Of a stretch of 64,000 nt of DNA, positions 1 to 64,000 are shown piece by piece; positions within the stretch are counted from its first letter, which is position 1; every line of letters begins with the position of its first letter. Location: NCBI GenBank assembly GCA_000002445.1, contig CP000070.1:1376001-1440000 (forward strand), given 5' to 3'. The position numbers were made by a program, and so were the translations under genes. The notes beneath the pieces are model-generated. The model worked only from the letters and a program-made list of their open reading frames with translations. It had not been told where the DNA came from and did no database searches. The DNA is from Trypanosoma brucei. Lineage: Eukaryota.

Positions 1-10328: not shown

Positions 10329-11801
10329 ATGGCCAACTTTAATAAAGTCTCTAGGGCCAATGCCGTCTTGCAGCCAACAGCCCCGGCTACGAAATACGGC
10401 AACAATGGAAAGAATATAAGGTACCATGATGTCGAGAACTTAGGCGAACCATTCAATAATTGCAGGCAGCGGGGCTATGAACGGAACCATATCGCTCCGG
10501 CTCCGCCGGTTTTGGGAAGCGAAGTGAATTACTTCGACAACTCAGCGTCTCCAATGGTAAGTTCAGATCCCGGGGCGAGGCATTGGGGCGCGCGTAACTC
10601 CTATGACTCCCAGTGGGATAATACGTACAAGAGCAGTGGGGCTAGGGCCGCAGCCACAGCTGTCTTCGAGCAAATTGCAGCTGAGGAGCGAACAAGCGAC
10701 GGTACTCAGGACATGCATGGAGAAGTGGCTACAGAGAATTCAACCGAATATCAATCAGACGGATGTGCCGTGGTTGGACACTCCCGGAAGATCCTTAGCA
10801 GCACCGAAGAGTATGTATGTAGGAGGTACTCCGTCTCATCAATCCCGAGACTGGAGGCTTATGATTATTATGAGACGCGGAAAATTTCCCCCGAACGGGC
10901 CCCTCACTTCAGTGCAACAGCGGCACACTCAGATGTGAGAATGCGGAGCCCTAAACCGTCCGTTTCCAGCGGGGGGAAATCCTCGGATAGTATGTTACAG
11001 AGAAGGGGTGAGGCGAGTACATTTCCAAGGGTTGTGGCGAGGAAACTTGACCTGCATGCCACTGAGGAGTGCCAAGGATCGAGTGCTCACAAACAGCTGT
11101 CACCCATGAACGCCTTCGAAGTAGCCAACAAGGCAGAGCGTCAGTCACAAGTGGGACCAACTTGTCCACCCGTTTTAACGCCCTGTCCCTCACATAATAT
11201 GCGTAGGTCTGTTGCCGATGCATCCACGATGACCGAAGGTGTTTCTCGTGAGGCTGTCACTCGCGCGGTACACGGCAACAACTTGACAACGTTGCCTAAC
11301 GGTCATTATGATAATGAATATTTCAACGTTGGGAGGGGAGGGCCGAGATCATCTGCCAACGAATCTGTCGTCAGTCTTTCCACGGTCTCTAATTCCACTT
11401 TGAATCAGCGGCCAGATTCAACTGCATTTGGTGGGTATAGGAACCCAGTGGGCCAACACAATCATTACGTATCACCCAAGTTGTTCCATAACTCAGCCAC
11501 GCAAACGATGGCTTCGAGTGCAAGGCCACCTCTGACACCGCGGTTTAATGAAACACGTTCCCCACCAACAGCACCACCGTATGCCGGATGGGACAACAGT
11601 CCTGGTGGCAGTATGGATAGACCGGCACTAAACGGACGGCCAGCGAATGATGCGATGAGGGTGCCAAGAGTTGGTGCAGCTCCTCAGGAAGTGTGGGCGG
11701 CAAAGTTAAGGCAATTGGATAATGCATACTTGACGAATGGTAACGGCTGGGCCATTCTTCATGAGATTCGACTGTTGCTGGAGGGGCGAAATAGTCGCTA
11801 A
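10329..11801 (+). CDS. Hypothetical protein, Ser/Pro/Asn-rich low complexity
   Basis: 539-codon ORF on the same strand as its neighbours. The track start at 10182 is GTG, and the first ATG is at 10329 (MANFNKVS). Coding-like GC3 bias. No recognisable domain. Confidence 0.5.
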   Translation: MANFNKVSRANAVLQPTAPATKYGNNGKNIRYHDVENLGEPFNNCRQRGYERNHIAPAPPVLGSEVNYFDNSASPMVSSDPGARHWGARNSYDSQWDNTYKSSGARAAATAVFEQIAAEERTSDGTQDMHGEVATENSTEYQSDGCAVVGHSRKILSSTEEYVCRRYSVSSIPRLEAYDYYETRKISPERAPHFSATAAHSDVRMRSPKPSVSSGGKSSDSMLQRRGEASTFPRVVARKLDLHATEECQGSSAHKQLSPMNAFEVANKAERQSQVGPTCPPVLTPCPSHNMRRSVADASTMTEGVSREAVTRAVHGNNLTTLPNGHYDNEYFNVGRGGPRSSANESVVSLSTVSNSTLNQRPDSTAFGGYRNPVGQHNHYVSPKLFHNSATQTMASSARPPLTPRFNETRSPPTAPPYAGWDNSPGGSMDRPALNGRPANDAMRVPRVGAAPQEVWAAKLRQLDNAYLTNGNGWAILHEIRLLLEGRNSR

Positions 11802-13319
11802 GAACAAACTTGAAAGGTTCCATCCATTTCATGTACATTTTTGTTTATGCACTGTATTTACTACTATCCCAATTTTTATTGCTGTGATCTTGTACCATTT
11901 GTTAATATCAGCGTGTGTTTTGTTACTTTTATTGTTATTATTAATATAATATGGGGGCGCATATAGTTGTTTACATTCCCCTCTTTTGATTTCCCTCTCC
12001 AAATATGGCCCCTCATTTTTTGCTACCGATAAACGGAGCAACATATATATGTATACACATATATATGACCATGTCTGTCAACATTTATTTACTTGTGGGT
12101 AATGCATGAACTGACGAGGTTGACGATGGCAATTCGTGATGTGCTGAGTTGGCTAGTGTATTTTTTCACAGGTATACGTTTATTTAAATGTAAATAAATA
12201 AAACATACATATACCCCTTACAGGTGAGGGGTTAATGTATAGTCACTTGGGAGTGTATGTTTTTCAGTGTACGTTTCGTTATGACAGCTCAGTTCCCACA
12301 ACCCTGCCGATATTTGTGTACCAATATCTATATACGCAACGGAAAACGAAGCGAACGAATAAAAAAAGTCAAAGGTGATAGAAAGGATAGAGTTATAGTC
12401 AAAAAATAAACTTCAATCATAGGTACCATGGGCGTGGGTCGTTTGTTAGTCATTTGTACGCGGGGGAGCATAGCGTAGAGAGGAAGGGGAAAACGGAAGG
12501 TGCACGGACACTGAAAGTAAACAGCAACAACGTTGCAATGCACTAAAGCAAAGTTGTGGTGGAAAGCTATTCCTTTCTCTCTATCTGAAACGTATCTTAC
12601 TGTACGATACATTTAGGGGATGATGATGAGAGAGGGGATGGCTTTGCAATAATAGCACGTATATTTTAAAAAAAGGGCTGCTGAATAGGTATAAGGTGCC
12701 ACTGGGCGGTTTGTTAATGTGATAAAAAGGAGTATGTGAACGCGTGAATGTGAGGGAAGAAAATCGGAGGTATGGGGATGAACATGAGGGTGAAATGAGG
12801 TTGAGGAGGAGGGGGGAAGGCACCGAGATAAAATGAAAAGGGGTTTGTGTGAACAAATTCAGTATTGTAGTCAAACACTTTGTTCTTTCAATTTCACTAT
12901 ATTTCTTAGGCACCCCTCCTTCGGTTCTCAGTTGCCTCAACTCCTTCTTTATATTTGTTTTTTTTTTCAAACGCGTTGTGCGCTTTCCTTTTTTTTTGTT
13001 GTTTTATGGGTTTTTTCTTGTGCTTTCGTTATCGCCCTAAGTGACATAAGGTAGTCCTTTTTTAAAAATTTCTCTTTTGTATCATCTCAACTTTTTTTCA
13101 AAGCCAAGTTCTACCGTTGTTTTTGCCGCATTAGCAAGAAATAAAACGATTTATGTATGCTGTGTGGTCCGTGCGCGCCGTTCAATTTGTTTTATTTTAG
13201 CCTTGACAGGAATATCTCCTGGTTAATTGTACAGCTCGTCCCCTCCGACGCACCTCTCTCTCTCTCTGTACTTTCTGTGTGCTACCCATCATTATATTCC
13301 CTTTCCTTAATTTTTCTAG

Positions 13320-13465
13320 TCAGATTGTTAAAAATCCTCTGCCGTTGCCATTTTTTTTGTTTTCAAACTCCTCCTATCACCTTTCTTCTCCCTTTTGTTG
13401 AAATGTTTACTTTTTCCCTTTTCCACCCTTCTTCATGTGTTTTCTAACGCCACCACGCTTAAAGG
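13320..13465 (+). promoter_or_regulatory. Long polypyrimidine tract plus AG upstream of the 13540 gene
   Basis: A CT-rich run of about 120 nt, then aaag/gag. Confidence 0.45.
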
Positions 13466-13539
13466 AGCCGACACACCCAATAAAAAGAGGGGGAGGGGGA
13501 GCGGTGCACACATCGAAGCATACAGCAGCTTAGATAAAT

Positions 13540-15732
13540 ATGGGCCATTGTTGTGCCACTCAAACGAAACAAGCGCGGCTCCTACCATCAAACAATGCAT
13601 CACTTAATGCTCCGGCTGAAGTTCCCGGAGGGTCATTAGCGGCACAAACGAGGCCATCGGATGGGCAAATTAACGCCCCTACCGGCGGGGCTTCCCATGG
13701 CGTGGCGGCGGAGAGCGCTTCATCCAAATTTACGGTGAGTCCGGTGATAGGGGACCAGTCGGATTACACAACAACGATTGGGTTAGAACGTCTTGTTCCC
13801 GTAAACCGTAAGTCTGGATCACAACTTCCAGTTAATGCACATCTACGGTTAGGTTCGGACAACAGAGCGGATAGCGTTTGTGTTTTTGACAATGGGGATG
13901 ACGACGGTCGTTTCTTGACAGCACGAAGCCCCTTGTTGCTTTCGTCAATGACGACACCACGAGTGAAGTTTGTGTCGGGGACTCCAGGTACTTTTGACAC
14001 CAATGGTGGGGCTCCACCATCAGGTAGAGGGTTTCAGTCGTGTCTAAGCAGCCAATGGGACGAGTCAGTGGGAAGCAACAAACTCAACTCCTGTCATAGT
14101 ATGGTGATGAATGAAAGTGTGAACAATAGCGTAGAGGCGTATTTTGGCAGTCTAACTGCGTGCGTTCCTCCAACGGAGGTGCCACCTTCGATGTTACCGT
14201 TAGTATCAATAACGGCGTCGTCCTCGTCTTCAACCGTGTCATCACCGTTTTCGTCACTGGCAGTGCACCGCAGGGAGCCGTCGTCATTATTCGTGAATGA
14301 CAAGTCTCCTGTACAGTCTTTGGGAGTTTCATCATTCGTGACGGCCCTGTCGCCGAGCGTATCACCGCGACCGTTGCATAATGAGGCACCCCCACAATCG
14401 CATGCGGACGCTTTAGGTGCACCAACAGCGACATCAGTAAGCCACTCAAGGGGGGATCTGTCACTTGGTACCGCTATAGCACCGTCAAGAGCAACGTCGC
14501 CATCATGTTACATGGAAAATGCGTCGTTTGCAACGGCCTTGTCACTATCTGAGTCACTACAAGCGTCGCATTCCGTATTATCTTCAGTTTCGTTCCCCGG
14601 TGTAGGGGTGCAATCAGCTGCGGCATTGATTCCTCACTCCAGAGGAACTTCTTCTTTTGCGTCTGCGGTTTCACCATCAGCAGCGGTGACAACTGCGCGC
14701 TCCGCGCGAACTACGCCGTCCTTTGTGGTGACCATCTTGCCGTCAGAGGCCACAACTACTCCGCGTATGGCATTTAAAAGTGCAAGGAGCAGTAACAAAA
14801 TTGGTTCCACTACAGTCACCGGTGGCGATTTGATGTCGTGTCGTAGTCTTTCTGAAATCAGCACCTCATTGAGTGACAAAATACATAATATGAGTGGAGA
14901 GGTAGCGAGGAGTGCTTCTGAGGCTCCACAGCGTCTTGTGGTGAGGAAACGCGTTACGTCTCTAACCAATATTTCTTCTTCTTCGTATTCGCGGTTAACG
15001 GAAAAAGAGCGTGCCAGCACTCAGGAAGGTGTGACAAATTCCCCGTTAATTATGGCTGAATCATTGCCGGACCAGACTAATGGTGTTGTTATTTCGCTCT
15101 CCCCACCGGAGGACCATTCCAGTATTTTTGGAGGCAACGGCGGCGGTGGCTCCAGGGAGGTGTCGTTCGTTAGTTCTTCACCTAAAGCGGAGGGGATGTG
15201 GGTTCAATCTGGTAAGCATGGCAAAAAAAAGGCGGGCACAGTGCTGAGTTTTTTTACCCCAGATCCGGCAGTTACGCAGTTGTCGGAACATGCTGCGAAT
15301 ACCTCTTTGACATCACATATGTTGACTCGACAAAAGCCCAAAATGCTTAGTTACTTCGGCAGGCATTCGGATCCTCCGTTCTCATCTGTGAATACATTAC
15401 GCCAACGGAACGTCATGGCACGGTCGGTAGGGGCGGTTGGAGGGTTAGGTACCCTTGACGCAAGTTATAAAAAGGTGTTGGGTGATACTCAGAAGTTGTT
15501 CTCGTCGTTACCTGCGCTACCCACATACACTAAGAGGGATCACATCCCACGGAGGCGAGTGTTTGATTTAGGAACCCCCGGTAGCGCGTCAAAATCGAGG
15601 AAAAGCCCCTCACCGGAAGGCTCACAAATGATTTCCCAGATGTCCAGTTCGATTAATGGTCATGCGGCCTCAGGTGTTTCATCACCCGACTCGAAGCACA
15701 AAGAGGACGGAAAGGCACACTGTCAATCATAA
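13540..15732 (+). CDS. Hypothetical Ser-rich protein with N-terminal MGHCC (possible dual-acylation motif)
   Basis: True ATG start at 13540, preceded by a long polyY tract (13320-13450) and AG. 730 aa, very Ser/Thr/Ala-rich with no TM helix. N-terminus MGHCCATQ. Confidence 0.55.
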   Translation: MGHCCATQTKQARLLPSNNASLNAPAEVPGGSLAAQTRPSDGQINAPTGGASHGVAAESASSKFTVSPVIGDQSDYTTTIGLERLVPVNRKSGSQLPVNAHLRLGSDNRADSVCVFDNGDDDGRFLTARSPLLLSSMTTPRVKFVSGTPGTFDTNGGAPPSGRGFQSCLSSQWDESVGSNKLNSCHSMVMNESVNNSVEAYFGSLTACVPPTEVPPSMLPLVSITASSSSSTVSSPFSSLAVHRREPSSLFVNDKSPVQSLGVSSFVTALSPSVSPRPLHNEAPPQSHADALGAPTATSVSHSRGDLSLGTAIAPSRATSPSCYMENASFATALSLSESLQASHSVLSSVSFPGVGVQSAAALIPHSRGTSSFASAVSPSAAVTTARSARTTPSFVVTILPSEATTTPRMAFKSARSSNKIGSTTVTGGDLMSCRSLSEISTSLSDKIHNMSGEVARSASEAPQRLVVRKRVTSLTNISSSSYSRLTEKERASTQEGVTNSPLIMAESLPDQTNGVVISLSPPEDHSSIFGGNGGGGSREVSFVSSSPKAEGMWVQSGKHGKKKAGTVLSFFTPDPAVTQLSEHAANTSLTSHMLTRQKPKMLSYFGRHSDPPFSSVNTLRQRNVMARSVGAVGGLGTLDASYKKVLGDTQKLFSSLPALPTYTKRDHIPRRRVFDLGTPGSASKSRKSPSPEGSQMISQMSSSINGHAASGVSSPDSKHKEDGKAHCQS

Positions 15733-16656
15733 GGAATAAAGTGCTGTTTGTTCCCTTTTATTATTATTGTTATTATTGTTATGGTGGATGATGTCAGCGT
15801 TTTGGTCTCATGGAAGCGTGCTGCGGAGATGTCGCTTTCCTTTGTCATTCGATCGGGCGTAGAGGTAAGGGAAGGGTAATGTAGGAGGAGGAGGAGGGGG
15901 GGGGGAACGGCGGTAAATGTGGACAAGAGGAAGTTGGCGAGTGGGTGGGAGAGGGGAAAAACAACAACAACAATCGTACACGTGTGGATGGCGCCGCGTT
16001 TGCCCATATGAATATTATTGCTGATTTCTTTTACAGCTGGTTGCATTGTCCCCTTCCCATTCACCTCCTTCTTCATTAACGCCTAATGCACGCATGTGTA
16101 TGAGAGGGCGTGCGTGTGTATTCAATACGGTGGTGGAGTGGTATAATGCTGATGGGTTGCCGGTCGAACTTTATTTCTAAATGCTGGTTTCTTTCATTTG
16201 CTTTTTGCGTCGTTTATTTGTATATATATTTGTGTGTGTATGTGTGTTAGACTTTACGTCTCGACGTTGTTTTTCCCACTTTCCTCAGAGGGCAAGATAT
16301 ATTCTTCTCTTTGTCATTACTTGAGACTAGGGAATTTAAAACAATCAGTGCTTGTCCACAAGTTTATTTTTTTTCTACTTTTGGATGCGTGTACTGTTCC
16401 CTCTCCCACATTAATTCACCAAGTATTGTACACATTGTGTCGGTTTTAACAAAGAAAAAAAATGACTGCTTCGTCCCATCCAGTTGTACACTGATTACTT
16501 TTATTAGGTGTCGGAGTAACTTCACCCTTTCCCCATTCACTTCTTCGCACATTTTCGCCCAATTTGTATCTTACCACTGTGGATTCCTCATCTCAAAACT
16601 TGATACAAACCGAACAAAATAATAATATAGAACAGTAGCTGAAGAGGACAAAGGGA

Positions 16657-17238
16657 ATGGGTACCACCGCCAGTACGGATTCCGCAGACTCACCATTTTC
16701 TGTACGGAGCGTGGACTCTTCTGGCGGTGGAGGGTGGCGGCAGGAGGATCCCGAAAGGTTTCGAAAGTACATGCATCTCAAGTCACAAGCGGATCAGTGG
16801 CGCCAACGGCACGGCCACACGCCGGGGGCCACAAGGGGCGAACTCACGAAGAACCTCATCGAAGAAGTGTACGAAGAGGATTTCGAGTCCGTGGATCATG
16901 TGCAGTCAATGCGGTTGCCACCCATGGTGCTGAAGGAGATGAAAGATGCCGTGGCGAATGAGGCGGAGAGGCGCTGTGCGGAGACTGAAAAGGTCATGGC
17001 GCGTTGCCTACAGGATAAAATGTGGACTTCGTGGAAGTGCCAGAAGGAGAGGGATGCACTTTATCAGTGTGTGGCAGATAGGAAAGAAGACAATGAACTC
17101 CTAATGGCGTACCGTTGGAAGTATAATTTGGGCACTTTCCATGGGGAACTGATTGGGCGCAACAATATGATGCGGCGCATATGGAAGGAGCATTTCCCTG
17201 ACCGTGATTTACCACACCCATGGGTAAAGGACGCTTAG
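16657..17238 (+). CDS. Twin Cx9C (CHCH-domain) protein with N-myristoylation consensus; NDUFB7/B18-like architecture
   Basis: ATG at 16657. N-terminus MGTTAST fits the G2/S6 myristoylation consensus. C-AETEKVMAR-C then a 10-aa linker then C-QKERDALYQ-C gives two Cx9C pairs with the spacing seen in complex I subunit NDUFB7. 193 aa. Confidence 0.7.
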   Translation: MGTTASTDSADSPFSVRSVDSSGGGGWRQEDPERFRKYMHLKSQADQWRQRHGHTPGATRGELTKNLIEEVYEEDFESVDHVQSMRLPPMVLKEMKDAVANEAERRCAETEKVMARCLQDKMWTSWKCQKERDALYQCVADRKEDNELLMAYRWKYNLGTFHGELIGRNNMMRRIWKEHFPDRDLPHPWVKDA

Positions 17239-17861
17239 TAAAGACTTCGGTTCTTCAAGGTTGCCGACAACTGTTTGGTTAAACCCTTGTGCGTGTTTGC
17301 GAGGGAGGAAGACCAATGGGACTAACACTTGGCACACGACAAACTGGTTACTGGTGGGGCCCTTCTTTTGTGCGTACGGTTATGCGTCGTGTTTTGCTGT
17401 TAATGGTCGTATCGATATATTGTTTTAGTGTGGTTCTTCGGCCTTGTGTGATCGTTAGTCTCTACTTGTAGTTTAGGGGAGGCTGTCAAAAGAATAAAAT
17501 TACCTCTCACTTCTTAATGATACCCATATATATATATATACACTAATTTGTTTGCGTTTGTGAGTCACCAGTTCCTCTGTTGCTTAGGGTACTGTTCTTT
17601 TTCCTCCCTTCCCCTTTATCACATATTCGCACTTTTGTCTTTACTGCCGGATTCTTCGCTCTTTTGGGCTATTTGATCGATTTTGATGCCAGATGCGTGT
17701 TCGTGTTCTGTTTTTCGATTGTTAACAGCATTGAGGAGCGGAAAGTAACCAAGTTCACCTGTATAGGTGACGAGCACAAAAGGGGTTCGAGGTGGGGCGT
17801 AAAATCAAGTGATCCCGAGTAGGTTTTACTGTTGGTGTGCCTGCGTAACTTGCAGGTACCA

Positions 17862-18446
17862 ATGATTCAGATTATTGCGCCGAGGGGCCCCCTGCAGGAA
17901 ATGCTGCTGTTGGAATTGCAGGGCAAAGTTGTCATACCTCCCAAGTTACTGGAGGAGGAGCGGGAGAGGCAGAGAATTCCCAACAGCAGTGAAGAGGAAG
18001 TGAAGGCATGCTCTCAAGTTACTGGTGGGAAGAGGCTAAGGGAAGACGGTGAATGTGGCGTTAATGTTGATACCAATCAGGTGGTGGAGGTGCCGTTGGG
18101 CTGCGTAGTGTGGGACTCGCGCAATGAGACGCGCTGTTCGCTTCAAATTGGGACGGTTGAAGTCAGTGGCAGTTATGGGAAGAGACGAGAGCCCCTTCTT
18201 GTGTTGAAGCGCTGTGTTGTAGGGGACAAAACTGCTGATGCGGAAGGTGCGGTGGCATGTGAATACTCAGAATCGAGTGGTTCTCAGTGCTGTTTGCTAC
18301 AGGAATGGCTGCAAGAGCATCCCGAGGAACTCACATTGGATGCCACTGTGAGGGGCGCAACAGTCCCCAGAAAAGTGTACGAGCTGGTTGGTGTTGTGGA
18401 GCGTTACATTCACTTGAACTCAAAGCCCCTCCGTAGGTTCGTGTGA
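17862..18446 (+). CDS. Ctf8-like protein (CTF18-RFC complex subunit homologue), putative
   Basis: The track start at 17832 is TTG, and the ATG is at 17862. The N-terminus MIQIIAPRGPLQEMLLLELQGKVV resembles the Ctf8 N-terminus as I recall it (M.QI....G.L.E..L.ELQG). About 194 aa, consistent with Ctf8 size plus an insertion. Confidence 0.55.
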   Translation: MIQIIAPRGPLQEMLLLELQGKVVIPPKLLEEERERQRIPNSSEEEVKACSQVTGGKRLREDGECGVNVDTNQVVEVPLGCVVWDSRNETRCSLQIGTVEVSGSYGKRREPLLVLKRCVVGDKTADAEGAVACEYSESSGSQCCLLQEWLQEHPEELTLDATVRGATVPRKVYELVGVVERYIHLNSKPLRRFV

Positions 18447-19553
18447 GTTTTTCTTCAAACGTGCAAAAAAAAAATGTGACAGCGCGCCCTCTTCCACTCA
18501 CAGGAGGCGGGAATTACGTTCCATTTTGTATTCTCCGTTCGGCGATGCTTCGGTCGTATTTGTTGAGTCCTGCATAGAGTGGGGAAGGGAGATGCAACAG
18601 GGAACAAAGGGCATGTGTGAAACCGTGTTTGTCTTACCCCTCGCTTCCGCTAATTCAAGTGTGCTAGTTGCCCGAAAGATTGGCAGAAACTTTCCAGCCA
18701 TTGTTAGCATTTGATAACCTTTCCGTCAGAAAAAAAAAAGACATTTCTTTTTGACGGTTGGTTGCCGAAGAAAAGTGTGAACCAAGTCTGGCCACGTTGT
18801 GGGACGGGGTTCTGCCGCATTCTTCTTTACGTACATCAGCAGGTTATATATGCCTTGGGCCCGAATGGAAAGCATACCAACAACCCAAATACCTTCCATT
18901 TGTGGATGTGCAGGTGCGTGGAAGGGAGCGAGGGTGTAATAACATTGTGGAAGGTTTGTTCGAGCACTCGTTCTTCACCTCTGCCAGTTTTTCCTTCCAC
19001 AGTTACATACCATTTGCTTCTTTCTCCTCCTTCCTCATTATTACTGTCACTGTCACTGCTACCACGGTAACGTTATTTACCTTGTTTTCAATTGCTTGTT
19101 TAAGCACTCACGCACGGAAGAAGGCCCAAACCGTCAGTGTGCGTGTGTGGTCTAAGTTCTACAAAAGTGCCGGTAGTGAGGGGTAGGTAAAACATATTTT
19201 TTTTTTTTTGGGGGGGGGGAGTAGCAGCCGAGCACCGGGTGTGTTGGAAGTGTAGGGACAGTGTGGCTAGTAGGCAAGTAGTAAGTTAGACATAGAATAA
19301 AAAGGGGTAAAACAAAGTGGAACACTAGCGCCATACACATTGTGTTGGGGAAAGTAGGACAAGGCTGGAGAAGCGAGACGCGAGTGGTGGGAACTATTAG
19401 GTTAGTGAGTGACTTTAGGAGTGTCTTCCGGGGAGAGAATACCTGGAAGCGTAGGGTCGATATAAAGAAGTTTAAATCCCCTTAGTTCGGCTAGTGAAGA
19501 GTAGGGAAAGTAATTTGAGGAGTCAGGGAAGCTTAGTGGAGGGGACTTGCTGC

Positions 19554-22500
19554 ATGCGACCGACATCGTACTTGGCACATGCAGCGCCGTCTACTACTTC
19601 CTCCTCTGCTGCTGCGGTTGCAACTGCGTTGGGCAAAACCAAAACACGACTTAGTCCCCAACAGTCGTCCTTCACTTCGCTGACGCCGTCACACCTAAGA
19701 CATGGTGGACCACAGGCAGCGGAGCAGCTCATGCGGTTGGGCAGAGTGTTTGTGCCAGTTACATATTTGCCCGGTTCGTCTGGTTATCAAACCGCTCAAA
19801 CCCCTGGAGTTTCGCCTACACTACGCCGCAGCCGAAGGTACGAGCCTTACGGTTCTCTGCTACAGATGTATATGGAGCGCGGTTTCACTGACCTGGATGC
19901 CCTATTGTTCCACCCGGAGGCACCTTCTCCGATGGAGCTGTTGTTAAGCGTCCTGCGACATCGCACGGCGTGCCTGCAACTCACACAGAAGGCACTTACA
20001 GCGACTATCAGTCGGCCACGTCACACATCTTCTGCGGGAGCGGCCTCATATACCCTACAAACAGTTTACCACATTCTGAAGAACCACTGTCCATATCTGT
20101 ATGACACCGCCAGTGTTAGGGTATTGCTCTGCCAGGCGTTACTGTGCGAAAGGTTATTTAGTGATGCGATTGAGTTGCTACAGGGGATGCCCGATTCGTG
20201 GATTACGCCTGGGTTGTGGCAGGTCGTGATGGAAGCTGCAGCTGATGGTAAAGTCCCGCATTCACCCCTTCTGTGGAAACTTCTAACGTTGTCACCTGCA
20301 AAAACCCCAGGTGAAGGTCGTGTTGTTAGGACCGGTCAGCGGGTACCTGAGCAACTTCGAAGGGGAATGTCAGCTCGTGCAGCCGAAGTGGTGTCGAGAT
20401 CATTTGTAAACAGAGGAGAGAGCATGGATGAGGCAGCAAAGGCACATGGGGTGCACCAAAACAGCGACACAGTAACCTTCTCATCTTTTGAGGTGCGTCC
20501 GTTGTCGATCGTACAAATAACGCGTGGGGGTAATCAACTGGAATGGTGCCATCTCAGTACCTCAGAAGTTGGTTACGCTGAACAACACTACCGAGCTCTT
20601 CGTAACCTTCGAGGATGGGGTCACGGCGTGCTACGACTGGGAAGGGGTGACCACCTGATGGAAGGCGTTGTTTATGGTCTTGATGCCTTTCTTGCCTCCC
20701 GGCTTATGTTGCGCGCTAATGTGTCTTTCTTTGGCCAAGCGTCCCCGTTGATAGCCCTGCATATTCTTAGGCGATACATACGTACCTGTCACGCCCTGCG
20801 GAAAACTCCCGCACGCTCATCAGTGGTGAAGGGGACGGGTAGTGACGGGACCAGTGAATTAGGCACAAACAGCGACTGGCTGAAGTATCATCAGCCCTCG
20901 TCTACTAGTGGATCTCCAGGTGTGAGCACGAGTGATACACAAGCGTCTGATATTGAGGACTTCATTCACCCTTCACCATTTTTACTGTTCTTCAAAGTCG
21001 TCCGTGAAACCCGTGATGTACTTCCCGGGGGCGGTGGGACCCTTGCATCAGCCGGGCATTCTGGGACCTCGGGTGGAGTACCTACAGCTGGGCTGCCGAT
21101 GATACATTGGGAACTGGTGTGGCGATACTTCCAAACTCTCAACCGTGAGTGCCCCAACTGGCATACCATCATCCCAGAGAAGGCTGGTGACTTGAGTCAG
21201 TATGTTATTGACGTCCTTTGTCGTGGAGCTGATCCGTGGATGACGCTTAATGTTGCGCGTGCCGTTTCTTCACGCCATATTGTTGACGGTTTGGACATGT
21301 CGCTGTGGCTTCTCCACCGACTTGATCCGTCGCACCACATGGAAGAAGCACGCGATGTAACGCGGAAGGTGTTCCGCTGGCTCTTGACTGATGTCGGCGT
21401 GCACTTGCTGCCGCAGTTGCACCACAATCTTATCCCCGCTGCGAGGGTGTTGGTGCGCTTAGGGTTACAGGATGAGCTACGGCAACTATATAATGGCGTG
21501 CTAGATAACGTTTATTTGTTTGCCGAGGATTTCCGCGCAGAGTTTCTACACGTGATGATGGATTTGGTTTGCCCTTCGTGCAGCTCTATTCTATCTGCGC
21601 AGGACGTCTATGCGGAGCGTGTCTGTTCCATCTGTCTTACGATCATACCTGCAAAAGATGCGGGGTCATTGCCTAGCTTTCAGCTTTCGAGCGAACATAT
21701 CTCCCGTTTACGAGAGAAGCGCAAGGTTGTGCGACTTAGTGAGCGAAAGAGGTTGCATGAGAGCATCTGCTGTTGGTCAAAGCGAGGCGAGAATAGTCGT
21801 GAAACAGCTGCAGGAGCAACCAACGTTGGGAAGCATGCGGCGTCACCGGTCTTTCCTCCACTGGATGCTAGCAGCGTGTTTAAAAAGGAAATACTCTCCG
21901 ACACGGCTCCTCTACTTCCCGGGGTACCCGTGGCGGCGCGAAATGTGTTACTTCTTCCAGGAGGAGGTGGGGCAGACGGCGCGGGCAGTTGTGTGTCAGA
22001 AGGAGGTGGTCCCTCTGCCTCGTTTGATGTTTATGCAGCCATGGAAGAGTCATCGCACCGTTTGCAGCTACAAGAGGCAGCCCGTCGTTACGCACTGGCT
22101 CAGCGCGGTGTTGTGTTACCTGCGCGCCATTCTGCTGCCTTTCCATCCCCCGTTCTATCAACATCTTCCGTGTCGACTTCATCGGCGCATTTTTCTCCAG
22201 AGAAACAACGGCAGGGTTTCATGATACCCTCAATGTGTGTCGACGGGCCCTGGACTTGTGTATGGTGCCACGAACAAAACACGGGGTGGGGTTCCCGCAC
22301 ACAATGCGGAGCCTGTGGTGCCGAAACAGGACCCAGCGCTCTGTGGCGGCATTTTGCATACGCAACATCGACAGGGGATATTATGGAAGAAGTACGCGCT
22401 CGTGTGGCTAACTCCGCGGAACGTCCTGTAGACGCAGTGGTGGCGGGTTACCTGTTGATGGTGTACCGTCGTACGTTTCTGCTGAGGGCTACACCGCACG

Positions 22501-25500
22501 ATGCGGAGCGAATAGAACAGCTGATTCAGCGGCTCTGCCAACTACATGAGAGAGTGCTGGCAGGTTACACTTACATGCGCTTCGTTCCTGCCCGTGCACG
22601 CAGCAAGGGAAGTACCCTGTTTGCGCTTGCGCATCTCTTTGGTTGTACCGATGCAGCCTATGCGGGATTGACCACACAACAATTAAGGCGCGATGAGGAC
22701 ACGTTCTTTCAAACCATATTCACACCCGCAACCTGCAAGGTTTGTTTTGGGCAGCATGCGTGGAAGGCTTGCCCGATTATAACGCGGGATTTCTCTACAA
22801 CGAAGCGCCAATCCATTACAATGTCTCCGAAAGAAAAGCAGGAAGCAGTGCTGCAGCAACTTAGGCAGGCAGTGGAGGCTGCGGTGCAACATGGGGCGGA
22901 GAGCAGCCGTCTCGTCGTCGGTGCATACACGGCTTTTGTGAAATCACCCTACCGCGAGCTTTTTTCGGAGACACACAGCCGGGACGTGAATCGCCTGTCC
23001 ATGCTGTTGAGTCGGTACCAACAGTTCCGTCGTGCAGCCTTCGTCCTCTGCCACATTCCGTTACACCTTCGCGACGATGGGGCGTATATGGCTATGGTTC
23101 CATATTTTAACGTTCCTGTGGAGGACGCGCGGGAGTTATTGAGGAAACGGAGTCCCTTGGGTGTTGCGGATGGGACACATCCCAACTTTGTTCAGGTTGC
23201 TGTAACGTGCTGCATGTGTCTTGACGAGCGTCATGCTTCGTTCGAATGCCCGAGACTACTGAAGTGGATTGGAGAAATTGAGGAGCTGAGTGCATCGCAA
23301 AAAAACGGATCGGCAACTTCAGGAGCCCTTGTCGATGTCGTGGCCGCACAGGAGCTGTCCAAGCGATTGCGGGCGCAAGTAGACGGGTGGACCTCTGCGG
23401 GTCCTGAGAGACTACATGCATTTTACCGTTTCCTCCTCCAACGTATAGACGACTTCCAGAAGGACCCGTACGACACATTGCAAACCGACGGTGACGAGCA
23501 TGGTCATCGCCAAGTTGACTCTTGTGTAGTGGGTTCACCACTGAACATGTTGCAACTGCGGAGGCTCGACATGGACGACCCTATTGTCTATGCCATTAAT
23601 AAAGCTATCAGTAAGCTCGCGCTTGCTAAACAGGAAAAGAGTGCTTATCGGTTATATGCGAGGTCTCCCGTGGTTTTCGTGTCCAGTGGGGTAACCTCCA
23701 CAATGCTTCGAATGGCTGGCTACTCTGAAAAAGGTATCCGTACACTAAGTCACAATCACGTGGACGGTAGTGGAAGCTCACAAACATCACTATCTTCATC
23801 TTTGTCTGCGTCAGATGAATCATCAACATTAGGTGTTTCTACCGAAGGTGCACGTTCGGCGGCTGTGCCGATGCGAAATTGTTGCCTTTTGTGCTTTGAC
23901 AGCGAGCACACGTACTTCGACTGCCCAGAATTAATTGCACAACCGACTACTGCAGCTAAACTTGAATATGTAGTTGTGCACGTCGGTGGCATCCGAAGCG
24001 TGTTGGATGGCGTTCGGGCTGCCGCAGCGTACGTTTATCATACATACAACCTGGGACAGCTCACGAGTGATTTGCTTCGTGCACACCCCTCGTTAGTTCG
24101 TTCGCTTCTTCGGCTTGTCCGACGTTGCTTTGCTTGTGGTCTTGTTGGCTCCGGCGTCCGCATCCTGCGGCGTCTCCCTGTGGAAATGGTTCCACCCATA
24201 TCGCCCTATACGGACCTTTGGCGTGCCGCCGGTTTGGGAGAGGAGGTTGTCATCAGTCGACGAGCGCAGTTGCAGGCCCTGTTTGCTGCAGAAGGCTTGG
24301 AGCCGCGCATTGAAACTCCACCCGCTCGCCAGACGTACTCCAACAGGTTTGTTTCCGCTTTGAGTCATGTGCTTCACGATGATCTCTGTCGGCACTGCTA
24401 CCAGCACGGTCACTCACTTGCCACCTGTAGCGTATTCCATGCAGAAGTGAGTTTCGGACGGGATTACGTAGCGGCTTATCGTATGAGTATGATGTCCGAG
24501 CAGCTAGACGACGACTGGCGCGACGCCTACCTTCTGAAACTTGTTGACTTTTTCCTCATGCATAAGGTTCTTATGCCGTACCATATTGTTGGGGTCACGA
24601 ATGCGCTGAACGCGATCGCGGCCATGTGGAGCTTCCGTGGTGAGCCTGGCATCGCGATACGGCATCTACTGAACATTCCACCCGCGTACCGCAGACGACA
24701 GGCGTTCGCGTACATATTACAAGCAGTGGGCGTACCAGTAGACGAAGCCAAGCGCGTTCTCGCTAATGTTTACTTTTCTCCAAGTGAGTTGTCATCCTCG
24801 AATAAACCAAGTGGTAGCTCAGCTTCTGCCTCTGCCTCTGCCTCTGCTGGTTCCGGTTCCGGTTCTGGTGCTGAAAGCGGCAGTGCCGTGGCACAACACC
24901 TTTTGATGCCTAAACCTGCCATTCGTGATGTGGCGATGACGGCTGTATTTAATCAGTTTCCCGACGCACTTGCTGCGTTGGAAGGGAGTGAAGGACGCAT
25001 GGAGGCAATACGCCGCCGAAACGCAACACAGAAGATAACGAAGGGTTCCAAGGCTGAAGGGGGGAATATGAAGACTACCTCGGTGGGAGGCGCAGCGCGT
25101 ATGGCAGAATCCTCGTTGGGGGAAGAACCATCAGTACCGAGTGTGTCTCTCTCACGCCGCCCGGTGCAAAGTGGCGATATCACGACAGTTCGTGAAAACT
25201 TTGACCCGGTCCTCACAGAATTGGAGCTAGCAGTGGGTATGAAACTTGGAAGTCGACACGTACTCTTTACAAGCGCAGTTGACATTCTCGCTGCTGTCGT
25301 TGCCCCGAAGGAAACTGAGGGTGGCAGCGGGAAGGTACAGCAGCCGGCGGTGACAACCACAGTCGTTGTCCCACCACAGGCAGCTTCCCCTCCACCTTCA
25401 GAAAATCCCGCGTCGAAGTTGTCGCCAGAATCCACGGTGGCCATCCCACGGAGCGATGCCTGTGGTCATCCTCACACACGGGAGGAACCTGAAATTGTTA

Positions 25501-25760
25501 CCGTCTTTAGTGGCGAAACGGCAGGGGGAGGTGGTTCAGGAAGGGGAAGCCACCAGCGCTGGGGTGTTGGATCTGATGGTCTTAAACCCTCCTCTTCACC
25601 GTCTAACAGCCCCGGAGGTGATCACGGAAAGTACAGCTCGAGTCAACACTTCCAAACGCAGCAACACTACACACAAAAGGGCCGTTATCACGAGAGGCAG
25701 CGGCGCCGTCAGCGAGAGCGGGATGTGGGTAACAACGGCAATCACGCCCGAAAACGGTGA
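19554..25760 (+). CDS. Large (about 2068 aa) zinc-finger protein: one RanBP2-type ZnF plus four dispersed CCHC-type knuckles; helical-repeat-like N-terminal region
   Basis: The track start at 19494 is GTG, and the first ATG is at 19554. RanBP2-type W-x-C-x2-C-x3-N-x6-C-x2-C motif WTCVWCHEQNTGWGSRTQCGAC at about 22251-22320. CCHC knuckles: CKVCFGQHAWKAC (about 22731), CMCLDERHASFEC (about 23210), CLLCFDSEHTYFDC (about 23885), CRHCYQHGHSLATC (about 24390). Coding Ser/Ala/Gly microsatellite at about 24800-24880. Confidence 0.7.
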   Translation: MRPTSYLAHAAPSTTSSSAAAVATALGKTKTRLSPQQSSFTSLTPSHLRHGGPQAAEQLMRLGRVFVPVTYLPGSSGYQTAQTPGVSPTLRRSRRYEPYGSLLQMYMERGFTDLDALLFHPEAPSPMELLLSVLRHRTACLQLTQKALTATISRPRHTSSAGAASYTLQTVYHILKNHCPYLYDTASVRVLLCQALLCERLFSDAIELLQGMPDSWITPGLWQVVMEAAADGKVPHSPLLWKLLTLSPAKTPGEGRVVRTGQRVPEQLRRGMSARAAEVVSRSFVNRGESMDEAAKAHGVHQNSDTVTFSSFEVRPLSIVQITRGGNQLEWCHLSTSEVGYAEQHYRALRNLRGWGHGVLRLGRGDHLMEGVVYGLDAFLASRLMLRANVSFFGQASPLIALHILRRYIRTCHALRKTPARSSVVKGTGSDGTSELGTNSDWLKYHQPSSTSGSPGVSTSDTQASDIEDFIHPSPFLLFFKVVRETRDVLPGGGGTLASAGHSGTSGGVPTAGLPMIHWELVWRYFQTLNRECPNWHTIIPEKAGDLSQYVIDVLCRGADPWMTLNVARAVSSRHIVDGLDMSLWLLHRLDPSHHMEEARDVTRKVFRWLLTDVGVHLLPQLHHNLIPAARVLVRLGLQDELRQLYNGVLDNVYLFAEDFRAEFLHVMMDLVCPSCSSILSAQDVYAERVCSICLTIIPAKDAGSLPSFQLSSEHISRLREKRKVVRLSERKRLHESICCWSKRGENSRETAAGATNVGKHAASPVFPPLDASSVFKKEILSDTAPLLPGVPVAARNVLLLPGGGGADGAGSCVSEGGGPSASFDVYAAMEESSHRLQLQEAARRYALAQRGVVLPARHSAAFPSPVLSTSSVSTSSAHFSPEKQRQGFMIPSMCVDGPWTCVWCHEQNTGWGSRTQCGACGAETGPSALWRHFAYATSTGDIMEEVRARVANSAERPVDAVVAGYLLMVYRRTFLLRATPHDAERIEQLIQRLCQLHERVLAGYTYMRFVPARARSKGSTLFALAHLFGCTDAAYAGLTTQQLRRDEDTFFQTIFTPATCKVCFGQHAWKACPIITRDFSTTKRQSITMSPKEKQEAVLQQLRQAVEAAVQHGAESSRLVVGAYTAFVKSPYRELFSETHSRDVNRLSMLLSRYQQFRRAAFVLCHIPLHLRDDGAYMAMVPYFNVPVEDARELLRKRSPLGVADGTHPNFVQVAVTCCMCLDERHASFECPRLLKWIGEIEELSASQKNGSATSGALVDVVAAQELSKRLRAQVDGWTSAGPERLHAFYRFLLQRIDDFQKDPYDTLQTDGDEHGHRQVDSCVVGSPLNMLQLRRLDMDDPIVYAINKAISKLALAKQEKSAYRLYARSPVVFVSSGVTSTMLRMAGYSEKGIRTLSHNHVDGSGSSQTSLSSSLSASDESSTLGVSTEGARSAAVPMRNCCLLCFDSEHTYFDCPELIAQPTTAAKLEYVVVHVGGIRSVLDGVRAAAAYVYHTYNLGQLTSDLLRAHPSLVRSLLRLVRRCFACGLVGSGVRILRRLPVEMVPPISPYTDLWRAAGLGEEVVISRRAQLQALFAAEGLEPRIETPPARQTYSNRFVSALSHVLHDDLCRHCYQHGHSLATCSVFHAEVSFGRDYVAAYRMSMMSEQLDDDWRDAYLLKLVDFFLMHKVLMPYHIVGVTNALNAIAAMWSFRGEPGIAIRHLLNIPPAYRRRQAFAYILQAVGVPVDEAKRVLANVYFSPSELSSSNKPSGSSASASASASAGSGSGSGAESGSAVAQHLLMPKPAIRDVAMTAVFNQFPDALAALEGSEGRMEAIRRRNATQKITKGSKAEGGNMKTTSVGGAARMAESSLGEEPSVPSVSLSRRPVQSGDITTVRENFDPVLTELELAVGMKLGSRHVLFTSAVDILAAVVAPKETEGGSGKVQQPAVTTTVVVPPQAASPPPSENPASKLSPESTVAIPRSDACGHPHTREEPEIVTVFSGETAGGGGSGRGSHQRWGVGSDGLKPSSSPSNSPGGDHGKYSSSQHFQTQQHYTQKGRYHERQRRRQRERDVGNNGNHARKR

Positions 25761-26789
25761 GATTCTGTTGCATTGGTGTTGTACTCTGATAAATATATAC
25801 GTCCCTATTCTGTATGATTGTCAAGACACCTCCGATCTGCCGTGGTTTCCTGTGCAATCATATGTGCGGACGCGTACACTCGTACACACAAGAGGTTTAA
25901 GAATGTAACTTTATATTTTCCGACATTCTTTATCGTCACCTTTATAATTTGCATTTGAGTTTCGAAAATGTTGCACCTGTGGATCGGGGCATGCGTTGTT
26001 TTTGTTTGTGTTTATTTCCTTTTCATCGCTCGCGTGTGTGCCGTTGCAAGGCGAATGGGCAAGCGTGAGGATGCGAAATGCTGGTGGAGATGTAGTGGAC
26101 ATCCTGGAAGTGTTGTTTTAGTTATTTCCTTGTTTCGCTCACTTACAACTTCTTCTGCCCCTTTTTGTACCGCGCTTTGCTGCTTTCATCGATTTGATGA
26201 GCGCCGTTGCCACCTTTTCGCTTTTTTCCCCTCTGGGAAAGGTGGGGAGATTTTTGTAGCAGGACCACGTGACTGCGGGGCGGTCATGAGTGTATTTTCG
26301 TGGGGATTGCGCTCTATTCTAAAATGCATTAGCACGACTGGTCAAGTCTGTAACAAACTATTTTTTATTCCTATTTTTTATTTTCTCTTCTTTCTTTTGT
26401 TCATCTGTATCGTCGTTGCAACTTTCTTTCCCTTTCAACACTCCTTTGAAAAAAGAAAAAGCGCACTGTCTGTTGTATATCACTTTGCTTCTCGCGACTG
26501 TTACTTGCAGGTTCGCATTAACTGGTGTGAAGGTAGTTTAGCCCTTGGTGTTATTTTGGGTAAAGAAAGGTGATCAAGGAAGTGAAAAACGAAAACGAAA
26601 GGGGAAAACGTGAGAGTGGGTGGGGAGGAATCGTCGCAACAAACTGTCACCAAAATACAGATTCACCAAAAGTTTCGATTATTGTACGTAAATTGAAGCA
26701 AATTAGCCCACTCACTTTCCTCCCCTCCTTCCTTCGTGAGTGTGGTGAATTTGAAGGTGTGTGCCGAGGGGGGAAAAAAGGAGAGTGCT

Positions 26790-29030
26790 ATGTCTCACAG
26801 CCAGAACAGCACCTCTCAAGGCAGCACTCTTCCTGGTGATTCCCTTTGTGGTGAAGAGGGTTTTGCTCATTATGGCCATGACGACGGTGCAACGGTCCCG
26901 CTAGGAGCGGGCGGTGGCTGCAGCGTTAGTGATTCATCTTCAGCGCACCCTCCGCATCGGGGTATTTATCTCAAACCGAATGTTTTCATGATTAACGGCA
27001 CTGCGGGGCATCTAATGGATTTGTATTACTTGTCCAACTCAAACGCCACCCACGGGTTTGGTGACTCGACATGCGTAAGGACGGCATCCCCACCGTTTTG
27101 GTGGGGTTATAAGCCTCCAAACTCTCCGACAGTTTTGGTGTCCTTCAAGTACTCCATCTGGACAGCCGTAGAAAAACAAATCTACGATATCGTAGCCTCC
27201 GAAGAATTCACAGATGCTGAAGTTGTCGCTAATGTTGAAGCTTTAGGTTGCTCCCATGGGGAGAAGTGTTGGCTCCAGAAAGCCGCTGGGGCTTTAGCAA
27301 CGAACCTTCGGGAGAATCGCCTTTTGGCTGGTCAGTTCGCTGCCGAGTTCCTTTCTCCCGATGTGTATTTGGGCAGGGGTGACATTACATGTTTCCTTAA
27401 TGGCGGTGGTGAGTGGGAAGGGCGCAACATTCCGGTGCTGCAACCGGGTATGGAAACGGCGTTGCGTGCAATGCGGCCGGGCGATGAGTTTGGTTTTATT
27501 ATTCGTGGACGCCGGTTGGGGTTTCAAGGAGGCTCATACCCCTCTATGTATAGCACTGGTGGGGCCGGCACTTACAACTATAATCGGTGCACGTCCTTTC
27601 CGCAGTGTTACTTCATTCACATTAGCCTTAACAAAGCCGTCCCGCGAGAAACGACGAGTATGCTCCCTCTCCAGCGGTATGTTTTAGATGTTCCATTTTG
27701 CACGGATAATGTTGGAAGAGCCTGCTGCACAGCGCCACAATTAGAAGGTTGCAGTGGTACCGTGTTTTCTGCAGGCCTTGAGAGTGGGACATTTTCACAT
27801 TTCTACAGTTTTTTTCACGGGTCACTTAGTTTTTTGGGTCCCCGCGGTATTGTTTCCAAAGAGGGCGGCCAAGGCGTTAGCCGAAAATGGGATTCGGCAG
27901 AATATCAAGCTGCGCGCCGAGCCTTTTGCATGGCAATGACGACGGCGTTGGAGGGTTGTCTGGAGGGCCGTTTAGTGGGTGGGATGTGCGGTGGTGGTGT
28001 GGAGGAGCGACCAACTCATGAGGATGCGTTGTCATTTCTTCATGAGTGCTTCTTCACCAAACCACGTGGCGATGCAACAGTGTCTTTCAGTGTCGCGCGT
28101 ATAGGACCGTTAGCAGATCGGGAGTTATCCTCAGAACGGTTGGACAACGTGAAGCTTGGGACTTTGGTCACTCCGCTTTGGTTAGACATGTCGCTGCAAA
28201 GTATGGCGGCGGGTGAGCGCGACTTAATCAACTCATGGTTTGAATCAGACAACGATCCACTGTTTCACCTCTATTTTGTGGGTTGCCACCGTGCGGCCAT
28301 GGTCGTGCAATTTTGGGAGTCTGAAAGGGAACGGCGATCGGGTTGTATAGAGGCTCTTGCGGAGGACCAGTTGCAGCAAAGCTCAGTAGGTGCTAACAAT
28401 GCTCCACCAAAGCCAATTCTTGATGGGAATGTCACAACGAAACATGATCTCAGCTGCCGCATTACCCTTCATAGTTTCACCAACAGGTATACCGTAGATG
28501 ATTTCTTTTTTGTGAACCCCCTCTCGTCCCTGCAGACGGTGAGGGGCTTACTTGACGAAATCTCCGGGTTGTGCCCACTAGTCAAATCCTGCGAGGGGCT
28601 AGAATCTCTGGCACACGCGGTAGATAGTGAGATCAGTAGTTGTAGCAGCGACAGCAGTGAAAGGCAGGTTGAAGGGGCTGTGCCACTAGAATTCAACCAA
28701 CCGACTCCAACACAATCGGCACCGAAGGTTATAAATATCCATCCAGCGCCGTTTGGTAGCGTCCCTCCCAATCGTGATGCCTTTCGTAGTGTTGTTAAGG
28801 CTATACACAAAGTATGTTTTACAATACTGCTGCTGACATTTTATGTCGATGTGGATAATATGCTTGCGAAGGGTGTTGCACCATCGCTGCTGAAGGAACG
28901 TGAAAATGTGCTCCCCGACTGTTTTAAACTTCTAGGTTGCTTGTATGCAAAGTTGAAGAGGAAGTTCAACATCCACTTCTGTGAGGATGCCTTCTGTGCG
29001 GCTTCCTTGCTGGTGCAGAATGATGACTGA
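26790..29030 (+). CDS. Hypothetical protein (weak FKBP-like segment)
   Basis: The track start at 26736 is GTG, and the first ATG is at 26790 (MSHSQNST). 746 aa. The segment GMETALRAMRPGDEFGFIIRGRRLGFQGG weakly resembles the FKBP PPIase core (GWEEGV.QM..G....L.I). Confidence 0.55.
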   Translation: MSHSQNSTSQGSTLPGDSLCGEEGFAHYGHDDGATVPLGAGGGCSVSDSSSAHPPHRGIYLKPNVFMINGTAGHLMDLYYLSNSNATHGFGDSTCVRTASPPFWWGYKPPNSPTVLVSFKYSIWTAVEKQIYDIVASEEFTDAEVVANVEALGCSHGEKCWLQKAAGALATNLRENRLLAGQFAAEFLSPDVYLGRGDITCFLNGGGEWEGRNIPVLQPGMETALRAMRPGDEFGFIIRGRRLGFQGGSYPSMYSTGGAGTYNYNRCTSFPQCYFIHISLNKAVPRETTSMLPLQRYVLDVPFCTDNVGRACCTAPQLEGCSGTVFSAGLESGTFSHFYSFFHGSLSFLGPRGIVSKEGGQGVSRKWDSAEYQAARRAFCMAMTTALEGCLEGRLVGGMCGGGVEERPTHEDALSFLHECFFTKPRGDATVSFSVARIGPLADRELSSERLDNVKLGTLVTPLWLDMSLQSMAAGERDLINSWFESDNDPLFHLYFVGCHRAAMVVQFWESERERRSGCIEALAEDQLQQSSVGANNAPPKPILDGNVTTKHDLSCRITLHSFTNRYTVDDFFFVNPLSSLQTVRGLLDEISGLCPLVKSCEGLESLAHAVDSEISSCSSDSSERQVEGAVPLEFNQPTPTQSAPKVINIHPAPFGSVPPNRDAFRSVVKAIHKVCFTILLLTFYVDVDNMLAKGVAPSLLKERENVLPDCFKLLGCLYAKLKRKFNIHFCEDAFCAASLLVQNDD

Positions 29031-30630
29031 GAAGGACGGTTTTACTGCGGGAATCCTTGTGATTGCACACTAAATGATTGACTGTTGCCACAACCCGGAA
29101 ACTGATGTGTGAGTGGCGAGTGTTAGGGATGACTACACCAATCTGGAAGTGGTTCTTTTCCCTTTCTTTGGTTTTGTATTTGTGAGTGTGCTCGATTGCT
29201 GAGGCTTGGGTTAGGAGGAGGATTGTCCTTTGCCAGCTGAATTCTTCATTTTCTCCATTTATTTAGGTCTTCCTTATCCTCCCTTTAAAAAAGGAACATA
29301 ATTTATGTATCTCTTAACGCTTTTTCAGCGGCGGAATGGATGAAGTGCGGAGAATTCCGTGAATTTCTTTGGTTCCTTACCCCCACCCCTAATTCCTCGG
29401 AAACGGTGGTGCTGGGGTGCGTTTTTTCTCCCAATTCAAGTGCCTGTCATGGATGAGACGTGCTGTGTGAAAGTGCAAAACCAACGTAGATTGTGCATGC
29501 GTTTGTCTGCTCGTATAAATGCAAAGCAATTAGCTCGAAAGAGGAAGCTTATCTCTTTGTTGGCTTCGTTTAATAGCATGGCTCTTTGTGATGCAAACTA
29601 GTCTTGGTGAAAGGCTGTTTTTTCAAGGGCTTCTGGTAGCTGATAGAAAAAAGGACTTTTTTGCTCCCATTTGCTTCGCACTACAAATGCGTCAGGACCT
29701 CCCCAAGAAGTTACGGCCTGCGTGGGTGTACGCCTTGGGCTTACGCGCATGGTGCCAGTGCTCGAGTGGAGCGGGTGATTTTAACAGGGGAAGGGACAAG
29801 GAGGGAGTGATGACACACACGCACATGATTATGACATTGGCAAGACAACTATTTTCTTTTTCTTTTTGCCTTTATTTATTACTGCGTCGCGACACCTCTC
29901 TCTTTTCCCCGTGCCCCCCTTCCCTTCCAGGGTGATCTTTCCCTGATATTTCGCTATCGCATACGATTGAGTTGTGCTTCATATCTTTTTGTTTGTTATA
30001 ATGTCTACATTTGTGAGTGGTCATTGCCATTGTTTGTTCACTGTTCAGTTCATTTCCCCCCTTTTCTTCCGCGAGCTATTTATTCCTTTATCATTTTCAG
30101 TTCTTTTTGTTGTTATTGCGAGCTCCCCTCCCCACACTTTCTTTTTTTATTATCTGTTTCCGGAGCCCTGTGCTGCGCTGTACGTGCCAGTCCCATACGG
30201 GGTGGCGTCACCATGAAAGAGGCTCGTTGGATGGATTGCTTGCGCCGCGTCGGCGTTTACGCGCAGTTACGGTGAACGAAAAAGAGTGATACGAATAATG
30301 AAAAGGAATGAAGGAAGAACCACCAGGAGTGCAGTTTGTACAAGTGTTGAATTCGGGCCTTTTTTCTTTCCTTATCCTTTCCCTCTTTGGCACACATGAT
30401 AGGGGACCTACTGTACATAAATCTGTGTATATGTGTGCGCGTGAGAACTGCCAAGATGCAAAAAGATGGGTTTCGCAACCTTTTGCCATGTGCCACACAT
30501 GCTCTTCTCATCAAACCCCTTTTTCATTGCTTAAGGGAGTGTTGTGTGAACAATATACAGACAGCTGTAGATTGATTACATTTTTAATACGGCTGAGCAG
30601 CGGCAGGAGACGTAATATACAAACTCCACC

Positions 30631-32757
30631 ATGAATGTCGATGGTACTGTCCAACAAGCCCGTGTGGGTGTTGTTGTACACCGAGCGGAGTCTCTTGTTG
30701 GACTGAGCGCGAGTGGGACGTCGAATCCCTTTGTTTCCGTTTCGGTTGGCGCGACAGTCCTCAGTACTCCTGTTGTGCAGAATAGCACAAACCCCACATT
30801 CGAGGCTGCTTTTAACTTCCCCGAATGCCCTATTCCAACTATTCTGACACTTCGTGTATTTCACAAGGAGGCCGGTGGGGTAGAGAGTCCACTCGGCAGT
30901 GCAACGCTTACGCTGTTTTCGCCGTCCGCGATGACTCGCCGACAAGTACAACTGGGACATGGTGGTAGCGTTGTTTTGTCTCAGAAGGCCCGTGACGGAT
31001 GCGGATCGCTAGACATTTCTTATGAGGTAGTGGCGCCAACGTCCTATAAAGCAACTGCATCGGAACAACGAAAATCTGTTGACGACGATCTACCTTCGTT
31101 TTTGAGGGATGACGCGGGGGCGGAAACCCTAACTTCAGCATTTACGGCATTCTCCCAACCTCCACCACCACCAGCTGCTGCAATACCGAAACCACCAGAA
31201 TTTGGAGCTGTTCCTCCACCACCACCAGCTGCTGCAATACCGAAACCACCAGAATTTGGAGCTGTTCCACCACCACCACCAGCTGCTTCAATACCGAAAC
31301 CACCAGAATTTGGAGCTGTTCCACCACCACCACCAGCTGCTTCAATACCGAAACCACCAGAATTTGGAGCTGTTCCACCACCACCACCAGCTGCTGCAAT
31401 ACCGAAGCCACCAGAATTTGGAGCTGTACCACCACCACCACCAGTTGCTGCAATACCGAAGCCACCAGAATTTGGAGCTGTTCCACCACCACCACCAGCT
31501 GCTTCAATACCGAAACCACCAGAATTTGGAGCTGTTCCACCACCACCACCAGCTGCTGCAATACCGAAGCCACCAGAATTTGGAGCTGTTCCACCACCAC
31601 CACCACCAACTGCTGCAATACCGAAGCCACCAGAATTTGGAACTGTTGCCCCACCCGTCCCCGTCGTGGTACCCTCCACCTCTGGACAATCATTTATTGC
31701 GAGTGCGGCTTTTGCAAATGAGGACTCTTCTGAGACGTCACCACCACCTTCGTCTTCAACTATGCCGGACACTGGGGGCACCTCTCACTCATCTCACCGC
31801 GGTTATTCATCTGCATCGTCCCCCAACAGCACCAATCATACGCAGCTGCAGAGGCAGCAAATGGCATCGGCATCGTCAACGGGAGCGACATCGACATCTC
31901 TTCATACTTCATCGAATCATTCAAGCACCGCACCCCCGCCACCACTTCAGGCACAAAAGGAACCGCCACTTCATGGAGTAGATAAGACTTCGCGGGCTCC
32001 TTCGGGGTCAGCTTCCGTTGAACCAACCGCAAAGGATAGTGATAAATCGCAGAAGAAAGTAAGAATAGCCACGAATGCGAAGGACCGCCCAACTAGTGCT
32101 GGAACCGCTGCAAACACGAAACCACCACTGCGGCAACCTTCAGAATCAGGAAGGGGGAGATCGTGTTCGTCTGTGAGTCCAACCCGCGAAGCACGACGGA
32201 CTTCGTCGGCACAGGGAGGTCGCTCCTCTCCCTACGTCCATGGACCCGTTGTGAAAAAAGTGAACAACTTCACGGCACAGGGGACGACACTGCTTTCTGC
32301 AGCACGGCGTTCTGCCAACTTTCAGGTTCCTACGATTTATCAGTACCCTGAAGAGTTGCTTGCAGCCGCCTCTCAAGGTGATGTTGCGGTGTTTCAGAGA
32401 CTACGAGAGGAGGACCCACAACTCTCACGTGGTTTTGAGAAAGTGCGTGACTATTCAGGTCGGACCATCCTGCATATTGCTGCATGGTATGGACACGTGC
32501 AGGTGCTGAAGATATTGCTGCAACCCACTCCGGTGGCTCCGCTTCTTGAGTTACGTGCCCTTCGGTCGGTGAATGGAAACACAATCCTCCACAGCGCAGC
32601 TCAGGGAGGGAGAGTGGATGCAGTGCAGTGGCTTCGGTTTAGTACCGCCGCAGCGTCCCTCATTGGACAGAGAAATGCGCGCGGTATCACGGCAACTGAG
32701 TGTGCTAGGGAAGCGGGCTTCTCGAATGTGGCTTTGATGTTGGCTGAAACAATGTAA
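30631..32757 (+). CDS. C2-domain protein with 9 x 18-aa proline-rich tandem repeats and C-terminal ankyrin repeats
   Basis: ATG at 30631. N-terminal C2-like beta-sandwich signature (VVVHRAESLVGLSASGTSNPFVSVSVG...NPTFEAAFNF...LTLRVFH). Repeat unit IPKPPEFGAVPPPPPAA(A/S). C-terminal ankyrin repeats (GRTILHIAAWYGHVQVLKILL, GNTILHSAAQGGRVDAVQWL). Confidence 0.8.
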   Translation: MNVDGTVQQARVGVVVHRAESLVGLSASGTSNPFVSVSVGATVLSTPVVQNSTNPTFEAAFNFPECPIPTILTLRVFHKEAGGVESPLGSATLTLFSPSAMTRRQVQLGHGGSVVLSQKARDGCGSLDISYEVVAPTSYKATASEQRKSVDDDLPSFLRDDAGAETLTSAFTAFSQPPPPPAAAIPKPPEFGAVPPPPPAAAIPKPPEFGAVPPPPPAASIPKPPEFGAVPPPPPAASIPKPPEFGAVPPPPPAAAIPKPPEFGAVPPPPPVAAIPKPPEFGAVPPPPPAASIPKPPEFGAVPPPPPAAAIPKPPEFGAVPPPPPPTAAIPKPPEFGTVAPPVPVVVPSTSGQSFIASAAFANEDSSETSPPPSSSTMPDTGGTSHSSHRGYSSASSPNSTNHTQLQRQQMASASSTGATSTSLHTSSNHSSTAPPPPLQAQKEPPLHGVDKTSRAPSGSASVEPTAKDSDKSQKKVRIATNAKDRPTSAGTAANTKPPLRQPSESGRGRSCSSVSPTREARRTSSAQGGRSSPYVHGPVVKKVNNFTAQGTTLLSAARRSANFQVPTIYQYPEELLAAASQGDVAVFQRLREEDPQLSRGFEKVRDYSGRTILHIAAWYGHVQVLKILLQPTPVAPLLELRALRSVNGNTILHSAAQGGRVDAVQWLRFSTAAASLIGQRNARGITATECAREAGFSNVALMLAETM
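31160..31645 (+). repeat. 54-bp coding tandem repeat, about 9 copies (proline-rich 18-aa unit), with minor A/S/V/T variants
   Basis: Direct inspection: ccaccaccaccagctgct(g/t)caataccgaa(a/g)ccaccagaatttggagctgtt is iterated with period 54. Confidence 0.9.
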
Positions 32758-32837
32758 CAGACGTGACATTCCCTATGAATCTGGAATTTGTTTCGGGTGC
32801 GTCGGCGATGCGTTACAACAGCACGATACTGGCGCCG

Positions 32838-32847
32838 TACGTGTGTA

Positions 32848-32886
<39 letters not shown>
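32838..32886. repeat. (TG)n microsatellite, about 24 units, in the 3' intergenic region
   Basis: Direct inspection. Confidence 0.9.
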
Positions 32887-32890
<4 letters not shown>

Positions 32891-33809
32891 GCGTGCTAAG
32901 GGGAGCACTGCGAAACTTTGTTCGGGGAATGGGCGGTGTGTTTGGTGGCTGCATTAAGAGACTAAGGTGGAAAAAGAAAGGGAGCAGGGTAAACAACTGG
33001 CCTCTCGGGTACGTTCTGTCAATAATACGTGTTGGCTGCAATTTATAGATATGCAATGCTAATGGCATTGAGGACGACAGGCCATAGAAATAGGGAGTAA
33101 TTTAGCACAAGGTGATAATTGCCTCGCTCACTTCCTGTACACATAGAGTTGGTATAATTCAAGGCAATTACAATATTTTAGGCACTGTGACGCCTTTTGA
33201 AAGAGAGGTGCTCTTACGTTTATGCTTTTGCAGGTGTGTGCCAGCTTTGATGTTCTAAGGAGACACCGCCATCCTGAACAAGGAGGGAAACACCGCAGAA
33301 GAGTTTCAGCACGGAGAGCGAAGTCGTGTTCACACTCCTCGCGCTTACCTTCTTTTCGGGGCACCGACTCGTGTTGTGACGTACCACGATTCGTTTCCTT
33401 TGCGTATTTTTTTTTTGCTATTAACACCAATTGATAATCTTCCTATATGCTTGTATGATTCAATTCATTGTGGGTTGGATAGCGCCGTTTTTGTTGCTGT
33501 GAACCGTGTGCACGTGACGGCCCATTTACGGGATGGCTGCGCATCGACAGTGTAATTCAAAACAAACTACACAAGTTTTTCTTTTCTTTTCTCCTGCTCT
33601 CTGCATTTAACCACTACGTAGGGTTCCCTAAGAACATTCTCCAGTAAAGTGTGCGAACGTTAACGGGAACTGAAGCACCACGGTGAGTCACACAACCGTC
33701 TCGAGGAGGGGGACAGAGGAAATCAAGGTGGAAAGGGGAAATAGGGTTGTTTGTGTGTGTGTGTGTGTGACATCTGCCGTGAAAGGAATTTTGCCTCACT
33801 GCAAGCCAA

Positions 33810-35798
33810 ATGATTCACGGCAATGCTGCGCCCATCAGCCGTGCGTTTACAATTCATTTCAAAGGGGAGCTGTTCCGTGCCCTAATCGACTGTCGCACGG
33901 CGCTCACGCTTCGTGATTTGATTGCCGTGGCTGTTCCGAATCCCTCCGGCTCTAACTCTTCCTCCACAACAACTGGGGATTTCTCAACTGATTGGGTTGA
34001 TAACTGCATTTGTGCCTTTGGTGGGCAGCGACTTTCCCTCGACACACTAACGGAGTCAGCGCCACTGGTATTGGATGTTTCGTGGTCGGAAAGCGCGCGG
34101 GGCGGAACCAGGAAAAGGATGAGACGCGACTTCATTTCTTTTAAGGAGGAGGATCGAAATCTTTTACCATGTAAAGTGTCGCAGGAAGAGATTGGTTACA
34201 GCGGTCGAAAGAGTGGAAGCAAAGAAATTAAGAACAATATTGACGATAAGTACAGCGTTTTTGATGCTAAAAGTGGTGTAGTGCTCTCCTTTGATTCAAG
34301 TAGTCGTTATGGTGTCGAAGGGAAGTTTAGCGCAGATGATAATAACAGTAATGATAATAGCTGCAGCAGCGATGATGGAGAGGATGATGACTGCATTAAC
34401 AGTGAGGGTCGCACCCCTTGCGAAGATTATGACGACCGCCAGTACGAGGCTATTTTGCCAGTTGTTGTGGGTGGGGTTGTGAGGTTGGTAAACATGGAAA
34501 GCCGTGACAAGAGTCACGAGTGGACTGTGTATGTACGGGGTTTGTTTAATGAGTCGAAGTACCTTGCTGACTGCATTGAGTCTGTTCGTTTTTTCCTCGA
34601 TGCATCTTTCACCCCATCAGAACGCCTGGTGACGTCTCCCCCGTTCGAGTTAACTGAAGTCGGCTGGGGAGAGTTCATCGTCAAGGTTTCAATACAACTG
34701 CGGCATTACCCGCGTCCAATTCAGATTGATTTATCATCCTCGAGCGCTTCACCTGTAACATCTGGGGTTGTGAAGTCACCGTCGCTCCTGCCACTGTTAC
34801 CGACTTCTGCTGAAACCCTGTCCGATGTGAAGGTGGCATCCGCAATTTTGTCACCATCGACGGCCGATGGTCCTTTGATTGGGTTAACAAATGGTCCCGC
34901 TTTGTCCCCTTTGATTAGTGTGCTCAGTCGGCATCATTACCATGGTTGTGCCAGTGATAGTGTTGGCCACACGATAGTAAAGAAAGAGGAGGAGGAGGAG
35001 GGTGATGATCAATGCACAAAATGCGACGCAAAGAGAAATGTGTTTGGCAGCACGGAGAAAGCTGAGGAAGCCGGAAGGCGTGCCCAGAATAACAATTGTG
35101 TCAATGTTTTGTTCAATCCAAATGCCTCTGTCTCGTCGGATGTTGAAACACTGGGAACGTGCTCTGGTGTTGTGGTCCTCTCGCACCTGCTGCGGTTTTC
35201 ACACCGTGTGAAACGCCTTCATTGTATTCCCCCCCTGGGACGGCCGTACGAGCCGGAGGAGCACGTGGGATATACGCTTGTTCAACATCCTGTTGTGACG
35301 GAACACTATGATGAGATTGTCATTCCAGACGCCCCGCTGGAGATTAAAAAGGCACTTGCATCACTTCCTGAGTTGCTTCAGAATCGTGTTTCTTCCGTGA
35401 AAGGGGTGCGAGCACCCACGACTCAGCAGCAGGGTAACCATCGTGGCAGCACTACTCTCCACCGAGATGCAGTTGCCAGCATCTACGCTGAGGACGGAGT
35501 TTCATGCTGGAAATACATCAAACATGAGGAGTTGGATGATATTGCACTAGCAGAAGCGTATTTGGATAACCTCAGCACATGCCCTAAATCATTTTTCCAC
35601 GTAGATTCTCATGTTGTTGAGGCGAATCAGCCACTAGCACTGCCTCGACCTGGGCGCGGCAGGAGAAAGTTAATGGGGGCAGAAATTGACCTCGCGGCTC
35701 TAAGAGCAGCGAAGAAAGGGTTAACAGATGCCATTGGGCGGATGCGGCGTGAGGCGGTGTTGCGGCAGGCGGCTCATATCTACCAGCAGTACACATAA
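33810..35798 (+). CDS. YEATS-domain protein (chromatin acyl-lysine reader family)
   Basis: ATG at 33810. YEATS core HEWTVYVRG...VRFFLDASF...VTSPPFELTEVGWGEFIVKVSIQL matches GAS41/Yaf9 (H.WTVYV...F.LH.SF...PPYEI.E.GWGEF). An acidic/Ser-rich insertion precedes the domain. Confidence 0.8.
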   Translation: MIHGNAAPISRAFTIHFKGELFRALIDCRTALTLRDLIAVAVPNPSGSNSSSTTTGDFSTDWVDNCICAFGGQRLSLDTLTESAPLVLDVSWSESARGGTRKRMRRDFISFKEEDRNLLPCKVSQEEIGYSGRKSGSKEIKNNIDDKYSVFDAKSGVVLSFDSSSRYGVEGKFSADDNNSNDNSCSSDDGEDDDCINSEGRTPCEDYDDRQYEAILPVVVGGVVRLVNMESRDKSHEWTVYVRGLFNESKYLADCIESVRFFLDASFTPSERLVTSPPFELTEVGWGEFIVKVSIQLRHYPRPIQIDLSSSSASPVTSGVVKSPSLLPLLPTSAETLSDVKVASAILSPSTADGPLIGLTNGPALSPLISVLSRHHYHGCASDSVGHTIVKKEEEEEGDDQCTKCDAKRNVFGSTEKAEEAGRRAQNNNCVNVLFNPNASVSSDVETLGTCSGVVVLSHLLRFSHRVKRLHCIPPLGRPYEPEEHVGYTLVQHPVVTEHYDEIVIPDAPLEIKKALASLPELLQNRVSSVKGVRAPTTQQQGNHRGSTTLHRDAVASIYAEDGVSCWKYIKHEELDDIALAEAYLDNLSTCPKSFFHVDSHVVEANQPLALPRPGRGRRKLMGAEIDLAALRAAKKGLTDAIGRMRREAVLRQAAHIYQQYT

Positions 35799-37044
35799 AC
35801 GGATAAAGTTGGCACTAACTGTTAGCTTTTACAGTATCTGACGTGTTGCTCTTATACGGTTCAATATTGAGCTAAGTTTTCATTCAGCATAACTTTTGTT
35901 GTTGTTGTTAACCTCCCTCCGTTGCCAAATCAGCGAAGATATTTATATTTTTAGCTCGTCCATCTTCCAGCCGATTAAATAAACCTGAGGAACGGGCAGG
36001 CGTTTGTGAGCGGGAGTATGCGCGAGGAGTGAAGTGAGGCGGCTTTTGGGAGGAAGTGGAGAGTTTGGGTTTGTCTTTGTGGAGGTGCGTGACTATTTTT
36101 ATGGGACTTGGGAGTTGAGTGGGAAAGGCGAGTGAACATTTGCCGCTGTGCAGTCGGTTCGCTTAGTTGTGGCGCTTGTTTTTATATCTTGGATGCTCTT
36201 TCTTTGGTTAGTGTTGTCTCACAACAACAGAGAACTTGGGGGGGGGGAATGCAATTTCCTTTTCTTCATTTTTTTTCCGAGCCCTTACATCAGTGAACCC
36301 TTCGCGTACACTTGAAAGCATAGGTCCACGGACGTTTGTTTTTGGAGCAATTATCGCTAATGTTCATGGATGTGTGCGACGGTCAGGAAAGTGTCCTCAC
36401 AAACTTTTACATGTTTTTTTTCTTTTTGTCACCTTTTAAAATGTTTAAAGCCCTTCCATCCCTTTTTGTCCCTTTCCCCCCATCGCACGTCTTTTTAAAA
36501 AAGCTGACTCACCAGCGCTGGGGTGTCTAACGCACCAGTTACTTAGTTGCATATCAAGGGGACAAAGAGCATAAACAGAAAAGTAAAAGGCAAATTGACA
36601 GATACATAGAAACACGCAAAAGTACGTATATATATATATATATACTCGTCCACATAGATTTATTCACTGTGTGCCCAACGGCGAAGCAGTGGCAAAACTG
36701 AAGAGCAACAAACAGGTTTGATTTATTTGAAAGTTCTTTGAGGGACTATATCTCTCCTCTTTTTTTTACAAAAAGGAAAAAGAGATACTCACACGGAGAG
36801 GATAATTTGCGTTTTATCGAGGCGCAGTTGTTTTTGTTGTTAATTTCTTTTTTCCATCGCTGCACGGAAGGGGGGGGCAGCAAAACACACATAGACGTAG
36901 ATATACATATATAAACACGTTTACGTGCACACATAGATACGAATATATACATATATATATATACATATAGAGAGAGAGAGTTTCATACGCATTTCTTACG
37001 TAACAAAGGCGGAAACCAAAGCACACCAAAAAAAAAAAAAGAGG

Positions 37045-39285
37045 ATGGAAACACAGGTACCTCAGAATGTTATGGAGGATGCCATTGCGGTGTGGAACCG
37101 TTTGCAATGTTGGGGAAACGCTAGCAACTATCTTCTGGCGTTGAATAACCCGTGCATGCAGCACCAAAAGCATGGCGTAACAAAATGGGATCCCTACTCG
37201 ATACGTCTTGCAAGGCGCGTCGTTGCGGTGGTGGAGCGGCTTGACAACCACAGAGAGAAGTCTCTGGGGTTAGGCGCCACACCACGTGAAAAGTTACTGG
37301 CACTGGCTGAAGTTGTGCGGTTGTGTTTGGAATCGTTTGACCCTCTGGGAACTCCGTTGGTGCAGGGGGCAGCATTTCCCTTCAAAACACCGTCATCATT
37401 CCTCTCGCCATCGCCTCCCGTTGAGTGGGAAAGAGCTGTTGATAAGCGAGTTGTGAGTGGTACCATGATCATGGAGGGGCTACACATCCTCACTTATCCC
37501 AGTGTGCAACTGAGAATTGAAGCAAGTGTTGAGCAACTGCTGCAACACATTATGGAAGAGTTTAACGGTGGAAGCAAAAGGACGATGAGACACTCACCGG
37601 AGGAGTTGCGAGCGCTACGAGCAACCACCATGCTTCTGGAGGATTTCGATGCTTTGTATAAGCGTATTGTATGCGTGTTTCCGTGTGTTCGAATGATGGG
37701 ATCGCCGCATATTCCTGTTGCTCTGTTACCTATCGTAATTAAATTGTACTACAAAATGGCAGAATGGGTGCGAGACGCAGAGGTCACTGGGGAATTGAAC
37801 AGCTTCGCTCAGATAACGGTATTCAAGAAGAAGAAGTTGTTCGTGAAGATGCGTCGGGGGGATAAGAATGTACCTTGGGGACTGCAGTTTAATGATGAGG
37901 GAAGAGTGGTACAAGTCAACCCATCTGTGCGTTCCGGTTCCCACGCCGCTGAGGTGTTGCATGGTTTGACACAATTCTTCAAGAAGGGTTTGTCGATAGT
38001 TGAACTGAATTCACAACCGGTTAGCTTTGCAAATTTGACTGCAAAGCAGGCGACAGACAAGCTTCACTTTTGGACAATTGATGATTCTCGTCTGTCCCTT
38101 ACAATGCAAGACGACCACACGACTCCTCCTTTACTTGAGCAACTCGCCTTTTTTGTGGTGCCAGGCGCTAAAAAACAGTGTGGAACACTACGTGATGGAG
38201 ATGATACGTGTGCGACGCTCGTCCTCCATAGGGAACTCTGCGGAATATCATGGGACATCCGCCTCACCTCGGAGCTGTGTGTAGTGGATGTACCCACCAG
38301 CATTCTCTCTAAGGAGGCGGCAACTTTCTTCAAAACTCACCACAAGCAGCTGCGCATTGGGGCTATAAATGGTGTTAAAGTGACGAGAGCGTATCAAGTA
38401 GAAGCACTGAGTCAGTTCGTCAACACGATCGTGATTGATTTTTACAAAGTCCCACCCCCAGAGACGGTACCTGCACAAGTAAAACCGAAACGGGTCCCTG
38501 CCCTGAAGAGTGATACGAAAAATACACCCTCTCAACATACCTCTGTGGTTGTGACTGCTACTGCAGTAGCTGCTCCAGAAACCGTGAAGCGCATTGCGAA
38601 CGATGGCAAGGAGCAGCAACTGAGGGAGGTGCAAACATCAAAAAAGAAGATTGAAGATTCATCTCCACTTGATAAGGCAGGCGGTAAATCCAACAGTACA
38701 ACTGCTATTGTCCATGCAAAGGAGGCACCACTCGTACTGGTTTCCACCGTGGCTGAGAAATTGAGGAGTATCGCGAGAGCAGGAAGCATTCCGGGGAAAA
38801 ATGGTGCCAACGGTTTTTTGGAGGATGCTGAAAGAAGAGCAGTAAGCAAGAACGATGAGTACCGCTCTGCAACGAAACAAAATGAGGTGCGAGGCAACCT
38901 TGACGGTGATGTGACGACTTCTCTTACAGACACAGTGATGGTGTTGGATATGGATGGCGCGGAGCCACTTACTTTCCCCAACAATGTTACAATAAATATG
39001 TTGACACCTGAGGAGATGGTGGTGCAGCGACCATCATGCGAAAAGAAGTGGGGATTCTCCCTTGAAACGGAAGGAATGTACCCTAAAAAGACCATTCACA
39101 TGTCTGGACTTCCGCGTATGCTGGATGAACAATGGCATCACCCGTTCAGCAAACTGTTTCGTTCACGTAAAGGTGAATGGCGCATTGCTAGTGTGAACGG
39201 GACCCCGGCGTCACAGTTGCCCGAAGTAATTGACGTAATGAAACATGCTTTGAAGATGCAAATTAAGTTCATTAGACGATGGTAG
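37045..39285 (+). CDS. Hypothetical protein with three putative PDZ-like modules
   Basis: ATG at 37045, immediately after an A13 run. Three segments with PDZ-like patterns: WGLQFNDEGRVVQVNPSV...GLSIVELNSQPV, ISWDIRLTSELCVVDV...LRIGAINGVKV, and WGFSLETEGMY...EWRIASVNGTP. This is pattern recognition only. Confidence 0.55.
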   Translation: METQVPQNVMEDAIAVWNRLQCWGNASNYLLALNNPCMQHQKHGVTKWDPYSIRLARRVVAVVERLDNHREKSLGLGATPREKLLALAEVVRLCLESFDPLGTPLVQGAAFPFKTPSSFLSPSPPVEWERAVDKRVVSGTMIMEGLHILTYPSVQLRIEASVEQLLQHIMEEFNGGSKRTMRHSPEELRALRATTMLLEDFDALYKRIVCVFPCVRMMGSPHIPVALLPIVIKLYYKMAEWVRDAEVTGELNSFAQITVFKKKKLFVKMRRGDKNVPWGLQFNDEGRVVQVNPSVRSGSHAAEVLHGLTQFFKKGLSIVELNSQPVSFANLTAKQATDKLHFWTIDDSRLSLTMQDDHTTPPLLEQLAFFVVPGAKKQCGTLRDGDDTCATLVLHRELCGISWDIRLTSELCVVDVPTSILSKEAATFFKTHHKQLRIGAINGVKVTRAYQVEALSQFVNTIVIDFYKVPPPETVPAQVKPKRVPALKSDTKNTPSQHTSVVVTATAVAAPETVKRIANDGKEQQLREVQTSKKKIEDSSPLDKAGGKSNSTTAIVHAKEAPLVLVSTVAEKLRSIARAGSIPGKNGANGFLEDAERRAVSKNDEYRSATKQNEVRGNLDGDVTTSLTDTVMVLDMDGAEPLTFPNNVTINMLTPEEMVVQRPSCEKKWGFSLETEGMYPKKTIHMSGLPRMLDEQWHHPFSKLFRSRKGEWRIASVNGTPASQLPEVIDVMKHALKMQIKFIRRW

Positions 39286-39980
39286 CGTTTCTACCGGAGC
39301 AACCATTCTTCATCGTCGCATCCCTAAAAAGTTAACACAACTTTTTTTTCTTTGTCTACTGCGTTTGGGAGTGCGGGGCATCGAACTATCGAAAGCGGTA
39401 AAGGTATCAGGGAGGTCTAAGGAGCTCTTTTCCATTTCGTTTTTTACTGCTTTGCTGGATTTATTGTTCCTCCACGCCGTTTTGGAAATAAAGTGCAGTA
39501 AAAGAGGAGAGGCAGAAGCTTGTGTGTGTGGGGCCCCTAAAATGTGAGACATGTTTGAGCTTGTCCGTGCTCCCGTTATTATGAACAGAATATGCTTGAG
39601 CAGCGGTGTATGGGGATGGAAAATAGTGTGTGGAGCCCCCACTAATTTTGTGGGAATCGTTCGCAGTGGCGTATCCTCTTTTCCAGCTATCTTTTTTACT
39701 TGTTTTTAGTACATCTACGTGGTTAAGTGATATAACATGTACTGTCTCCCCCTTAATATCTTCTTCGTGAGTAACCCCGCGGTTCTCACATATGACTTTT
39801 CGTGTATATCTCCTTCACCTCCCCTCTTCTTTGTTGATGATGCATCATGCGTGAGATACATATATATATTGGTTGGTGGGGGAATAAAAGAAAAAGAGAG
39901 ACTGAAGTCACTACGATTGGATACATCAATAGTGTGAAGTGAGGGTAGTTTTACTCATATTACCTTTGAGTGCTCGTCGA

Positions 39981-42296
39981 ATGCCCATTTCGCCCTTGGC
40001 CTTAACGTGGGTGACCGCCCACTTGAAACGGCGAGGTTTGCCGTGTAATATTCCGGGTGTTACGGCGGCTGAAGTCTGTTCTGAAGAGGAACCGAAGCCG
40101 GCTGCCGAGCCACAACACGAGGCAAAACCTCTCTCGCCTGATGAGCTTCTTCAGGCGCTGGGTCATTGCTTCACTTCACAACCGCCCAAGAAGGAAATGA
40201 CTAGTAATCAAAATCTCGTAAAGAACCCTAATGGCTTAGCTGAACATGAAACATCTCTTAGTCCGCAGCACAGATCAACCCCACAACGTGTTGCATCTGG
40301 TATTGTTAAACTAGTGGAACAACATGAAGAGCGGTCAGCCGCCACCAAAGGTACCACACAGTCATTGTTGCTATTAAACACTGTTTTGACCGCATGTATG
40401 CGACACGCACTTCGTTATAGTCGGTTGGATGCCTCTAAAGGTGAAGATGTAACGGCTAGTGGAGGTGATGGGGCGAGTACAGTTTCACCTTCGCAACAAA
40501 TAGCGTTTCCCTGGTCAGCGGACAGGGCGGCGAATCACTTATTGCATGTGTTTAGTGACGATGCTGTGCAGAAACAACTGCGTACTAGATTGTGGAAAAT
40601 CGTATCGAAAGAACATAAACAAATTGTCGGGGATGCTACGAAGTTGTTTCGTAGCTTACCCATTGATGGTAGCGGCGCCATCAATTTTGGGGAAGGCACC
40701 AGTGTTGCGGAGGAGGAACTGAAGAGGATGTTTTACATTCCGGAAAGTACCGTTGTTGCTACCTACGACGCCATTCGGAAATTATACAACGCCGAGGAGC
40801 CTACTCTTATCCTCTCTGATGCGTGGTCGAGTGGTGTCAATGGCGGGGAAGTATCACTACTAAGTGAATGCCATTTCGTTTATGAAGTATCCTCCCAGCA
40901 CCTTGCTGACTTACTAATGCAGGAGGTGCGGGCAAATGCCATGAAAGAGGAAAAAACGAAGGCGGAGAACTGCGAAGATCTCGGAGCCGCTTTGCAGCAA
41001 CCATACTCAAAGTTTACTTCGCAATTTTGCACTCTTTTGATGGAAATGAGTCGGGTGCGGATGGCAGCGGCGGTTCTTATGCAGTTTGAGATCCTCGCGC
41101 GTCGAATCGCTCTTTTAGCTAAAGGACCAACGGTAAATCAACAACGAGGATCGTGTGATACCTTTGTTGATTTGGGTGTAGCAGTTGCAGCGCAAGAACT
41201 CTGCACGCTGGCCGTGACTTCATCATCACGAGTATTGGAAACTGCACTTCACAAAAAGCGTTTTACAACTCTATTCCGCGTTACAGTAGGCGAGTCGCCG
41301 TCTTTAACCTCTCGTGGCGATCAACGAAAAAGCTCTAATGATGAGCAGAACGGTGCTGTTGTTACCGGTCCACTGCCCACACTCGGCTCCGCTTTTGCGC
41401 TTCTTTCATTGGGATCACCAATTAAGAAGGTAGCAGCGGTGGAACGGGCGAAGGCAAGAGCTTCTTCAGAGGTTGCTCTTGCTGCCAATTCTACGGATGT
41501 TCTTGGCGATTCTGGAAGCTGTGAGCACAACAACTCTTCTGTTGGTCCTGGAGATCCGTCGGGCGTTAGGTCTGTGGATTGTGCGGCAACATACGGTGCG
41601 TTCATGCAAACCATTATGAAAGCCGCTGGTGCTACAAATAGCTGCGCTACACTGGATGGGAAGCGCTGCAAAGGCAAAGCAAGACACACCACAAGTACGG
41701 AAGGTGCCCCTTCTGGTACGAGTGGCGGAATTCAGCAGCATCGGAACGAGCAGACAGAGCCGAGTGCCACATGGAAGTTTCGGTGTTGCCGGATGCAACG
41801 CGATAATGTGTTGGACGCGCTGGAGGCGATTCCCTGCGCTGAGAAGGATGCAAAAGTGCAGTTACTTAGGTCGTCAACGGACATTCCATGGCCTTTCACA
41901 TTGGATGCAATACCTGCTGATGGTGGTAGAAGCAACCTTGATTGTGGGGGCGGTAACTGTGGAAGTTCGAATTCATCCACCCTCTTGCAGGCAACTAGTG
42001 GTTTCACATCCACTGTGACTGATATGACAGTGCGGATGAAATTTAACGAATCCTGGTTTCCCCCTACGGAGCGTATGCACACTTCTGCTTGTACTGCACA
42101 CGATGGCGGAGGGACGACAACAACTCATGGTACTGGTTTTACTCCCATGGACTTTCAGCACGCCTCACAACTGCAGCGCGTCCTGGCCTTCAACGATGGT
42201 CGTTTTTTATTTATGAATGGTTGTCCTGCGAGTAAAGTTAAACCTTTGAATCGCCTCGCGCGGGAGTCGCTGAAACTGGTGGTACGCTTTCGCTGA
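39981..42296 (+). CDS. Hypothetical protein
   Basis: The track start at 39939 is GTG, and the first ATG is at 39981 (MPISPLAL). 771 aa on the same strand with coding-like composition. No recognisable domain. Confidence 0.5.
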   Translation: MPISPLALTWVTAHLKRRGLPCNIPGVTAAEVCSEEEPKPAAEPQHEAKPLSPDELLQALGHCFTSQPPKKEMTSNQNLVKNPNGLAEHETSLSPQHRSTPQRVASGIVKLVEQHEERSAATKGTTQSLLLLNTVLTACMRHALRYSRLDASKGEDVTASGGDGASTVSPSQQIAFPWSADRAANHLLHVFSDDAVQKQLRTRLWKIVSKEHKQIVGDATKLFRSLPIDGSGAINFGEGTSVAEEELKRMFYIPESTVVATYDAIRKLYNAEEPTLILSDAWSSGVNGGEVSLLSECHFVYEVSSQHLADLLMQEVRANAMKEEKTKAENCEDLGAALQQPYSKFTSQFCTLLMEMSRVRMAAAVLMQFEILARRIALLAKGPTVNQQRGSCDTFVDLGVAVAAQELCTLAVTSSSRVLETALHKKRFTTLFRVTVGESPSLTSRGDQRKSSNDEQNGAVVTGPLPTLGSAFALLSLGSPIKKVAAVERAKARASSEVALAANSTDVLGDSGSCEHNNSSVGPGDPSGVRSVDCAATYGAFMQTIMKAAGATNSCATLDGKRCKGKARHTTSTEGAPSGTSGGIQQHRNEQTEPSATWKFRCCRMQRDNVLDALEAIPCAEKDAKVQLLRSSTDIPWPFTLDAIPADGGRSNLDCGGGNCGSSNSSTLLQATSGFTSTVTDMTVRMKFNESWFPPTERMHTSACTAHDGGGTTTTHGTGFTPMDFQHASQLQRVLAFNDGRFLFMNGCPASKVKPLNRLARESLKLVVRFR

Positions 42297-42602
42297 GAGT
42301 TACGGCGTAGTGACATGTGTGGGTGTGAATATTATTTTTTCTTTTGTGAGAAGAAAGGGCTGCCATTTGTGCTAGTCCCATTCTTCAATCAGAGAATTTT
42401 GATGGACGCATGCGTGTGTCGCCCTTCTTATTCCTTAGGGGTCCTCCCCTTCAATTTCCTCGGACGGGTTAAAATTGCGTTTCCCTCCCTCTTTCCCATC
42501 TTTTTTTCAGCTCTCCTTACGTTGCCCCTTCACATTCCACTTGCTGCCCTCGTTTTTATGCTCATCGCCGCCGCATTATCACTTTTTCACTTCCTTCTTT
42601 GA

Positions 42603-42633
<31 letters not shown>

Positions 42634-43325
42634 TGTGTGCTTTTGTTGCGCACCTGTAGTCTGAGAAAAGAGATCAAATCTTTTGAACAACAGAAGTTTT
42701 TAAAGAAATACAGCAGACAAGGGATTTATAGGTTTATAGCAAATAGGAAAAAGGAAAAACAAGTCGAGGCAAAACCTAAGGGAAGGGACGAAGGACTGAT
42801 AAGTGGAAACACAAAGAAGAGTAGTAGGAGCAAAACAAAGAACAGCAGAGGCAACAATTAGCCATCGAAGCCCAGTGGGTGAAGGTAACTGAAATAATCA
42901 AGGAAGGGATAGGGTAGGTAAGAGAGGGGGGAAAGCACAAAAAAGGAGAGAAAATAGAGAAGCGGGTGGTTAATTGCCTGCTTGTGTACACGTGTGTGTC
43001 AGACTAGCTGCAATCCTTTCGGTGGAAACAATTTGGAGAACAGGGCGAGATAAGTCTAGCGAAATATCTGTCTGTTACAGAAACTCAGCAAGGTAGTGGC
43101 AAGCGGAAGAGAAGAAGGGGAGGAAAGAAAAAGGAAGCAGCACCAGATATAAACGTCTACATATATATTAGACATACGTTATACGTGTTGACGGGAGGGT
43201 AAACAGGGAAGCGGAAGATAGTTATTCTCACCTGCAAGAACTAATATACCCATATTCATTTTGAGTGCAATTGTCACGCTTGAAACGAAAACAACTATAC
43301 ACATATACATCCTTAATCGCCAATC

Positions 43326-44822
43326 ATGGGAGGAGGTTCATCCGTTGAAGACAAGCGCTACTCCCGGCTGTTCCAGGAGGGTCTCAAGGCGCTTCATGAG
43401 GGACGCTTTACATATGCTGAGATTTACTTTGATCAGGCCATTGAGAAACATGAGGGTTATCCATTCTGGCAGCGCCTTGACGAAATGGTAGAATGGGAAC
43501 GAAAGGGAAACACCGGTAAGCGAAAGGGAGAGGAGCAAAATGAAAAAGATCAGTGGGCGAAAGAAACAAAGCCTGAGACAGGTGGCGGTGAGGGAGCAGG
43601 AGAAGATGGCGCTGAAATGGATGATTTGGGAGGTGAATCCGATGACACTGGTGTTCTTGTGATTCCTCTCGATCAACGGGTATTTCACGTGTTGGAGTAC
43701 CTTCAGTTGCGCACCGACATTTCCGTCGCTTATTTGCTAGCTGAACGCTACGAAGAGGCACACGAGCACCTCCAATACGTCACGTCGCACACTCATGTGC
43801 TTTTGAAGTGTTTGCGCATTGCCCGGCAGAGTAATATGTCAGAGGAATCAGGCGGAGAAGGCGGTGACACGAATCCCCTTGAGCATGTTGGTGTAGTGGA
43901 GCGGCGGTTCCGTGCAGGTTTGATGGGCATGGAAGTGGAAGTGGAAGGTATCCTCGACGCCTTTGAACAATATCTTCGCCTGCACTGGTTCTCTGGAATT
44001 GCAAACACTGTTTACATCGCCTTTGAGCGGTTCAAGGGAGGGCAGGGTGATAAGAAGCGCAAGCGTGAGCTTGACGCCGTAGTTGTGACATGTGAAACGG
44101 CCAAGTTAGAACTTCACAAACTGGTGTCCCGCCGTGCTAAGAGCTTAACGAACAGTGTGTTGATTGAGTTCCTTGAGAAGCTCATTAATGATATGGACAG
44201 CAGCGCCTCGGACTCCGAGGATGATGGAAATGCAAACGGCGGCCGCAGTGGTGGTCCCGCCGCCAAGGGCAGAAGAAAGTCGGACAACCGCGAGGATGGC
44301 GACAAGGAAGAACTTGAGAACTTCCCATTCAGTGCACGACTTCAGATGCTTTACGAGCGTCGTCTGTTGTATCGGGGCATGCCCGCCCCCATGCAAGGTG
44401 CTGCCTTGCGTTACCTGCCTTGGATGGATGAAGATATCCGTCGTGTTGTTCCCGGTACAAACTACAACCTGGAGATTCAATGTGGTATGATTGATGATAG
44501 GCGTAAGAAGCAACTCCAAAAGAAATCTCTCAAGCACACAGTACAGAAGCGGTTTGACTTCAACGACAGGGTGCTATTCAACAAGAGTATGGATGAAGAA
44601 AATGCACTGCTGTTATTTCCATTACTTCTTGTTGAAGCTGATGTGCAATTAGAACTTGGTGCTGCCACGAAAGGCATTAAAGCGCTAGATATGGTCGAGA
44701 AATTGTCTACGCAATTATACGGCAGGCAGTCGCTTGAGCAACAGAGTCTCATGCGCCGTGTGTTGGAGACCCGTAAACGCGGTGGTGCTCTTTTCATGAT
44801 GTTTGATGACCAATTGAACTAA
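43326..44822 (+). CDS. Hypothetical acidic protein with N-terminal myristoylation consensus (MGGGSS)
   Basis: ATG at 43326. G2/S6 consensus. Glu/Asp-rich stretches. 498 aa. Confidence 0.6.
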   Translation: MGGGSSVEDKRYSRLFQEGLKALHEGRFTYAEIYFDQAIEKHEGYPFWQRLDEMVEWERKGNTGKRKGEEQNEKDQWAKETKPETGGGEGAGEDGAEMDDLGGESDDTGVLVIPLDQRVFHVLEYLQLRTDISVAYLLAERYEEAHEHLQYVTSHTHVLLKCLRIARQSNMSEESGGEGGDTNPLEHVGVVERRFRAGLMGMEVEVEGILDAFEQYLRLHWFSGIANTVYIAFERFKGGQGDKKRKRELDAVVVTCETAKLELHKLVSRRAKSLTNSVLIEFLEKLINDMDSSASDSEDDGNANGGRSGGPAAKGRRKSDNREDGDKEELENFPFSARLQMLYERRLLYRGMPAPMQGAALRYLPWMDEDIRRVVPGTNYNLEIQCGMIDDRRKKQLQKKSLKHTVQKRFDFNDRVLFNKSMDEENALLLFPLLLVEADVQLELGAATKGIKALDMVEKLSTQLYGRQSLEQQSLMRRVLETRKRGGALFMMFDDQLN

Positions 44823-47800
44823 ATGCAAAGGAAGCAAAGAAGAAAATAGGATGGGTGGATGTGAGAAAAGAAAAAAAGGAAAAAGAAATGGAAGCGTCAA
44901 GGGTTTAGAGTGTTTACGCTTTCTTCTATGTTTTTGTATGTGTGGGAAAGGGGGGGGAATAAGTAACAGAGGTGAAGAAACATACGCTACTGGTGCAATT
45001 TTTTTTTCTTTTTGTACACCAAAAAGAGGCGATAGCAGGAAGTACAGGGAAGAAAAGGGGGAAAAAGGCGAGACAAAACAAGATACCAAAGGAGAGATTG
45101 AACTAATGGAAAGGGAGAGAAAAGATGTTTATCCCCCCCACCCCAATTCGTTCATTTGATTGTTTCTTTTTATGTGTGCGCGTGTGTGTAAATATATATA
45201 TATATATATATTACAGGGGGCGGTAGGAGGGAAAGAAAAAGGCAAAACAAATGCAAAAGAAAAAGGGAATTAAAGGATTTGGGAGAAAAAGGAATAGGAG
45301 TAATAAAGAATAAAAGAAGTGGGAGCAAGTACAAAACAAAGCAAAGCAAAACACAAAAACAAAACAGGTGTAAAGGATAAAGCAAACAAACAACCAAATA
45401 AAAGACAATAAGTGACATGCAAGCGATGCGGTACAAATCAAATATGTGGGGGGTCCGCTGAATGGCTCTGTGGCTAACACGTTTGAGGAGCGGGCGGAAA
45501 TATTAACGGCAGGAGTAATTTTTTTAAAAAAAATGATTCGTATGTAAGTGAAAAAGTTATGAGAAGTAAACTGACAAATGTTTTTTGTCTGTGTTTTAAC
45601 GTTGTTGTGTACATTCATGTAAAGCGAATATATATATATATATATGTGTGTGTGTGAGAGAGAGAGAGAGAGAGTAAGTCAATGAGTGTTTTTCTGTCTG
45701 AAGGTAGGAAAATGATAATTTTTTTTCTCTTGTTAAAGCAACGTTTGTATGTCGTGTTTGCCTTTTTGTTAGCAATTTCTTTTCCTGTTGTCTTTTCCCC
45801 CCTTTACTTGCTATTTCCCTTAATATCTTTACTCGCTTTTGTTCATTCTAATTTCCCTTTTCTTTTTTTTTATGTATCTTTTATCTTTTCTGTTTTTTGA
45901 ATGTAACTCAGATATGCCACTGCTTCTGGTGGAAGTAACATAAAAGTGAACAACCGTTTTTGTTTTTTTTTGTTCTTAACATTCTCTCAGCGCCAAAAAC
46001 GCGAGGGAAGAAATACTACCAAAGAATGTGTGCAACTAAATTTGAAGTTTCTTTAAAAAAACAAAAATACAAAAAAACAAAAGAGAAAAGAGGGAAAAAA
46101 GAAAAATTATCGGAGGGAGTTTGCGGTCGCGAGTATTGTCACCCGTTTTCCTTCAGAGAAGTGTTTTAAGTGTAGGAATGCATGTGTGGGGGATTTTTTT
46201 TTTTTTTTTGTGAGGACGAGGAGCAAAGTTCACACTTAAATCAGAAGTGTAAAAGAAAAGGGAGAAAATAATGATAATGCTGATGATGATGATAATAAAA
46301 GAAAAGAGAAGAGGAGAGCGCAAACAAAAAGGAGGAAGAGACAAAGTATATAAATCAATAAATAAAAAGTTGAAGATATGAGGCTAAGAGGCAGAAAGCA
46401 ACATGCAGTAATGATTGTATATGCGCAGGAGATAAAAAGTGGTGCTGCCGCAGCCCTTTTTTTTTTTTCAAATTTAATCGTTTGTTCATCCGAGAGTGAA
46501 CAAATGTTTGAACGTATTTCCACCTGATGCCCCTCCCCCCCTCAACACACACACACACACCACCTAATTTCTTGCTTTTTTTTTTGAAACTATTTATTTA
46601 TTTTTTTACTCGGTTCTCTGTTCCTCATTCACCCTAGCCGTCTCATCTCTGCGCGGTACATACACGTATAAATGTAAATAATATATATATATATATATGT
46701 TTATTTATGCGTGTGTATTACGTTATATAATATTATATAACATTATCACATGATATGGTTATTATTGTTGTTGTTACTTATTATTATCATCGCCGTGGAC
46801 ATGCAATTTATGGTCCCTTTATTCTCACATTTTTCTCTCCGTCCCACCACCTGCGCATATATATATAAATATAAATAAATAAATATATATTTATTTATTT
46901 ATTTTCACCCTCCTTTCTTTTGGCGTATTGTTGATGCTGCCGCTGATTTTTATCTCTTTCATTGACTTGAACTGTTGTGTGCCCCTCCCCCTCCCCCTCC
47001 CCCGTACGCACCGCCTCAAAACAAAAAAATTTGTGCAGTGAAAAGAACTGAACTGAAATGAAATGAACTGAAATGAAATGAACTGAACTGAAATGAAATG
47101 AACTGAAATGAAAAATGGAAAAAGAGAAGGAATATACAAATGAAAGTCGAGGAGGAGAATGAAATCAGTTAAATGTTTGGGACAATTTCTTATTTTTCCG
47201 TTTCGTTTAGTTCGTTCCGAGGCCTCATTTATGCGGCGTTACGTCCTTTTGTCTTCGTTTTGTTTTTGTTTCAATTTGATTTGTTGTGTGTTTTATTTCC
47301 CATCAATCGCGTTCTCGTCACCACCACTACAACCACCAGTTTTCTCTGGCGTGTTTTTTTTTCTTTCTTTCTCTCTTAATTTCCTTTTTCTTCTTTTTTT
47401 CTCTCTTTTTTTTTTCTTTTTGGGACGAAAGGACAAATACGCTACCACTTAACGTCGCTCACGATAGTGGACGCAATGGAATACGTGTATTTGATTTGTT
47501 TTTTTTGTTTTTTTCTCTTCACTTTTCTGTTCTCGGTGTTGTGTCAAACTTTTTTTCTTTTTTTTTACTTTTTTTAAATATATATATATATATATATTTA
47601 TATATGTTTATGTGTTTTGGTGACAGAAGCAAAGGTGTTTAAAAGAAGCAAGAGAGAGAGAGAGATTAAAAAAAAAAATGAATATTTGAGATATGTTGCC
47701 TTTTCATACACATTAATATTCATATGTGTATTATATTCTCCTTTTTCTTCTTTTTTTTTCCAACGCCTTTTCCCATTTCTTAACCGTTCTTGCATCTTAC

Positions 47801-50800
47801 AATACCTCTTGATATTACTTTGTTCATGCACTTACTCGCTTATTTTAACTTCTTTCATATTATTCACAATAACATTCCCTTTACTTTTCCCTTTGTTTTT
47901 TTTTCCTTCATCTTACTTTATCTCTTTTTTTTTCTTTTTATTTTCCGTTTCACTCCTCCTCTCTTTTCTCCAGTTCCGCATAACTTTCCATGCCCGTGTG
48001 GAAACCCTCGAAGGCAAGTCTGCGTGAGTGAGCTTGTGATATTATTTGTGATTTAAATAAATAAATAAATAAATATATTTAAAATTGATGTTTTGTAATG
48101 TTCTGCCCATTTGTTTTTTTGTATGTTTTTTTTTTCCATTTGGTTCAATAACTAAAAACACCAAAAAAAAATTTAATTATAATATAAATATATATATATA
48201 TATTAATATTTGTTGTGGCTGGGAACACATCCACAGCGGCACCAACACCAGCAACGGTTCCTGGGGGAAGGCTTTTTTTTTAAATGTTTTAAATATTTTA
48301 AATATTTTATTATTATTTTAAATGTCAAAACGAAAAAAAACCCAAAAAAGAGAGAATTTTAAAAAAAATGTATAATCAAAAAAGAACGAGAAAAGGATGG
48401 GAAAAAAGACGGAGGATAGAAAAAAAAATTAAAAAGAAAAAAAAAAGACACACTTACAAGAGGCTAACGGAAAGGCATAAAATATGTGTGAAGGATGTGA
48501 ATACCCGCCTTCTTACAGGAAAAAAAAGAAAGAAAGAAAGAAAAAATATTTCCTTCATCTTTTTTTTAAAAATATTATGTCGTGATGAAGGTTTCAATTT
48601 ATTTTATATCTTTTAGCTTTCTTTTTTTCTTTTTTTTTATCTTTTCAGTTCTATCTCCTCCGTTTTTTTTTTTTTGCCGTGTCGAGTTTGGTGTTGTTTT
48701 AAAGGTCGCGATCATTTATGTCTTTTTGTTTGTTTGTTTGTTTTCTATTTTTTTAATTTGTTTGTTTTCCTCCCAATTCACTGTTGCTTTTGCTCTTACT
48801 TTTCCTTTTTGTTTGGTCATTCTTTCTGTTTTTTCCCCCTTTCTTTTGTTATTGTTGATGGATGAGCGTACAAAATCTTTTTTTTTTATTCCGTGTTCAT
48901 ATCATTTTATTTTATTTTATTGCTTGTTCAATTTTTGTGTTTTCTTTTGTTTAGTTTTTTTTTTTTGCTTTTTATGATTTTTTTGTATGTTTCGTTTCAT
49001 GTTTTGTTGTGCATCATTTTTCCTTCTTTTTTTTGTGTTGTTATTACTCATTTTCTGTTTTTTTTTGTTAACAATAAAAAAAGAAAGAGAAAACAAATAA
49101 AAAAAACACAAAAAGTGGAGAAAGTGAAGGTGACATTTAATCGTGTGGACACGGAAAGAAAATAAAAAGAAGGCAAGCGAGAGAACAAACAAAGGGAGAA
49201 AACAACACCACGAAAATAATAATAATAATAATAATAATAAGTAATTTATAAATCAAAACCATCAACAACACTAAAAAGCAAACGAAACGAAACGAATTGA
49301 TGATGACGACGACAACACGCAACATAATATTAGAAAAAGAAGAGGATGGGAGGGGGGAGAGGGGAAAGAAATAACTAAAATAAACAAAAAAACAAAAAAG
49401 GGATTCAATGGAAGATTAAAAAAAAAAAAATAGAAATAAATGCAACAACACTCGAGAAATAAATAAAAAAAAAGAGGGAGGAGGAAAAAAAAAGGTTTTG
49501 CCTGAATGTGTATTTGGAAAGGGAAGGCTATTTATGAAGGGAATTATTATTATGTAGACTCGGCAATAAGTGAAAGTAATGGCTTTTTTTTCTTTTTCTT
49601 TTTTCTTTTTGATCATAACGCACGCTTTTCTCATCCTTTTCTTTTTCTTTCCTTCTCTTTTTTTTATTTTGTTGTTTTGGTTTCTGAGCTGTAGTTTTCG
49701 CACATGTATGATTAATTTAACTGAGTGAAGAAAGGGAAAGTGAACGTAATATATTAAATGCATATACAGCACATGTGCATATTCACATATATATATATAT
49801 ATATATATATATTTCTAACACATGTGCGTGTTTCGGTGGAAGGAATTAATATATAAAGAGGAAAGGAATAACATTATATGATACAGTGTGAAATAAAACT
49901 AATGAAGTGATATGAAAATTTTCTTTTTTCCTTTTTGTTGTTGGCGCTGAAGCAATGATAAAAAAGAAAAGGGGTTGAAAATAATGGGATTTTGAGATGA
50001 ACCAAACCCAGAGGGATGAGGTAACTTTCGTTAAAAGAAAGAGAGAAGGGAAGATATTATGTGTATGAATGAAACTCTTTTCGTTTATTTGTATGCGCGG
50101 CAACGGTGTGGCGGGATGAGAAATTAAAATTAGTGAATCAGGAGAGGATATTATGCATCACAGGGGAATACAAGCATATATAATATATATATATATATAT
50201 AAACATATAGATAGCAATTTTCATTTTATATTTTAAAGAAAAGAGAAGTGGAAAATAAAGGAGCTTTAAGAAGAGATTTCTTTCCCCCTTTAAACCCCTC
50301 TTTCCCTCTCTTTCTGTCCTCCATTCCCCGACCCCCCGTGGCGTAGGGTTCTTTTTCTTTTTTTCTTTTTTTCTTTTTTTGCACTGACTGTCATTATTAC
50401 CATTACCATTATTATTATTATTATTGTTATTTTAATGTTTTCATTATTACCAAAAAAAAAAAACAACAAATTCTCCTCACCCGCCCCTCTAGCCGGCCCT
50501 TCCACTCTCATTTTTCTTTTTCTTTTTTGTTTTTTTCTTTTTGTATCCCTGCGGAGCAAAATCAGAGGGTCACAAAAGAAAAATACCCGGAGCCACTTAT
50601 ATGCACGTATGCATTTTTTAATTAAAAAATATATATATGTATATATGTATTGGTGTATCAAGTGCGTATATGTATGTATTTATTTCTCTTAATCGTGTTT
50701 CATTATAAGAGGATAAACAGCCAAATAAACAAAAGAAAAGGAAAGAAAAGAAAAAAAAGAAAAGCAAATGCGCATCATATATGTATGTAAAAAAAACAAA

Positions 50801-52285
50801 TAGATAAATATATGTGTGATGTGTTTCAGGGCAAGGGTCCTGCGGATTGAAAGTGTTTTTCGTTGTTTCTTTACTATTAATATTATTAATTTTCTTTACT
50901 TTTTTTTCTTTTTTGATCCCTTTTCTTTTTCTTTTTTTCTTTTATTTTCCTCCTTCATTCGATTTGCTTCTTTTTTTTTTAAAAAAAAACTAATGCGCAC
51001 TGCAGTGAGACAGCGATTGGTGGCGATACGTGACTTATACAAATATGTGATGATATGAAACGAAATGAAAGAGAAAAAAAAGGGTGAAAAGGAGAATGGG
51101 AAAAATATTTAAAAAAACCAAAACAGCAAAAAAAATTGAAAAAAAAAGAAAAAATGAGGCAATATTGTCATTATTACTGTTATTATTATTATTGTTATCG
51201 ACGTTTTGGTTACATGTGCAGGGCCTTATTGCAATGAGTTGTGAGACTTTCGATTCCCTTTTTCCCTTTCCCCTTTTGGCTTTTTTTTTTCCTCCCCCCC
51301 TCTCCACCTTTCTCTCTAGTTTTCCTTCCTTACAGACCTCCCTCACAGTTTTTCAGCTTCCCAATTTTACTCTTTCGTTTTTGGTTTGAGCTTTCTTCGT
51401 AATTTGTTTGTTTGTTTATTTCTTTGTTTGTGTTTCGGTTGGATGGGGGAAGGTGGGAAGAACAACAAAAATTAAAAGAAGGGATTGAAAAGAAAGCAAA
51501 CAAACCGATCGAAAGAGAAGAAACTTCAAACACGGAGAAAATAGAGAAGGCGAAAAGAAATAGTTTCGTAGAGTTTTGTTTTTGCGTCGCACCTCACGCA
51601 CGAACTTGTGAGTGTGTATCACCCGTCTACTGAACCGTGTGTTTGGACAACGTTTGCTCGGCACTTCGAAGCGAAGAAACGCTAACAAGCAAATAAACAA
51701 ACAATGAAAAAACATCATCAAGTAATCGTTCGGTTTTTTTTTTAGCGTTTGCCTATTTCGTCCTCCTCCCCCCCCCCTGTGCATCGTCACCTGTAACGGA
51801 TGGATGTGTAATGCTTATGCGAAGATGATCCTTCCCTCTTTTGACTTATATTACTGTGTTTGATTCTACTCTCAACTTACTACTGTCTTGTTTTTCCTAT
51901 TCAATTCTTCTTTATTTGCCTTTCCTCTTGATCGTTTAATCCTTTATAGTGTTTTCTCTCTCTCTCTCTCTATTCCTTTCCTTTTCTGTTGTCTGTTTGC
52001 TTGCGCGAAGGAAGTCACAGGTTTGTGTTTCATTGTAGGACCTCACGTATAATACTGAAAGGACTCAAAAAAAAAAAATTGTTTCCATAAGCAACAGAAG
52101 CGCAACAAAGTTAAGGAAAGTGCCTTCTGACATTTTGTTGTTGCACATCGCCTACGCATATCGTTTTGTTTATCCAAGAAAATACGCTAATTTAGTCGAC
52201 ATCCTTTCTACTGCAAGCTGTGAGGCAAAATCCAGTGATTTTCCTCTTGTTTGGTGTTGACGTTTGCGAAGGGAAGTAGCGTGTT
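44823..52285. repeat. About 7.5-kb ORF-free, AT-rich, low-complexity island dense in microsatellites and homopolymer runs
   Basis: No ORF longer than about 150 codons on either strand. (TA)n at about 45190, 45625, 46685, 47580, 49790 and 50180. (TG)n(GA)n at 45640-45680. (CA)n at 46545. (CCCCT)n at 46981-47010. A GAACT/GAAAT pentamer array at 47041-47110. (AAT)n at 49205-49235. (ATT)n at 50395-50435. Long strand-asymmetric polyT and polyA blocks. Confidence 0.8.
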
Positions 52286-53836
52286 ATGTTGCGCGAAAGG
52301 AGTTGCTCATGCAGCTGCACTTCAGAGGCATGCGGGCGCCTGCATTCGTGTTCCTGCACATTCAGCAGTGACAGCTGTGGTGAGAGGAGGCCAAATAGAA
52401 TCCGACAGAGAGCTTTGGATGTATCTGCTTATATGTCCTCGCAACCTTTGTCAATGTCTTCACGGCATAATACAGATTGTAGTTGCTCATGTTCCTGCGA
52501 TTGCAGCTGTAGCTCCTCTTGCAGCTGTAGTACTGGTTGTGACTCTTCTCGCAGTTGCAGTTGCAGTTGCAGTTGCAGTTGTTGTCGTTCTGCATACTCC
52601 TCTGCATGCCGTACGTGCGGAAGGGGGAATGATGACCAATCCGATGCGGAACGTGCACCGCATTATCCCAGCTGCCAGTACAGTGAAGATTTTTTGTCTG
52701 TTGCCCCACTTCTAATTCGGTTTGGTGCCTTCCCACCGCCCCGACCCCCGGAGGCTCCGCCTGTGCGTATGTTTCCAACGCCATCAGGTCTCCTCCCACC
52801 ACCAGAGCCGCTGAGAGCGTCAACAACTACTACAGAAACAACTCAGTCACTGGTGTCCACTCGTAGCGCAGAGGGGTCTGACATCATCACCACCGTTTCA
52901 TCGGGCGAACTGCGGGCGGCAGCGGAGGTGACTTCGATGCACCGGTCAATTGGGATGCAAACAGAAATTGAGAGTCGCGAACGAGGAGCGTCACCGATAC
53001 GAAAAGCAAAAACTGATGTGGGCACAAATACGGAAATGACGTTGGAGTTACTGGACCAGCAGCAGGCCACGCTTCAGCAACAAACGATGATACTGCACCA
53101 GCACATGGAGCGGTGTGTCATTCTTGAAAGGCAGCGATATGAGGTGGATTGTGAACATGCGGCGTTCTGCGAGGATGTGAGACGTTGGCAAGAGTTGCAA
53201 AGGGAGACTGCGGTCGCGCAGTTTATTGTGGCGGTGGAAAAGAGCTACAGCGATGTGAAAGTGCAAGAGGAAGAGGGACGCGCGCTCCTCAAAACTTTCA
53301 TGGACTTTTCAAGCCAGTCAGTGATTTCACTCCAGCAGAATTGCATTGATCAAGTGCAACATCAGATGACATTTGCTCATCAACAGCGAACGATTCTTGA
53401 AGGAAAACATTACGACGTTATTGTTGATGAATTGTGGCATCGACTTGCTGTGGTGGAAATGGAGGAGGAATCACGTCGGAATCTCCATGTCCTATATGAT
53501 ACCATTTCTGACATGCGGCGCGCGCGGGAGCGAATGACAGCCGCTGAGGCAGAGGTTGAACATGAGAAGGAAATTACGGCGTCGGTGCGGAGGGATTTGC
53601 AAGACGTGCTGCAGCGTGAGAAGGAATTGCAGCTGAAATATTTGTATATCCTACGGGTGCCCACAACAACCATTATTTCCCGTGATTACAAAAACAACGA
53701 TGGCCCTGTGGGAGGTCATGATGAGTGGGACGATGACATGCCAGTGCATGTGCGGTTTTCCCGTGCGCACCGAGCGGCAGTAGAAGCTGTTAGCGCAAAG
53801 CGTCGTTGCTCCCTTGAACTTAAATGCTTTCTGTAA
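52286..53836 (+). CDS. Hypothetical protein: Cys/Ser-rich low-complexity N-terminus (CSCSCS) and coiled-coil-prone C-terminal half
   Basis: ATG at 52286. N-terminal 110 aa encoded by TGCAGT-like hexamer repeats (52490-52600). The C-terminal half is rich in E/Q/R/L heptad-like sequence (QQQATLQQQTMILHQHMERCVILERQRYE...). The true start could be a downstream Met. Confidence 0.5.
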   Translation: MLRERSCSCSCTSEACGRLHSCSCTFSSDSCGERRPNRIRQRALDVSAYMSSQPLSMSSRHNTDCSCSCSCDCSCSSSCSCSTGCDSSRSCSCSCSCSCCRSAYSSACRTCGRGNDDQSDAERAPHYPSCQYSEDFLSVAPLLIRFGAFPPPRPPEAPPVRMFPTPSGLLPPPEPLRASTTTTETTQSLVSTRSAEGSDIITTVSSGELRAAAEVTSMHRSIGMQTEIESRERGASPIRKAKTDVGTNTEMTLELLDQQQATLQQQTMILHQHMERCVILERQRYEVDCEHAAFCEDVRRWQELQRETAVAQFIVAVEKSYSDVKVQEEEGRALLKTFMDFSSQSVISLQQNCIDQVQHQMTFAHQQRTILEGKHYDVIVDELWHRLAVVEMEEESRRNLHVLYDTISDMRRARERMTAAEAEVEHEKEITASVRRDLQDVLQREKELQLKYLYILRVPTTTIISRDYKNNDGPVGGHDEWDDDMPVHVRFSRAHRAAVEAVSAKRRCSLELKCFL

Positions 53837-54059
53837 ATTCCCCATTGAATACAGCTTAATCCACAGATACGAACATGAGACCAGGGGGAGGAGGGGGGGG
53901 GGGCGTCATACGAGTTGTCAGACGTGGTTTGGGTGACTTACATATCATTACTTTTTCCCTAAGGAAGAGGATTCCCTAATATACATACGTACATCTCCAG
54001 TTTTATTGTTTCTTGTGAATTTGTGTCTTTCAACACAAACTCTTTGAGGAATAGGGTTT

Positions 54060-54205
54060 CTGCTACGTCACGTATTTTTTTGGTTTTTTTTTATTCCGCT
54101 TTAGAGCAGTTCTTCGTAACTGCAGGGATTCCGCCAGAGCATAAAGCTGTCCTTCTTTTCCCTCTTTTTTTTTTGTTGAACCCTCGTGTATTTTTTTTTT
54201 ATAGA
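54060..54205 (+). promoter_or_regulatory. Polypyrimidine tract plus AG upstream of the PAQR gene
   Basis: T-run-rich sequence ending in ttttttttttatag. Confidence 0.45.
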
Positions 54206-54379
54206 TGTTTCTTTGACACCCACACCATATAAATAGACAAAAAAAGCGGGGGTTGTTTACCTTCCCGAATCTACGACTGTTGCCTAAGGGCCTGTTGCCG
54301 CTTACGCCAGACACGTGGACACCTCGCGTGCGGAAAGCGAAAAGGACAGTACAGCGGGGAAAGTAGGCGGTTTCAAATT

Positions 54380-55363
54380 ATGAGTTCCCTCTTGAAGGTT
54401 CATCAGTTGGACCAGCGCATGCAGTTCAACCCAAATATCACTACCGGGTACCGTCCCCATATGCCGGTGAAGGAAGCTTTTCACACCTTTTTCCACTTGC
54501 ACAACGAATCGTTCAACATGTGGTCGCACGCTGTTGCTGCATGTTTCATACTTTATTTGATGGTATTTCCTCCGGTGGAGGATTTATTGGAGGTAAATGG
54601 TAAGGTTGTGCTGCGTCAGAGGGTTGTTCCGGCAGAGGAGGCCAATTTCCTACTGTCTGCCAGCCCAACTGTTGTTTTCCGGTCAACATGTCTCATGGCA
54701 TTCGTGGCATTTGTTTGCAGTGTTGCGTATCATATTCTCATACCGTGCGGGGCTTCAAGGTCCGTATGGGTACGGTTACTAAGTTGTGATGCCATCGGTA
54801 CTGTCCTTACCACCACAGGCACCGCATGGAGTTTTCTCTACCGCGGTAACGCTTGCGCTTCGCTTCACACCTCCCACCGTGTCGCCGTGCTTCTTCTGCT
54901 TCTCTCCGCCGCTGCACTCACTGCTGTGCTTCGATGTGGCTCTTGTAGCTCACCATCAGCTAGAGGAAAGGTAATGGGTTTCTTTTCGCTTCCATATCTT
55001 GCGTTGGTGTTGTGGATGGAAGTGCCCAAAGCCTATACACAGGGTCATTGCACAGCAGTAAACTATCATACACTTAGTTGGGTGTTTATTGCCTTGGGTA
55101 CTTTCGTAAACGCATCGCGGTTTCCTGAGGTGCAGGTGTGTCGGATAACCCGTTGTACCGCAAGGAAACCGGAAAAACGATCCGATATGAAACCAAAGTG
55201 GTGGAGATGGCTTATACGTTGTTTGTTGTCTAGTGATGAGATTGATTACGCGTGGAACAGCCACAACATATGGCATTATTGCGTTATCCTCAGTGTAATT
55301 GCCAAGTTGTTGGGTTGCAGATATGACATGGTGGAGTTCGAGTTGGCGCGGTGCGTGACTTGA
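54380..55363 (+). CDS. PAQR family (adiponectin-receptor / hemolysin III-like) 7-TM membrane protein
   Basis: ATG at 54380. Family motif NITTGYRPHMPVKEAFHTFFHLHNESFNMWSH (GYRP...F..HNE..N.W.H). Multiple hydrophobic helices. 327 aa is typical. PolyY plus AG at 54060-54200. Confidence 0.85.
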   Translation: MSSLLKVHQLDQRMQFNPNITTGYRPHMPVKEAFHTFFHLHNESFNMWSHAVAACFILYLMVFPPVEDLLEVNGKVVLRQRVVPAEEANFLLSASPTVVFRSTCLMAFVAFVCSVAYHILIPCGASRSVWVRLLSCDAIGTVLTTTGTAWSFLYRGNACASLHTSHRVAVLLLLLSAAALTAVLRCGSCSSPSARGKVMGFFSLPYLALVLWMEVPKAYTQGHCTAVNYHTLSWVFIALGTFVNASRFPEVQVCRITRCTARKPEKRSDMKPKWWRWLIRCLLSSDEIDYAWNSHNIWHYCVILSVIAKLLGCRYDMVEFELARCVT

Positions 55364-56262
55364 GGTTTGGGGGAGGGGGAGGAAAGAGGGAGAAATGAAT
55401 TCGGTGCTGAAGCAGCGGCATTCTTTTTTTTTTTTCTCCGGTCAAAATTTGGTGAAGTTGGTACATTGGTGGCAGGAGTTGGTTGTGCGCCGTTTTATGA
55501 AGAAAAAAAAAACCGCCTTCTTGCGTGCATTAATGCTCGCATCATTTTTTCCGAATCTTTTTCTTCCGCGACCGCATGCTCGCGTTGCACTTGTGGTTGT
55601 GTAGATGTGGGTGGAGGCGGCGCGGTGCGGCGAAGCTTTCCGTTTTCTCATTTGCGACGGAGGTGTGTGTGTGTTTGTACTTTTTTTTTTTTTTGATATT
55701 CCGACTTTCCCGTTACACGTGTTGTTGCGTTGGCGTTCTAATCGAACTGGAAGCTGTTTTGTAAACTGCTTCGCTTTGTTGCCCGATTGTTGACTTTCTT
55801 GTTCCCACCGGAGGGGGGGGTGTGTCTCTGACCTTGGATAAATAATGATAACTACTGAAGGTGAGGGAAAATTTCGACAAATGAACGTTACGTGAATGAA
55901 TAAATAAATATATATTTGTTTCTCTTCTTCTTGAAGTCATTGAGTACTTGTGTACATAGACACAGTTACTCCGGCGAAAAAAAAAAACAACATAGAAACG
56001 AAAGTAAGAAGAAAAAAAGGTTTGAAGATCAAACGTTACAAGGTTCAGTTGGTGAGCTCACGAACCTTTTAGTAGCGGAGGACCGAAGAAACCACATAAT
56101 AATATTATTTGTGTTAGAATCAGGTTGAGGTGAGAAAAAGTGACCAACACTAAGAATATAAAGTCGACAACAAAACTGAAGGGAAGGACTGCGGAGGTTA
56201 AGTAAGTAGACGCACGAGAAAAGATATTTGGACACAGCACAGCCAAGGGGTCGTACACGGTT

Positions 56263-59200
56263 ATGTCAGCGAGGGCAGCAAGCCCTGATTGTAGCTATGT
56301 CAGCAGCGGAAAATCCAATGAATCAAGGGGAAGTCCTGTTGGAAGTTATGTAAGTAGCGGTGAGAAGGCAAGCAATTTGAATAGTGCGCAACTCAGCGGT
56401 GCAAACAGTAAACCACCCAGCAACCGAAAAGGAAGTCCTGTTGGAAGTTATGTTAGTAGCGGTGAGAAGGCAAGCAATTTGAATAGTGCGCAACTCAGCG
56501 GTGCAAACAGTAAACCACCCAGCAACCGAAAAGGAAGTCCTGTTGGAAGTTATGTTAGTAGCGGTGAGAAGGCAAGCAATTTGAATAGTGCGCAACTCAG
56601 CGGTGCAAACAGTAAACCACCCAGCAACCGAAAAGGAAGTCCTGTTGGAAGTTATGTAAGTAGCGGCGAGAAGGCAAGCAATTTGAATAGTGCGCAACTC
56701 AGCGGTGCAAACAGTAAACCACCCAGCAACCGAAAAGGAAGTCCTGTTGGAAGTTATGTAAGTAGCGGCGAGAAGGCAAGCAATTTGAATAGTGCGCAAC
56801 TCAGCGGTGCAAACAGTAAACCACCCAGCAACCGAAAAGGAAGTCCTGTTGGAAGTTATGTTAGTAGCGGTGAGAAGGCAAGCAATTTGAATAGTGCGCA
56901 ACTCAGCGGTGCAAACAGTAAACCACCCAGCAACCGAAAAGGAAGTCCTGTTGGAAGTTATGTAAGTAGCGGCGAGAAGGCAAGCAATTTGAATAGTGCG
57001 CAACTCAGCGGTGCAAACAGTAAACCACCCAGCAACCGAAAAGGAAGTCCTGTTGGAAGTTATGTTAGTAGCGGTGAGAAGGCAAGCAATTTGAATAGTG
57101 CGCAACTCAGCGGTGCAAACAGTAAACCACCCAGCAACCGAAAAGGAAGTCCTGTTGGAAGTTATGTAAGTAGCGGCGAGAAGGCAAGCAATTTGAATAG
57201 TGCGCAACTCAGTGACTCTAGCAGGAAGCATCCTTGTAACAAAAATGTCGAATCAACACCTATAGGAGGGAATTCTTCGGTCGTGCCAGGCGAGCCACCG
57301 ATCGCTGGTGTTTCCAGCATTAAACGGTGTCCCGTGGAACAATCCGATATAAACAGCCTTTCAGCATGGATTGTCCCTAGTTCCCCTCCACAGGGTGCTG
57401 CGGACGAGCTGCACATTCATAGGGAATTACTGAACACACCACCGGCACCGGTGAAACTTACCCTATACGAGAAGGACAACAGTCCCAATGATGGGAATGA
57501 TCCAGTTTTTTACCGTCCGTTTTTGAGAAACTCAGCAAATGGTGGTTCGACTTATGCTTCCTTCACCAATACATCACCATACCCACTTAGTCACAGGGAT
57601 GTTGAGGTTCTTTACGAGTCTCATAAACGGCAAGTGGAAGTATGCCGTGAGGCTGCTCGAGCAGAAGAGGAGATCGCCCGAAGGAAGCGGCAGGAAATCA
57701 ATGCAGAGACTGCGCGCATTGTTTCCGAGGCCTCACGGCTGAGTTTCTCGATGGGCACTCATCGCAAAGTGTACGACGAAGCAATGGACCGGCTTCGGGA
57801 AGTTCGACCAGGGTCGGCCCTACCGAAAGCGTGTAGAATTAAAACACCGCGCCGGATTCTTTTTTCTTCACTCGTAGATTCTTCTGGTTCCTACGGATAT
57901 GGCCCAGCGAGGCGGATGGAAACAATAAAGGATTTTGGCCCCAGTATTCGGAACAATTATAGAGGGAGAACCGGCGGGGCCCAAGTGGCTTTGGCTCTAC
58001 TGAAATCGAGGTTCATGGCTGGCTGGGTTGCCCCAAACGTTGTTGACCGTTTTTCTCCTCACTCACCGGTAGCGCAGACTCTCTCATCTAAATACTTTGT
58101 GGAGCAGCAAACGAACGTCGACCATCCGCACCCGCATAAACGAGAAGTAGTCCCTGAGAAAACCGACTTCGGTAACACAAACAACGTGAATGGCTCCGAA
58201 GATGCAACTGTGCACGTTGTTTCAACGGCGCCAACCGCTTTTTGTGATATGGCAACACCGCACAGCAGCATTAACGTTGCGAAAGCATCAGAAAACGTGA
58301 CAATGCCGTACTGCAGCTCCATTTTGCCTGAACCAGTGAGGGAGTTGCCCCAAAGTAATGATGTACTTCAAAATGCTGTGGGTGAGGAGGATAAAAATGT
58401 AGTTGCCGAACTACCGCCACCAACAATACCTTTACACCAACAGTCGGTATCGCAGCATCAGCAGTTGGAACATCAACACCAACCGTCGCTGGAGGATAAT
58501 CAAAAACAAGAAGAGTCGTCGCTAACACCAGTTAGGGTTCCACTGCCGCTCCCACCTCCAACACGTCTATCGTCCGTGGATGTGAAAATGAAATCACCAC
58601 AAGGGGTGGAGTCACATATATATTCACAGTCATCGACATCACTTCAGGAGGTGGAACTATCCTTTGAAAACCCACGGCCCCCGGTTGTGGAACCTGAGGC
58701 ACTAACGGAGGAAGACAAGCAGGTATTGGAACTATTAAACAACGTCCGTGACCTGCGTCTGGAAACGGAGAAACTGGTTGTTGAATTACTCCACTCAACT
58801 GACGAATGGGGATGTTGGTGTAGTCGGAAAGGGAGTCTTTTTCGTGACTTATTTGTCCTTCCTGACGCGAGGACCGTTGCTGAGGTGAGTAAACGAGCCA
58901 TGCGTACACGAGCGACTCATGACACAACGGCAGAGGAACATCCAATCGATGTGAGAGACAACTTAATTGCTGCAAGGCCACTTAGTCAAGAAAAATTTGC
59001 TCCTAGAATTCCGCCGCCACCTCCTATTGATGTTCTGCTAAAGTGTGTGGTCGATGGGGAGCAGCAACACGTTGCCGAAACAGAAGAGGACGCCTACGGT
59101 GAGTGGGAGAACGACCCGGAAGTTGAGTGCGCCTCATCCCCTAGTGTTCTTCCAGATCATTTGGATGAGGCAAACACGAATTTATTGAGAAGTGCAGCAA

Positions 59201-59706
59201 CGCGACAACCCCATTTACCTGATTCACAGCACTCACCATCATCATCATCTGATACCAGTGGCGGCGGAACTGACAGTAGTGATTACTCCTGTGCTGAGGA
59301 AGAGGCCGATGGTGATGAAAAGAGTGAAGAAAACTCGTCGTGGTCGTATGATTCATCGCTTTCCTCAGCCAAAGCCCCGCCGCCACCCCCATCCCATGAG
59401 GATGAAGAGAAGCGGCGTACAGAAGAAGTTTTACAAAAAGAAACGATGACTCAAGAAATTGAAGGGCCGAGGCCTCCCAACGAGTCTGTACTTCTTTCCG
59501 ACACTATGGACCCTTCACCCACTCCCATTCATCCTGTATTTCATGCCGAAGCCACGGGCAAAAGGACTGGACCAAAACAAAAAAAAGAGGACAAACATGA
59601 AAAGAAGAAGAAAGGAGTGAAGGGATTCTTTTCACGTTTGATGTGTTGTGGAGGTGGAAGCACATCAGTGGCAGATGGAAAGGGGAGCACCACACAAAAA
59701 AAATAA
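56263..59706 (+). CDS. Hypothetical repeat protein with 9 x 34-aa near-identical N-terminal repeats and a Ser/Pro/Glu-rich C-terminal region ending in a CCGGG motif
   Basis: ATG at 56263. Repeat unit GSPVGSYVSSGEKASNLNSAQLSGANSKPPSNRK. 1147 aa. Confidence 0.7.
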   Translation: MSARAASPDCSYVSSGKSNESRGSPVGSYVSSGEKASNLNSAQLSGANSKPPSNRKGSPVGSYVSSGEKASNLNSAQLSGANSKPPSNRKGSPVGSYVSSGEKASNLNSAQLSGANSKPPSNRKGSPVGSYVSSGEKASNLNSAQLSGANSKPPSNRKGSPVGSYVSSGEKASNLNSAQLSGANSKPPSNRKGSPVGSYVSSGEKASNLNSAQLSGANSKPPSNRKGSPVGSYVSSGEKASNLNSAQLSGANSKPPSNRKGSPVGSYVSSGEKASNLNSAQLSGANSKPPSNRKGSPVGSYVSSGEKASNLNSAQLSDSSRKHPCNKNVESTPIGGNSSVVPGEPPIAGVSSIKRCPVEQSDINSLSAWIVPSSPPQGAADELHIHRELLNTPPAPVKLTLYEKDNSPNDGNDPVFYRPFLRNSANGGSTYASFTNTSPYPLSHRDVEVLYESHKRQVEVCREAARAEEEIARRKRQEINAETARIVSEASRLSFSMGTHRKVYDEAMDRLREVRPGSALPKACRIKTPRRILFSSLVDSSGSYGYGPARRMETIKDFGPSIRNNYRGRTGGAQVALALLKSRFMAGWVAPNVVDRFSPHSPVAQTLSSKYFVEQQTNVDHPHPHKREVVPEKTDFGNTNNVNGSEDATVHVVSTAPTAFCDMATPHSSINVAKASENVTMPYCSSILPEPVRELPQSNDVLQNAVGEEDKNVVAELPPPTIPLHQQSVSQHQQLEHQHQPSLEDNQKQEESSLTPVRVPLPLPPPTRLSSVDVKMKSPQGVESHIYSQSSTSLQEVELSFENPRPPVVEPEALTEEDKQVLELLNNVRDLRLETEKLVVELLHSTDEWGCWCSRKGSLFRDLFVLPDARTVAEVSKRAMRTRATHDTTAEEHPIDVRDNLIAARPLSQEKFAPRIPPPPPIDVLLKCVVDGEQQHVAETEEDAYGEWENDPEVECASSPSVLPDHLDEANTNLLRSAATRQPHLPDSQHSPSSSSDTSGGGTDSSDYSCAEEEADGDEKSEENSSWSYDSSLSSAKAPPPPPSHEDEEKRRTEEVLQKETMTQEIEGPRPPNESVLLSDTMDPSPTPIHPVFHAEATGKRTGPKQKKEDKHEKKKKGVKGFFSRLMCCGGGSTSVADGKGSTTQKK
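56329..57215 (+). repeat. 102-bp coding tandem repeat, about 8.7 copies, near-perfect identity with two alternating synonymous variants (gtaagtagcggcgag / gttagtagcggtgag)
   Basis: Direct inspection: ggaagtcctgttggaagttatgt recurs every 102 nt from 56329 to 57145. Confidence 0.9.
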
Positions 59707-61480
59707 CGGGACCCCCCACTCCCATAAAAAAAAAAGGAATGACATCTCAAAAATAAGGGAGAGTGGAAGGAAGTGAAAGTGGAAATAGTAGTGGAAATGG
59801 AAGGGGGAAAATGCAGGAAAAGTTGCGTGCAGGAGCAAACTTGTCAGTGATCCACTTGATAAGTCCTTCCAGCGTGTATTTTATGTTTAATTTTGCTTTT
59901 ATGTCAAGTCAAGGCTTTTGAAAATTTGGCTCACGGATCCATAGAAGGTGTGAGAGAAACGAAATAAAGTTTTTTAGTCATATATTTTGTGTTTGTTACA
60001 CAATAAAACCATAGACGAATTCTCTGTTTTTTTTATTTTCGTTTTTGCCGCCGTGATTGACCCGTAGTTTTGTCGACTGTAATGGCCACACGTAGACGTT
60101 GAGTTTTTTTTTTTTGCAGCATATGAGTTTTACGTACGGTTTATTGATTTATTGAGGTGTTTTAAAAGACCTTACTGTGTTATTCAGTAATATTTTTCAT
60201 TTTTTCCCTCTGGTTCATTTGTTGGATTTGTTTTTTTTGTTGTTTGTTTATCTCCTCTTTCTTTATTCTGCCGATCGAATGAACATCTAAAAAAATTATC
60301 AGACTTCTCTTTTTTTCTTCTTCTTCTTTATTATCTTAAGTTAAAAAGGAAAATCCGTCGCTACCGTGAGGGTGATGGAGCCGGTTCGAATTCGTTGCGG
60401 TCATGCAAGGGTTTTTTTTCCGATTAAACCGATGAGACGATAAAAGATGTGTGGGAGTAAAAAGAAGATGCAAATGTTTTTTTTTTTTTTTTTGGCAGAT
60501 GTACGAATTTGTGCACATGTGGATTAAATTCATTTTTTTTTAAAATCTAAAATATACGTATATATATATATATATATTTATTTATTTATTTATATGCGAG
60601 TGTGTGTGTGTGTGTTATTGTTTGTTTGTTTGTTCGTTGAGGGTCGTAATGACGGCAGCGGTGATGTTGCTTACGTTACTCTGTTTTGTTTGACTTAATT
60701 TTTTTTTTTTCAATTACCCTTTCTCTTTACTCCCTACTCCTTTTTCCCTTATTTCCTTTTTTCCCCCTTCTTTTTTTTAAAAATAAAATAACCGACATGT
60801 CGTTTCCACAAGGAGAAAGATTGAACTTCTGCTGAGCATCTCTGCACACATTAGGCAAGGAGAAAAAGTTGTGGGAACGAAACAACAACAAAACAAAAAA
60901 GAAAAGGGAGGATTGCCAAATCAGTCGTCATCATTAATCAACGATACAAGCAGAGGAAGGTAGAGAAAAAGGAGAAAGAAAAGAAAAGCACCAGAAACTG
61001 CTAAAAGGATCCAAAGAACGACAAAAAAAAACAGCAAAGTCAAGTAGGCAAGTACCGTGAATAGCAACATTACATCACATCACAACAGGTCAGTCAGTCA
61101 GTCGGCATTTTTTCCCCCTCTCCTGTGTGTATCCTTTTTTTTTTGTCGTAGCCCACTGAAAGGAGAACCGAAATAAACGGACGGGTGCGTGCATCGAAAC
61201 GGAGCGGAGTCAACGAAGAAAGTGAATCTGAAAGCGAAAGTGCCCTGGAAGTACATACGATTTAACAAGTGGCTTTAGGCAAAAGGAATTCTTCAATTCA
61301 ACAGGCAAGGAGAGAAGAAAGGAACAGCAAACGAAAACAACTAAACGGAAAGATAAGGGAAGTGAACAATACCCGCATTTCCTACCACCCCCCAAAAAAA
61401 AATAATAAAAGAAATCTTCGTTGTTGAATTGTTTGTTAGTTGGTTGCGCTCTATTTCGCCTTGAGTAACTGCCGAGAAGA

Positions 61481-63280
61481 ATGAGCTTATTTTCTTTTAC
61501 GCCAACTGGAGGTTCCAACATGCCACGCACCACATCCACGGAGGAAAACACCACGTCGGATTGTCAGACAAGTTTGAATCATCCGCCTCCCAAAATGACC
61601 TTTACGGATATGCTAAACACCAAAATCCAAAACAGCAATAAACACAGCTCAGAAGATAAAAACAGCAACTGCAGCACAGTTGATGAGGTGTTGGATTGTT
61701 GCGATTACGGTTATGGATGTGTTCATGGAAATGCACTGGTGGAAGAGGGCGCGGAAGAGATGCGACGCCGCTACTTTTTGGAAATGCAGCGCAACCTCCT
61801 TGATGATGTGGATACGGACAATGAGGAACAAATAGACAGCAAGATCGTTAGCACTTGCCGAAGCACCACATCTGTCAGTGCACGTGATTCCTCAGAAGTT
61901 CTCGGCCCCATACCTTTACCACATGACGGAGGAGATGTGTTGTCTTTCAACCCATTTGCCTCCAGTGTTACCTATAGCCCCTTGTCCGATGAAAACGGTT
62001 GCGTGGAAAATTTATCTCCGAACCCCAGCAGCCGCACTCCACTGAGCAGCTCAACATCCGGGGCGCAGCTTCCCAATGGAAGTTTTTCCTCTATCTCTCC
62101 CTCGCTCTCCACTCATCCGACTGGGCGATTAGCCACGCGAAAAAATGTATACGTGAGTGAACTTCCGACCCATTGGAATACGGAGAAACTCCGCAGCGTC
62201 TGCGCCACCTTCGGTAATATTGTCAGTGCTAAAGTTATGCACGACAGCAACACAAATGAGTCGCGGGGTTATGGCTTCGTCATGTTTGAGACGGATGAAC
62301 AGGCAGCTCTATGTGTGCGCACACTGAACAGTTGCAAAGTGGATGGACGGATGTTGTCATGCCGCTTCGCTCACGAGAAAGCCATGCCGTCGTTTGCCCA
62401 CTCTGATCGTATCCCATGGCAGGAATTCGGTCGCTCCCCCAATTCCACAACACCGTCCCTCTCAAAAGACAAACTGACGGATGTAAAAACCCAACCCGAC
62501 CAACAGCAGGGAGGTAACTCACTTCCCAATATGGAGTTACTGAAAGGCGCCCATGTTGCATGTTTCGGAGACCGCAGTCGCCCAATGGTGCAACGGAGCC
62601 ACAACATATTCATTCAAGGTCTGCCACTGCAGTGGAACACGGATAAATTACGCAGCCTTTGCGGCACTTTTGGAAAAGTAGAGCTGGCTAAAGTTGTTCG
62701 GGATGCCACGACAAGCCTATCGTGCGGCCATGGTTTTGTTCTGTTTGAGCGAGAGGAGGCTGCAGCTCTTTGCGTTGAGCGTTTAAATGGTGCGACCGTT
62801 GAGGGTCGGACACTTACATGCCGTTTCGCGAGAGATAAACGAGGTCCGGGAGTTGCAACTGGAGCGGCGCCTTCACCACCTGTACGGCCGTCTGGAAATG
62901 ACTTTTTGAAAAACACAGCACCGTTACTTGTCCGAATGGTAGACGCACAGGAAAGTCCATCAATGTTACTTCAGTCGGCAGTTGGCTCTAACAAGTGGTC
63001 AACCGTTACAGTTCCACAAAATTGTCACACGGCTGTTTATTCGCAATCACCGTTACTTGTTGCGGGCGGTGTCTCACCATTACTCGGCCTCTCACCTGTT
63101 GTATCTCCTATGGTACCATCTGGCGTCATGACAGAAATGACGGAACCACCGCATGGCATGCAAAGTTTTGGGTGTAATATTGCGGGATTGCAATGCCTTA
63201 TTGCCGTACCGTATCATCAAACTCGAATTGTATCGGGTTTTAGCAACGGCGACGGCGGGACATTTGCTGCACTTACGTAA
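61481..63280 (+). CDS. RNA-binding protein with two RRM domains
   Basis: ATG at 61481. RRM1 KNVYVSELP...RGYGFVMFETDEQAALCV. RRM2 HNIFIQGLP...CGHGFVLFEREEAAALCV. Both carry an LPxxWNT-KLRS-C motif after RNP2. 599 aa. Confidence 0.8.
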   Translation: MSLFSFTPTGGSNMPRTTSTEENTTSDCQTSLNHPPPKMTFTDMLNTKIQNSNKHSSEDKNSNCSTVDEVLDCCDYGYGCVHGNALVEEGAEEMRRRYFLEMQRNLLDDVDTDNEEQIDSKIVSTCRSTTSVSARDSSEVLGPIPLPHDGGDVLSFNPFASSVTYSPLSDENGCVENLSPNPSSRTPLSSSTSGAQLPNGSFSSISPSLSTHPTGRLATRKNVYVSELPTHWNTEKLRSVCATFGNIVSAKVMHDSNTNESRGYGFVMFETDEQAALCVRTLNSCKVDGRMLSCRFAHEKAMPSFAHSDRIPWQEFGRSPNSTTPSLSKDKLTDVKTQPDQQQGGNSLPNMELLKGAHVACFGDRSRPMVQRSHNIFIQGLPLQWNTDKLRSLCGTFGKVELAKVVRDATTSLSCGHGFVLFEREEAAALCVERLNGATVEGRTLTCRFARDKRGPGVATGAAPSPPVRPSGNDFLKNTAPLLVRMVDAQESPSMLLQSAVGSNKWSTVTVPQNCHTAVYSQSPLLVAGGVSPLLGLSPVVSPMVPSGVMTEMTEPPHGMQSFGCNIAGLQCLIAVPYHQTRIVSGFSNGDGGTFAALT

Positions 63281-64000
63281 AGCCACCGTTCCTTTTGATT
63301 CCTTTTATTATATTATATTTCGTTTTGTTTTTGTTTTTCACATCAGTGCCTTTGCTTACTATCTTCGGTATTTTCCTCTCAGCTCCGCCTCTTTTTTTCT
63401 TTTTTTCCTTTTTTTCCCCGTTTCTGTTTCTGTTTCGGCTCTTTCTTTTATGTTTAAAAAAAAAAAGACCATTTGCTCTTAATAATGACAATTGTTGTTA
63501 TTATTTGTCTTTATTTCCGTTGTATCGCCTTTTGTATTCCTGTGTTTATGACAACCGAAACCGTTTCAGCGGAAGGGTGAGATAAAAAAAAAGGGAGGGG
63601 AAATATGCGGGATCCCTCAATAGAAAACAGAAAAAAGGAAAGGAAAGGAAAGGAAGCAGATAAGAATGTGGAAGATTAAGGAAGGAGGGGGGGGAGATAT
63701 AATGGAGGTGTGGGGGAACAAATGGAAGGGTTTTCTTTACTTTTAAAAAACAAAAGAAAAGAAAACAAAAAAAGATGGAAAAGGGACAAAAAAAGAAAAA
63801 AAGAAATACTGCTCGAGAGGAAGAGGAGAAGAACTAACACACACACACACACACACATACATATATACATACATACATATATATATATATATAGATTACA
63901 CGGAAAAAAAAAGAAGAAAGGAGCGGCATATTTGGTTTTTATCAATCAGTTGCCGTGTGCTGTGGATTAATAAGCGGGTGCGATCGCGTGTGTCGGAAAA

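What the first reader, a model, noticed from the sequence alone, without database searches (positions are those of the whole stretch)
16657..17238. N-myristoylatable twin-Cx9C protein with NDUFB7/B18-like spacing (alternative: Mic19-like)
It has an MGTTAS N-terminus and C-x9-C, a 10-aa linker, then C-x9-C. Two opisthokont intermembrane-space proteins share a myristoylated N-terminus and a CHCH domain: complex I subunit NDUFB7 (B18) and MICOS Mic19. The 10-residue inter-helix linker and a CQKER..Y.C second helix resemble NDUFB7 (CKQERHDWDYC). In either case this is a candidate Mia40-pathway substrate in an organism that lacks canonical Mia40.
Basis: partly seen in the sequence, partly recalled or inferred. 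Interest (0 to 1): 0.5.

Follow-up and report, generated by a model that had tools for sequence, protein, structure and literature searches.

The report
Myristoylated Cmc1-like mitochondrial protein of trypanosomes

Summary
ORF 16657-17238 (+) encodes a 193-aa protein that starts MGTTAS. Its only four cysteines form CAETEKVMARC-10 aa-CQKERDALYQC. It is identical to T. brucei Q57ZG3 = Tb927.7.5260, annotated "Cmc1-like".

The motifs are conserved. 43 of 51 relatives start with MG and 41 of those have Ser/Thr at position 6. All 49 relatives with an intact domain have a 10-residue linker.

Published proteomics supports two points. The T. cruzi orthologue is pulled down by azidomyristate, and the pull-down is reduced by an NMT inhibitor. 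[quoted passage not shown]

The NDUFB7 reading is not supported:
- Pfam NDUF_B7 scores below its cut-off, while Cmc1 scores just above its own.
- Profile-profile comparison favours Cmc1 (74-85% probability) over NDUFB7 (7-12%).
- T. brucei NDUFB7 is assigned to another gene, Tb927.9.11660. That gene is in the purified respiratome; Tb927.7.5260 is not.

The Mic19 reading has no support either.

An exhaustive search found the family only in kinetoplastid-type sequences.

Best reading: a membrane-tethered, Cmc1-family intermembrane-space protein, probably acting in cytochrome oxidase biogenesis. That function is inferred, not shown. Interest is modest.

The parts
16657..17238 (+). [quoted passage not shown]
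   Evidence: ORF listing and sequence. Exact-sequence match to T. brucei entries AAZ12590.1 / Q57ZG3. Located on chromosome 7 of T. b. gambiense. Gene ID, mass and Cx9C positions match PMC5436138 Suppl. Data 9.
16657..16677 (+). N-myristoylation consensus M-G-T-T-A-S-T (Gly2, Ser6)
   Evidence: 43 of 51 family members start MG; position 6 is Ser in 40 and Thr in 1. The T. cruzi orthologue is captured by azidomyristate and is sensitive to an NMT inhibitor. Modification of the T. brucei protein itself is inferred from orthology.
16678..16839 (+). Variable, probably disordered N-terminal region (residues 8-61); its length differs widely between species
   Evidence: The alignment shows poor conservation and large insertions or deletions here. 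AlphaFold2 pLDDT is 38-65 over residues 1-60.
16840..16974 (+). Conserved helical region before the CHCH domain (residues 62-106: ELTKNLIEEVYEEDFESVDHVQSMRLPPMVLKEMKDAVANEAERR). It contains an RLPxxVL motif that aligns with yeast Cmc1 SRLPIWVL
   Evidence: Invariant D75, D80, Q83, R86, P88, P89, V91, E102 and R105. BLASTP against yeast Cmc1 starts at residue 84. Helices predicted at 67-83 and 89-106.
16975..17007 (+). First Cx9C helix, Cys107-Cys117 (CAETEKVMARC)
   Evidence: C107 and C117 are invariant. pLDDT is about 90.
17008..17037 (+). 10-residue inter-helix linker LQDKMWTSWK, nearly invariant in the family
   Evidence: Q119, D120, K121, W123, T124, W126 and K127 are invariant. The linker is 10 residues in 49 of 49 relatives.
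17038..17070 (+). Second Cx9C helix, Cys128-Cys138 (CQKERDALYQC)
   Evidence: C128, Q129, K130, R132, D133 and C138 are invariant.
17071..17235 (+). Conserved family-specific C-terminal extension (residues 139-193: ...RWKYNLGTFHGELIGRNNMMRRIWKEHFPDRDLPHPWVKDA). Two predicted helices; no match outside the family beyond its first ~20 residues
   Evidence: Invariant R153, W154, K155, G159, G163, E164, R168, M172, W176, E178, H179, P181, R183, H187 and W189. Helices at 146-157 and 161-179 with pLDDT 80-86. hhalign against Cmc1 extends only to residue 158.

Best explanation
The ORF is Tb927.7.5260, a kinetoplastid-wide, expressed, nuclear-encoded mitochondrial protein.

Proposed mechanism, step by step:
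1. In the cytosol, N-myristoyltransferase acylates Gly2 during translation. This is shown for the T. cruzi orthologue and inferred for T. brucei.
2. The protein has no presequence and enters mitochondria through ATOM40. This is shown.
3. In the intermembrane space its four cysteines form the two disulfides of a CHCH hairpin. This would happen through the Mia40-less Erv1 pathway. It is inferred, and the ERV1-knockdown effect was not significant.
4. The myristate then tethers the folded protein to a membrane surface facing the intermembrane space. This is inferred.

By sequence the folded core belongs to the Cmc1/Cmc2 family (PF08583), not to NDUFB7 or Mic19. The most likely function is therefore that of Cmc1: a non-subunit factor on the intermembrane-space side that stabilises early Cox1-containing intermediates, or helps copper handling, during cytochrome c oxidase assembly. 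This function is inferred from family membership only.

It differs from known Cmc1 proteins in four ways: the lipid anchor, its doubled length, a conserved 55-residue C-terminal extension, and a 10- rather than 11-residue linker.
For: Identity and expression.

Conserved MG...S start, four invariant Cys and fixed linker.

N-myristoylation of the orthologue Q4E2Z0:
- LFQ FDR-corrected p = 5.8e-4 with a log2 difference of 10.2, and also enriched in SILAC.
- Enrichment falls with DDD85646 (log2 -1.5, -3.3, -1.7, all flagged significant).

Mitochondrial import:
- ATOM40 RNAi ratio 0.64, p = 0.011, and flagged in the ATOM40-dependent importome.
- No TargetP or MitoFates presequence.

Cmc1 affinity:
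- Pfam Cmc1 scores 23.4 bits, above its 22-bit cut-off. All 26 orthologues match it.
- hhalign against a vertebrate plus yeast Cmc1 profile: probability 85%, E = 5.9e-6, 62 columns; and 73.5%, E = 3e-5.
- The Cmc1 HMM scores the family at a median of 19.1 bits; the NDUFB7 HMM scores it at 12.6. The family HMM scores Cmc1 sequences at a median of 16.2 bits and NDUFB7 sequences at 3.6.
- BLASTP against yeast Cmc1 spans 81 residues, including the RLPxxVL motif and the post-CHCH segment.

Non-subunit behaviour:
- Absent from the Acestor 2011 respiratome column.
- Absent from complex I mass spectrometry of three trypanosomatids.
- No close relative in any solved structure.

Precedent for myristoylated CHCH proteins entering the intermembrane space: PMC6362269 and PMC10752898.
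Against: - The Cmc1 Pfam score is only 1.4 bits above threshold, and NDUF_B7 is only 4 bits lower.
- As single sequences, yeast Cmc1 and Arabidopsis NDUFB7 give the same BLASTP score of 25.4 bits.
- Against 1.84 billion representatives, no Cmc1 or NDUFB7 protein reaches significance. The family stands alone.
- The linker is 10 residues, as in NDUFB7. Human and yeast Cmc1 have 11.
- My comparison profiles were shallow (Neff about 2-3) and dominated by vertebrates.
- The Diplonema protein assigned as Cmc1 (CRPHHEEVISC-10-CKPLLSEYYTC) does not resemble this family.
- ERV1 knockdown lowered the protein only 0.55-fold with p = 0.195, so it was not classed as a MIA substrate.
- The L. donovani orthologue was not detected with YnMyr. 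No T. brucei orthologue appears in the T. brucei hit list compared in the T. cruzi paper.
- No functional data link it to complex IV.
Confidence: 0.5

Rival explanations
1. It is a lineage-specific intermembrane-space CHCH protein that shares only the generic CHCH scaffold with Cmc1 and NDUFB7. Its function would be unrelated to cytochrome oxidase assembly. Examples would be a lipid-anchored adaptor or chaperone for another complex, or a factor in the Mia40-less import system. Function would reside in the highly conserved family-specific N- and C-terminal flanks.
For: - The exhaustive profile search finds only 17 hits at E<=1e-3. Twelve are full-length family members, and there is no bridge to any other family.
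- More than half of the conserved residues lie outside the region that aligns with Cmc1.
- No orthologue was recognisable among the listed Diplonema twin-Cx9C proteins.
Against: - The profile-profile score against Cmc1 (36-41) is well above the baseline between two unrelated CHCH families (NDUFB7 vs Cmc1, 16-16.5).
- The match extends beyond the four Cys into both flanking segments.
- The Pfam Cmc1 gathering threshold is passed.
Confidence: 0.3
2. It is an NDUFB7/B18-type subunit of complex I, as the first reader preferred and as Leishmaniinae orthologues are automatically named. In practice it would be a second, myristoylated B18 paralogue sitting on the intermembrane-space face of the membrane arm.
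For: - 10-residue linker, as in vertebrate and plant NDUFB7.
- WKC-x2-ER-x3-Y-x-C resemblance to plant NDUFB7.
- NDUFB7 chains are the best PDB sequence hits, at E = 0.012-0.08.
- Pfam NDUF_B7 scores 19.4 bits and is matched by all 26 orthologues.
- Several Leishmaniinae orthologues are named NDUFB7 by UniRef or NCBI.
- Human NDUFB7 is N-myristoylated (PMC10752898).
Against: - Below the Pfam cut-off of 26 bits.
- hhalign probability is only 7-12%, and the aligned region does not extend beyond the segment ending at the CHCH core, unlike the Cmc1 match.
- NDUFB7-invariant D57 and H61 (the RD-C-A-H motif) are replaced by R and E.
- Tb927.9.11660 is the assigned trypanosomatid NDUFB7. It is in the respiratome and is significantly ERV1-dependent; this protein is neither.
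- Not among the 24-32 complex I proteins detected by mass spectrometry in three trypanosomatids.
- PDB contains no Cmc1 structure among the hits. The ranking of PDB hits may therefore be biased towards NDUFB7.
Confidence: 0.12
3. It is a Mic19-like MICOS component: a myristoylated CHCH protein that bridges the inner and outer membranes at crista junctions.
For: N-myristoylation plus a CHCH domain is the Mic19/Mic25 signature. The myristoyl group aids Mic19 import (PMC6362269, PMC6235283). No sequence-recognisable Mic19 is among the T. brucei MICOS subunits listed.
Against: - No MIC19_MIC25 (PF05300) hit at E<=10. The generic CHCH model scores only 11.6 bits.
- The CHCH domain is internal (107-138 of 193) and is followed by a conserved 55-residue tail. 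It is not C-terminal as in Mic19.
- Published T. brucei MICOS consists of MIC10-1, MIC10-2, MIC16, MIC17, MIC20, MIC24, MIC32, MIC34 and MIC40. There is no 22.7-kDa subunit.
Confidence: 0.04

Closest known systems
Cmc1 / Cmc2 family (Pfam PF08583; yeast Cmc1, human CMC1), intermembrane-space factors for cytochrome c oxidase assembly
   Same: - Twin Cx9C core.
- Acidic or amphipathic first helix: C-[AS]-E-x-[VE]-x-x-[MF]-x-x-C.
- Second helix of the form C-x-K-E-x-x-A-L-x-x-C.
- A conserved RLPxxVL-like segment upstream.
- A similar segment just after the fourth Cys.
- The Pfam threshold is passed, and this is the best profile-profile partner.
- It is not a stable subunit of purified respiratory complexes.
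   Different: - 193 aa rather than about 106-111.
- Conserved N-myristoylation consensus. Yeast starts MEQNKD and the mammalian orthologue closest to human starts MALDPA.
- Linker of 10, not 11.
- A 55-residue conserved C-terminal extension, and a long variable N-terminal region.
- No functional evidence for a role in COX.
NDUFB7 / B18 / NB8M (Pfam PF05676), accessory subunit of complex I
   Same: Twin Cx9C with a 10-residue linker. WKC..ER..Y.C in the second helix, as in plants. N-myristoylated in mammals. Located on the intermembrane-space side.
   Different: - Below the Pfam cut-off.
- Lacks the RD-C-A-H motif of the first helix.
- Similarity is limited to the 32-48 residue core.
- Trypanosomatids have a separate NDUFB7 (Tb927.9.11660, linker 13) that is found in complex I preparations.
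Mic19 / Mic25 (CHCHD3 / CHCHD6), MICOS
   Same: The combination of N-terminal myristoylation with a CHCH domain, and import into the intermembrane space. This is a mechanistic precedent for myristoyl-aided import.
   Different: No DUF737/MIC19 domain. The CHCH domain is not at the C-terminus. It is not a component of the characterised T. brucei MICOS.

Membership tests
NDUFB7 (PF05676) | Score at or above the Pfam gathering threshold for NDUF_B7 | tested here: not met
   19.4 bits against a cut-off of 26. The best E-value among the 26 orthologues is 8.4e-6.
NDUFB7 (PF05676) | Conserved first-helix motif R-D-x-C-A-H-x-L-I (invariant R56, D57, C59, A60, H61 in vertebrate plus plant sequences) | tested here: not met
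   One search gives the invariants. In the alignment they fall opposite R-R-C-A-E, so only C and A are kept.
NDUFB7 (PF05676) | Twin Cx9C with a 10-residue linker | tested here: met
   This feature is not specific: the Diplonema proteins assigned as Cmc1 and Cox19 also have 10.
NDUFB7 (PF05676) | Physical subunit of complex I, and the unique orthologue in the genome | tested here: not met
   Checked in the literature only. Tb927.9.11660 is the assigned NDUFB7 and is in the respiratome. Tb927.7.5260 is not in the respiratome and is not in complex I mass-spectrometry lists.
NDUFB7 (PF05676) | Best reciprocal profile match among CHCH families | tested here: not met
   hhalign probability 7-12% for NDUFB7 against 74-85% for Cmc1. 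HMMER cross-scores are lower than for Cmc1.
Cmc1/Cmc2 (PF08583) | Score at or above the Pfam gathering threshold for Cmc1 | tested here: met
   23.4 bits against a cut-off of 22, a marginal pass. All 26 orthologues match, best E = 2.9e-6.
Cmc1/Cmc2 (PF08583) | Profile-profile homology that extends beyond the four cysteines | tested here: met
   hhalign E = 5.9e-6 and 3e-5 over 62 columns, probability 85% and 73.5%. Baseline between NDUFB7 and Cmc1 is 0.6-1.2%. The profiles were shallow, so support is moderate.
Cmc1/Cmc2 (PF08583) | Spacing C-x9-C-x11-C-x9-C, as in human and yeast Cmc1 | tested here: not met
   The linker is 10 in all 49 family members and 11 in the vertebrate and yeast Cmc1 sequences. 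The hhalign alignment needs a one-residue gap.
Cmc1/Cmc2 (PF08583) | Located in the mitochondrial intermembrane space, associated with the inner membrane | tested here: inconclusive
   Mitochondrial and ATOM40-dependent. The sub-mitochondrial compartment has not been determined. The ERV1-knockdown effect was 0.55-fold with p = 0.195.
Cmc1/Cmc2 (PF08583) | Required for cytochrome c oxidase biogenesis (Cox1 module or copper delivery) | not testable with these tools
   Needs RNAi or knockout with complex IV assays. No paper in the searched library names Tb927.7.5260 in its main text.
Mic19/Mic25 (PF05300 plus C-terminal CHCH) | MIC19/DUF737 domain, with the CHCH domain at the extreme C-terminus | tested here: not met
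   No PF05300 hit at E<=10. The CHCH domain is at 107-138 of 193 and is followed by a conserved tail.
Mic19/Mic25 (PF05300 plus C-terminal CHCH) | Component of MICOS | tested here: not met
   Checked in the literature only. The T. brucei MICOS subunit list contains no protein of this size.
Mic19/Mic25 (PF05300 plus C-terminal CHCH) | N-terminal myristoylation | tested here: met
   Conserved MG...S start. Experimental capture of the T. cruzi orthologue. This feature is shared with NDUFB7 and is not diagnostic.
Classical twin-Cx9C substrates of the mitochondrial disulfide relay | Abundance depends on Erv1 | tested here: inconclusive
   In PMC5436138 the ratio was 0.549 (log2 -0.86) with p = 0.195, quantified from one peptide in each replicate. 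This is below the study's threshold of log2 <= -1 and p < 0.05.

The most novel reading that the evidence does not exclude
The family is a kinetoplastid invention rather than a true Cmc1 orthologue. It would be a lipid-anchored CHCH protein whose myristoyl group substitutes for Mia40-mediated trapping during import through ATOM. Its conserved family-specific flanks would carry a function not yet described, for example in assembling the highly divergent trypanosomatid respiratory chain or in the Erv1/TbMic20 oxidative import route.
Probability: 0.25. Interest if true: 0.55.

Novelty: new variant of a known kind. Interest (0 to 1): 0.3.

Why it matters
Trypanosomatids lack Mia40, yet they import many twin-Cx9C proteins. 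A conserved, experimentally myristoylated member of this class is a convenient probe for how lipidated substrates cross ATOM and are retained without Mia40.

The result also exposes an annotation conflict. Trypanosoma orthologues are named Cmc1-like, while Leishmaniinae orthologues are named NDUFB7. A different gene is the complex I subunit actually detected in purified complexes.

N-myristoyltransferase is a validated drug target in these parasites. A myristoylated factor needed for respiratory chain biogenesis would therefore be one route by which NMT inhibitors affect mitochondria.

None of this is very surprising to a specialist. The gene is annotated and appears in several proteomic data sets, and its function remains untested.

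Tried and rejected
Searches that were uninformative:
- NCBIfam gave nothing relevant.
- PDB sequence searches, with the single protein and with the family profile, gave only weak NDUFB7 and NDUFA8 hits at E >= 0.012. No Euglena, Tetrahymena or trypanosome respiratory-complex chain matched.
- The afdb50 library was not available.
- The exhaustive HMM search of 1.84 billion representatives found no relatives outside the family.

Literature checks:
- Searches for Q57ZG3 and Tb927.7.5260 in main texts returned nothing.
- The T. brucei YnMyr paper (Wright 2016) is not held.
- The L. donovani orthologue LdBPK_060700.1 is predicted to be myristoylated but was not detected.
- A search for Phytomonas plus Cmc1 returned nothing.
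- I looked for an orthologue among the Diplonema twin-Cx9C proteins. None has the CQKERD-type helix.

Other points:
- A first hhalign run was accidentally in global mode and was discarded.
- The Pfam RGI1 hit (17.2 bits, cut-off 25) was treated as spurious.
- I considered a Mia40 analogue and rejected it. The protein has only four cysteines and no CPC or CxxC redox motif.
- I could not establish whether the environmental homologues come from diplonemids or kinetoplastids.
Full report
**1. The observation**

The + strand ORF 16657..17238 encodes 193 residues beginning MGTTASTD. Its ATG is the first start codon after the upstream in-frame stop.

The protein has exactly four cysteines, at 107, 117, 128 and 138. 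They are arranged as CAETEKVMARC, a 10-residue linker, and CQKERDALYQC.

**2. Identity**

The translation is an exact match to T. brucei Q57ZG3 (AAZ12590.1). [quoted passage not shown] It lies on chromosome 7 in T. b. gambiense.

Supplementary tables of Peikert et al. 2017 (PMC5436138) tie Q57ZG3 to Tb927.7.5260, with a mass of 22.68 kDa and Cx9C motifs at 107-117 and 128-138. My computed mass is 22,680 Da.

All other large ORFs in the window lie on the same strand, as expected for a trypanosome polycistronic unit.

**3. The motifs are conserved, not chance**

- A first search found 42 homologues, all kinetoplastid or unnamed environmental sequences.
- In a 26-sequence alignment the four Cys are invariant, as are most of the linker (Q119, D120, K121, W123, T124, W126, K127) and much of the flanking sequence.
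- Across 51 family sequences, 43 start with MG. Position 6 is Ser in 40, Thr in 1 and Val in 2.
- At least four of the eight exceptions are visibly fragments, chimeric assemblies or over-extended gene calls. Two of them carry an internal MGS at the homologous place.
- The linker is exactly 10 residues in all 49 sequences with an intact domain.

**4. Experimental support from the literature**

*N-myristoylation.* In Roberts and Fairlamb 2016 (PMC4974623) the T. cruzi orthologue Q4E2Z0 (184 aa, MGARASS...) was enriched by azidomyristate click capture. This held in the label-free experiment (FDR-corrected p = 5.8e-4, log2 difference 10.2) and in the SILAC experiment, with 16 unique peptides. The enrichment fell with the NMT inhibitor DDD85646 (log2 -1.49, -3.25 and -1.68, all flagged significant).

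The L. donovani orthologue LdBPK_060700.1 is listed among MG proteins with positive predictor scores. It was not detected with YnMyr. The T. cruzi paper's cross-species table shows no orthologue in the L. donovani or T. brucei hit lists. The T. brucei study itself is not held. Myristoylation is therefore shown in T. cruzi and inferred in T. brucei.

*Mitochondrial import.* Tb927.7.5260 falls to 0.64-fold on ATOM40 RNAi (p = 0.011) and is flagged as part of the ATOM40-dependent importome. It was also in earlier mitochondrial proteomes, and it has no predicted presequence.

*Erv1 dependence.* On ERV1 RNAi it fell to 0.55-fold, but with p = 0.195 from single-peptide quantification. It was not classed as a MIA-pathway substrate.

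**5. Which CHCH family?**

*Pfam and PDB.* Pfam gives Cmc1 at 23.4 bits (cut-off 22) and NDUF_B7 at 19.4 bits (cut-off 26). CMC4 and the generic CHCH model score lower. Nothing matches Mic19. All 26 orthologues hit both the Cmc1 and NDUF_B7 models. PDB sequence searches return only weak plant and fungal NDUFB7 and NDUFA8 chains (E >= 0.012). PDB contains no Cmc1 structure among the hits to compete with them.

*Exhaustive search.* A profile search of 1.84 billion representatives found only 17 hits at E <= 1e-3. Twelve are full-length members of the same family, including the prokinetoplastid Papus ankaliazontas. There is no bridge to any other family.

*Profile-profile comparison.* I collected real NDUFB7 and Cmc1 sequences and compared profiles. 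Pr. = hhalign probability.

| Comparison | | |
|---|---|---|
| Family vs Cmc1 | Pr. 85%, E = 5.9e-6, score 41, 62 columns | Pr. 73.5%, E = 3e-5, score 36.5 |
| Family vs NDUFB7 | Pr. 12%, score 25, 48 columns | Pr. 6.8%, score 24.3, 35 columns |
| NDUFB7 vs Cmc1 (baseline) | Pr. 0.6%, score 16.0 | Pr. 1.2%, score 16.5 |

*HMMER cross-searches* agree:

| HMM | Target sequences | Median bits |
|---|---|---|
| Family | Cmc1 | 16.2 |
| Family | NDUFB7 | 3.6 |
| Cmc1 | Family | 19.1 |
| NDUFB7 | Family | 12.6 |

*Pairwise comparison.* Yeast Cmc1 and Arabidopsis NDUFB7 give the same BLASTP score of 25.4 bits. The Cmc1 alignment spans 81 residues, including an upstream RLPxxVL motif and the segment after the fourth Cys. 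The NDUFB7 match is confined to the 32-residue core.

*Points in favour of NDUFB7.* The linker is 10 residues, whereas human and yeast Cmc1 have 11. The second helix also has the WKC..ER..Y.C pattern.

*Point against NDUFB7.* The invariant RD-C-A-H motif of the first helix is not kept.

**6. Independent evidence against NDUFB7 and Mic19**

Cermakova et al. 2021 (PMC8312217) assign trypanosomatid NDUFB7 to Tb927.9.11660. They detected NDUFB7 by mass spectrometry in complex I of two species. Tb927.7.5260 does not appear in their lists.

In Peikert's reference table, Tb927.9.11660 carries the "Respiratome" flag (Acestor 2011) and Tb927.7.5260 does not. Tb927.9.11660 was also significantly ERV1-dependent (ratio 0.47, p = 3.8e-4).

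The characterised T. brucei MICOS comprises MIC10-1, MIC10-2, MIC16, MIC17, MIC20, MIC24, MIC32, MIC34 and MIC40, with no 22.7-kDa component. In this protein the CHCH domain is also internal, not C-terminal as in Mic19.

**7. Structure**

AlphaFold2 with the family alignment gives a confident helical core for residues 90-180 (pLDDT 80-94). The N-terminal 60 residues are of low confidence.

**8. Interpretation**

The protein is a real, expressed, mitochondrially imported twin-Cx9C protein with a conserved myristoylation signal that is used in T. cruzi.

Its folded core is best placed in the Cmc1/Cmc2 family, as TriTrypDB already does. It is an unusual member:

- it is twice the usual length;
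- it is lipid-anchored;
- it has a 10-residue linker;
- it has a 55-residue C-terminal extension conserved throughout Kinetoplastea.

The likely mechanism is as follows:

1. Gly2 is myristoylated during translation.
2. The protein is imported through ATOM without a presequence. Myristoylated Mic19 and NDUFB7 are precedents (PMC6362269, PMC10752898).
3. It folds oxidatively in the Mia40-less Erv1 system.
4. It is tethered to a membrane on the intermembrane-space side.
5. There it acts as a non-subunit factor in cytochrome c oxidase biogenesis.

Only steps 1 (in T. cruzi) and 2 are shown. The rest is inferred.

The main rival is that it is a lineage-specific CHCH protein with a different function. 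I give that rival about 0.3.

**9. Novelty and interest**

The gene, its Cmc1-like label, its twin-Cx9C motif, its mitochondrial import and its orthologue's myristoylation are all already in public data. I found no paper that connects them or studies the protein.

The same mis-assignment exists in automatic annotation of Leishmaniinae orthologues.

I rate this a new variant of a known kind, of modest interest (0.3).

Noticed in passing
window 13540-15732 (+): The upstream gene encodes a 730-aa Ser-rich protein starting MGHCCATQTK (Gly2 plus Cys4/Cys5, a candidate myristoylation plus palmitoylation signal). It has no Pfam domain. In L. donovani, the gene at the matching position (LdBPK_060680.1, two gene numbers before the orthologue LdBPK_060700.1) starts MGCKCTK and is listed among MG proteins. 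Two candidate acylated proteins may therefore lie close together. Orthology was judged from position only.
   Followed up: partly
window 17832-18446 (+): The downstream ORF matches Pfam Ctf8 (PF09696, 34.1 bits, E = 4e-8). Ctf8 is a subunit of the Ctf18 replication factor C-like complex.
   Followed up: partly
Orthologues P0012, P0028, P0032, P0034, P0036 versus P0001, P0002, P0006, P0007, P0010: Public annotation of this one orthologous group is split. Trypanosoma and Bodo entries are named Cmc1-like or COX assembly protein. Several Leishmaniinae entries are named NDUFB7/B18. The published trypanosomatid NDUFB7 is a different gene, Tb927.9.11660.
   Followed up: yes
P0057 (627 aa, from the representative library): This is a protein of about six tandem repeats. 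Each repeat contains WHCQKDRLALY and GYFHGEI, which echo the family's WKCQKERDALY and LGTFHGEI. It hit the family profile at E = 4e-12 in six stretches. It may be a tandem array of degenerate gene fragments. Its origin is unknown.
   Followed up: no
window 1-64000: Sixteen of the 17 ORFs of at least 250 aa are on the + strand. The only one on the - strand lies inside a longer + strand ORF. This is consistent with a single trypanosome polycistronic transcription unit.
   Followed up: no
PMC5436138 Suppl. Data 9 (T. brucei proteome): Several other T. brucei twin-Cx9C proteins in the importome remain 'hypothetical', for example Tb927.9.3340, Tb927.9.7980, Tb927.9.6620 and Tb927.5.690. Any of them could be the counterpart of the Diplonema protein assigned as Cmc1. 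If so, the Cmc1 label on Tb927.7.5260 would be weakened.
   Followed up: no

What the first reader, a model, noticed from the sequence alone, without database searches (positions are those of the whole stretch)
19554..25760. Giant protein with one RanBP2-type zinc finger and four widely spaced CCHC knuckles
The zinc modules sit 0.5-1 kb apart along a 6.2-kb ORF instead of clustering. All four knuckles follow C-x2-C-x3/4-H-x4-C. The N-terminal third looks like helical-repeat (PPR/TPR-like) sequence. This architecture fits an RNA-binding scaffold, and mitochondrial RNA processing or editing accessory factors in kinetoplastids often combine PPR-like repeats with zinc fingers.
Basis: seen in the sequence. 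Interest (0 to 1): 0.5.

Follow-up and report, generated by a model that had tools for sequence, protein, structure and literature searches.

The report
Mitochondrial zinc-knuckle helical-repeat giant protein
This is a real but uncharacterised 226-kDa Trypanosoma brucei mitochondrial protein (Tb927.7.5280), known so far only from kinetoplastids, whose C-terminal half is five tandem copies of a "zinc finger plus helical bundle" unit and which probably grips single-stranded RNA or DNA at several points.

Summary
The ORF 19554-25760 (+) encodes 2068 aa with four CCHC knuckles and one RanBP2-like C4 module at the stated places. Chance predicts 0.0005 CCHC patterns per shuffled protein. The zinc ligands are almost the only invariant columns across 26 kinetoplastid homologues.

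Pfam recognises none of the modules in any of 24 members. A pooled knuckle profile does retrieve retroviral nucleocapsid knuckles from the PDB (E 2e-6). The RanBP2 assignment stays a resemblance only.

The wide spacing has an explanation. Residues 896-1745 are five tandem homologous units of about 140-225 aa (HHalign 90-95%, E 5e-8 to 1.5e-6). Each unit is a Zn module followed by roughly six to nine helices. AlphaFold2 (pLDDT 78.7) gives an alpha-solenoid whose best, weak matches are PPR/TPR proteins.

The gene is Tb927.7.5280 (Q57ZG1), annotated "hypothetical protein, conserved". Published proteomics place it in the mitochondrion: ATOM40-dependent import, ratio 0.18. It is not listed among mitoribosome, editosome or MRB1 components, and no held paper discusses it.

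Best reading: a multivalent single-stranded nucleic-acid scaffold or chaperone in the mitochondrion, most likely for RNA. That function is inferred, not shown.

The parts
19554..25760 (+). Complete CDS of Tb927.7.5280 (UniProt Q57ZG1, XP_846151.1): 2068 aa plus stop, 226.3 kDa, pI 9.0
19554..19838 (+). N-terminal 95 aa: very basic (pI 11.9; 11 K+R, 1 D+E) and S/T/A-rich, resembling a mitochondrial presequence. An alternative annotated start is Met60 at nt 19731
   Evidence: TargetP-positive column in Peikert Suppl. Data 2
19839..21554 (+). Conserved N-terminal region (aa 96-667). No family match in T. brucei. Not detectably related to the five repeat units
21570..21635 (+). C4 zinc-ribbon-like module CPSC-x14-CSIC (aa 673-694), followed by a long basic helix
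   Evidence: short beta strands, pLDDT 85-88
22239..22721 (+). Repeat unit 1 (aa 896-1056): RanBP2-like C4 module (aa 900-921, nt 22251-22316) plus a helical bundle
22722..23195 (+). Repeat unit 2 (aa 1057-1214): CCHC knuckle 1 (aa 1061-1073, nt 22734-22772) plus a helical bundle
23196..23873 (+). Repeat unit 3 (aa 1215-1440): CCHC knuckle 2 (aa 1219-1232, nt 23208-23249) plus a helical bundle with two disordered inserts
23874..24377 (+). Repeat unit 4 (aa 1441-1608): CCHC knuckle 3 (aa 1444-1457, nt 23883-23924) plus a helical bundle
24378..24788 (+). Repeat unit 5 (aa 1609-1745): CCHC knuckle 4 (aa 1612-1625, nt 24387-24428) plus a helical bundle. This is the best conserved unit
24789..25343 (+). 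C-terminal conserved region (aa 1746-1930), containing the near-invariant motif QsGdI..LRedFdPiL..LE...GmKLGSRH.LF.SA (around aa 1870-1905). Function unknown
25344..25757 (+). Poorly conserved, low-complexity basic tail (aa 1931-2068, pI 10.0)

Best explanation
Tb927.7.5280 is a nucleus-encoded protein imported into the mitochondrion and found across Kinetoplastea. It has three parts: a basic N-terminal presequence-like segment and a conserved N-terminal region; a C4 zinc ribbon; and five tandem homologous units, each a small zinc module followed by roughly six to nine alpha helices. The zinc module is RanBP2-like C4 in unit 1 and a retroviral-type CCHC knuckle in units 2-5. Together the units form a TPR/PPR-like alpha-solenoid. 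Proposed mechanism (inferred): the solenoid is an extended platform that presents the zinc modules at regular intervals. The protein would then bind single-stranded nucleic acid at several sites at once, most likely mitochondrial RNA, and act as a scaffold or a nucleocapsid-like chaperone in a kinetoplastid-specific step of mitochondrial gene expression. Shown here or in published data: the architecture, conservation of the zinc ligands, the repeat structure, the taxonomic range and the mitochondrial import. Inferred: zinc binding, nucleic-acid binding, and the preference for RNA over DNA.
Confidence: 0.5

Rival explanations
1. It is a kDNA maintenance factor. The CCHC knuckles bind single-stranded DNA, as the five-knuckle UMSBP does at the G-rich minicircle origin sequence. 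The solenoid tethers replication or segregation machinery.
For: The modules are retroviral-type CCHC knuckles. The best-known CCHC protein of kinetoplastid mitochondria, UMSBP, binds ssDNA (established knowledge). The family is present across Kinetoplastea, which matches the distribution of kDNA. The protein was detected at a trace level (counts 1 and 0) in a tripartite-attachment-complex discovery data set.
Against: The trace count is uninformative. Tb927.7.5280 does not occur in the held TrypTag supplement text that lists kinetoplast proteins, whereas its neighbour Tb927.7.5320 does. That text is not a complete localisation table, so this is weak evidence. The distribution across Kinetoplastea fits gRNA-directed editing and the unusual mitoribosome equally well. 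The best fold matches are RNA-binding PPRs.
Confidence: 0.2
2. It is a protein-protein scaffold or assembly factor, for example for a mitochondrial ribonucleoprotein or a respiratory complex. The zinc modules are structural staples or protein-interaction sites and make no direct nucleic-acid contact.
Against: The pooled knuckle profile is closest to nucleic-acid-binding nucleocapsid knuckles. An aromatic or hydrophobic residue after the second Cys and two to three residues after the His is conserved, which is reminiscent of the base-stacking platform of NCp7. This last point is an inference from sequence, not a test.
Confidence: 0.25
3. It is an artefact: chance Cys/His patterns in a long ORF, or a degenerate retrotransposon Gag-like remnant.
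For: Pfam does not recognise any module. CCHC knuckles are common in retroelement Gag proteins.
Against: The shuffle expectation is 0.0005 patterns. The ligands are invariant across Kinetoplastea. The full-length protein was detected with 30 peptides and depends on ATOM40 for import. It is a conserved ~1500-3500 aa gene with no reverse-transcriptase or integrase match.
Confidence: 0.01

Closest known systems
Retroviral-type CCHC zinc-knuckle proteins (HIV NCp7, CNBP, Lin28, and the kinetoplastid UMSBP)
   Same: The ligand pattern is C-x2-C-x3/4-H-x4-C, usually followed by Pro. The pooled knuckle profile retrieves HIV-2 and HIV-1 nucleocapsid knuckles at E 2e-6 to 6e-4. There are several knuckles in one polypeptide.
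   Different: In those proteins the knuckles lie 10-30 aa apart in small proteins. Here they are 158-225 aa apart, each heading a helical domain. The canonical Gly after the second Cys is F, L or Y, and knuckle 1 has x3 spacing. The Pfam zf-CCHC HMM fails.
RanBP2-type zinc fingers (Nup153, RanBP2, ZRANB2, RBM5)
   Same: The skeleton W-x-C-x2-C-x3-N...C-x2-C is shared, and the predicted fold is two short beta hairpins. Most of the weak PDB profile hits are Nup153, RanBP2 or RBM5 fingers.
   Different: The N-to-Cys loop is 7-8 residues, not 6. N is H in several homologues. A family-specific tail, CGAETGP.A.WR, follows the module. No hit is significant (best Nup153 E 0.02) and the Pfam HMM fails.
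Organellar helical-repeat RNA-binding proteins (PPR10, the trypanosome KRIPP and KPAF PPR proteins, yeast Rmd9)
   Different: There is no 35-aa periodicity. The repeating unit is ~140-225 aa and contains a zinc module. The Pfam PPR models do not match any of 24 members. TM-scores are low (0.1-0.26).
REH2C cofactor H2F1 of T. brucei, a mitochondrial multi-zinc-finger RNA-editing adaptor (recalled from the literature, not tested here)
   Same: It is a large kinetoplastid mitochondrial protein with many zinc fingers spread along the chain, thought to bridge RNA and protein partners.
   Different: H2F1 has C2H2 fingers and no detectable homology to this family. No association of Tb927.7.5280 with REH2C or any editing complex is on record.

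Membership tests
zf-CCHC zinc knuckle (Pfam PF00098) | Ligand spacing C-x2-C-x4-H-x4-C | tested here: met
   Knuckles 2-4 have x4. Knuckle 1 has x3 in trypanosomatids but x4 in the most divergent homologues.
zf-CCHC zinc knuckle (Pfam PF00098) | Match to the family HMM at its gathering score | tested here: not met
   PF00098 does not hit the whole protein (E <= 10), the excised 31-32 aa peptides, or any of 24 family members. The only hit is zf-CCHC_3 at 15.2 bits against a cut-off of 27, on knuckle 2.
zf-CCHC zinc knuckle (Pfam PF00098) | Sequence relationship to experimentally solved CCHC knuckles | tested here: met
   A profile of 62 pooled knuckles against PDB sequences gives 2ec7_A (HIV-2 Gag) at E 2.3e-6 and ten HIV/SIV nucleocapsid chains at E <= 6e-4. 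Lin28, TUT7 and RECQL4 knuckles come next.
zf-CCHC zinc knuckle (Pfam PF00098) | Zinc coordination and single-stranded nucleic-acid binding | not testable with these tools
   This needs metal analysis and binding assays. Only the conservation of the ligands is shown.
RanBP2-type zinc finger (Pfam PF00641; pattern W-x-C-x(2,4)-C-x3-N-x6-C-x2-C) | Consensus spacing, including N-x6-C | tested here: not met
   The spacing is N-x8-C in T. brucei and x7-8 across the family. N is replaced by H in at least 6 homologues.
RanBP2-type zinc finger (Pfam PF00641; pattern W-x-C-x(2,4)-C-x3-N-x6-C-x2-C) | Match to the family HMM, or a significant match to solved RanBP2-type fingers | tested here: inconclusive
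   There is no Pfam hit. The family profile against the PDB gives Nup153 at E 0.02-0.5, RanBP2 at E 0.35-1.7 and RBM5 at E 1.0. These dominate the hit list but none is significant, and the top hit is the zinc ribbon LysW at E 0.0085.
Pentatricopeptide repeat (PPR) proteins | Tandem ~35-aa helical-hairpin motifs recognised by the PPR HMMs | tested here: not met
   No PPR family matched any of 24 members at E <= 0.1. The repeat period found here is ~140-225 aa.
Pentatricopeptide repeat (PPR) proteins | PPR-type alpha-solenoid fold | tested here: inconclusive
Tetratricopeptide repeat (TPR) | Match to TPR HMMs | tested here: inconclusive
   TPR_19 hits 2 of 24 members: 26.1 bits against a cut-off of 25 in the T. 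cruzi marinkellei orthologue, and 17.7 bits in T. conorhini. There is no hit in T. brucei. It covers one hairpin equivalent to Tb aa ~208-240.
Trypanosome mitochondrial importome | Abundance depends on the outer-membrane import channel ATOM40; N-terminal presequence | tested here: met
   This is a look-up of published data, not a new test. In the supplements of PMC5436138, Tb927.7.5280/Q57ZG1 has ratio 0.18, 30 peptides and p 0.0036, and is flagged as an importome member. It is also marked in the mitochondrial proteome and TargetP columns. The N-terminus has no acidic residue in its first 56 aa.

The most novel reading that the evidence does not exclude
The ~150-aa 'zinc-module-capped helical bundle' is a previously undescribed organellar nucleic-acid-binding repeat. 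It would be a kinetoplastid-specific counterpart of PPR, OPR or HPR arrays, in which each unit contributes a nucleocapsid-like knuckle. The protein would then be a missing multivalent RNA chaperone or organiser of a kinetoplastid-only process, for example gRNA-mRNA annealing or pre-edited mRNA handling. The alternative substrate is kDNA single strands.
Probability: 0.3. Interest if true: 0.7.

Novelty: new variant of a known kind. Interest (0 to 1): 0.45.

Why it matters
Kinetoplastid mitochondria depend on lineage-specific machinery (kDNA, guide-RNA editing, a protein-rich mitoribosome) that is essential in the parasites and absent from their hosts. This is an abundant (30 peptides), imported 226-kDa protein found across Kinetoplastea, and it has no assigned function. 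The analysis gives it a defined modular anatomy: six conserved zinc sites and five homologous units. That yields precise targets for mutagenesis and expressible domains for CLIP, EMSA and structural work. If it does bind RNA or DNA, it would add a new repeat class to the set of organellar nucleic-acid-binding proteins.

Tried and rejected
1. Pfam on the whole protein, on excised zinc peptides and on 24 family members gave nothing usable.
2. PDB sequence searches with the single protein, the whole-family profile and the unit-2/knuckle-2 profile gave no significant relative. In particular, none of the solved T. brucei mitoribosome, assembly-intermediate or RESC chains matched.
3. The first AlphaFold2 run, with 4 Trypanosoma sequences, was unusable (pLDDT 43). 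The run with 26 sequences worked.
4. HHalign between modules built from the shallow 8-sequence alignment saw only the knuckles. The repeat emerged only with the deep alignment.
5. The word-indexed homologue search found only Trypanosoma orthologues. It returned nothing at all with the unit-2 profile, although members are known to be in the collection; I treat that as a limitation of the tool. The exhaustive HMMER search was needed.
6. The afdb50 fold library was unavailable.
7. Full-text searches for Tb927.7.5270/5280, Tb07.27E10.570, Q57ZG1 and XP_846151 found no paper in the held library that mentions the gene in its main text. Thematic searches were also empty.
8. The MitoTag paper and the RIT-seq paper are not held. 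Localisation within the mitochondrion and the RNAi fitness phenotype therefore remain unknown to me.
9. Cytochrome c or haem binding was considered. UniRef names the Angomonas orthologue 'Cytochrome c domain-containing protein', and T. brucei has CVWCH at aa 902-906. This was rejected because the His is Q, R, L, Y, G, D or E in most homologues.
10. A retroelement Gag origin was rejected (see the rival explanations).
11. The N-terminal and C-terminal segments are not further copies of the unit (E >= 0.0075). The C4 ribbon against unit 1 gives only E 0.002.
Full report
**1. What is in the sequence.**
The window is Trypanosoma brucei TREU927 chromosome 7. All large ORFs lie on the + strand, as in a trypanosomatid polycistron. 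The translated protein is identical to XP_846151.1 / UniProt Q57ZG1. The ORF runs from the first ATG at 19554 to the stop ending at 25760 and encodes 2068 aa.

A regular-expression scan finds four CCHC patterns, at aa 1061-1073, 1219-1232, 1444-1457 and 1612-1625. In 2000 shuffles of the protein the mean number of CCHC patterns was 0.0005, so four copies are far beyond chance.

**2. Identity of the gene.**
The supplements of Peikert et al. 2017 (PMC5436138) link Q57ZG1 to Tb927.7.5280 (old id Tb07.27E10.570), annotated 'hypothetical protein, conserved', 220.21 kDa. That mass equals exactly the 2009-aa product that starts at Met60 (nt 19731). The 2068-aa product is 226.26 kDa. The annotations therefore disagree about the start codon.

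Two observations favour Met1. The first 59 residues are conserved in other Trypanosoma species. No ATG in any frame lies between the upstream polypyrimidine tract (ending at 19209) and 19554. This remains an inference.

The neighbouring genes fix the locus:
- Tb927.7.5220, a kinase with an FHA domain.
- TbUNC119BP, Tb927.7.5300.
- YEA2, Tb927.7.5310.
- The kinetoplast protein KP84, Tb927.7.5320.

Gene order in trypanosomatid polycistrons is not functionally informative (established knowledge), so I draw nothing from it.

**3. Are the zinc modules real?**
Pfam says no. The whole protein gives no hit, even at E <= 10. The excised peptides give none apart from zf-CCHC_3 at 15.2 bits against a cut-off of 27. 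No zf-CCHC, zf-RanBP or PPR match appears in any of 24 family members.

Conservation says yes.
- Among eight Trypanosoma orthologues (55-63% identity), every Cys and His of all six modules is invariant.
- An exhaustive HMMER search of 1.84 billion cluster representatives, using a profile of aa 600-1725, found only 28 proteins, all from one family. The named members come from Trypanosoma, Lotmaria (Leishmaniinae), Angomonas (Strigomonadinae) and the prokinetoplastid Apiculatamorpha spiralis. The remaining hits are unnamed environmental or read-archive assemblies.
- In a 26-sequence alignment with 21% mean column identity, only 28 columns are invariant. Thirteen of them are Cys/His columns of knuckles 1-3, covering all four ligands of each. 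The ligands of the C4 ribbon, the RanBP2-like module and knuckle 4 are at least 90% conserved.

A profile built from 62 pooled knuckles retrieves solved retroviral nucleocapsid knuckles from 177,635 PDB sequences: HIV-2 Gag at E 2.3e-6 and HIV-1 NCp7 at about 1e-4. Lin28, TUT7 and RECQL4 knuckles follow. The four modules are therefore divergent but genuine CCHC knuckles. Pfam probably misses them because the Gly after the second Cys is F, L or Y, and because knuckle 1 has x3 spacing.

The unit-1 module is less clear. Its profile hits are mostly Nup153, RanBP2 and RBM5 fingers, but at E 0.02-1.7. Its N-to-Cys loop is 7-8 residues rather than 6, and the Asn is His in several lineages. I call it RanBP2-like, with membership not established.

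**4. Why the modules are widely spaced.**
I cut the deep alignment at the zinc modules and compared the pieces with HHalign. The five segments are aa 896-1056, 1057-1214, 1215-1440, 1441-1608 and 1609-1745.
- Units 2-5 align with each other, and unit 1 with unit 2, over 120-139 columns, at probability 90-95% and E 5e-8 to 1.5e-6.
- Unit 1 against units 4 and 5 gives E of about 1e-3.
- Unit 1 against unit 3 gives only E 0.06.
- Controls using N-terminal, linker and C-terminal segments give E >= 0.002.

The alignments run through the helical part as well as the knuckle. One example is the shared '...A-x-x-V/L-L-x-x-I/V-P-x-x-x-R...Y...G-V-x-x-E-E...L-L' stretch. The C-terminal half is thus a five-fold tandem duplication of a unit made of a zinc module and a helical bundle. 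In unit 1 the knuckle is replaced by a C4 module.

The three most divergent homologues (P0031, P0034, P0035) carry a fifth, more canonical CCHC about 150 aa after knuckle 4. This suggests a sixth unit that was either ancestral and lost, or gained in that lineage.

**5. Structure.**
AlphaFold2 with only four Trypanosoma sequences failed (pLDDT 43). With the 26-sequence alignment, the model of aa 655-1745 reached mean pLDDT 78.7 and pTM 0.63, with 481 residues at pLDDT >= 90. Each unit is a small beta zinc module followed by roughly six to nine helices. Low-confidence loops coincide with the poorly conserved inserts.

The fold is a TPR/PPR-like alpha-solenoid. Nothing more specific can be said.

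**6. Location and literature.**
In the Peikert ImportOmics data, Tb927.7.5280 falls to a ratio of 0.18 on ATOM40 RNAi (30 peptides, p 0.0036) and is flagged as an importome member. In their reference table it is marked in the TriTrypDB-mitochondrial, mitochondrial-proteome (Panigrahi 2009 / Mach 2013) and TargetP columns. It is not marked in the mitoribosome, RNA-editing, MRB1, membrane, outer-membrane or respiratome columns. I derived these column assignments by counting tab positions in the row retrieved.

Other sources add little:
- The protein is absent from the supplements of the Gazestani complex map.
- It appears only as a '1 / 0' count in a tripartite-attachment-complex data set.
- No paper in the held library mentions it in its main text.

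The N-terminus fits a matrix presequence. The first 56 residues contain no acidic residue, and aa 1-95 have a pI of 11.9.

**7. Interpretation.**
The following are shown: a conserved, expressed, mitochondrially imported giant protein found across Kinetoplastea; six conserved zinc-ligand clusters; and a five-unit repeat forming a solenoid.

The function is inferred. Retroviral-type knuckles and PPR-like solenoids both typically bind single-stranded nucleic acid. The family's restriction to Kinetoplastea points to a lineage-specific mitochondrial nucleic-acid process. My best guess (0.5) is a multivalent RNA scaffold or chaperone. A ssDNA/kDNA role (0.2) and a pure protein scaffold with structural zinc (0.25) are not excluded. 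An artefact is excluded.

**8. Verdict.**
RanBP2 membership, PPR repeats in the N-terminal third, and RNA processing or editing involvement do not, or not yet.

The gene is known only as a hypothetical protein, and the unit architecture appears to be undescribed. I rate it a new variant of known kinds (CCHC-knuckle and helical-repeat organellar proteins), with interest 0.45.

Noticed in passing
window 19554 vs 19731: There is a start-codon discrepancy. GenBank and UniProt give 2068 aa starting at the ATG at 19554. The 220.21 kDa quoted for Tb927.7.5280 in Peikert 2017 equals exactly the 2009-aa product from Met60 (ATG at 19731). The upstream 59 aa are conserved in other Trypanosoma, and no other ATG lies between the polypyrimidine tract (19197-19209) and 19554.
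   Followed up: yes
P0031 aa 1407-1420; P0034 aa 1011-1024; P0035 aa 1425-1438: The three most divergent homologues (one is Apiculatamorpha spiralis) carry an extra, more canonical CCHC knuckle (for example CHNCWRFGHDSKSC) about 150 aa after knuckle 4. This hints at a sixth unit that trypanosomatids lack.
   Followed up: partly
P0019, P0022, P0023, P0024, P0026 (alignment A3, knuckle 3 and the C4 ribbon): One group of unnamed homologues has long insertions, roughly 10-30 aa between the Cys pair and the His of knuckle 3 and roughly 10-75 extra residues between the two Cys pairs of the C4 ribbon. The ligands are retained, so these zinc sites tolerate large loops.
   Followed up: no
window 25161-25268 (aa ~1870-1905): A strongly conserved C-terminal motif, QsGdI..LRedFdPiL..LE...GmKLGSRH.LF.SA, lies outside the repeat units and has no family match. 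Q1872, E1891 and G1899 are nearly invariant across Kinetoplastea.
   Followed up: no
window 22257-22271 (aa 902-906, CVWCH): A CxxCH haem-c-like pattern lies inside the RanBP2-like module. It probably explains the UniRef name 'Cytochrome c domain-containing protein' for the Angomonas orthologue. The His is not conserved in most homologues, so it is not a haem site.
   Followed up: yes
window ~45000-52000: A ~7-kb AT-rich stretch (GC 26-40%, against ~50% elsewhere) has no ORF of 200 aa or more and lies inside a co-directional gene cluster. It contains no tRNA and no Rfam match, and only short (TGAAA)n-type repeats at 47039-47113.
   Followed up: partly
window 56329-57212: A 102-nt tandem repeat with 8.7 copies at 98% identity lies inside the 1147-aa ORF 56263-59706, which has no Pfam match. 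It encodes a 34-aa protein repeat.
   Followed up: no
window 31162-31655: A 54-nt tandem repeat with 9.1 copies at 95% identity lies inside TbUNC119BP (Tb927.7.5300) and corresponds to its published proline-rich region.
   Followed up: partly
window 37045-39285: The ORF with DUF7759, DUF7761 and DUF7762 is Tb927.7.5320, recently named the kinetoplast protein KP84. A second mitochondrial or kDNA gene therefore lies 11 kb downstream in the same transcription unit. Tb927.7.5260, upstream, is also in the mitochondrial reference set.
   Followed up: partly

What the first reader, a model, noticed from the sequence alone, without database searches (positions are those of the whole stretch)
44823..52285. 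7.5-kb ORF-free, microsatellite-dense AT-rich island inside a unidirectional gene array
Flanking genes are spaced 0.5-1.8 kb apart. This gap is 7.5 kb, has no ORF over about 150 codons on either strand, and is saturated with (TA)n, (AAT)n, (CCCCT)n and GAAMT pentamer arrays plus strand-asymmetric homopolymers. Candidate explanations are a very long 3'UTR for the 43326 gene or 5'UTR for the 52286 gene, a lncRNA locus, an internal transcription termination/initiation boundary between two head-to-tail PTUs, or a collapsed or degenerate repeat region.
Basis: seen in the sequence. Interest (0 to 1): 0.55.

Follow-up and report, generated by a model that had tools for sequence, protein, structure and literature searches.

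The report
Long non-coding tail after trypanosome CARP3
The 7.5-kb gene-free, AT-rich, repeat-laden stretch is real, but it is most likely the very long 3' untranslated region of the Trypanosoma brucei signalling gene CARP3, a feature already known for other regulatory genes of this parasite, and only its first 0.8 kb could be shown to be in the CARP3 mRNA.

Summary
The window is T. brucei TREU927 chromosome 7 (Tb927_07_v4:1,376,001-1,440,000). The gap lies between CARP3 (Tb927.7.5340) and the next gene, presumed Tb927.7.5350.

The gap is 7,463 bp, against 162-1,774 bp for the other spacers. GC is 0.33, against 0.42 for other spacers and 0.51 for coding sequence. Simple repeats cover 11.7%, against 1.5% expected. 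No open frame exceeds chance, and there are no tRNA, Rfam, Pfam or cross-species coding signals.

- **Not an assembly artefact.** T. b. gambiense has a colinear 6.7-kb version, and T. vivax and T. conorhini keep a 3.2-4.7 kb spacer at the same place.
- **No transcription-unit boundary or independent transcript on record.** Published procyclic maps list neither here.
- **Not a long 5'UTR.** RNA-seq-like contigs place the downstream mRNA start near 52.0 kb.
- **3'UTR evidence.** The same kind of contig shows at least 833 nt of the gap joined to the CARP3 coding sequence.

Best reading: a long, possibly alternatively processed CARP3 3'UTR, with a pyrimidine-tract-free proximal 2.4 kb and a distal 4.7 kb carrying 17 tracts. 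The true 3' end was not determined. Interest is low.

The parts
42660..43325 (+). CARP3 5'UTR (about 666 nt). The trans-splice acceptor is the AG at 42658-42659, downstream of a pyrimidine-rich stretch and an (AT)13 repeat.
   Evidence: Logan contig L009 (run ERR7929162) starts with TATTG, the 3' end of the spliced leader as I recall it, joined exactly after that AG. Contigs from five further runs of the same series (ERR7929156-64) start raggedly at 42669-42760, as RNA-seq assemblies do.
43326..44822 (+). CARP3 coding sequence (Tb927.7.5340; 498 aa; N-terminal MGGG myristoylation site).
   Evidence: Exact protein match to AAZ12598 of T. brucei TREU927. CARP3 is given as Tb927.7.5340, 498 aa, in PMC3811416 and PMC9481589.
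44823..45655 (+). The part of the gap shown to be contiguous with the CARP3 coding sequence in RNA-derived contigs, so the 3'UTR is at least 833 nt.
   Evidence: Four independent contigs (L009-L012) run from the 5'UTR through the coding sequence. All stop at 45655 inside the (AT)n(GT)n(GA)n microsatellite, with no poly(A) tail, which indicates an assembly break and not a transcript end.
44823..47243 (+). Proximal segment: largely purine-rich (A/G), with no polypyrimidine tract of 25 nt or more on the sense strand. Candidate core 3'UTR.
   Evidence: Tract scan and composition bins. The lowest brucei/gambiense substitution rate is in the first 1 kb (0.78 per 100 bp). Nine of the 10 small ORFs that are identical in T. 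b. gambiense lie here.
47039..47113 (+).
   Evidence: TRF: period 5, 15 copies, 85% matches; family D10.
47244..51987 (+). Distal segment: 17 sense-strand polypyrimidine tracts of 25-97 nt, most followed by an AG within 100 nt, alternating with poly-purine blocks. These are potential internal trans-splicing and polyadenylation signals.
   Evidence: Tract scan: 8.6% of gap bases lie in such tracts, against 1.8% in the other spacers. U12 runs occur at 4 loci and U6CU6 at 5 positions, against 0.7 and 0.1 positions expected.
48134..48940 (.). About 0.8 kb present in TREU927 but missing from the T. b. gambiense DAL972 alignment (length polymorphism).
   Evidence: The megablast alignment of L007 jumps from window 48133 to 48941. 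Only 311 of the 1,000 bases in 47823-48822 are covered.
51858..52073 (+). Distal end of the gap present in steady-state RNA. It contains the polypyrimidine tract 51952-51987 and candidate AG acceptors at about 52009-52061 for the downstream gene. The coupled poly(A) site of the upstream transcript is predicted at about 51.85-51.95 kb.
   Evidence: RNA contig L016 spans 51858-53892 and L015 spans 52073-53865. The sequence was read. The median distance from a splice acceptor back to the upstream poly(A) site is 142 nt (Kolev 2010). The poly(A) position is an inference.
52286..53836 (+). Downstream gene (presumed Tb927.7.5350, hypothetical conserved, Q57ZF4). The conserved part starts near Met160 (52763).
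   Evidence: Exact match to AAZ12599. The gene identifier is inferred from position between Tb927.7.5340 and Tb927.7.5380. Orthologue homology starts at residues 122-230. The gene caller picks a 357-aa product on the RNA contigs.

Best explanation
The island is non-coding sequence inside a single RNA polymerase II polycistronic unit of T. brucei chromosome 7. It is transcribed by read-through and belongs to the 3' untranslated region of CARP3 (Tb927.7.5340), a regulator of flagellar adenylate cyclases.

**Shown**
- No coding capacity and no RNA gene.
- The first 833 nt are physically joined to the CARP3 coding sequence in RNA-derived contigs.
- The downstream gene's mRNA begins only near 52.0 kb.
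- An unusually long spacer at this position is kept in other Trypanosoma species, although its sequence is not.

**Inferred**
- In trypanosomes the poly(A) site of one mRNA is set about 140 nt upstream of the next trans-splice site that is used.
- If none of the 17 internal pyrimidine tracts is used, CARP3 mRNA ends near 51.9 kb. That gives a 3'UTR of about 7 kb and an mRNA of about 9.2 kb.
- If the first strong tracts at 47.24-47.42 kb are used, a shorter mRNA results, with a 3'UTR of about 2.4 kb (about 4.6 kb in all). The distal 4.7 kb would then be released as spliced-leader-capped, polyadenylated fragments derived from the UTR.
- Both forms may coexist. This has been described for RBP10 and DRBD12 mRNAs, where the protein DRBD18 masks internal tracts.
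- The AT-rich, microsatellite-rich make-up is what weakly constrained trypanosome UTR sequence looks like. Its likely role is to carry many binding sites for post-transcriptional control of CARP3.
For: **Identity.** Exact protein matches place the window in TREU927 chromosome 7. CARP3 is Tb927.7.5340. Window coordinates are tied to Tb927_07_v4 through Tb927.7.5380.

**Non-coding.**
- ORF lengths are at chance level.
- The 10 longest gap ORFs have no Pfam match above the curated cut-off.
- No tRNA gene.
- Rfam gives only far sub-threshold low-complexity hits, mostly to microRNA families.
- Six-frame comparison among the gaps of five Trypanosoma species gives nothing beyond a few 15-40-residue alignments of 23-27 bits.

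**RNA evidence.**
- Contig L009 carries a spliced-leader remnant at the CARP3 acceptor site.
- Four contigs extend 833 nt into the gap and break at a microsatellite.
- Downstream-gene contigs start at 51858 and 52073.

**Single transcription unit.** Kolev 2010 Table S14 lists Tb927.7.4970-6000 as one unit. Table S7 has no novel transcript on chromosome 7 between 1,335,059 and 1,502,945.

**Conservation of the layout.** The order CARP3, long spacer, downstream-gene orthologue, HlyIII gene holds in several species:
- T. vivax: spacer of about 4.7 kb or less
- T. conorhini: 3.19 kb, where neighbouring spacers are 0.3-0.8 kb
- T. b. gambiense: 6.73 kb

**Precedent.** In the same window DRBD12 (Tb927.7.5380) has a transcript at 1436813-1445584, with a 3'UTR of about 6.3 kb, and an mRNA of about 8.4 kb (PMC9380746). 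RBP10 has a 3'UTR reported as 7.3 kb and, elsewhere in the same paper, 8.5 kb, with many internal pyrimidine tracts. U12 and U6CU6 motifs of that kind are enriched in the gap.
Against: - No read or contig links CARP3 to anything beyond 45655. Continuity across the remaining 6.6 kb is inferred.
- Kolev 2010 reports 3'UTRs only up to about 6,000 nt in procyclic forms. A 7-kb CARP3 UTR was therefore probably not called there, and Tb927.7.5340 is not in their list of alternatively processed genes.
- The distal 4.7 kb carries many strong-looking splice signals. It diverges between subspecies at least as fast as other spacers and holds a 0.8-kb indel, so much of it may have no sequence-specific function.
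- Searches for RNA contigs covering the mid and distal gap found none. These were weak tests.
- C-terminally tagged CARP3 made with pMOTag vectors is expressed. As I understand those vectors, they replace the native 3'UTR, so the native UTR would not be needed for expression.
Confidence: 0.68

Rival explanations
1. The distal part of the gap (about 47.3-51.9 kb) encodes one or more independent long non-coding RNAs, trans-spliced at internal pyrimidine-tract/AG sites and polyadenylated. They would have their own function, as grumpy does upstream of RBP7. CARP3 itself would have only a 3'UTR of about 2.4 kb.
For: There are 17 long sense-strand pyrimidine tracts, most with a nearby AG, starting at 47244. 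None occurs in the first 2.4 kb. T. brucei lncRNAs are described as mostly intergenic, less GC-rich than mRNAs and carrying ordinary splicing and polyadenylation motifs, with 1,428 catalogued (PMC9200285). Kolev 2010 found 394 genes whose 3'UTRs are processed into a shorter mRNA plus a non-coding transcript. The 3'UTR ceiling of about 6,000 nt in that study argues against a called 7-kb UTR.
Against: No novel transcript is listed in this interval in procyclic forms. Tb927.7.5340 is not in the alternative-processing table. The supplement held for the Nanopore direct-RNA paper shows no coordinate beginning 1421-1426, though the remaining 1.42 Mb prefixes were not searched and it is not known that the file lists coordinates. 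There is no conserved sequence or structure: no Rfam match, no cross-species blocks and fast divergence between subspecies.
Confidence: 0.17
2. The gap is a head-to-tail boundary between two transcription units. Pol II would terminate after CARP3 and start again before the downstream gene, with the matching chromatin marks.
For: It is exceptionally long and AT-rich compared with neighbouring spacers. Internal start sites do exist elsewhere in T. brucei (Kolev 2010 Table S14, entries of type 'Internal').
Against: Table S14 lists Tb927.7.4970 to Tb927.7.6000 as one unit with no internal start. That list was built from 5'-triphosphate RNA-seq and agrees with published histone-mark sites. Head-to-tail boundaries often coincide with Pol I or Pol III genes (PMC8559703), and none is present here. 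RNA contigs continue from CARP3 into the gap and from the distal gap into the downstream gene.
Confidence: 0.05
3. The gap is a very long 5'UTR of the downstream gene, which would be trans-spliced far upstream.
For: One RNA contig (L016) extends 150-200 nt upstream of the predicted acceptor, through the pyrimidine tract.
Against: Contigs of this gene from two runs begin at 51858 and 52073, not further upstream. A strong pyrimidine tract (51952-51987) followed by several AGs lies right there. Published 5'UTRs have a median of 130 nt and a maximum of about 2,500 nt. The gene is absent from the tables of mis-annotated or undetected transcripts.
Confidence: 0.03
4. The gap is the relic of a lost gene or mobile element, or an assembly artefact such as a collapsed repeat.
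For: It has low complexity and differs in length between subspecies. T. brucei has lost another gene nearby (the PALP gene).
Against: The orthologous spacers in T. vivax and T. conorhini contain no gene, and six-frame comparisons give nothing beyond very short alignments. No Pfam match reaches a curated cut-off. No sequence is shared with the rest of the window, and there are no long-period arrays. Two other assemblies (T. b. gambiense; T. equiperdum for the first 2 kb) are colinear.
Confidence: 0.04

Closest known systems
Very long 3'UTRs of T. brucei regulatory genes: RBP10 (Tb927.8.2780 from memory; 7.3-8.5 kb) and DRBD12 (Tb927.7.5380; about 6.3 kb), whose processing depends on DRBD18 (PMC9380746, PMC8982893)
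   Same: Multi-kilobase, ORF-free, low-GC sequence directly downstream of a regulatory gene, on the same strand within a polycistron. It is studded with internal polypyrimidine tracts, including U12 and U6CU6. DRBD12 lies only 9 kb further along this same window.
   Different: For RBP10 and DRBD12 the full-length mRNA was shown by Northern blot and RNA-seq. For CARP3 only the first 0.83 kb is shown here. DRBD18 binding or dependence is unknown. The proximal 2.4 kb without such tracts, followed by a tract-dense distal part, suggests a shorter form may be prominent.
3'UTR-internal alternative processing that gives a short mRNA plus a non-coding transcript (Kolev et al. 2010, Table S3: 394 genes, e.g. 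Tb927.4.4370)
   Same: The architecture predicts it: strong internal tract/AG sites downstream of a tract-free proximal UTR.
   Different: Tb927.7.5340 is not in that table, and no novel transcript was called in the interval.
T. brucei intergenic lncRNAs such as grumpy (Guegan et al. 2022, PMC9200285)
   Same: Intergenic position, low GC, ordinary trans-splicing and polyadenylation motifs.
   Different: No independent transcript is documented here. No embedded snoRNA or other Rfam family, and no conserved structure or sequence.
Head-to-tail Pol II boundary regions (termination then start; Siegel 2009, Kolev 2010, PMC8559703)
   Same: A long non-coding interval between same-strand genes.
   Different: Not listed as an internal start site, no Pol III gene, and RNA continuity at both edges.

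Membership tests
Trypanosomatid long 3'UTR (RBP10/DRBD12 type) | Lies immediately downstream of a coding sequence, on the same strand, inside one polycistronic unit | tested here: met
   All large ORFs in the window are on the + strand. The unit Tb927.7.4970-6000 is listed as a single unit.
Trypanosomatid long 3'UTR (RBP10/DRBD12 type) | One continuous mature mRNA from the coding sequence to a poly(A) site at the far end | tested here: inconclusive
   Continuity is shown for 833 nt only. Contigs break at a microsatellite, and no contigs were recoverable for the rest.
Trypanosomatid long 3'UTR (RBP10/DRBD12 type) | Poly(A) site coupled about 140 nt upstream of the next gene's trans-splice site | tested here: inconclusive
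   The downstream gene's mRNA 5' end is at about 52.0 kb, and RNA is present from 51858. No poly(A)-tailed contig was seen. The coupling distance comes from Kolev 2010.
Trypanosomatid long 3'UTR (RBP10/DRBD12 type) | No protein-coding or structural RNA gene within it | tested here: met
Trypanosomatid long 3'UTR (RBP10/DRBD12 type) | Numerous internal polypyrimidine tracts (U12, U6CU6) | tested here: met
   17 tracts of 25 nt or more. U12 occurs at 4 loci and U6CU6 at 5 positions, far above expectation.
Trypanosomatid long 3'UTR (RBP10/DRBD12 type) | Binding by DRBD18, or dependence on it, to suppress internal processing | not testable with these tools
   The supplementary tables of PMC9380746 are not held. 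CARP3 is not mentioned in its main text.
Independent lncRNA locus | A transcript with its own spliced leader and poly(A) tail that does not include a neighbouring coding sequence | tested here: not met
   No novel transcript is listed on chromosome 7 between 1,335,059 and 1,502,945 in procyclic forms. The bloodstream-form and 2022 catalogues could not be checked.
Head-to-tail Pol II transcription-unit boundary | A mapped internal transcription start (5'-triphosphate RNA and histone-variant marks) | tested here: not met
   Not among the 'Internal' or other starts of Kolev 2010 Table S14.
Head-to-tail Pol II transcription-unit boundary | Frequent association with tRNA, snRNA or rRNA genes | tested here: not met
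   No tRNA gene and no Rfam family at gathering score.
Head-to-tail Pol II transcription-unit boundary | Enrichment of base J, H3.V and H4.V (termination marks) | not testable with these tools
Centromeric or satellite repeat array | Long tandem arrays of one AT-rich unit (T. brucei centromeric units are 147-177 bp, from memory) | tested here: not met
   The largest TRF period is 30 nt with 2.4 copies, and the longest array is 75 nt. The repeat finder returns only low-complexity families.
Degenerate protein-coding gene or retroposon relic | Residual homology detectable in translated, frameshift-tolerant comparison | tested here: not met
   Cross-species six-frame tblastn gives only 15-40-residue alignments of 23-27 bits. 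Pfam gives no match above a curated cut-off. No relative of the longest ORF exists among 1.84 billion representative proteins.

The most novel reading that the evidence does not exclude
The distal 4.7 kb, dense in pyrimidine tracts, is not simply UTR. It could be a dedicated processing platform that yields stage-specific non-coding RNAs capped with the spliced leader. Alternatively it could switch CARP3 between mRNAs of about 4.6 and 9.2 kb during the life cycle, tuning cAMP signalling and transmission through the tsetse fly. The conservation of spacer length across the genus without conservation of sequence would then reflect selection for this mechanism.
Probability: 0.15. Interest if true: 0.5.

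Novelty: new member of a known kind. Interest (0 to 1): 0.2.

Why it matters
CARP3 controls adenylate-cyclase abundance, social motility and colonisation of tsetse salivary glands (PMC9481589).

If its mRNA really carries a 3'UTR of up to 7 kb, it joins the small group of trypanosome regulators (RBP10, DRBD12) whose expression is governed by exceptionally long UTRs. Tagged or rescue constructs that swap the UTR may then miss part of its regulation.

Beyond that, the feature is an expected product of polycistronic transcription and does not challenge current models.

Tried and rejected
**1. Hidden gene: rejected.** ORF statistics, Pfam on the 10 longest ORFs, cross-species six-frame comparison and an HMMER scan of 1.84 billion representatives with the longest ORF found no credible signal.

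**2. RNA genes: none.** ARAGORN found nothing. Rfam found nothing at gathering score, and at E <= 1 only low-complexity hits far below threshold, mostly AT-palindrome matches to microRNA families.

**3. Phylogenetic footprinting: uninformative.** Sensitive blastn against the T. vivax, T. theileri, T. conorhini and T. rangeli spacers gave only low-complexity hits. The T. theileri and T. rangeli spacers contain runs of N, so their lengths are not reliable. The T. congolense locus could not be fetched.

**4. More RNA-contig evidence for the mid and distal gap: dead end.** Exact look-ups of 20 gap ORFs and one homology search (which returned only the T. b. gambiense 'hypothetical protein, unlikely') found no further contigs. 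These negatives are weak, because the assemblies are short, come from a different strain and break at microsatellites.

**5. Known 3'UTR motifs: no meaningful enrichment.** The RBP10 motif UAUUUUUU and PUF motifs are not enriched. The enrichment of (UAU)3 and U-rich motifs simply reflects the microsatellites.

**6. Literature for the CARP3 mRNA length.** No paper in the searchable library gives it. The supplements of the DRBD18, RBP10, grumpy and Siegel 2010 papers either are not held or do not list the gene. Kolev Tables S4 and S5 are truncated before chromosome 7.

**7. Dispersed repeat or retroposon: none.** No sequence is shared with the rest of the window.


Full report
**Where the window comes from**

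Six large ORFs were looked up by exact sequence. Five are identical to annotated proteins of Trypanosoma brucei brucei TREU927 chromosome 7 (AAZ12596 and AAZ12598-12601, on a contig of 2,205,233 bp).

The ORF at 43326-44822 (498 aa, starting MGGG) is CARP3, Tb927.7.5340. CARP3 is a myristoylated regulator of flagellar adenylate cyclases.

The YEATS protein at 33810 fits Tb927.7.5310. The RRM protein at 61481-63280 is Tb927.7.5380 (DRBD12). Kolev et al. 2010 give its coding sequence as 1,437,481-1,439,280 on Tb927_07_v4. The window is therefore Tb927_07_v4:1,376,001-1,440,000, and the gap is 1,420,823-1,428,285.

The ORF at 52286 is the next annotated gene, presumed Tb927.7.5350 (hypothetical, Q57ZF4).

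- No ORF of 150 codons or more lies between 44823 and 52285 on either strand.
- The longest open frame is 155 codons. Composition-preserving shuffles give 134 +/- 23.
- The gap is 7,463 bp. The other 16 spacers in the window are 162-1,774 bp.
- GC is 0.328, against 0.422 in other spacers and 0.512 in coding sequence.
- Homopolymers plus microsatellites cover 11.7% of the gap in 70 loci. A first-order Markov model predicts 1.5% and about 13 loci.
- Purine-rich and pyrimidine-rich blocks alternate along the strand.

**What it is not**

*A hidden gene.*
- The 10 longest ORFs have no Pfam match above the curated cut-off.
- The longest ORF has no relative among 1.84 billion representative proteins.
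- Six-frame comparison among the orthologous spacers of T. brucei, T. vivax, T. conorhini, T. rangeli and T. theileri gives only 15-40-residue alignments of 23-27 bits.
- The five small ORFs annotated in this spacer in T. b. gambiense are of the kind labelled 'hypothetical protein, unlikely'; the one retrieved carries that label.

*An RNA gene cluster.* There are no tRNA genes and no Rfam family at gathering score. At permissive thresholds Rfam gives only low-complexity matches far below threshold, mostly AT palindromes hitting microRNA models.

*A satellite, a centromere or a collapsed assembly.*
- The longest array is 75 nt, and all repeat families are low-complexity.
- Nothing in the gap is shared with the rest of the window.
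- The independent T. b. gambiense DAL972 assembly is colinear. It differs by microsatellite indels and by one block of about 0.8 kb (48134-48940) that is present only in TREU927.
- A T. equiperdum contig is colinear over the first 2 kb.

*A transcription-unit boundary, as far as published maps show.*
- Kolev et al. 2010 Table S14 combines 5'-triphosphate RNA-seq with published histone-mark sites. It lists one unit from Tb927.7.4970 to Tb927.7.6000, with no internal start.
- Head-to-tail boundaries often coincide with Pol I or Pol III genes. None is present here.

*An independent transcript, in procyclic forms.* Table S7 of the same study has no novel transcript on chromosome 7 between 1,335,059 and 1,502,945.

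**RNA evidence at the two edges**

Contigs from one sequencing series (runs ERR7929156-64) behave like RNA-seq assemblies. L009 begins with TATTG, which matches the 3' end of the spliced leader as I recall it. That sequence is joined exactly after the AG at 42658-42659, and the contigs from the five other runs start raggedly just downstream. This gives CARP3 a 5'UTR of about 666 nt.

Four of these contigs continue through the coding sequence and 833 nt into the gap. All stop at 45655 inside the (AT)n(GT)n(GA)n microsatellite and carry no poly(A) tail. That is an assembly break, so the 3'UTR is at least 833 nt.

At the other edge, contigs of the downstream gene start at 52073 (L015) and 51858 (L016). 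They bracket a 36-nt pyrimidine tract (51952-51987) followed by several AGs between about 52009 and 52061.

- The downstream gene therefore has an ordinary, short 5'UTR and does not own the gap.
- Some RNA is also present right up to its splice signal, as expected if an upstream transcript ends there.

**Comparative evidence**

The gene order CARP3, long spacer, downstream-gene orthologue, HlyIII gene, Tb927.7.5370 orthologue is conserved.

| Species | Spacer after CARP3 | Note |
|---|---|---|
| T. b. brucei TREU927 | 7.46 kb | GC 0.33 |
| T. b. gambiense | 6.73 kb | GC 0.33 |
| T. vivax | up to about 4.7 kb | measured to the first detectable homology |
| T. conorhini | 3.19 kb | neighbouring spacers are 0.3-0.8 kb |

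The T. theileri and T. rangeli spacers contain runs of N and cannot be measured.

There is no nucleotide conservation outside T. brucei. In T. vivax and T. conorhini the spacer is not AT-rich relative to their other spacers. Length at this position is conserved; sequence and composition are not.

Between T. b. brucei and T. b. gambiense, the first 1 kb after the stop codon is the most conserved part (0.78 substitutions per 100 bp). The rest runs at 1.3-2.8, similar to or above other spacers at 0.9-1.6.

**Internal architecture**

- The first 2.4 kb (44823-47243) is largely purine-rich and has no sense-strand pyrimidine tract of 25 nt or more.
- From 47244 to 51987 there are 17 such tracts (25-97 nt), most with an AG within 100 nt.
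- These tracts occupy 8.6% of gap bases, against 1.8% in the other spacers, which have 0-3 such tracts each.
- U12 and U6CU6 motifs are enriched.

These motifs are highlighted in the RBP10 3'UTR in the DRBD18 study. That study proposes that DRBD18 masks 3'UTR-internal tracts so that long UTRs are not cut up (PMC9380746).

**Most likely mechanism**

Polyadenylation in T. brucei is coupled to the next trans-splicing event that is used. The median distance from an acceptor back to the upstream poly(A) site is 142 nt.

- **Internal tracts ignored:** CARP3 mRNA should end near 51.85-51.95 kb, with a 3'UTR of about 7 kb and an mRNA of about 9.2 kb.
- **First strong tracts (47.24-47.42 kb) used:** the mRNA would be about 4.6 kb with a 3'UTR of about 2.4 kb. 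The distal sequence would be released as non-coding fragments that are capped with the spliced leader and polyadenylated.

Kolev et al. describe the second pattern for 394 genes. Very long UTRs have direct precedent. DRBD12, 9 kb downstream in this same window, has a 3'UTR of about 6.3 kb and an mRNA of about 8.4 kb. RBP10 has a 3'UTR reported as 7.3 kb and, elsewhere in the same paper, 8.5 kb.

I therefore read the island as the CARP3 3'UTR, long and possibly alternatively processed (confidence about 0.68).

Evidence that tempers the full-length version:
- Kolev et al. report 3'UTRs only up to about 6,000 nt in procyclic forms.
- The distal part evolves fast and tolerates a 0.8-kb indel.
- I could not recover RNA contigs from the middle of the gap. 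These were weak tests.

**Rivals**

| Reading | Probability | Main point |
|---|---|---|
| Independent lncRNA(s) in the distal part | 0.17 | The 2022 catalogue of 1,428 lncRNAs could not be consulted |
| Transcription-unit boundary | 0.05 | Not in published start-site maps |
| Long 5'UTR of the downstream gene | 0.03 | Its mRNA starts near 52.0 kb |
| Gene or element relic, or assembly artefact | 0.04 | No homology; other assemblies colinear |

**Novelty and interest**

A multi-kilobase, AT-rich, microsatellite-rich, ORF-free 3' region inside a polycistron is a known kind of feature in T. brucei. This one is not discussed in any paper I could search, so I file it as a new member of a known kind.

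Two modest points of interest remain. The owner gene is a key regulator of cAMP signalling and fly transmission. An unusually long spacer is also kept at this position across the genus without any sequence conservation. Interest: 0.2.

Noticed in passing
window 52286-52762 (N-terminal 159 codons of the 516-aa ORF): This Cys/Ser-rich part includes a (GCAGTT)5 hexamer array at 52551-52581. It is not conserved: homology with the T. vivax, T. theileri and T. conorhini orthologues starts at residues 122-230. Gene calling on RNA contigs picks Met160 (52763), giving 357 aa. T. b. gambiense has a 530-aa version with in-frame indels. The annotated start may be too far upstream, or this is a fast-evolving extension specific to T. 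brucei.
   Followed up: partly
window 61481-64000 and beyond the window end: DRBD12 (Tb927.7.5380) has a mapped transcript at Tb927_07_v4:1,436,813-1,445,584, which corresponds to window 60813 to about 69584. That gives a 5'UTR of about 668 nt and a 3'UTR of about 6.3 kb that runs off the window. It is a second very long UTR in the same neighbourhood.
   Followed up: partly
window 35799-37044, compared with L001:2269-3333, L004:20-1093 and L005:1225-3507: T. vivax, T. theileri, T. conorhini and T. rangeli carry a PALP-family (pyridoxal-phosphate enzyme) gene after the YEATS gene, ahead of the Tb927.7.5320 orthologue where that is present. T. conorhini and T. rangeli also carry a small CLN3-like ORF there. 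T. brucei has neither anywhere in the 64-kb window, nor in the T. b. gambiense locus, which suggests lineage-specific gene loss.
   Followed up: partly
L001:3334-6739 (T. vivax): No orthologue of the DUF7759/7761/7762 protein (window 37045-39285, presumed Tb927.7.5320) is detectable in T. vivax. A 3.4-kb spacer occupies its place.
   Followed up: no
window 39939-42296: The 785-aa translation from the GTG start is not in the protein collection, and T. b. gambiense annotates 771 aa. The real start codon is probably a downstream ATG.
   Followed up: no
window 31001-32000: There is a strong negative GC skew (-0.29) inside the C2/ankyrin gene at 30631-32757, with long antisense and alternative-frame ORFs (31044-31781 on the - strand, 245 aa; 31202-31981 on the + strand, 259 aa). 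This suggests a compositionally biased coding segment.
   Followed up: no
window 42660-43325: The CARP3 5'UTR is unusually long (about 666 nt, against a published median of 130 nt). By eye it is strongly purine-rich.
   Followed up: partly

What the first reader, a model, noticed from the sequence alone, without database searches (positions are those of the whole stretch)
52286..52620. Cys/Ser alternating low-complexity N-terminus encoded by a TGCAGT-type hexamer microsatellite
About 45 Cys lie in the first 110 residues as CSCSCS runs (metallothionein-like density), followed by a long coiled-coil-prone region. Either this is an unusual metal- or redox-binding or heavily palmitoylated head on a filament-like protein, or the hexamer array is non-coding 5' sequence and the real start is a downstream Met (for example the MSSQPLSMSS Met, or the MHRSIGMQTEIE Met at about 52950).
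Basis: seen in the sequence. Interest (0 to 1): 0.5.

Follow-up and report, generated by a model that had tools for sequence, protein, structure and literature searches.

The report
Translated Cys/Ser-rich head of Tb927.7.5350
The Cys/Ser-rich stretch is a real, translated and evolutionarily conserved N-terminal segment of an uncharacterised trypanosome coiled-coil protein, not untranslated repeat DNA; it is much less extreme than first described and its biochemical role (metal binding or lipid anchoring) is still untested.

Summary
The window is T. brucei TREU927 chromosome 7. The ORF at 52286-53836 (+) is Tb927.7.5350, a 516-aa "hypothetical protein, conserved".

- **Observation.** The first 110 residues hold 23 Cys and 34 Ser, not about 45 Cys. 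They form two clusters, residues 7-31 and 65-111. Only 31 nt (52551-52581, (GCAGTT)x5.2) is a true microsatellite. The rest uses all six Ser codons.
- **Coding status.** The segment is almost certainly coding.
  - CxC-rich segments sit at the same position in T. congolense, T. rangeli, T. grayi (upstream of a truncated gene model) and two distant trypanosomatids, where they are internal.
  - T. rangeli and T. grayi keep the Cys and Ser residues through synonymous and TCN/AGY codon changes.
  - The annotated spliced-leader site lies 1211 nt upstream of the ATG.
  - No strong splice acceptor lies inside the ORF.
  - Ribosome footprints cover the CDS, not the 5'UTR.
- **Polymorphism.** T. b. equiperdum has one CS unit fewer.
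- **Structure.** AlphaFold predicts residues 1-250 disordered, then a 205-residue helix.
- **Function.** Untested. I favour a metallothionein-like metal-thiolate cluster (about 0.4) over multiple palmitoylation (about 0.3).

Interest is moderate.

The parts
52286..53836 (+). Complete ORF of Tb927.7.5350 (XP_846158.1 / Q57ZF4), 516 aa plus stop; 'hypothetical protein, conserved'
   Evidence: The ORF list gives these coordinates. The exact-sequence look-up returns T. brucei TREU927 accessions. The gene ID and chromosome coordinates (Tb927_07_v4:1427074-1429836, CDS 1550) come from Vasquez 2014 supplement 6. The longest uORF length matches that table, which confirms the mapping.
52304..52378 (+). 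Cys/Ser cluster 1, residues 7-31 (CSCSCTSEACGRLHSCSCTFSSDSC), 7 Cys
   Evidence: It aligns with the CSC clusters of T. congolense, T. rangeli and T. grayi.
52379..52477 (+). Cys-free basic/Ser-rich linker, residues 32-64, containing the in-frame Mets M50 and M57
   Evidence: M50 and M57 are not conserved in T. congolense.
52478..52618 (+). Cys/Ser cluster 2, residues 65-111, 17 Cys in 47 residues; contains the family-conserved CSCS(C) core
   Evidence: The core aligns with RSYSCSC (T. congolense), CCSCSVYPSCYY (T. rangeli), SCSCSVYPSCYY (T. grayi), ECSCSCSSC (P0009) and VCSCSCDSC (P0008).
52551..52581 (+). The only true microsatellite: perfect (GCAGTT)x5.2, read in frame as (S-C)5; one unit shorter in T. 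b. equiperdum
   Evidence: Tandem Repeats Finder result. The equiperdum protein P0011 is 514 aa, with SRSCSCSCSCCRS in place of SRSCSCSCSCSCCRS. Four other T. brucei-group assemblies have the same copy number.
52697..52723 (+). Conserved 'PxLL(H/R)(L/F)' motif (SVAPLLIRF, residues 138-146), 30-50 residues after the CSC core in every orthologue
   Evidence: Alignment A3; coordinates.
52622..53041 (+). Pro/Ser/Thr-rich region predicted disordered (residues 113-252), with SGLLPPPEPL, a TQT-like RSIGMQTEIE (52943-52972), RGASP and NTEMT motifs
   Evidence: pLDDT is 28-46 here. Composition is and motif conservation.
53042..53656 (+). Single long alpha-helix, residues 253-457 (coiled-coil stalk candidate)
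   Evidence: AlphaFold2 with a 9-sequence alignment predicts helix 253-457 with pLDDT >90.
53612..53833 (+). Most conserved C-terminal module: QREKELxLxYLxxLRxPTTTI, MPVHVRFxRAHRxA helix (487-515), ending RRCSLELKCFL
   Evidence: Invariant columns in A3 and A4; helix 487-515.
51074..52285 (+). Annotated 5'UTR (1211 nt, 7 uORFs, none with footprints); the annotated spliced-leader acceptor AG is at 51072-51073
   Evidence: Vasquez 2014 supplement 6; mapped and checked.
51880..52020 (+). Strongest proximal polypyrimidine tract (51880-52005) with candidate acceptor AGs at 52009, 52013 and 52019. No ATG lies between these and 52286
   Evidence: This is a sequence-based prediction, not an experimental mapping.

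Best explanation
The Cys/Ser-rich stretch (52286-52621) is the translated N-terminal head of Tb927.7.5350, a trypanosomatid-specific protein. The protein is built as follows: a disordered CxC-cluster head, a PxLL motif, a Pro/Thr/Ser-rich linker with a TQT-like motif, a ~205-residue helix, and a conserved C-terminal module.

The head descends from an ancestral set of about three CxC clusters present across trypanosomatids. In T. brucei the most conserved CSCS core has been lengthened in frame by slippage of a short (GCAGTT)5 repeat. That repeat is still length-polymorphic (4 units in T. b. equiperdum).

- Shown: the segment is real, in frame and conserved as protein.
- Inferred: translation most likely starts at the ATG at 52286.
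- Inferred, not shown: the head works through its thiols. The most likely mode is a metallothionein-like cluster in which CxC pairs chelate soft metal ions (Zn or Cu). This would make the N-terminus of a dimeric coiled-coil scaffold metal-loaded or metal- and redox-responsive.

My confidence is about 0.9 that the segment is coding and conserved. It is about 0.4 for the metal-thiolate mechanism. The number in the confidence field refers to the mechanism.
For: **Coding and conserved**
- T. congolense orthologue P0002 (36-39% identity overall) has a two-cluster CS-rich N-terminus.
- T. rangeli P0005 starts MHTSCSCSMPAESCSCS....
- In T. grayi the annotated model is truncated. The in-frame upstream extension (L003 373-750) encodes CCSCSYSS...ESCSCSS...SCSCSVYPSCYY.
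- The distant orthologues P0009 (759 aa) and P0008 (1298 aa) carry 12-16 Cys in 76-84 residues at an internal position, just upstream of the same PxLL motif.
- Synteny with the downstream HlyIII gene holds in T. theileri and T. grayi.
- T. rangeli encodes its segment with all six Ser codons and no microsatellite.
- Between T. rangeli and T. grayi, pN is 0.39 against pS 0.80. Of 16 conserved Ser, 12 use different codons, 5 of them across TCN/AGY. The block CSCSVYPSCYY has 5 synonymous and 0 non-synonymous changes.
- In T. brucei and T. congolense the only Mets upstream of the conserved PxLL motif are M1, M50 and M57, and M1 and M12 respectively.
- The annotated 5'UTR is 1211 nt. CDS footprints are 41.6 and 28.4 rpkm, against 1.3 and 2.4 in the 5'UTR (PMC3973304 supplement 6).
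- No AG with a strong polypyrimidine tract lies inside 52286-53100. For the proximal acceptor candidates (51948 onward) the next ATG is 52286.
- Five T. brucei-group sequences differ in the CS DNA by one synonymous SNP only.

**Metal-thiolate reading**
- CxC is enriched 2-3 fold over composition-preserving shuffles in all six orthologous segments. CC is depleted in T. brucei.
- Cluster 2 is hydrophilic (C17, S19, D3, R3, T2, G2, A2, Y1), with no His and one aromatic residue.
- There is no signal peptide or TM segment, and no N-myristoylation site (MLRERS...).
- The only PDB sequences retrieved by cluster 2 are yeast Cu-metallothionein Cup1 entries (SCSCSTGCDSS against SCSCPTGCNSD). The E-value is 3, so this is not significant.
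- The region is predicted disordered, as apo-metallothioneins are.
Against: - There is no direct evidence for metal binding.
- No Pfam metallothionein or CXC family matches, even at E<=10.
- The PDB match is not significant.
- The number of Cys varies from 11 to 24 between orthologues, and several T. brucei Cys align with Ser, Ala or Thr in T. congolense. This is loose for a cluster of fixed stoichiometry.
- Metallothioneins are small free-standing proteins, not heads of 516-1298-aa scaffolds.
- Part of the C-S alternation in T. brucei is an automatic product of hexamer slippage.
- On the start codon, the footprint data available to me are whole-CDS values. No peptide, SL-read or codon-resolved ribosome evidence for the first 112 codons was accessible.
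- The annotated long 5'UTR carries 11 upstream ATGs (7 uORFs), so 52286 is the first AUG only for proximally spliced mRNAs.
- Codon-usage scoring does not favour the CS frame over the +1 frame in this segment, -0.05 against +0.11.
Confidence: 0.4

Rival explanations
1. The head is a multiply S-palmitoylated membrane anchor. DHHC acyltransferases acylate the clustered Cys. With C-S alternation in an extended strand, all acyl chains face one side. This would pin the N-terminus of the coiled-coil protein to a membrane. The adjacent ExxxLL-like PxLL motif could then act as a sorting signal.
For: - The protein is cytosolic, with dense Cys clusters near the N-terminus.
- Cys number and exact positions vary between species while the overall density is kept, as expected if only 'several acylatable Cys' matter.
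- Four of eight orthologues have E-x-x-x-L-L at the adjacent motif, for example LEAPQLL and MEVPRLL.
- Conserved Cys also lie near the C-terminus in several orthologues (RRCSLELKCFL, RRMCA, QRCA).
- From general knowledge, cysteine-string protein, SNAP-25 and Sprouty/SPRED Cys-rich domains are precedents.
Against: - The clusters are embedded in Ser, Asp and Arg, with almost no hydrophobic or basic flank.
- There is no myristoylation or prenylation site to provide first membrane contact.
- CC pairs, common in known palmitoylated strings, are depleted (1 against 4.9 expected). The CxC spacing is specifically enriched in every orthologue.
- The T. brucei palmitoyl-proteome paper (Emmer 2011) could not be consulted.
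Confidence: 0.3
2. The head is translated but has no specific thiol chemistry. It is a disordered, compositionally biased spacer whose Cys/Ser content drifts by slippage. At most it would be a generic redox-sensitive or disulfide cross-linking region of a cytoskeletal protein, as in keratin-associated or sperm outer-dense-fibre proteins.
For: - pLDDT is about 30 throughout residues 1-250.
- Segment lengths and Cys counts vary across orthologues, from 11 to 24.
- A slippage-prone repeat sits in the core and is length-polymorphic.
- pN/pS is about 0.5 in the N-terminus of T. rangeli against T. grayi, so constraint is only moderate.
Against: - Cys is costly and rare (2.2% background). Even so, CxC clusters persist at the same place from African trypanosomes to GC-rich distant trypanosomatids, without any shared DNA repeat.
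- Blocks such as CSCSVYPSCYY show only synonymous change.
- The reducing trypanothione cytosol argues against stable disulfides (general knowledge).
Confidence: 0.2
3. The hexamer-rich segment is non-coding 5' sequence, and translation begins at a downstream Met (M50, M57, M162 or M218).
For: - Codon-usage scoring does not favour the CS frame in this segment.
- An automated prokaryote-style gene caller on five Logan contigs starts the gene at GTG 52763.
- M162 is conserved in T. congolense.
- No codon-resolved translation data were available.
Against: - In-frame, stop-free, CxC-rich segments are conserved in six orthologues, and are internal in two of them.
- The pattern of synonymous substitution fits coding sequence.
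- The PxLL motif, conserved family-wide, lies upstream of M162 and M218.
- M50, M57 and M218 are not conserved in T. congolense.
- The annotated SL site is 1211 nt upstream of the ATG.
- No strong acceptor lies inside the ORF.
Confidence: 0.05
4. The +1-frame ORF 52251-52715 (154 aa, Ala/Val-rich, AVAVAVAV over the repeat) is a separate or overlapping gene.
For: - The ORF is open for 154 codons.
- It scores slightly better on codon usage.
- It is called as a 98-aa gene on the Logan contigs.
Against: - (TGCAGT)n-type sequence is open in all three forward frames by construction.
- The product is low-complexity, and its counterpart in T. grayi is unrelated in sequence.
- The CS frame, by contrast, is contiguous with a conserved protein in every species.
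Confidence: 0.01

Closest known systems
Metallothioneins, especially fungal and ciliate Cu-metallothioneins (yeast Cup1; the long modular Tetrahymena and Cryptococcus MTs, recalled from general knowledge)
   Same: - Local Cys content is 36% in residues 65-111.
- CxC motifs dominate, set in Ser/Gly/Asp/Thr context, with almost no aromatic residues or His.
- The region is predicted disordered without metal.
- The only PDB sequence hits are Cup1 entries, with SCSCSTGCDSS aligned to SCSCPTGCNSD.
   Different: - The match is not significant (E=3), and there is no Pfam metallothionein hit.
- The segment is a head on a 516-1298-aa coiled-coil protein, not a small free protein.
- The Cys number is not fixed between species.
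- Metal binding is untested.
Palmitoylated cysteine strings (cysteine-string protein DNAJC5, SNAP-25 linker, Sprouty/SPRED SPR domain)
   Same: A dense cluster of Cys in a cytosolic protein that could give membrane attachment. The exact Cys positions are poorly conserved.
   Different: - There is no J domain or SPR domain.
- Cys alternate with Ser rather than forming CC runs.
- The flanks are hydrophilic.
- There is no primary membrane-targeting signal.
Coding microsatellites and in-frame tandem-repeat polymorphisms in low-complexity protein regions
   Same: A perfect (GCAGTT)5.2 array is read in frame. A one-unit length difference separates TREU927 from T. b. equiperdum.
   Different: The array accounts for only 31 of about 335 nt. 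The Cys/Ser-rich character predates the repeat and is kept in species that lack it.
High-sulfur structural proteins (keratin-associated proteins, sperm outer dense fibre protein ODF1)
   Same: A Cys/Ser-rich low-complexity region attached to or associated with filament-forming coiled-coil proteins.
   Different: Those act by disulfide cross-linking in oxidising or terminally differentiated contexts. They have different repeat units (CCxP, CGP). No homology was detected.

Membership tests
Metallothionein | High Cys content (about 20-30% or more) arranged as CxC, CxxC or CC motifs | tested here: met
   Cys is 21% over residues 1-112 and 36% over residues 65-111. There are 13 CxC motifs against 4.9 expected. 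CxC is enriched in all six orthologous segments.
Metallothionein | Small, free-standing polypeptide (typically under 10 kDa), few or no aromatic or His residues | tested here: not met
   The segment is part of a 516-aa protein, and is internal in the 759- and 1298-aa orthologues. Cluster 2 itself has 1 Tyr and 0 His. The whole head has 3 aromatic residues and 2 His.
Metallothionein | Sequence match to a curated metallothionein family or a solved metallothionein | tested here: not met
   No Pfam family matches at E<=10 for five orthologous CS segments or E<=1 for the whole protein. The PDB hits to Cup1 have E=3 and 3.7, which is not significant. There was no hit for the P0008 segment.
Metallothionein | Formation of metal-thiolate clusters | not testable with these tools
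   This needs recombinant protein with ICP-MS, native MS and UV spectroscopy.
Palmitoylated cysteine-string proteins | Cys string with CC runs, flanked by hydrophobic or basic residues, or preceded by another lipid or TM anchor | tested here: not met
   CC is depleted (1 observed, 4.9 expected). The flanks are Ser, Asp and Arg. The N-terminus MLRERS has no Gly2, and there is no CaaX (the C-terminus is ...LKCFL).
Palmitoylated cysteine-string proteins | Demonstrated S-acylation | not testable with these tools
   The T. brucei palmitoyl-proteome paper (Emmer 2011, PMC3067466) is not held.
Coding microsatellite | Perfect head-to-tail copies of a 1-6 nt unit | tested here: met
   (GCAGTT)x5.2 with 100% matches at 52551-52581. 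No other array was reported in 52286-52620.
Coding microsatellite | Copy-number polymorphism between strains, in multiples of three bases | tested here: met
   T. b. equiperdum P0011 is 514 aa, with one S-C unit fewer. Four other assemblies match TREU927.
Tb927.7.5350 orthologue family (trypanosomatid-specific, unnamed) | Conserved C-terminal REKELRLQYLxxLRLPTTTI and PVHVRFARAHRxA module; PxLL motif; synteny with the HlyIII gene | tested here: met
   The profile search returned 8 proteins with E<=1e-3 in a library of 1.84 billion. All five hits with a source name are Trypanosoma; the three without a name were judged trypanosomatid only by their similarity to these. Invariant columns are listed. 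HlyIII lies downstream in T. brucei, T. theileri and T. grayi.
LC8 (DYNLL) client proteins | TQT-type anchor motif in a disordered segment next to a dimerisation or coiled-coil region | tested here: inconclusive
   TQT occurs upstream of the helix in T. rangeli, T. theileri, P0009 and P0008 (three times). Variants are VQT in T. grayi, MQT in T. brucei and VQV in T. congolense. The consensus is recalled from memory, and binding was not tested.

The most novel reading that the evidence does not exclude
The CxC-cluster head is a previously unrecognised metallothionein-like metal-thiolate module, conserved across trypanosomatids. It is tethered to a dimeric, possibly LC8-bound, coiled-coil scaffold. 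On this reading it is a localised metal store, chaperone or metal/redox sensor, in a lineage for which my literature search found no parasite-encoded metallothionein.
Probability: 0.25. Interest if true: 0.6.

Novelty: new variant of a known kind. Interest (0 to 1): 0.35.

Why it matters
- **Annotation.** The annotated start of Tb927.7.5350 should stand. The T. grayi orthologue model is truncated by 126 codons, and the T. theileri model abuts an assembly gap. Prokaryote-style gene callers split this gene.
- **Biology.** The finding defines an uncharacterised trypanosomatid-specific protein family with a clear modular plan: CxC head, PxLL motif, TQT-like motif, long helix and a conserved C-terminal module.
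- **If the head binds metal or is multiply acylated.** It would be an unusual way of attaching a metal-thiolate cluster or a lipid anchor to a coiled-coil scaffold in a parasite. It could be tested directly with one recombinant fragment and one tagging experiment.
- **If it does not.** It would then be an ordinary, slippage-prone low-complexity region.

Tried and rejected
- **Codon-usage frame scoring** of the CS segment was inconclusive. The +1 frame scores slightly higher because Ala and Val codons are common and Cys is rare.
- **Word-indexed homology searches** were swamped by low-complexity words. The full-length query gave only 2 hits. The 8-sequence profile gave the same 2. The C-terminal profile gave none. 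The exhaustive profile search was what found the family.
- **Logan contigs** (L001, L004, L005, L006, L010) were inspected for a spliced leader or poly(A). L001 and L004 carry no spliced-leader sequence. L004 starts inside the polypyrimidine tract upstream of the gene. Contig ends fall at an A-run (L001), just before a G-run (L004) or next to a variable site (L010). They therefore look like genomic assemblies and give no transcript-end information.
- **Supplements** of Nilsson 2010, Kolev 2010, TrypTag 2023 and Benz & Urbaniak 2019 hold no entry for Tb927.7.5350 in the stored, partly cut text. Siegel 2010 supplements, Parsons 2015, Emmer 2011 and Urbaniak 2013 are not held.
- **Literature searches** by gene ID, protein accessions and orthologue locus tags returned nothing. 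A search for parasite metallothioneins returned only host-cell papers.
- **Pfam** on the whole protein and on five CS segments gave no hit.
- **Fold search** was not run. The model is one long helix plus disorder, so matches would be meaningless.
- **T. theileri** is uninformative for the head, because a run of N abuts the gene model.
- **The +1-frame ORF** was rejected as a gene (see rivals).
Full report
**Identity of the locus**

All 21 ORFs of 200 aa or more, bar two embedded ones, lie on the + strand, as in a trypanosomatid polycistron. The exact 516-aa product of 52286-53836 is XP_846158.1 / Q57ZF4, 'hypothetical protein, conserved', from T. brucei brucei TREU927, on a 2.2-Mb record.

Neighbouring genes fix the position:
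- The YEATS protein at 33810-35798 is YEA2, Tb927.7.5310 (PMC8559703).
- The ORF at 43326-44822 fits CARP3, Tb927.7.5340 (PMC9481589).
- The HlyIII protein at 54380-55363 is Tb927.7.5360 (PMC7568655).

Supplement 6 of Vasquez et al. 2014 (PMC3973304) lists Tb927.7.5350 at Tb927_07_v4:1427074-1429836 (+) with a CDS of 1550 nt. This places the window at chr7:1,376,001-1,440,000. The longest uORF I find in that 5'UTR (51096-51389, 294 nt) matches the table's value of 293, which confirms the mapping.

**Checking the observation**

The ORF and its Cys/Ser-rich start are real, but the numbers were overstated.
- Residues 1-110 hold 23 Cys and 34 Ser.
- There are two clusters, residues 7-31 with 7 Cys and residues 65-111 with 17 Cys. 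A Cys-free linker containing M50 and M57 separates them.
- Tandem Repeats Finder sees one perfect array only, (GCAGTT)x5.2 at 52551-52581.
- Elsewhere the six Ser codons are mixed, and lag-6 autocorrelation is modest at 0.38.

The enrichment is far beyond chance.
- Against a 2.2% Cys background in the window's other ORFs, P is 4e-17.
- A degenerate CSCSCS codon pattern hits 6 times in the window, 5 of them here. Shuffles give 0.13 expected.
- CxC occurs 13 times against 4.9 in composition-preserving shuffles.

**Coding or not: orthologues**

An exhaustive profile search of 1.84 billion representatives found only eight relatives. The five with a source name are all Trypanosoma; the three unnamed Logan proteins I take to be trypanosomatid only from their similarity to these.
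- T. congolense (508 aa) and T. rangeli (472 aa) begin with CS-rich segments.
- The T. grayi model starts at MLLEAPQLL. The 126 in-frame codons upstream, from an ATG just after a polypyrimidine tract and AG, encode CCSCSYSS...ESCSCSS...SCSCSVYPSCYY.
- The T. theileri model abuts a run of N and says nothing either way.
- Two distant, GC-rich orthologues from Logan assemblies (759 and 1298 aa) have the Cys-rich segment internally.
- In all six sequences that cover the region, a CSCS(C)...SC core lies 30-50 residues upstream of a conserved PxLL(H/R)(L/F) motif.
- HlyIII is the downstream neighbour in T. theileri and T. grayi as well.

**Coding or not: selection acts on the protein**

- T. rangeli encodes its segment with all six Ser codons and no repeat.
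- Between T. rangeli and T. grayi, pN is 0.39 and pS is 0.80.
- Of 16 conserved Ser, 12 use different codons, five of them across the TCN/AGY divide.
- The block CSCSVYPSCYY carries five synonymous and no non-synonymous differences.
- Alignment of low-complexity sequence is biased towards matching C and S. The two blocks AESCSCS and CSCSVYPSCYY are nonetheless unambiguous.

**Coding or not: transcript and translation evidence**

- The annotated 5'UTR is 1211 nt, with its acceptor AG at window 51072-51073.
- RNA coverage of the 5'UTR (29 and 62 rpkm) is comparable to that of the CDS (43 and 47 rpkm).
- Footprints are 41.6 and 28.4 rpkm on the CDS, against 1.3 and 2.4 on the 5'UTR.
- These are whole-feature values. 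They show that the gene is translated and that the mapped SL site is upstream. They do not resolve the first 112 codons.
- By sequence, AGs preceded by strong polypyrimidine tracts occur at 51318-51355, 51948, 52009-52019 and 52270-52278. None occurs within 52286-53100.
- For every candidate from 51948 onward, the next ATG is 52286.
- In T. brucei and T. congolense no Met lies between the CS region and the PxLL motif. Any product containing that motif must therefore include cluster 2 in T. brucei, or both clusters in T. congolense.
- M50, M57 and M218 are not conserved in T. congolense.

I therefore put the non-coding alternative at about 0.05.

**Strain variation**

Four Logan assemblies (ERR7929156, ERR7929161, ERR7929162 and ERR7929163) match the window through the CS DNA. 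The only difference is a synonymous A/G at 52399. T. b. equiperdum is 514 aa, with one S-C unit fewer in the perfect array.

Against ERR7929162, the CS segment has 1 SNP in 335 nt. The rest of the ORF has 8 in 1216 nt, most of them non-synonymous. The head is therefore not a hypervariable region.

In T. brucei the microsatellite sits exactly on the family's most conserved CSCS core. I read it as an in-frame, lineage-specific expansion of that core.

**Architecture**

AlphaFold2 was run with nine sequences.
- Residues 1-250 have pLDDT of about 30.
- Residues 253-457 form one helix with pLDDT above 90.
- Residues 487-515 form a short helix.

Conserved motifs outside the head:
- PxLL (residues 138-146);
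- SGLLPPP;
- a TQT-like motif (RSIGMQTEIE in T. brucei; TQT proper in four orthologues, three copies in one);
- TSP;
- NTExT;
- REKELRLQYLxxLRLPTTTI;
- PVHVRFARAHRxA.

No Pfam family matches the protein.

**Mechanism**

Nothing here tests the chemistry. I weigh three readings.

A metal-thiolate cluster is favoured, at about 0.4.
- The conserved feature is the CxC spacing, enriched 2-3 fold in every orthologue. CC is depleted in T. brucei.
- The context is hydrophilic (Ser, Asp, Arg, Gly, Thr).
- There is no lipid or TM signal to bring the segment to a membrane.
- The only PDB sequences retrieved are Cu-metallothionein Cup1 entries, at a non-significant E of 3.

Against this reading:
- No Pfam metallothionein family matches.
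- Cys counts vary from 11 to 24.
- The segment sits in a large scaffold, not a small free protein.

Multiple palmitoylation is the main rival, at about 0.3. It explains the tolerance to changes in Cys number. It would also give meaning to the adjacent ExxxLL-like motif, present in four of eight orthologues.

A translated but chemically unspecific low-complexity spacer stands at about 0.2.

**Comparison and novelty**

The gene is annotated but undescribed. Its ID, accessions and orthologue tags occur in no main text of the held library.

The head works like, but fails membership tests for, both metallothioneins and cysteine-string anchors. The perfect repeat is an ordinary coding microsatellite.

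I file the finding as a new variant of a known kind, a Cys-cluster head on a lineage-specific coiled-coil protein. Interest is moderate, at 0.35.

Noticed in passing
window 52943-52972 (residues 220-229) and orthologues P0003-P0009: A TQT-like motif lies just upstream of the long helix. It reads RSIGMQTEIE in T. brucei, SIEVQVE in T. congolense, SIAVQTK in T. grayi, SIATQTT in T. theileri, VSTQTE in T. rangeli and VGTQTD in P0009. P0008 has GTQTA, GTQTE and GTQTE. It resembles the dynein light chain LC8 anchor motif. That consensus is recalled from memory and binding is untested.
   Followed up: partly
window 52697-52723 (residues 138-146): A PxLL(H/R)(L/F) motif is conserved in all orthologues, 30-50 residues after the CSC core. 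In four of eight it reads E-x-x-x-L-L, like an acidic dileucine sorting signal.
   Followed up: partly
window 52251-52715 (+1 frame) and GTG 52763: A 154-aa Ala/Val-rich ORF overlaps the CS region in the +1 frame. The automated caller on Logan contigs calls part of it as a 98-aa gene and starts the real gene at GTG 52763. This is an artefact of the hexamer being open in several frames.
   Followed up: yes
L003 373-750 (T. grayi JMRU01000451.1); L002 upstream of 3001 (T. theileri NBCO01000036.1): The T. grayi model DQ04_04511000 lacks 126 in-frame upstream codons, including the Cys-rich segment. The T. theileri model TM35_000361610 starts 18 nt after a long run of N, so its 5' part is probably lost in an assembly gap.
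   Followed up: yes
window 51074-52285: The annotated 1211-nt 5'UTR of Tb927.7.5350 has 11 upstream ATGs (7 uORFs by stop codon, longest 294 nt). None carries footprints in Vasquez 2014. RNA coverage of the UTR in procyclics exceeds that of the CDS, possibly through overlap with the upstream gene's 3'UTR.
   Followed up: partly
window 44823-52285: A 7.4-kb stretch between CARP3 and Tb927.7.5350 has no ORF of 200 aa or more. The part scanned for repeats (50000-52285) is AT-rich and full of short low-complexity repeats.
   Followed up: no
window 56329-57212 (in ORF 56263-59706, presumably Tb927.7.5370): There are 8.7 near-perfect copies (98% matches) of a 102-bp unit encoding a 34-aa Ser-rich repeat (GSPVGSYVSSGEKASNLNSAQLSGANSKPPSNRK). 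The 1147-aa protein has no Pfam hit.
   Followed up: no
window 31162-31655 (in ORF 30631-32757): There are 9.1 copies of a 54-bp Pro-rich repeat inside a protein with C2 and ankyrin domains.
   Followed up: no
window 53801-53833: The C-terminus RRCSLELKCFL (T. congolense RRCSLALRCGF; distant orthologues end RRMCA or QRCA) has conserved Cys near the end, but not in CaaX register.
   Followed up: no
window 37045-39285 and 39939-42296: If gene numbers run consecutively from YEA2 (Tb927.7.5310) to CARP3 (Tb927.7.5340), these two ORFs are Tb927.7.5320 and Tb927.7.5330. The first carries DUF7759, DUF7761 and DUF7762. TrypTag supplements list those two gene IDs under kinetoplast and antipodal sites respectively.
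   Followed up: no
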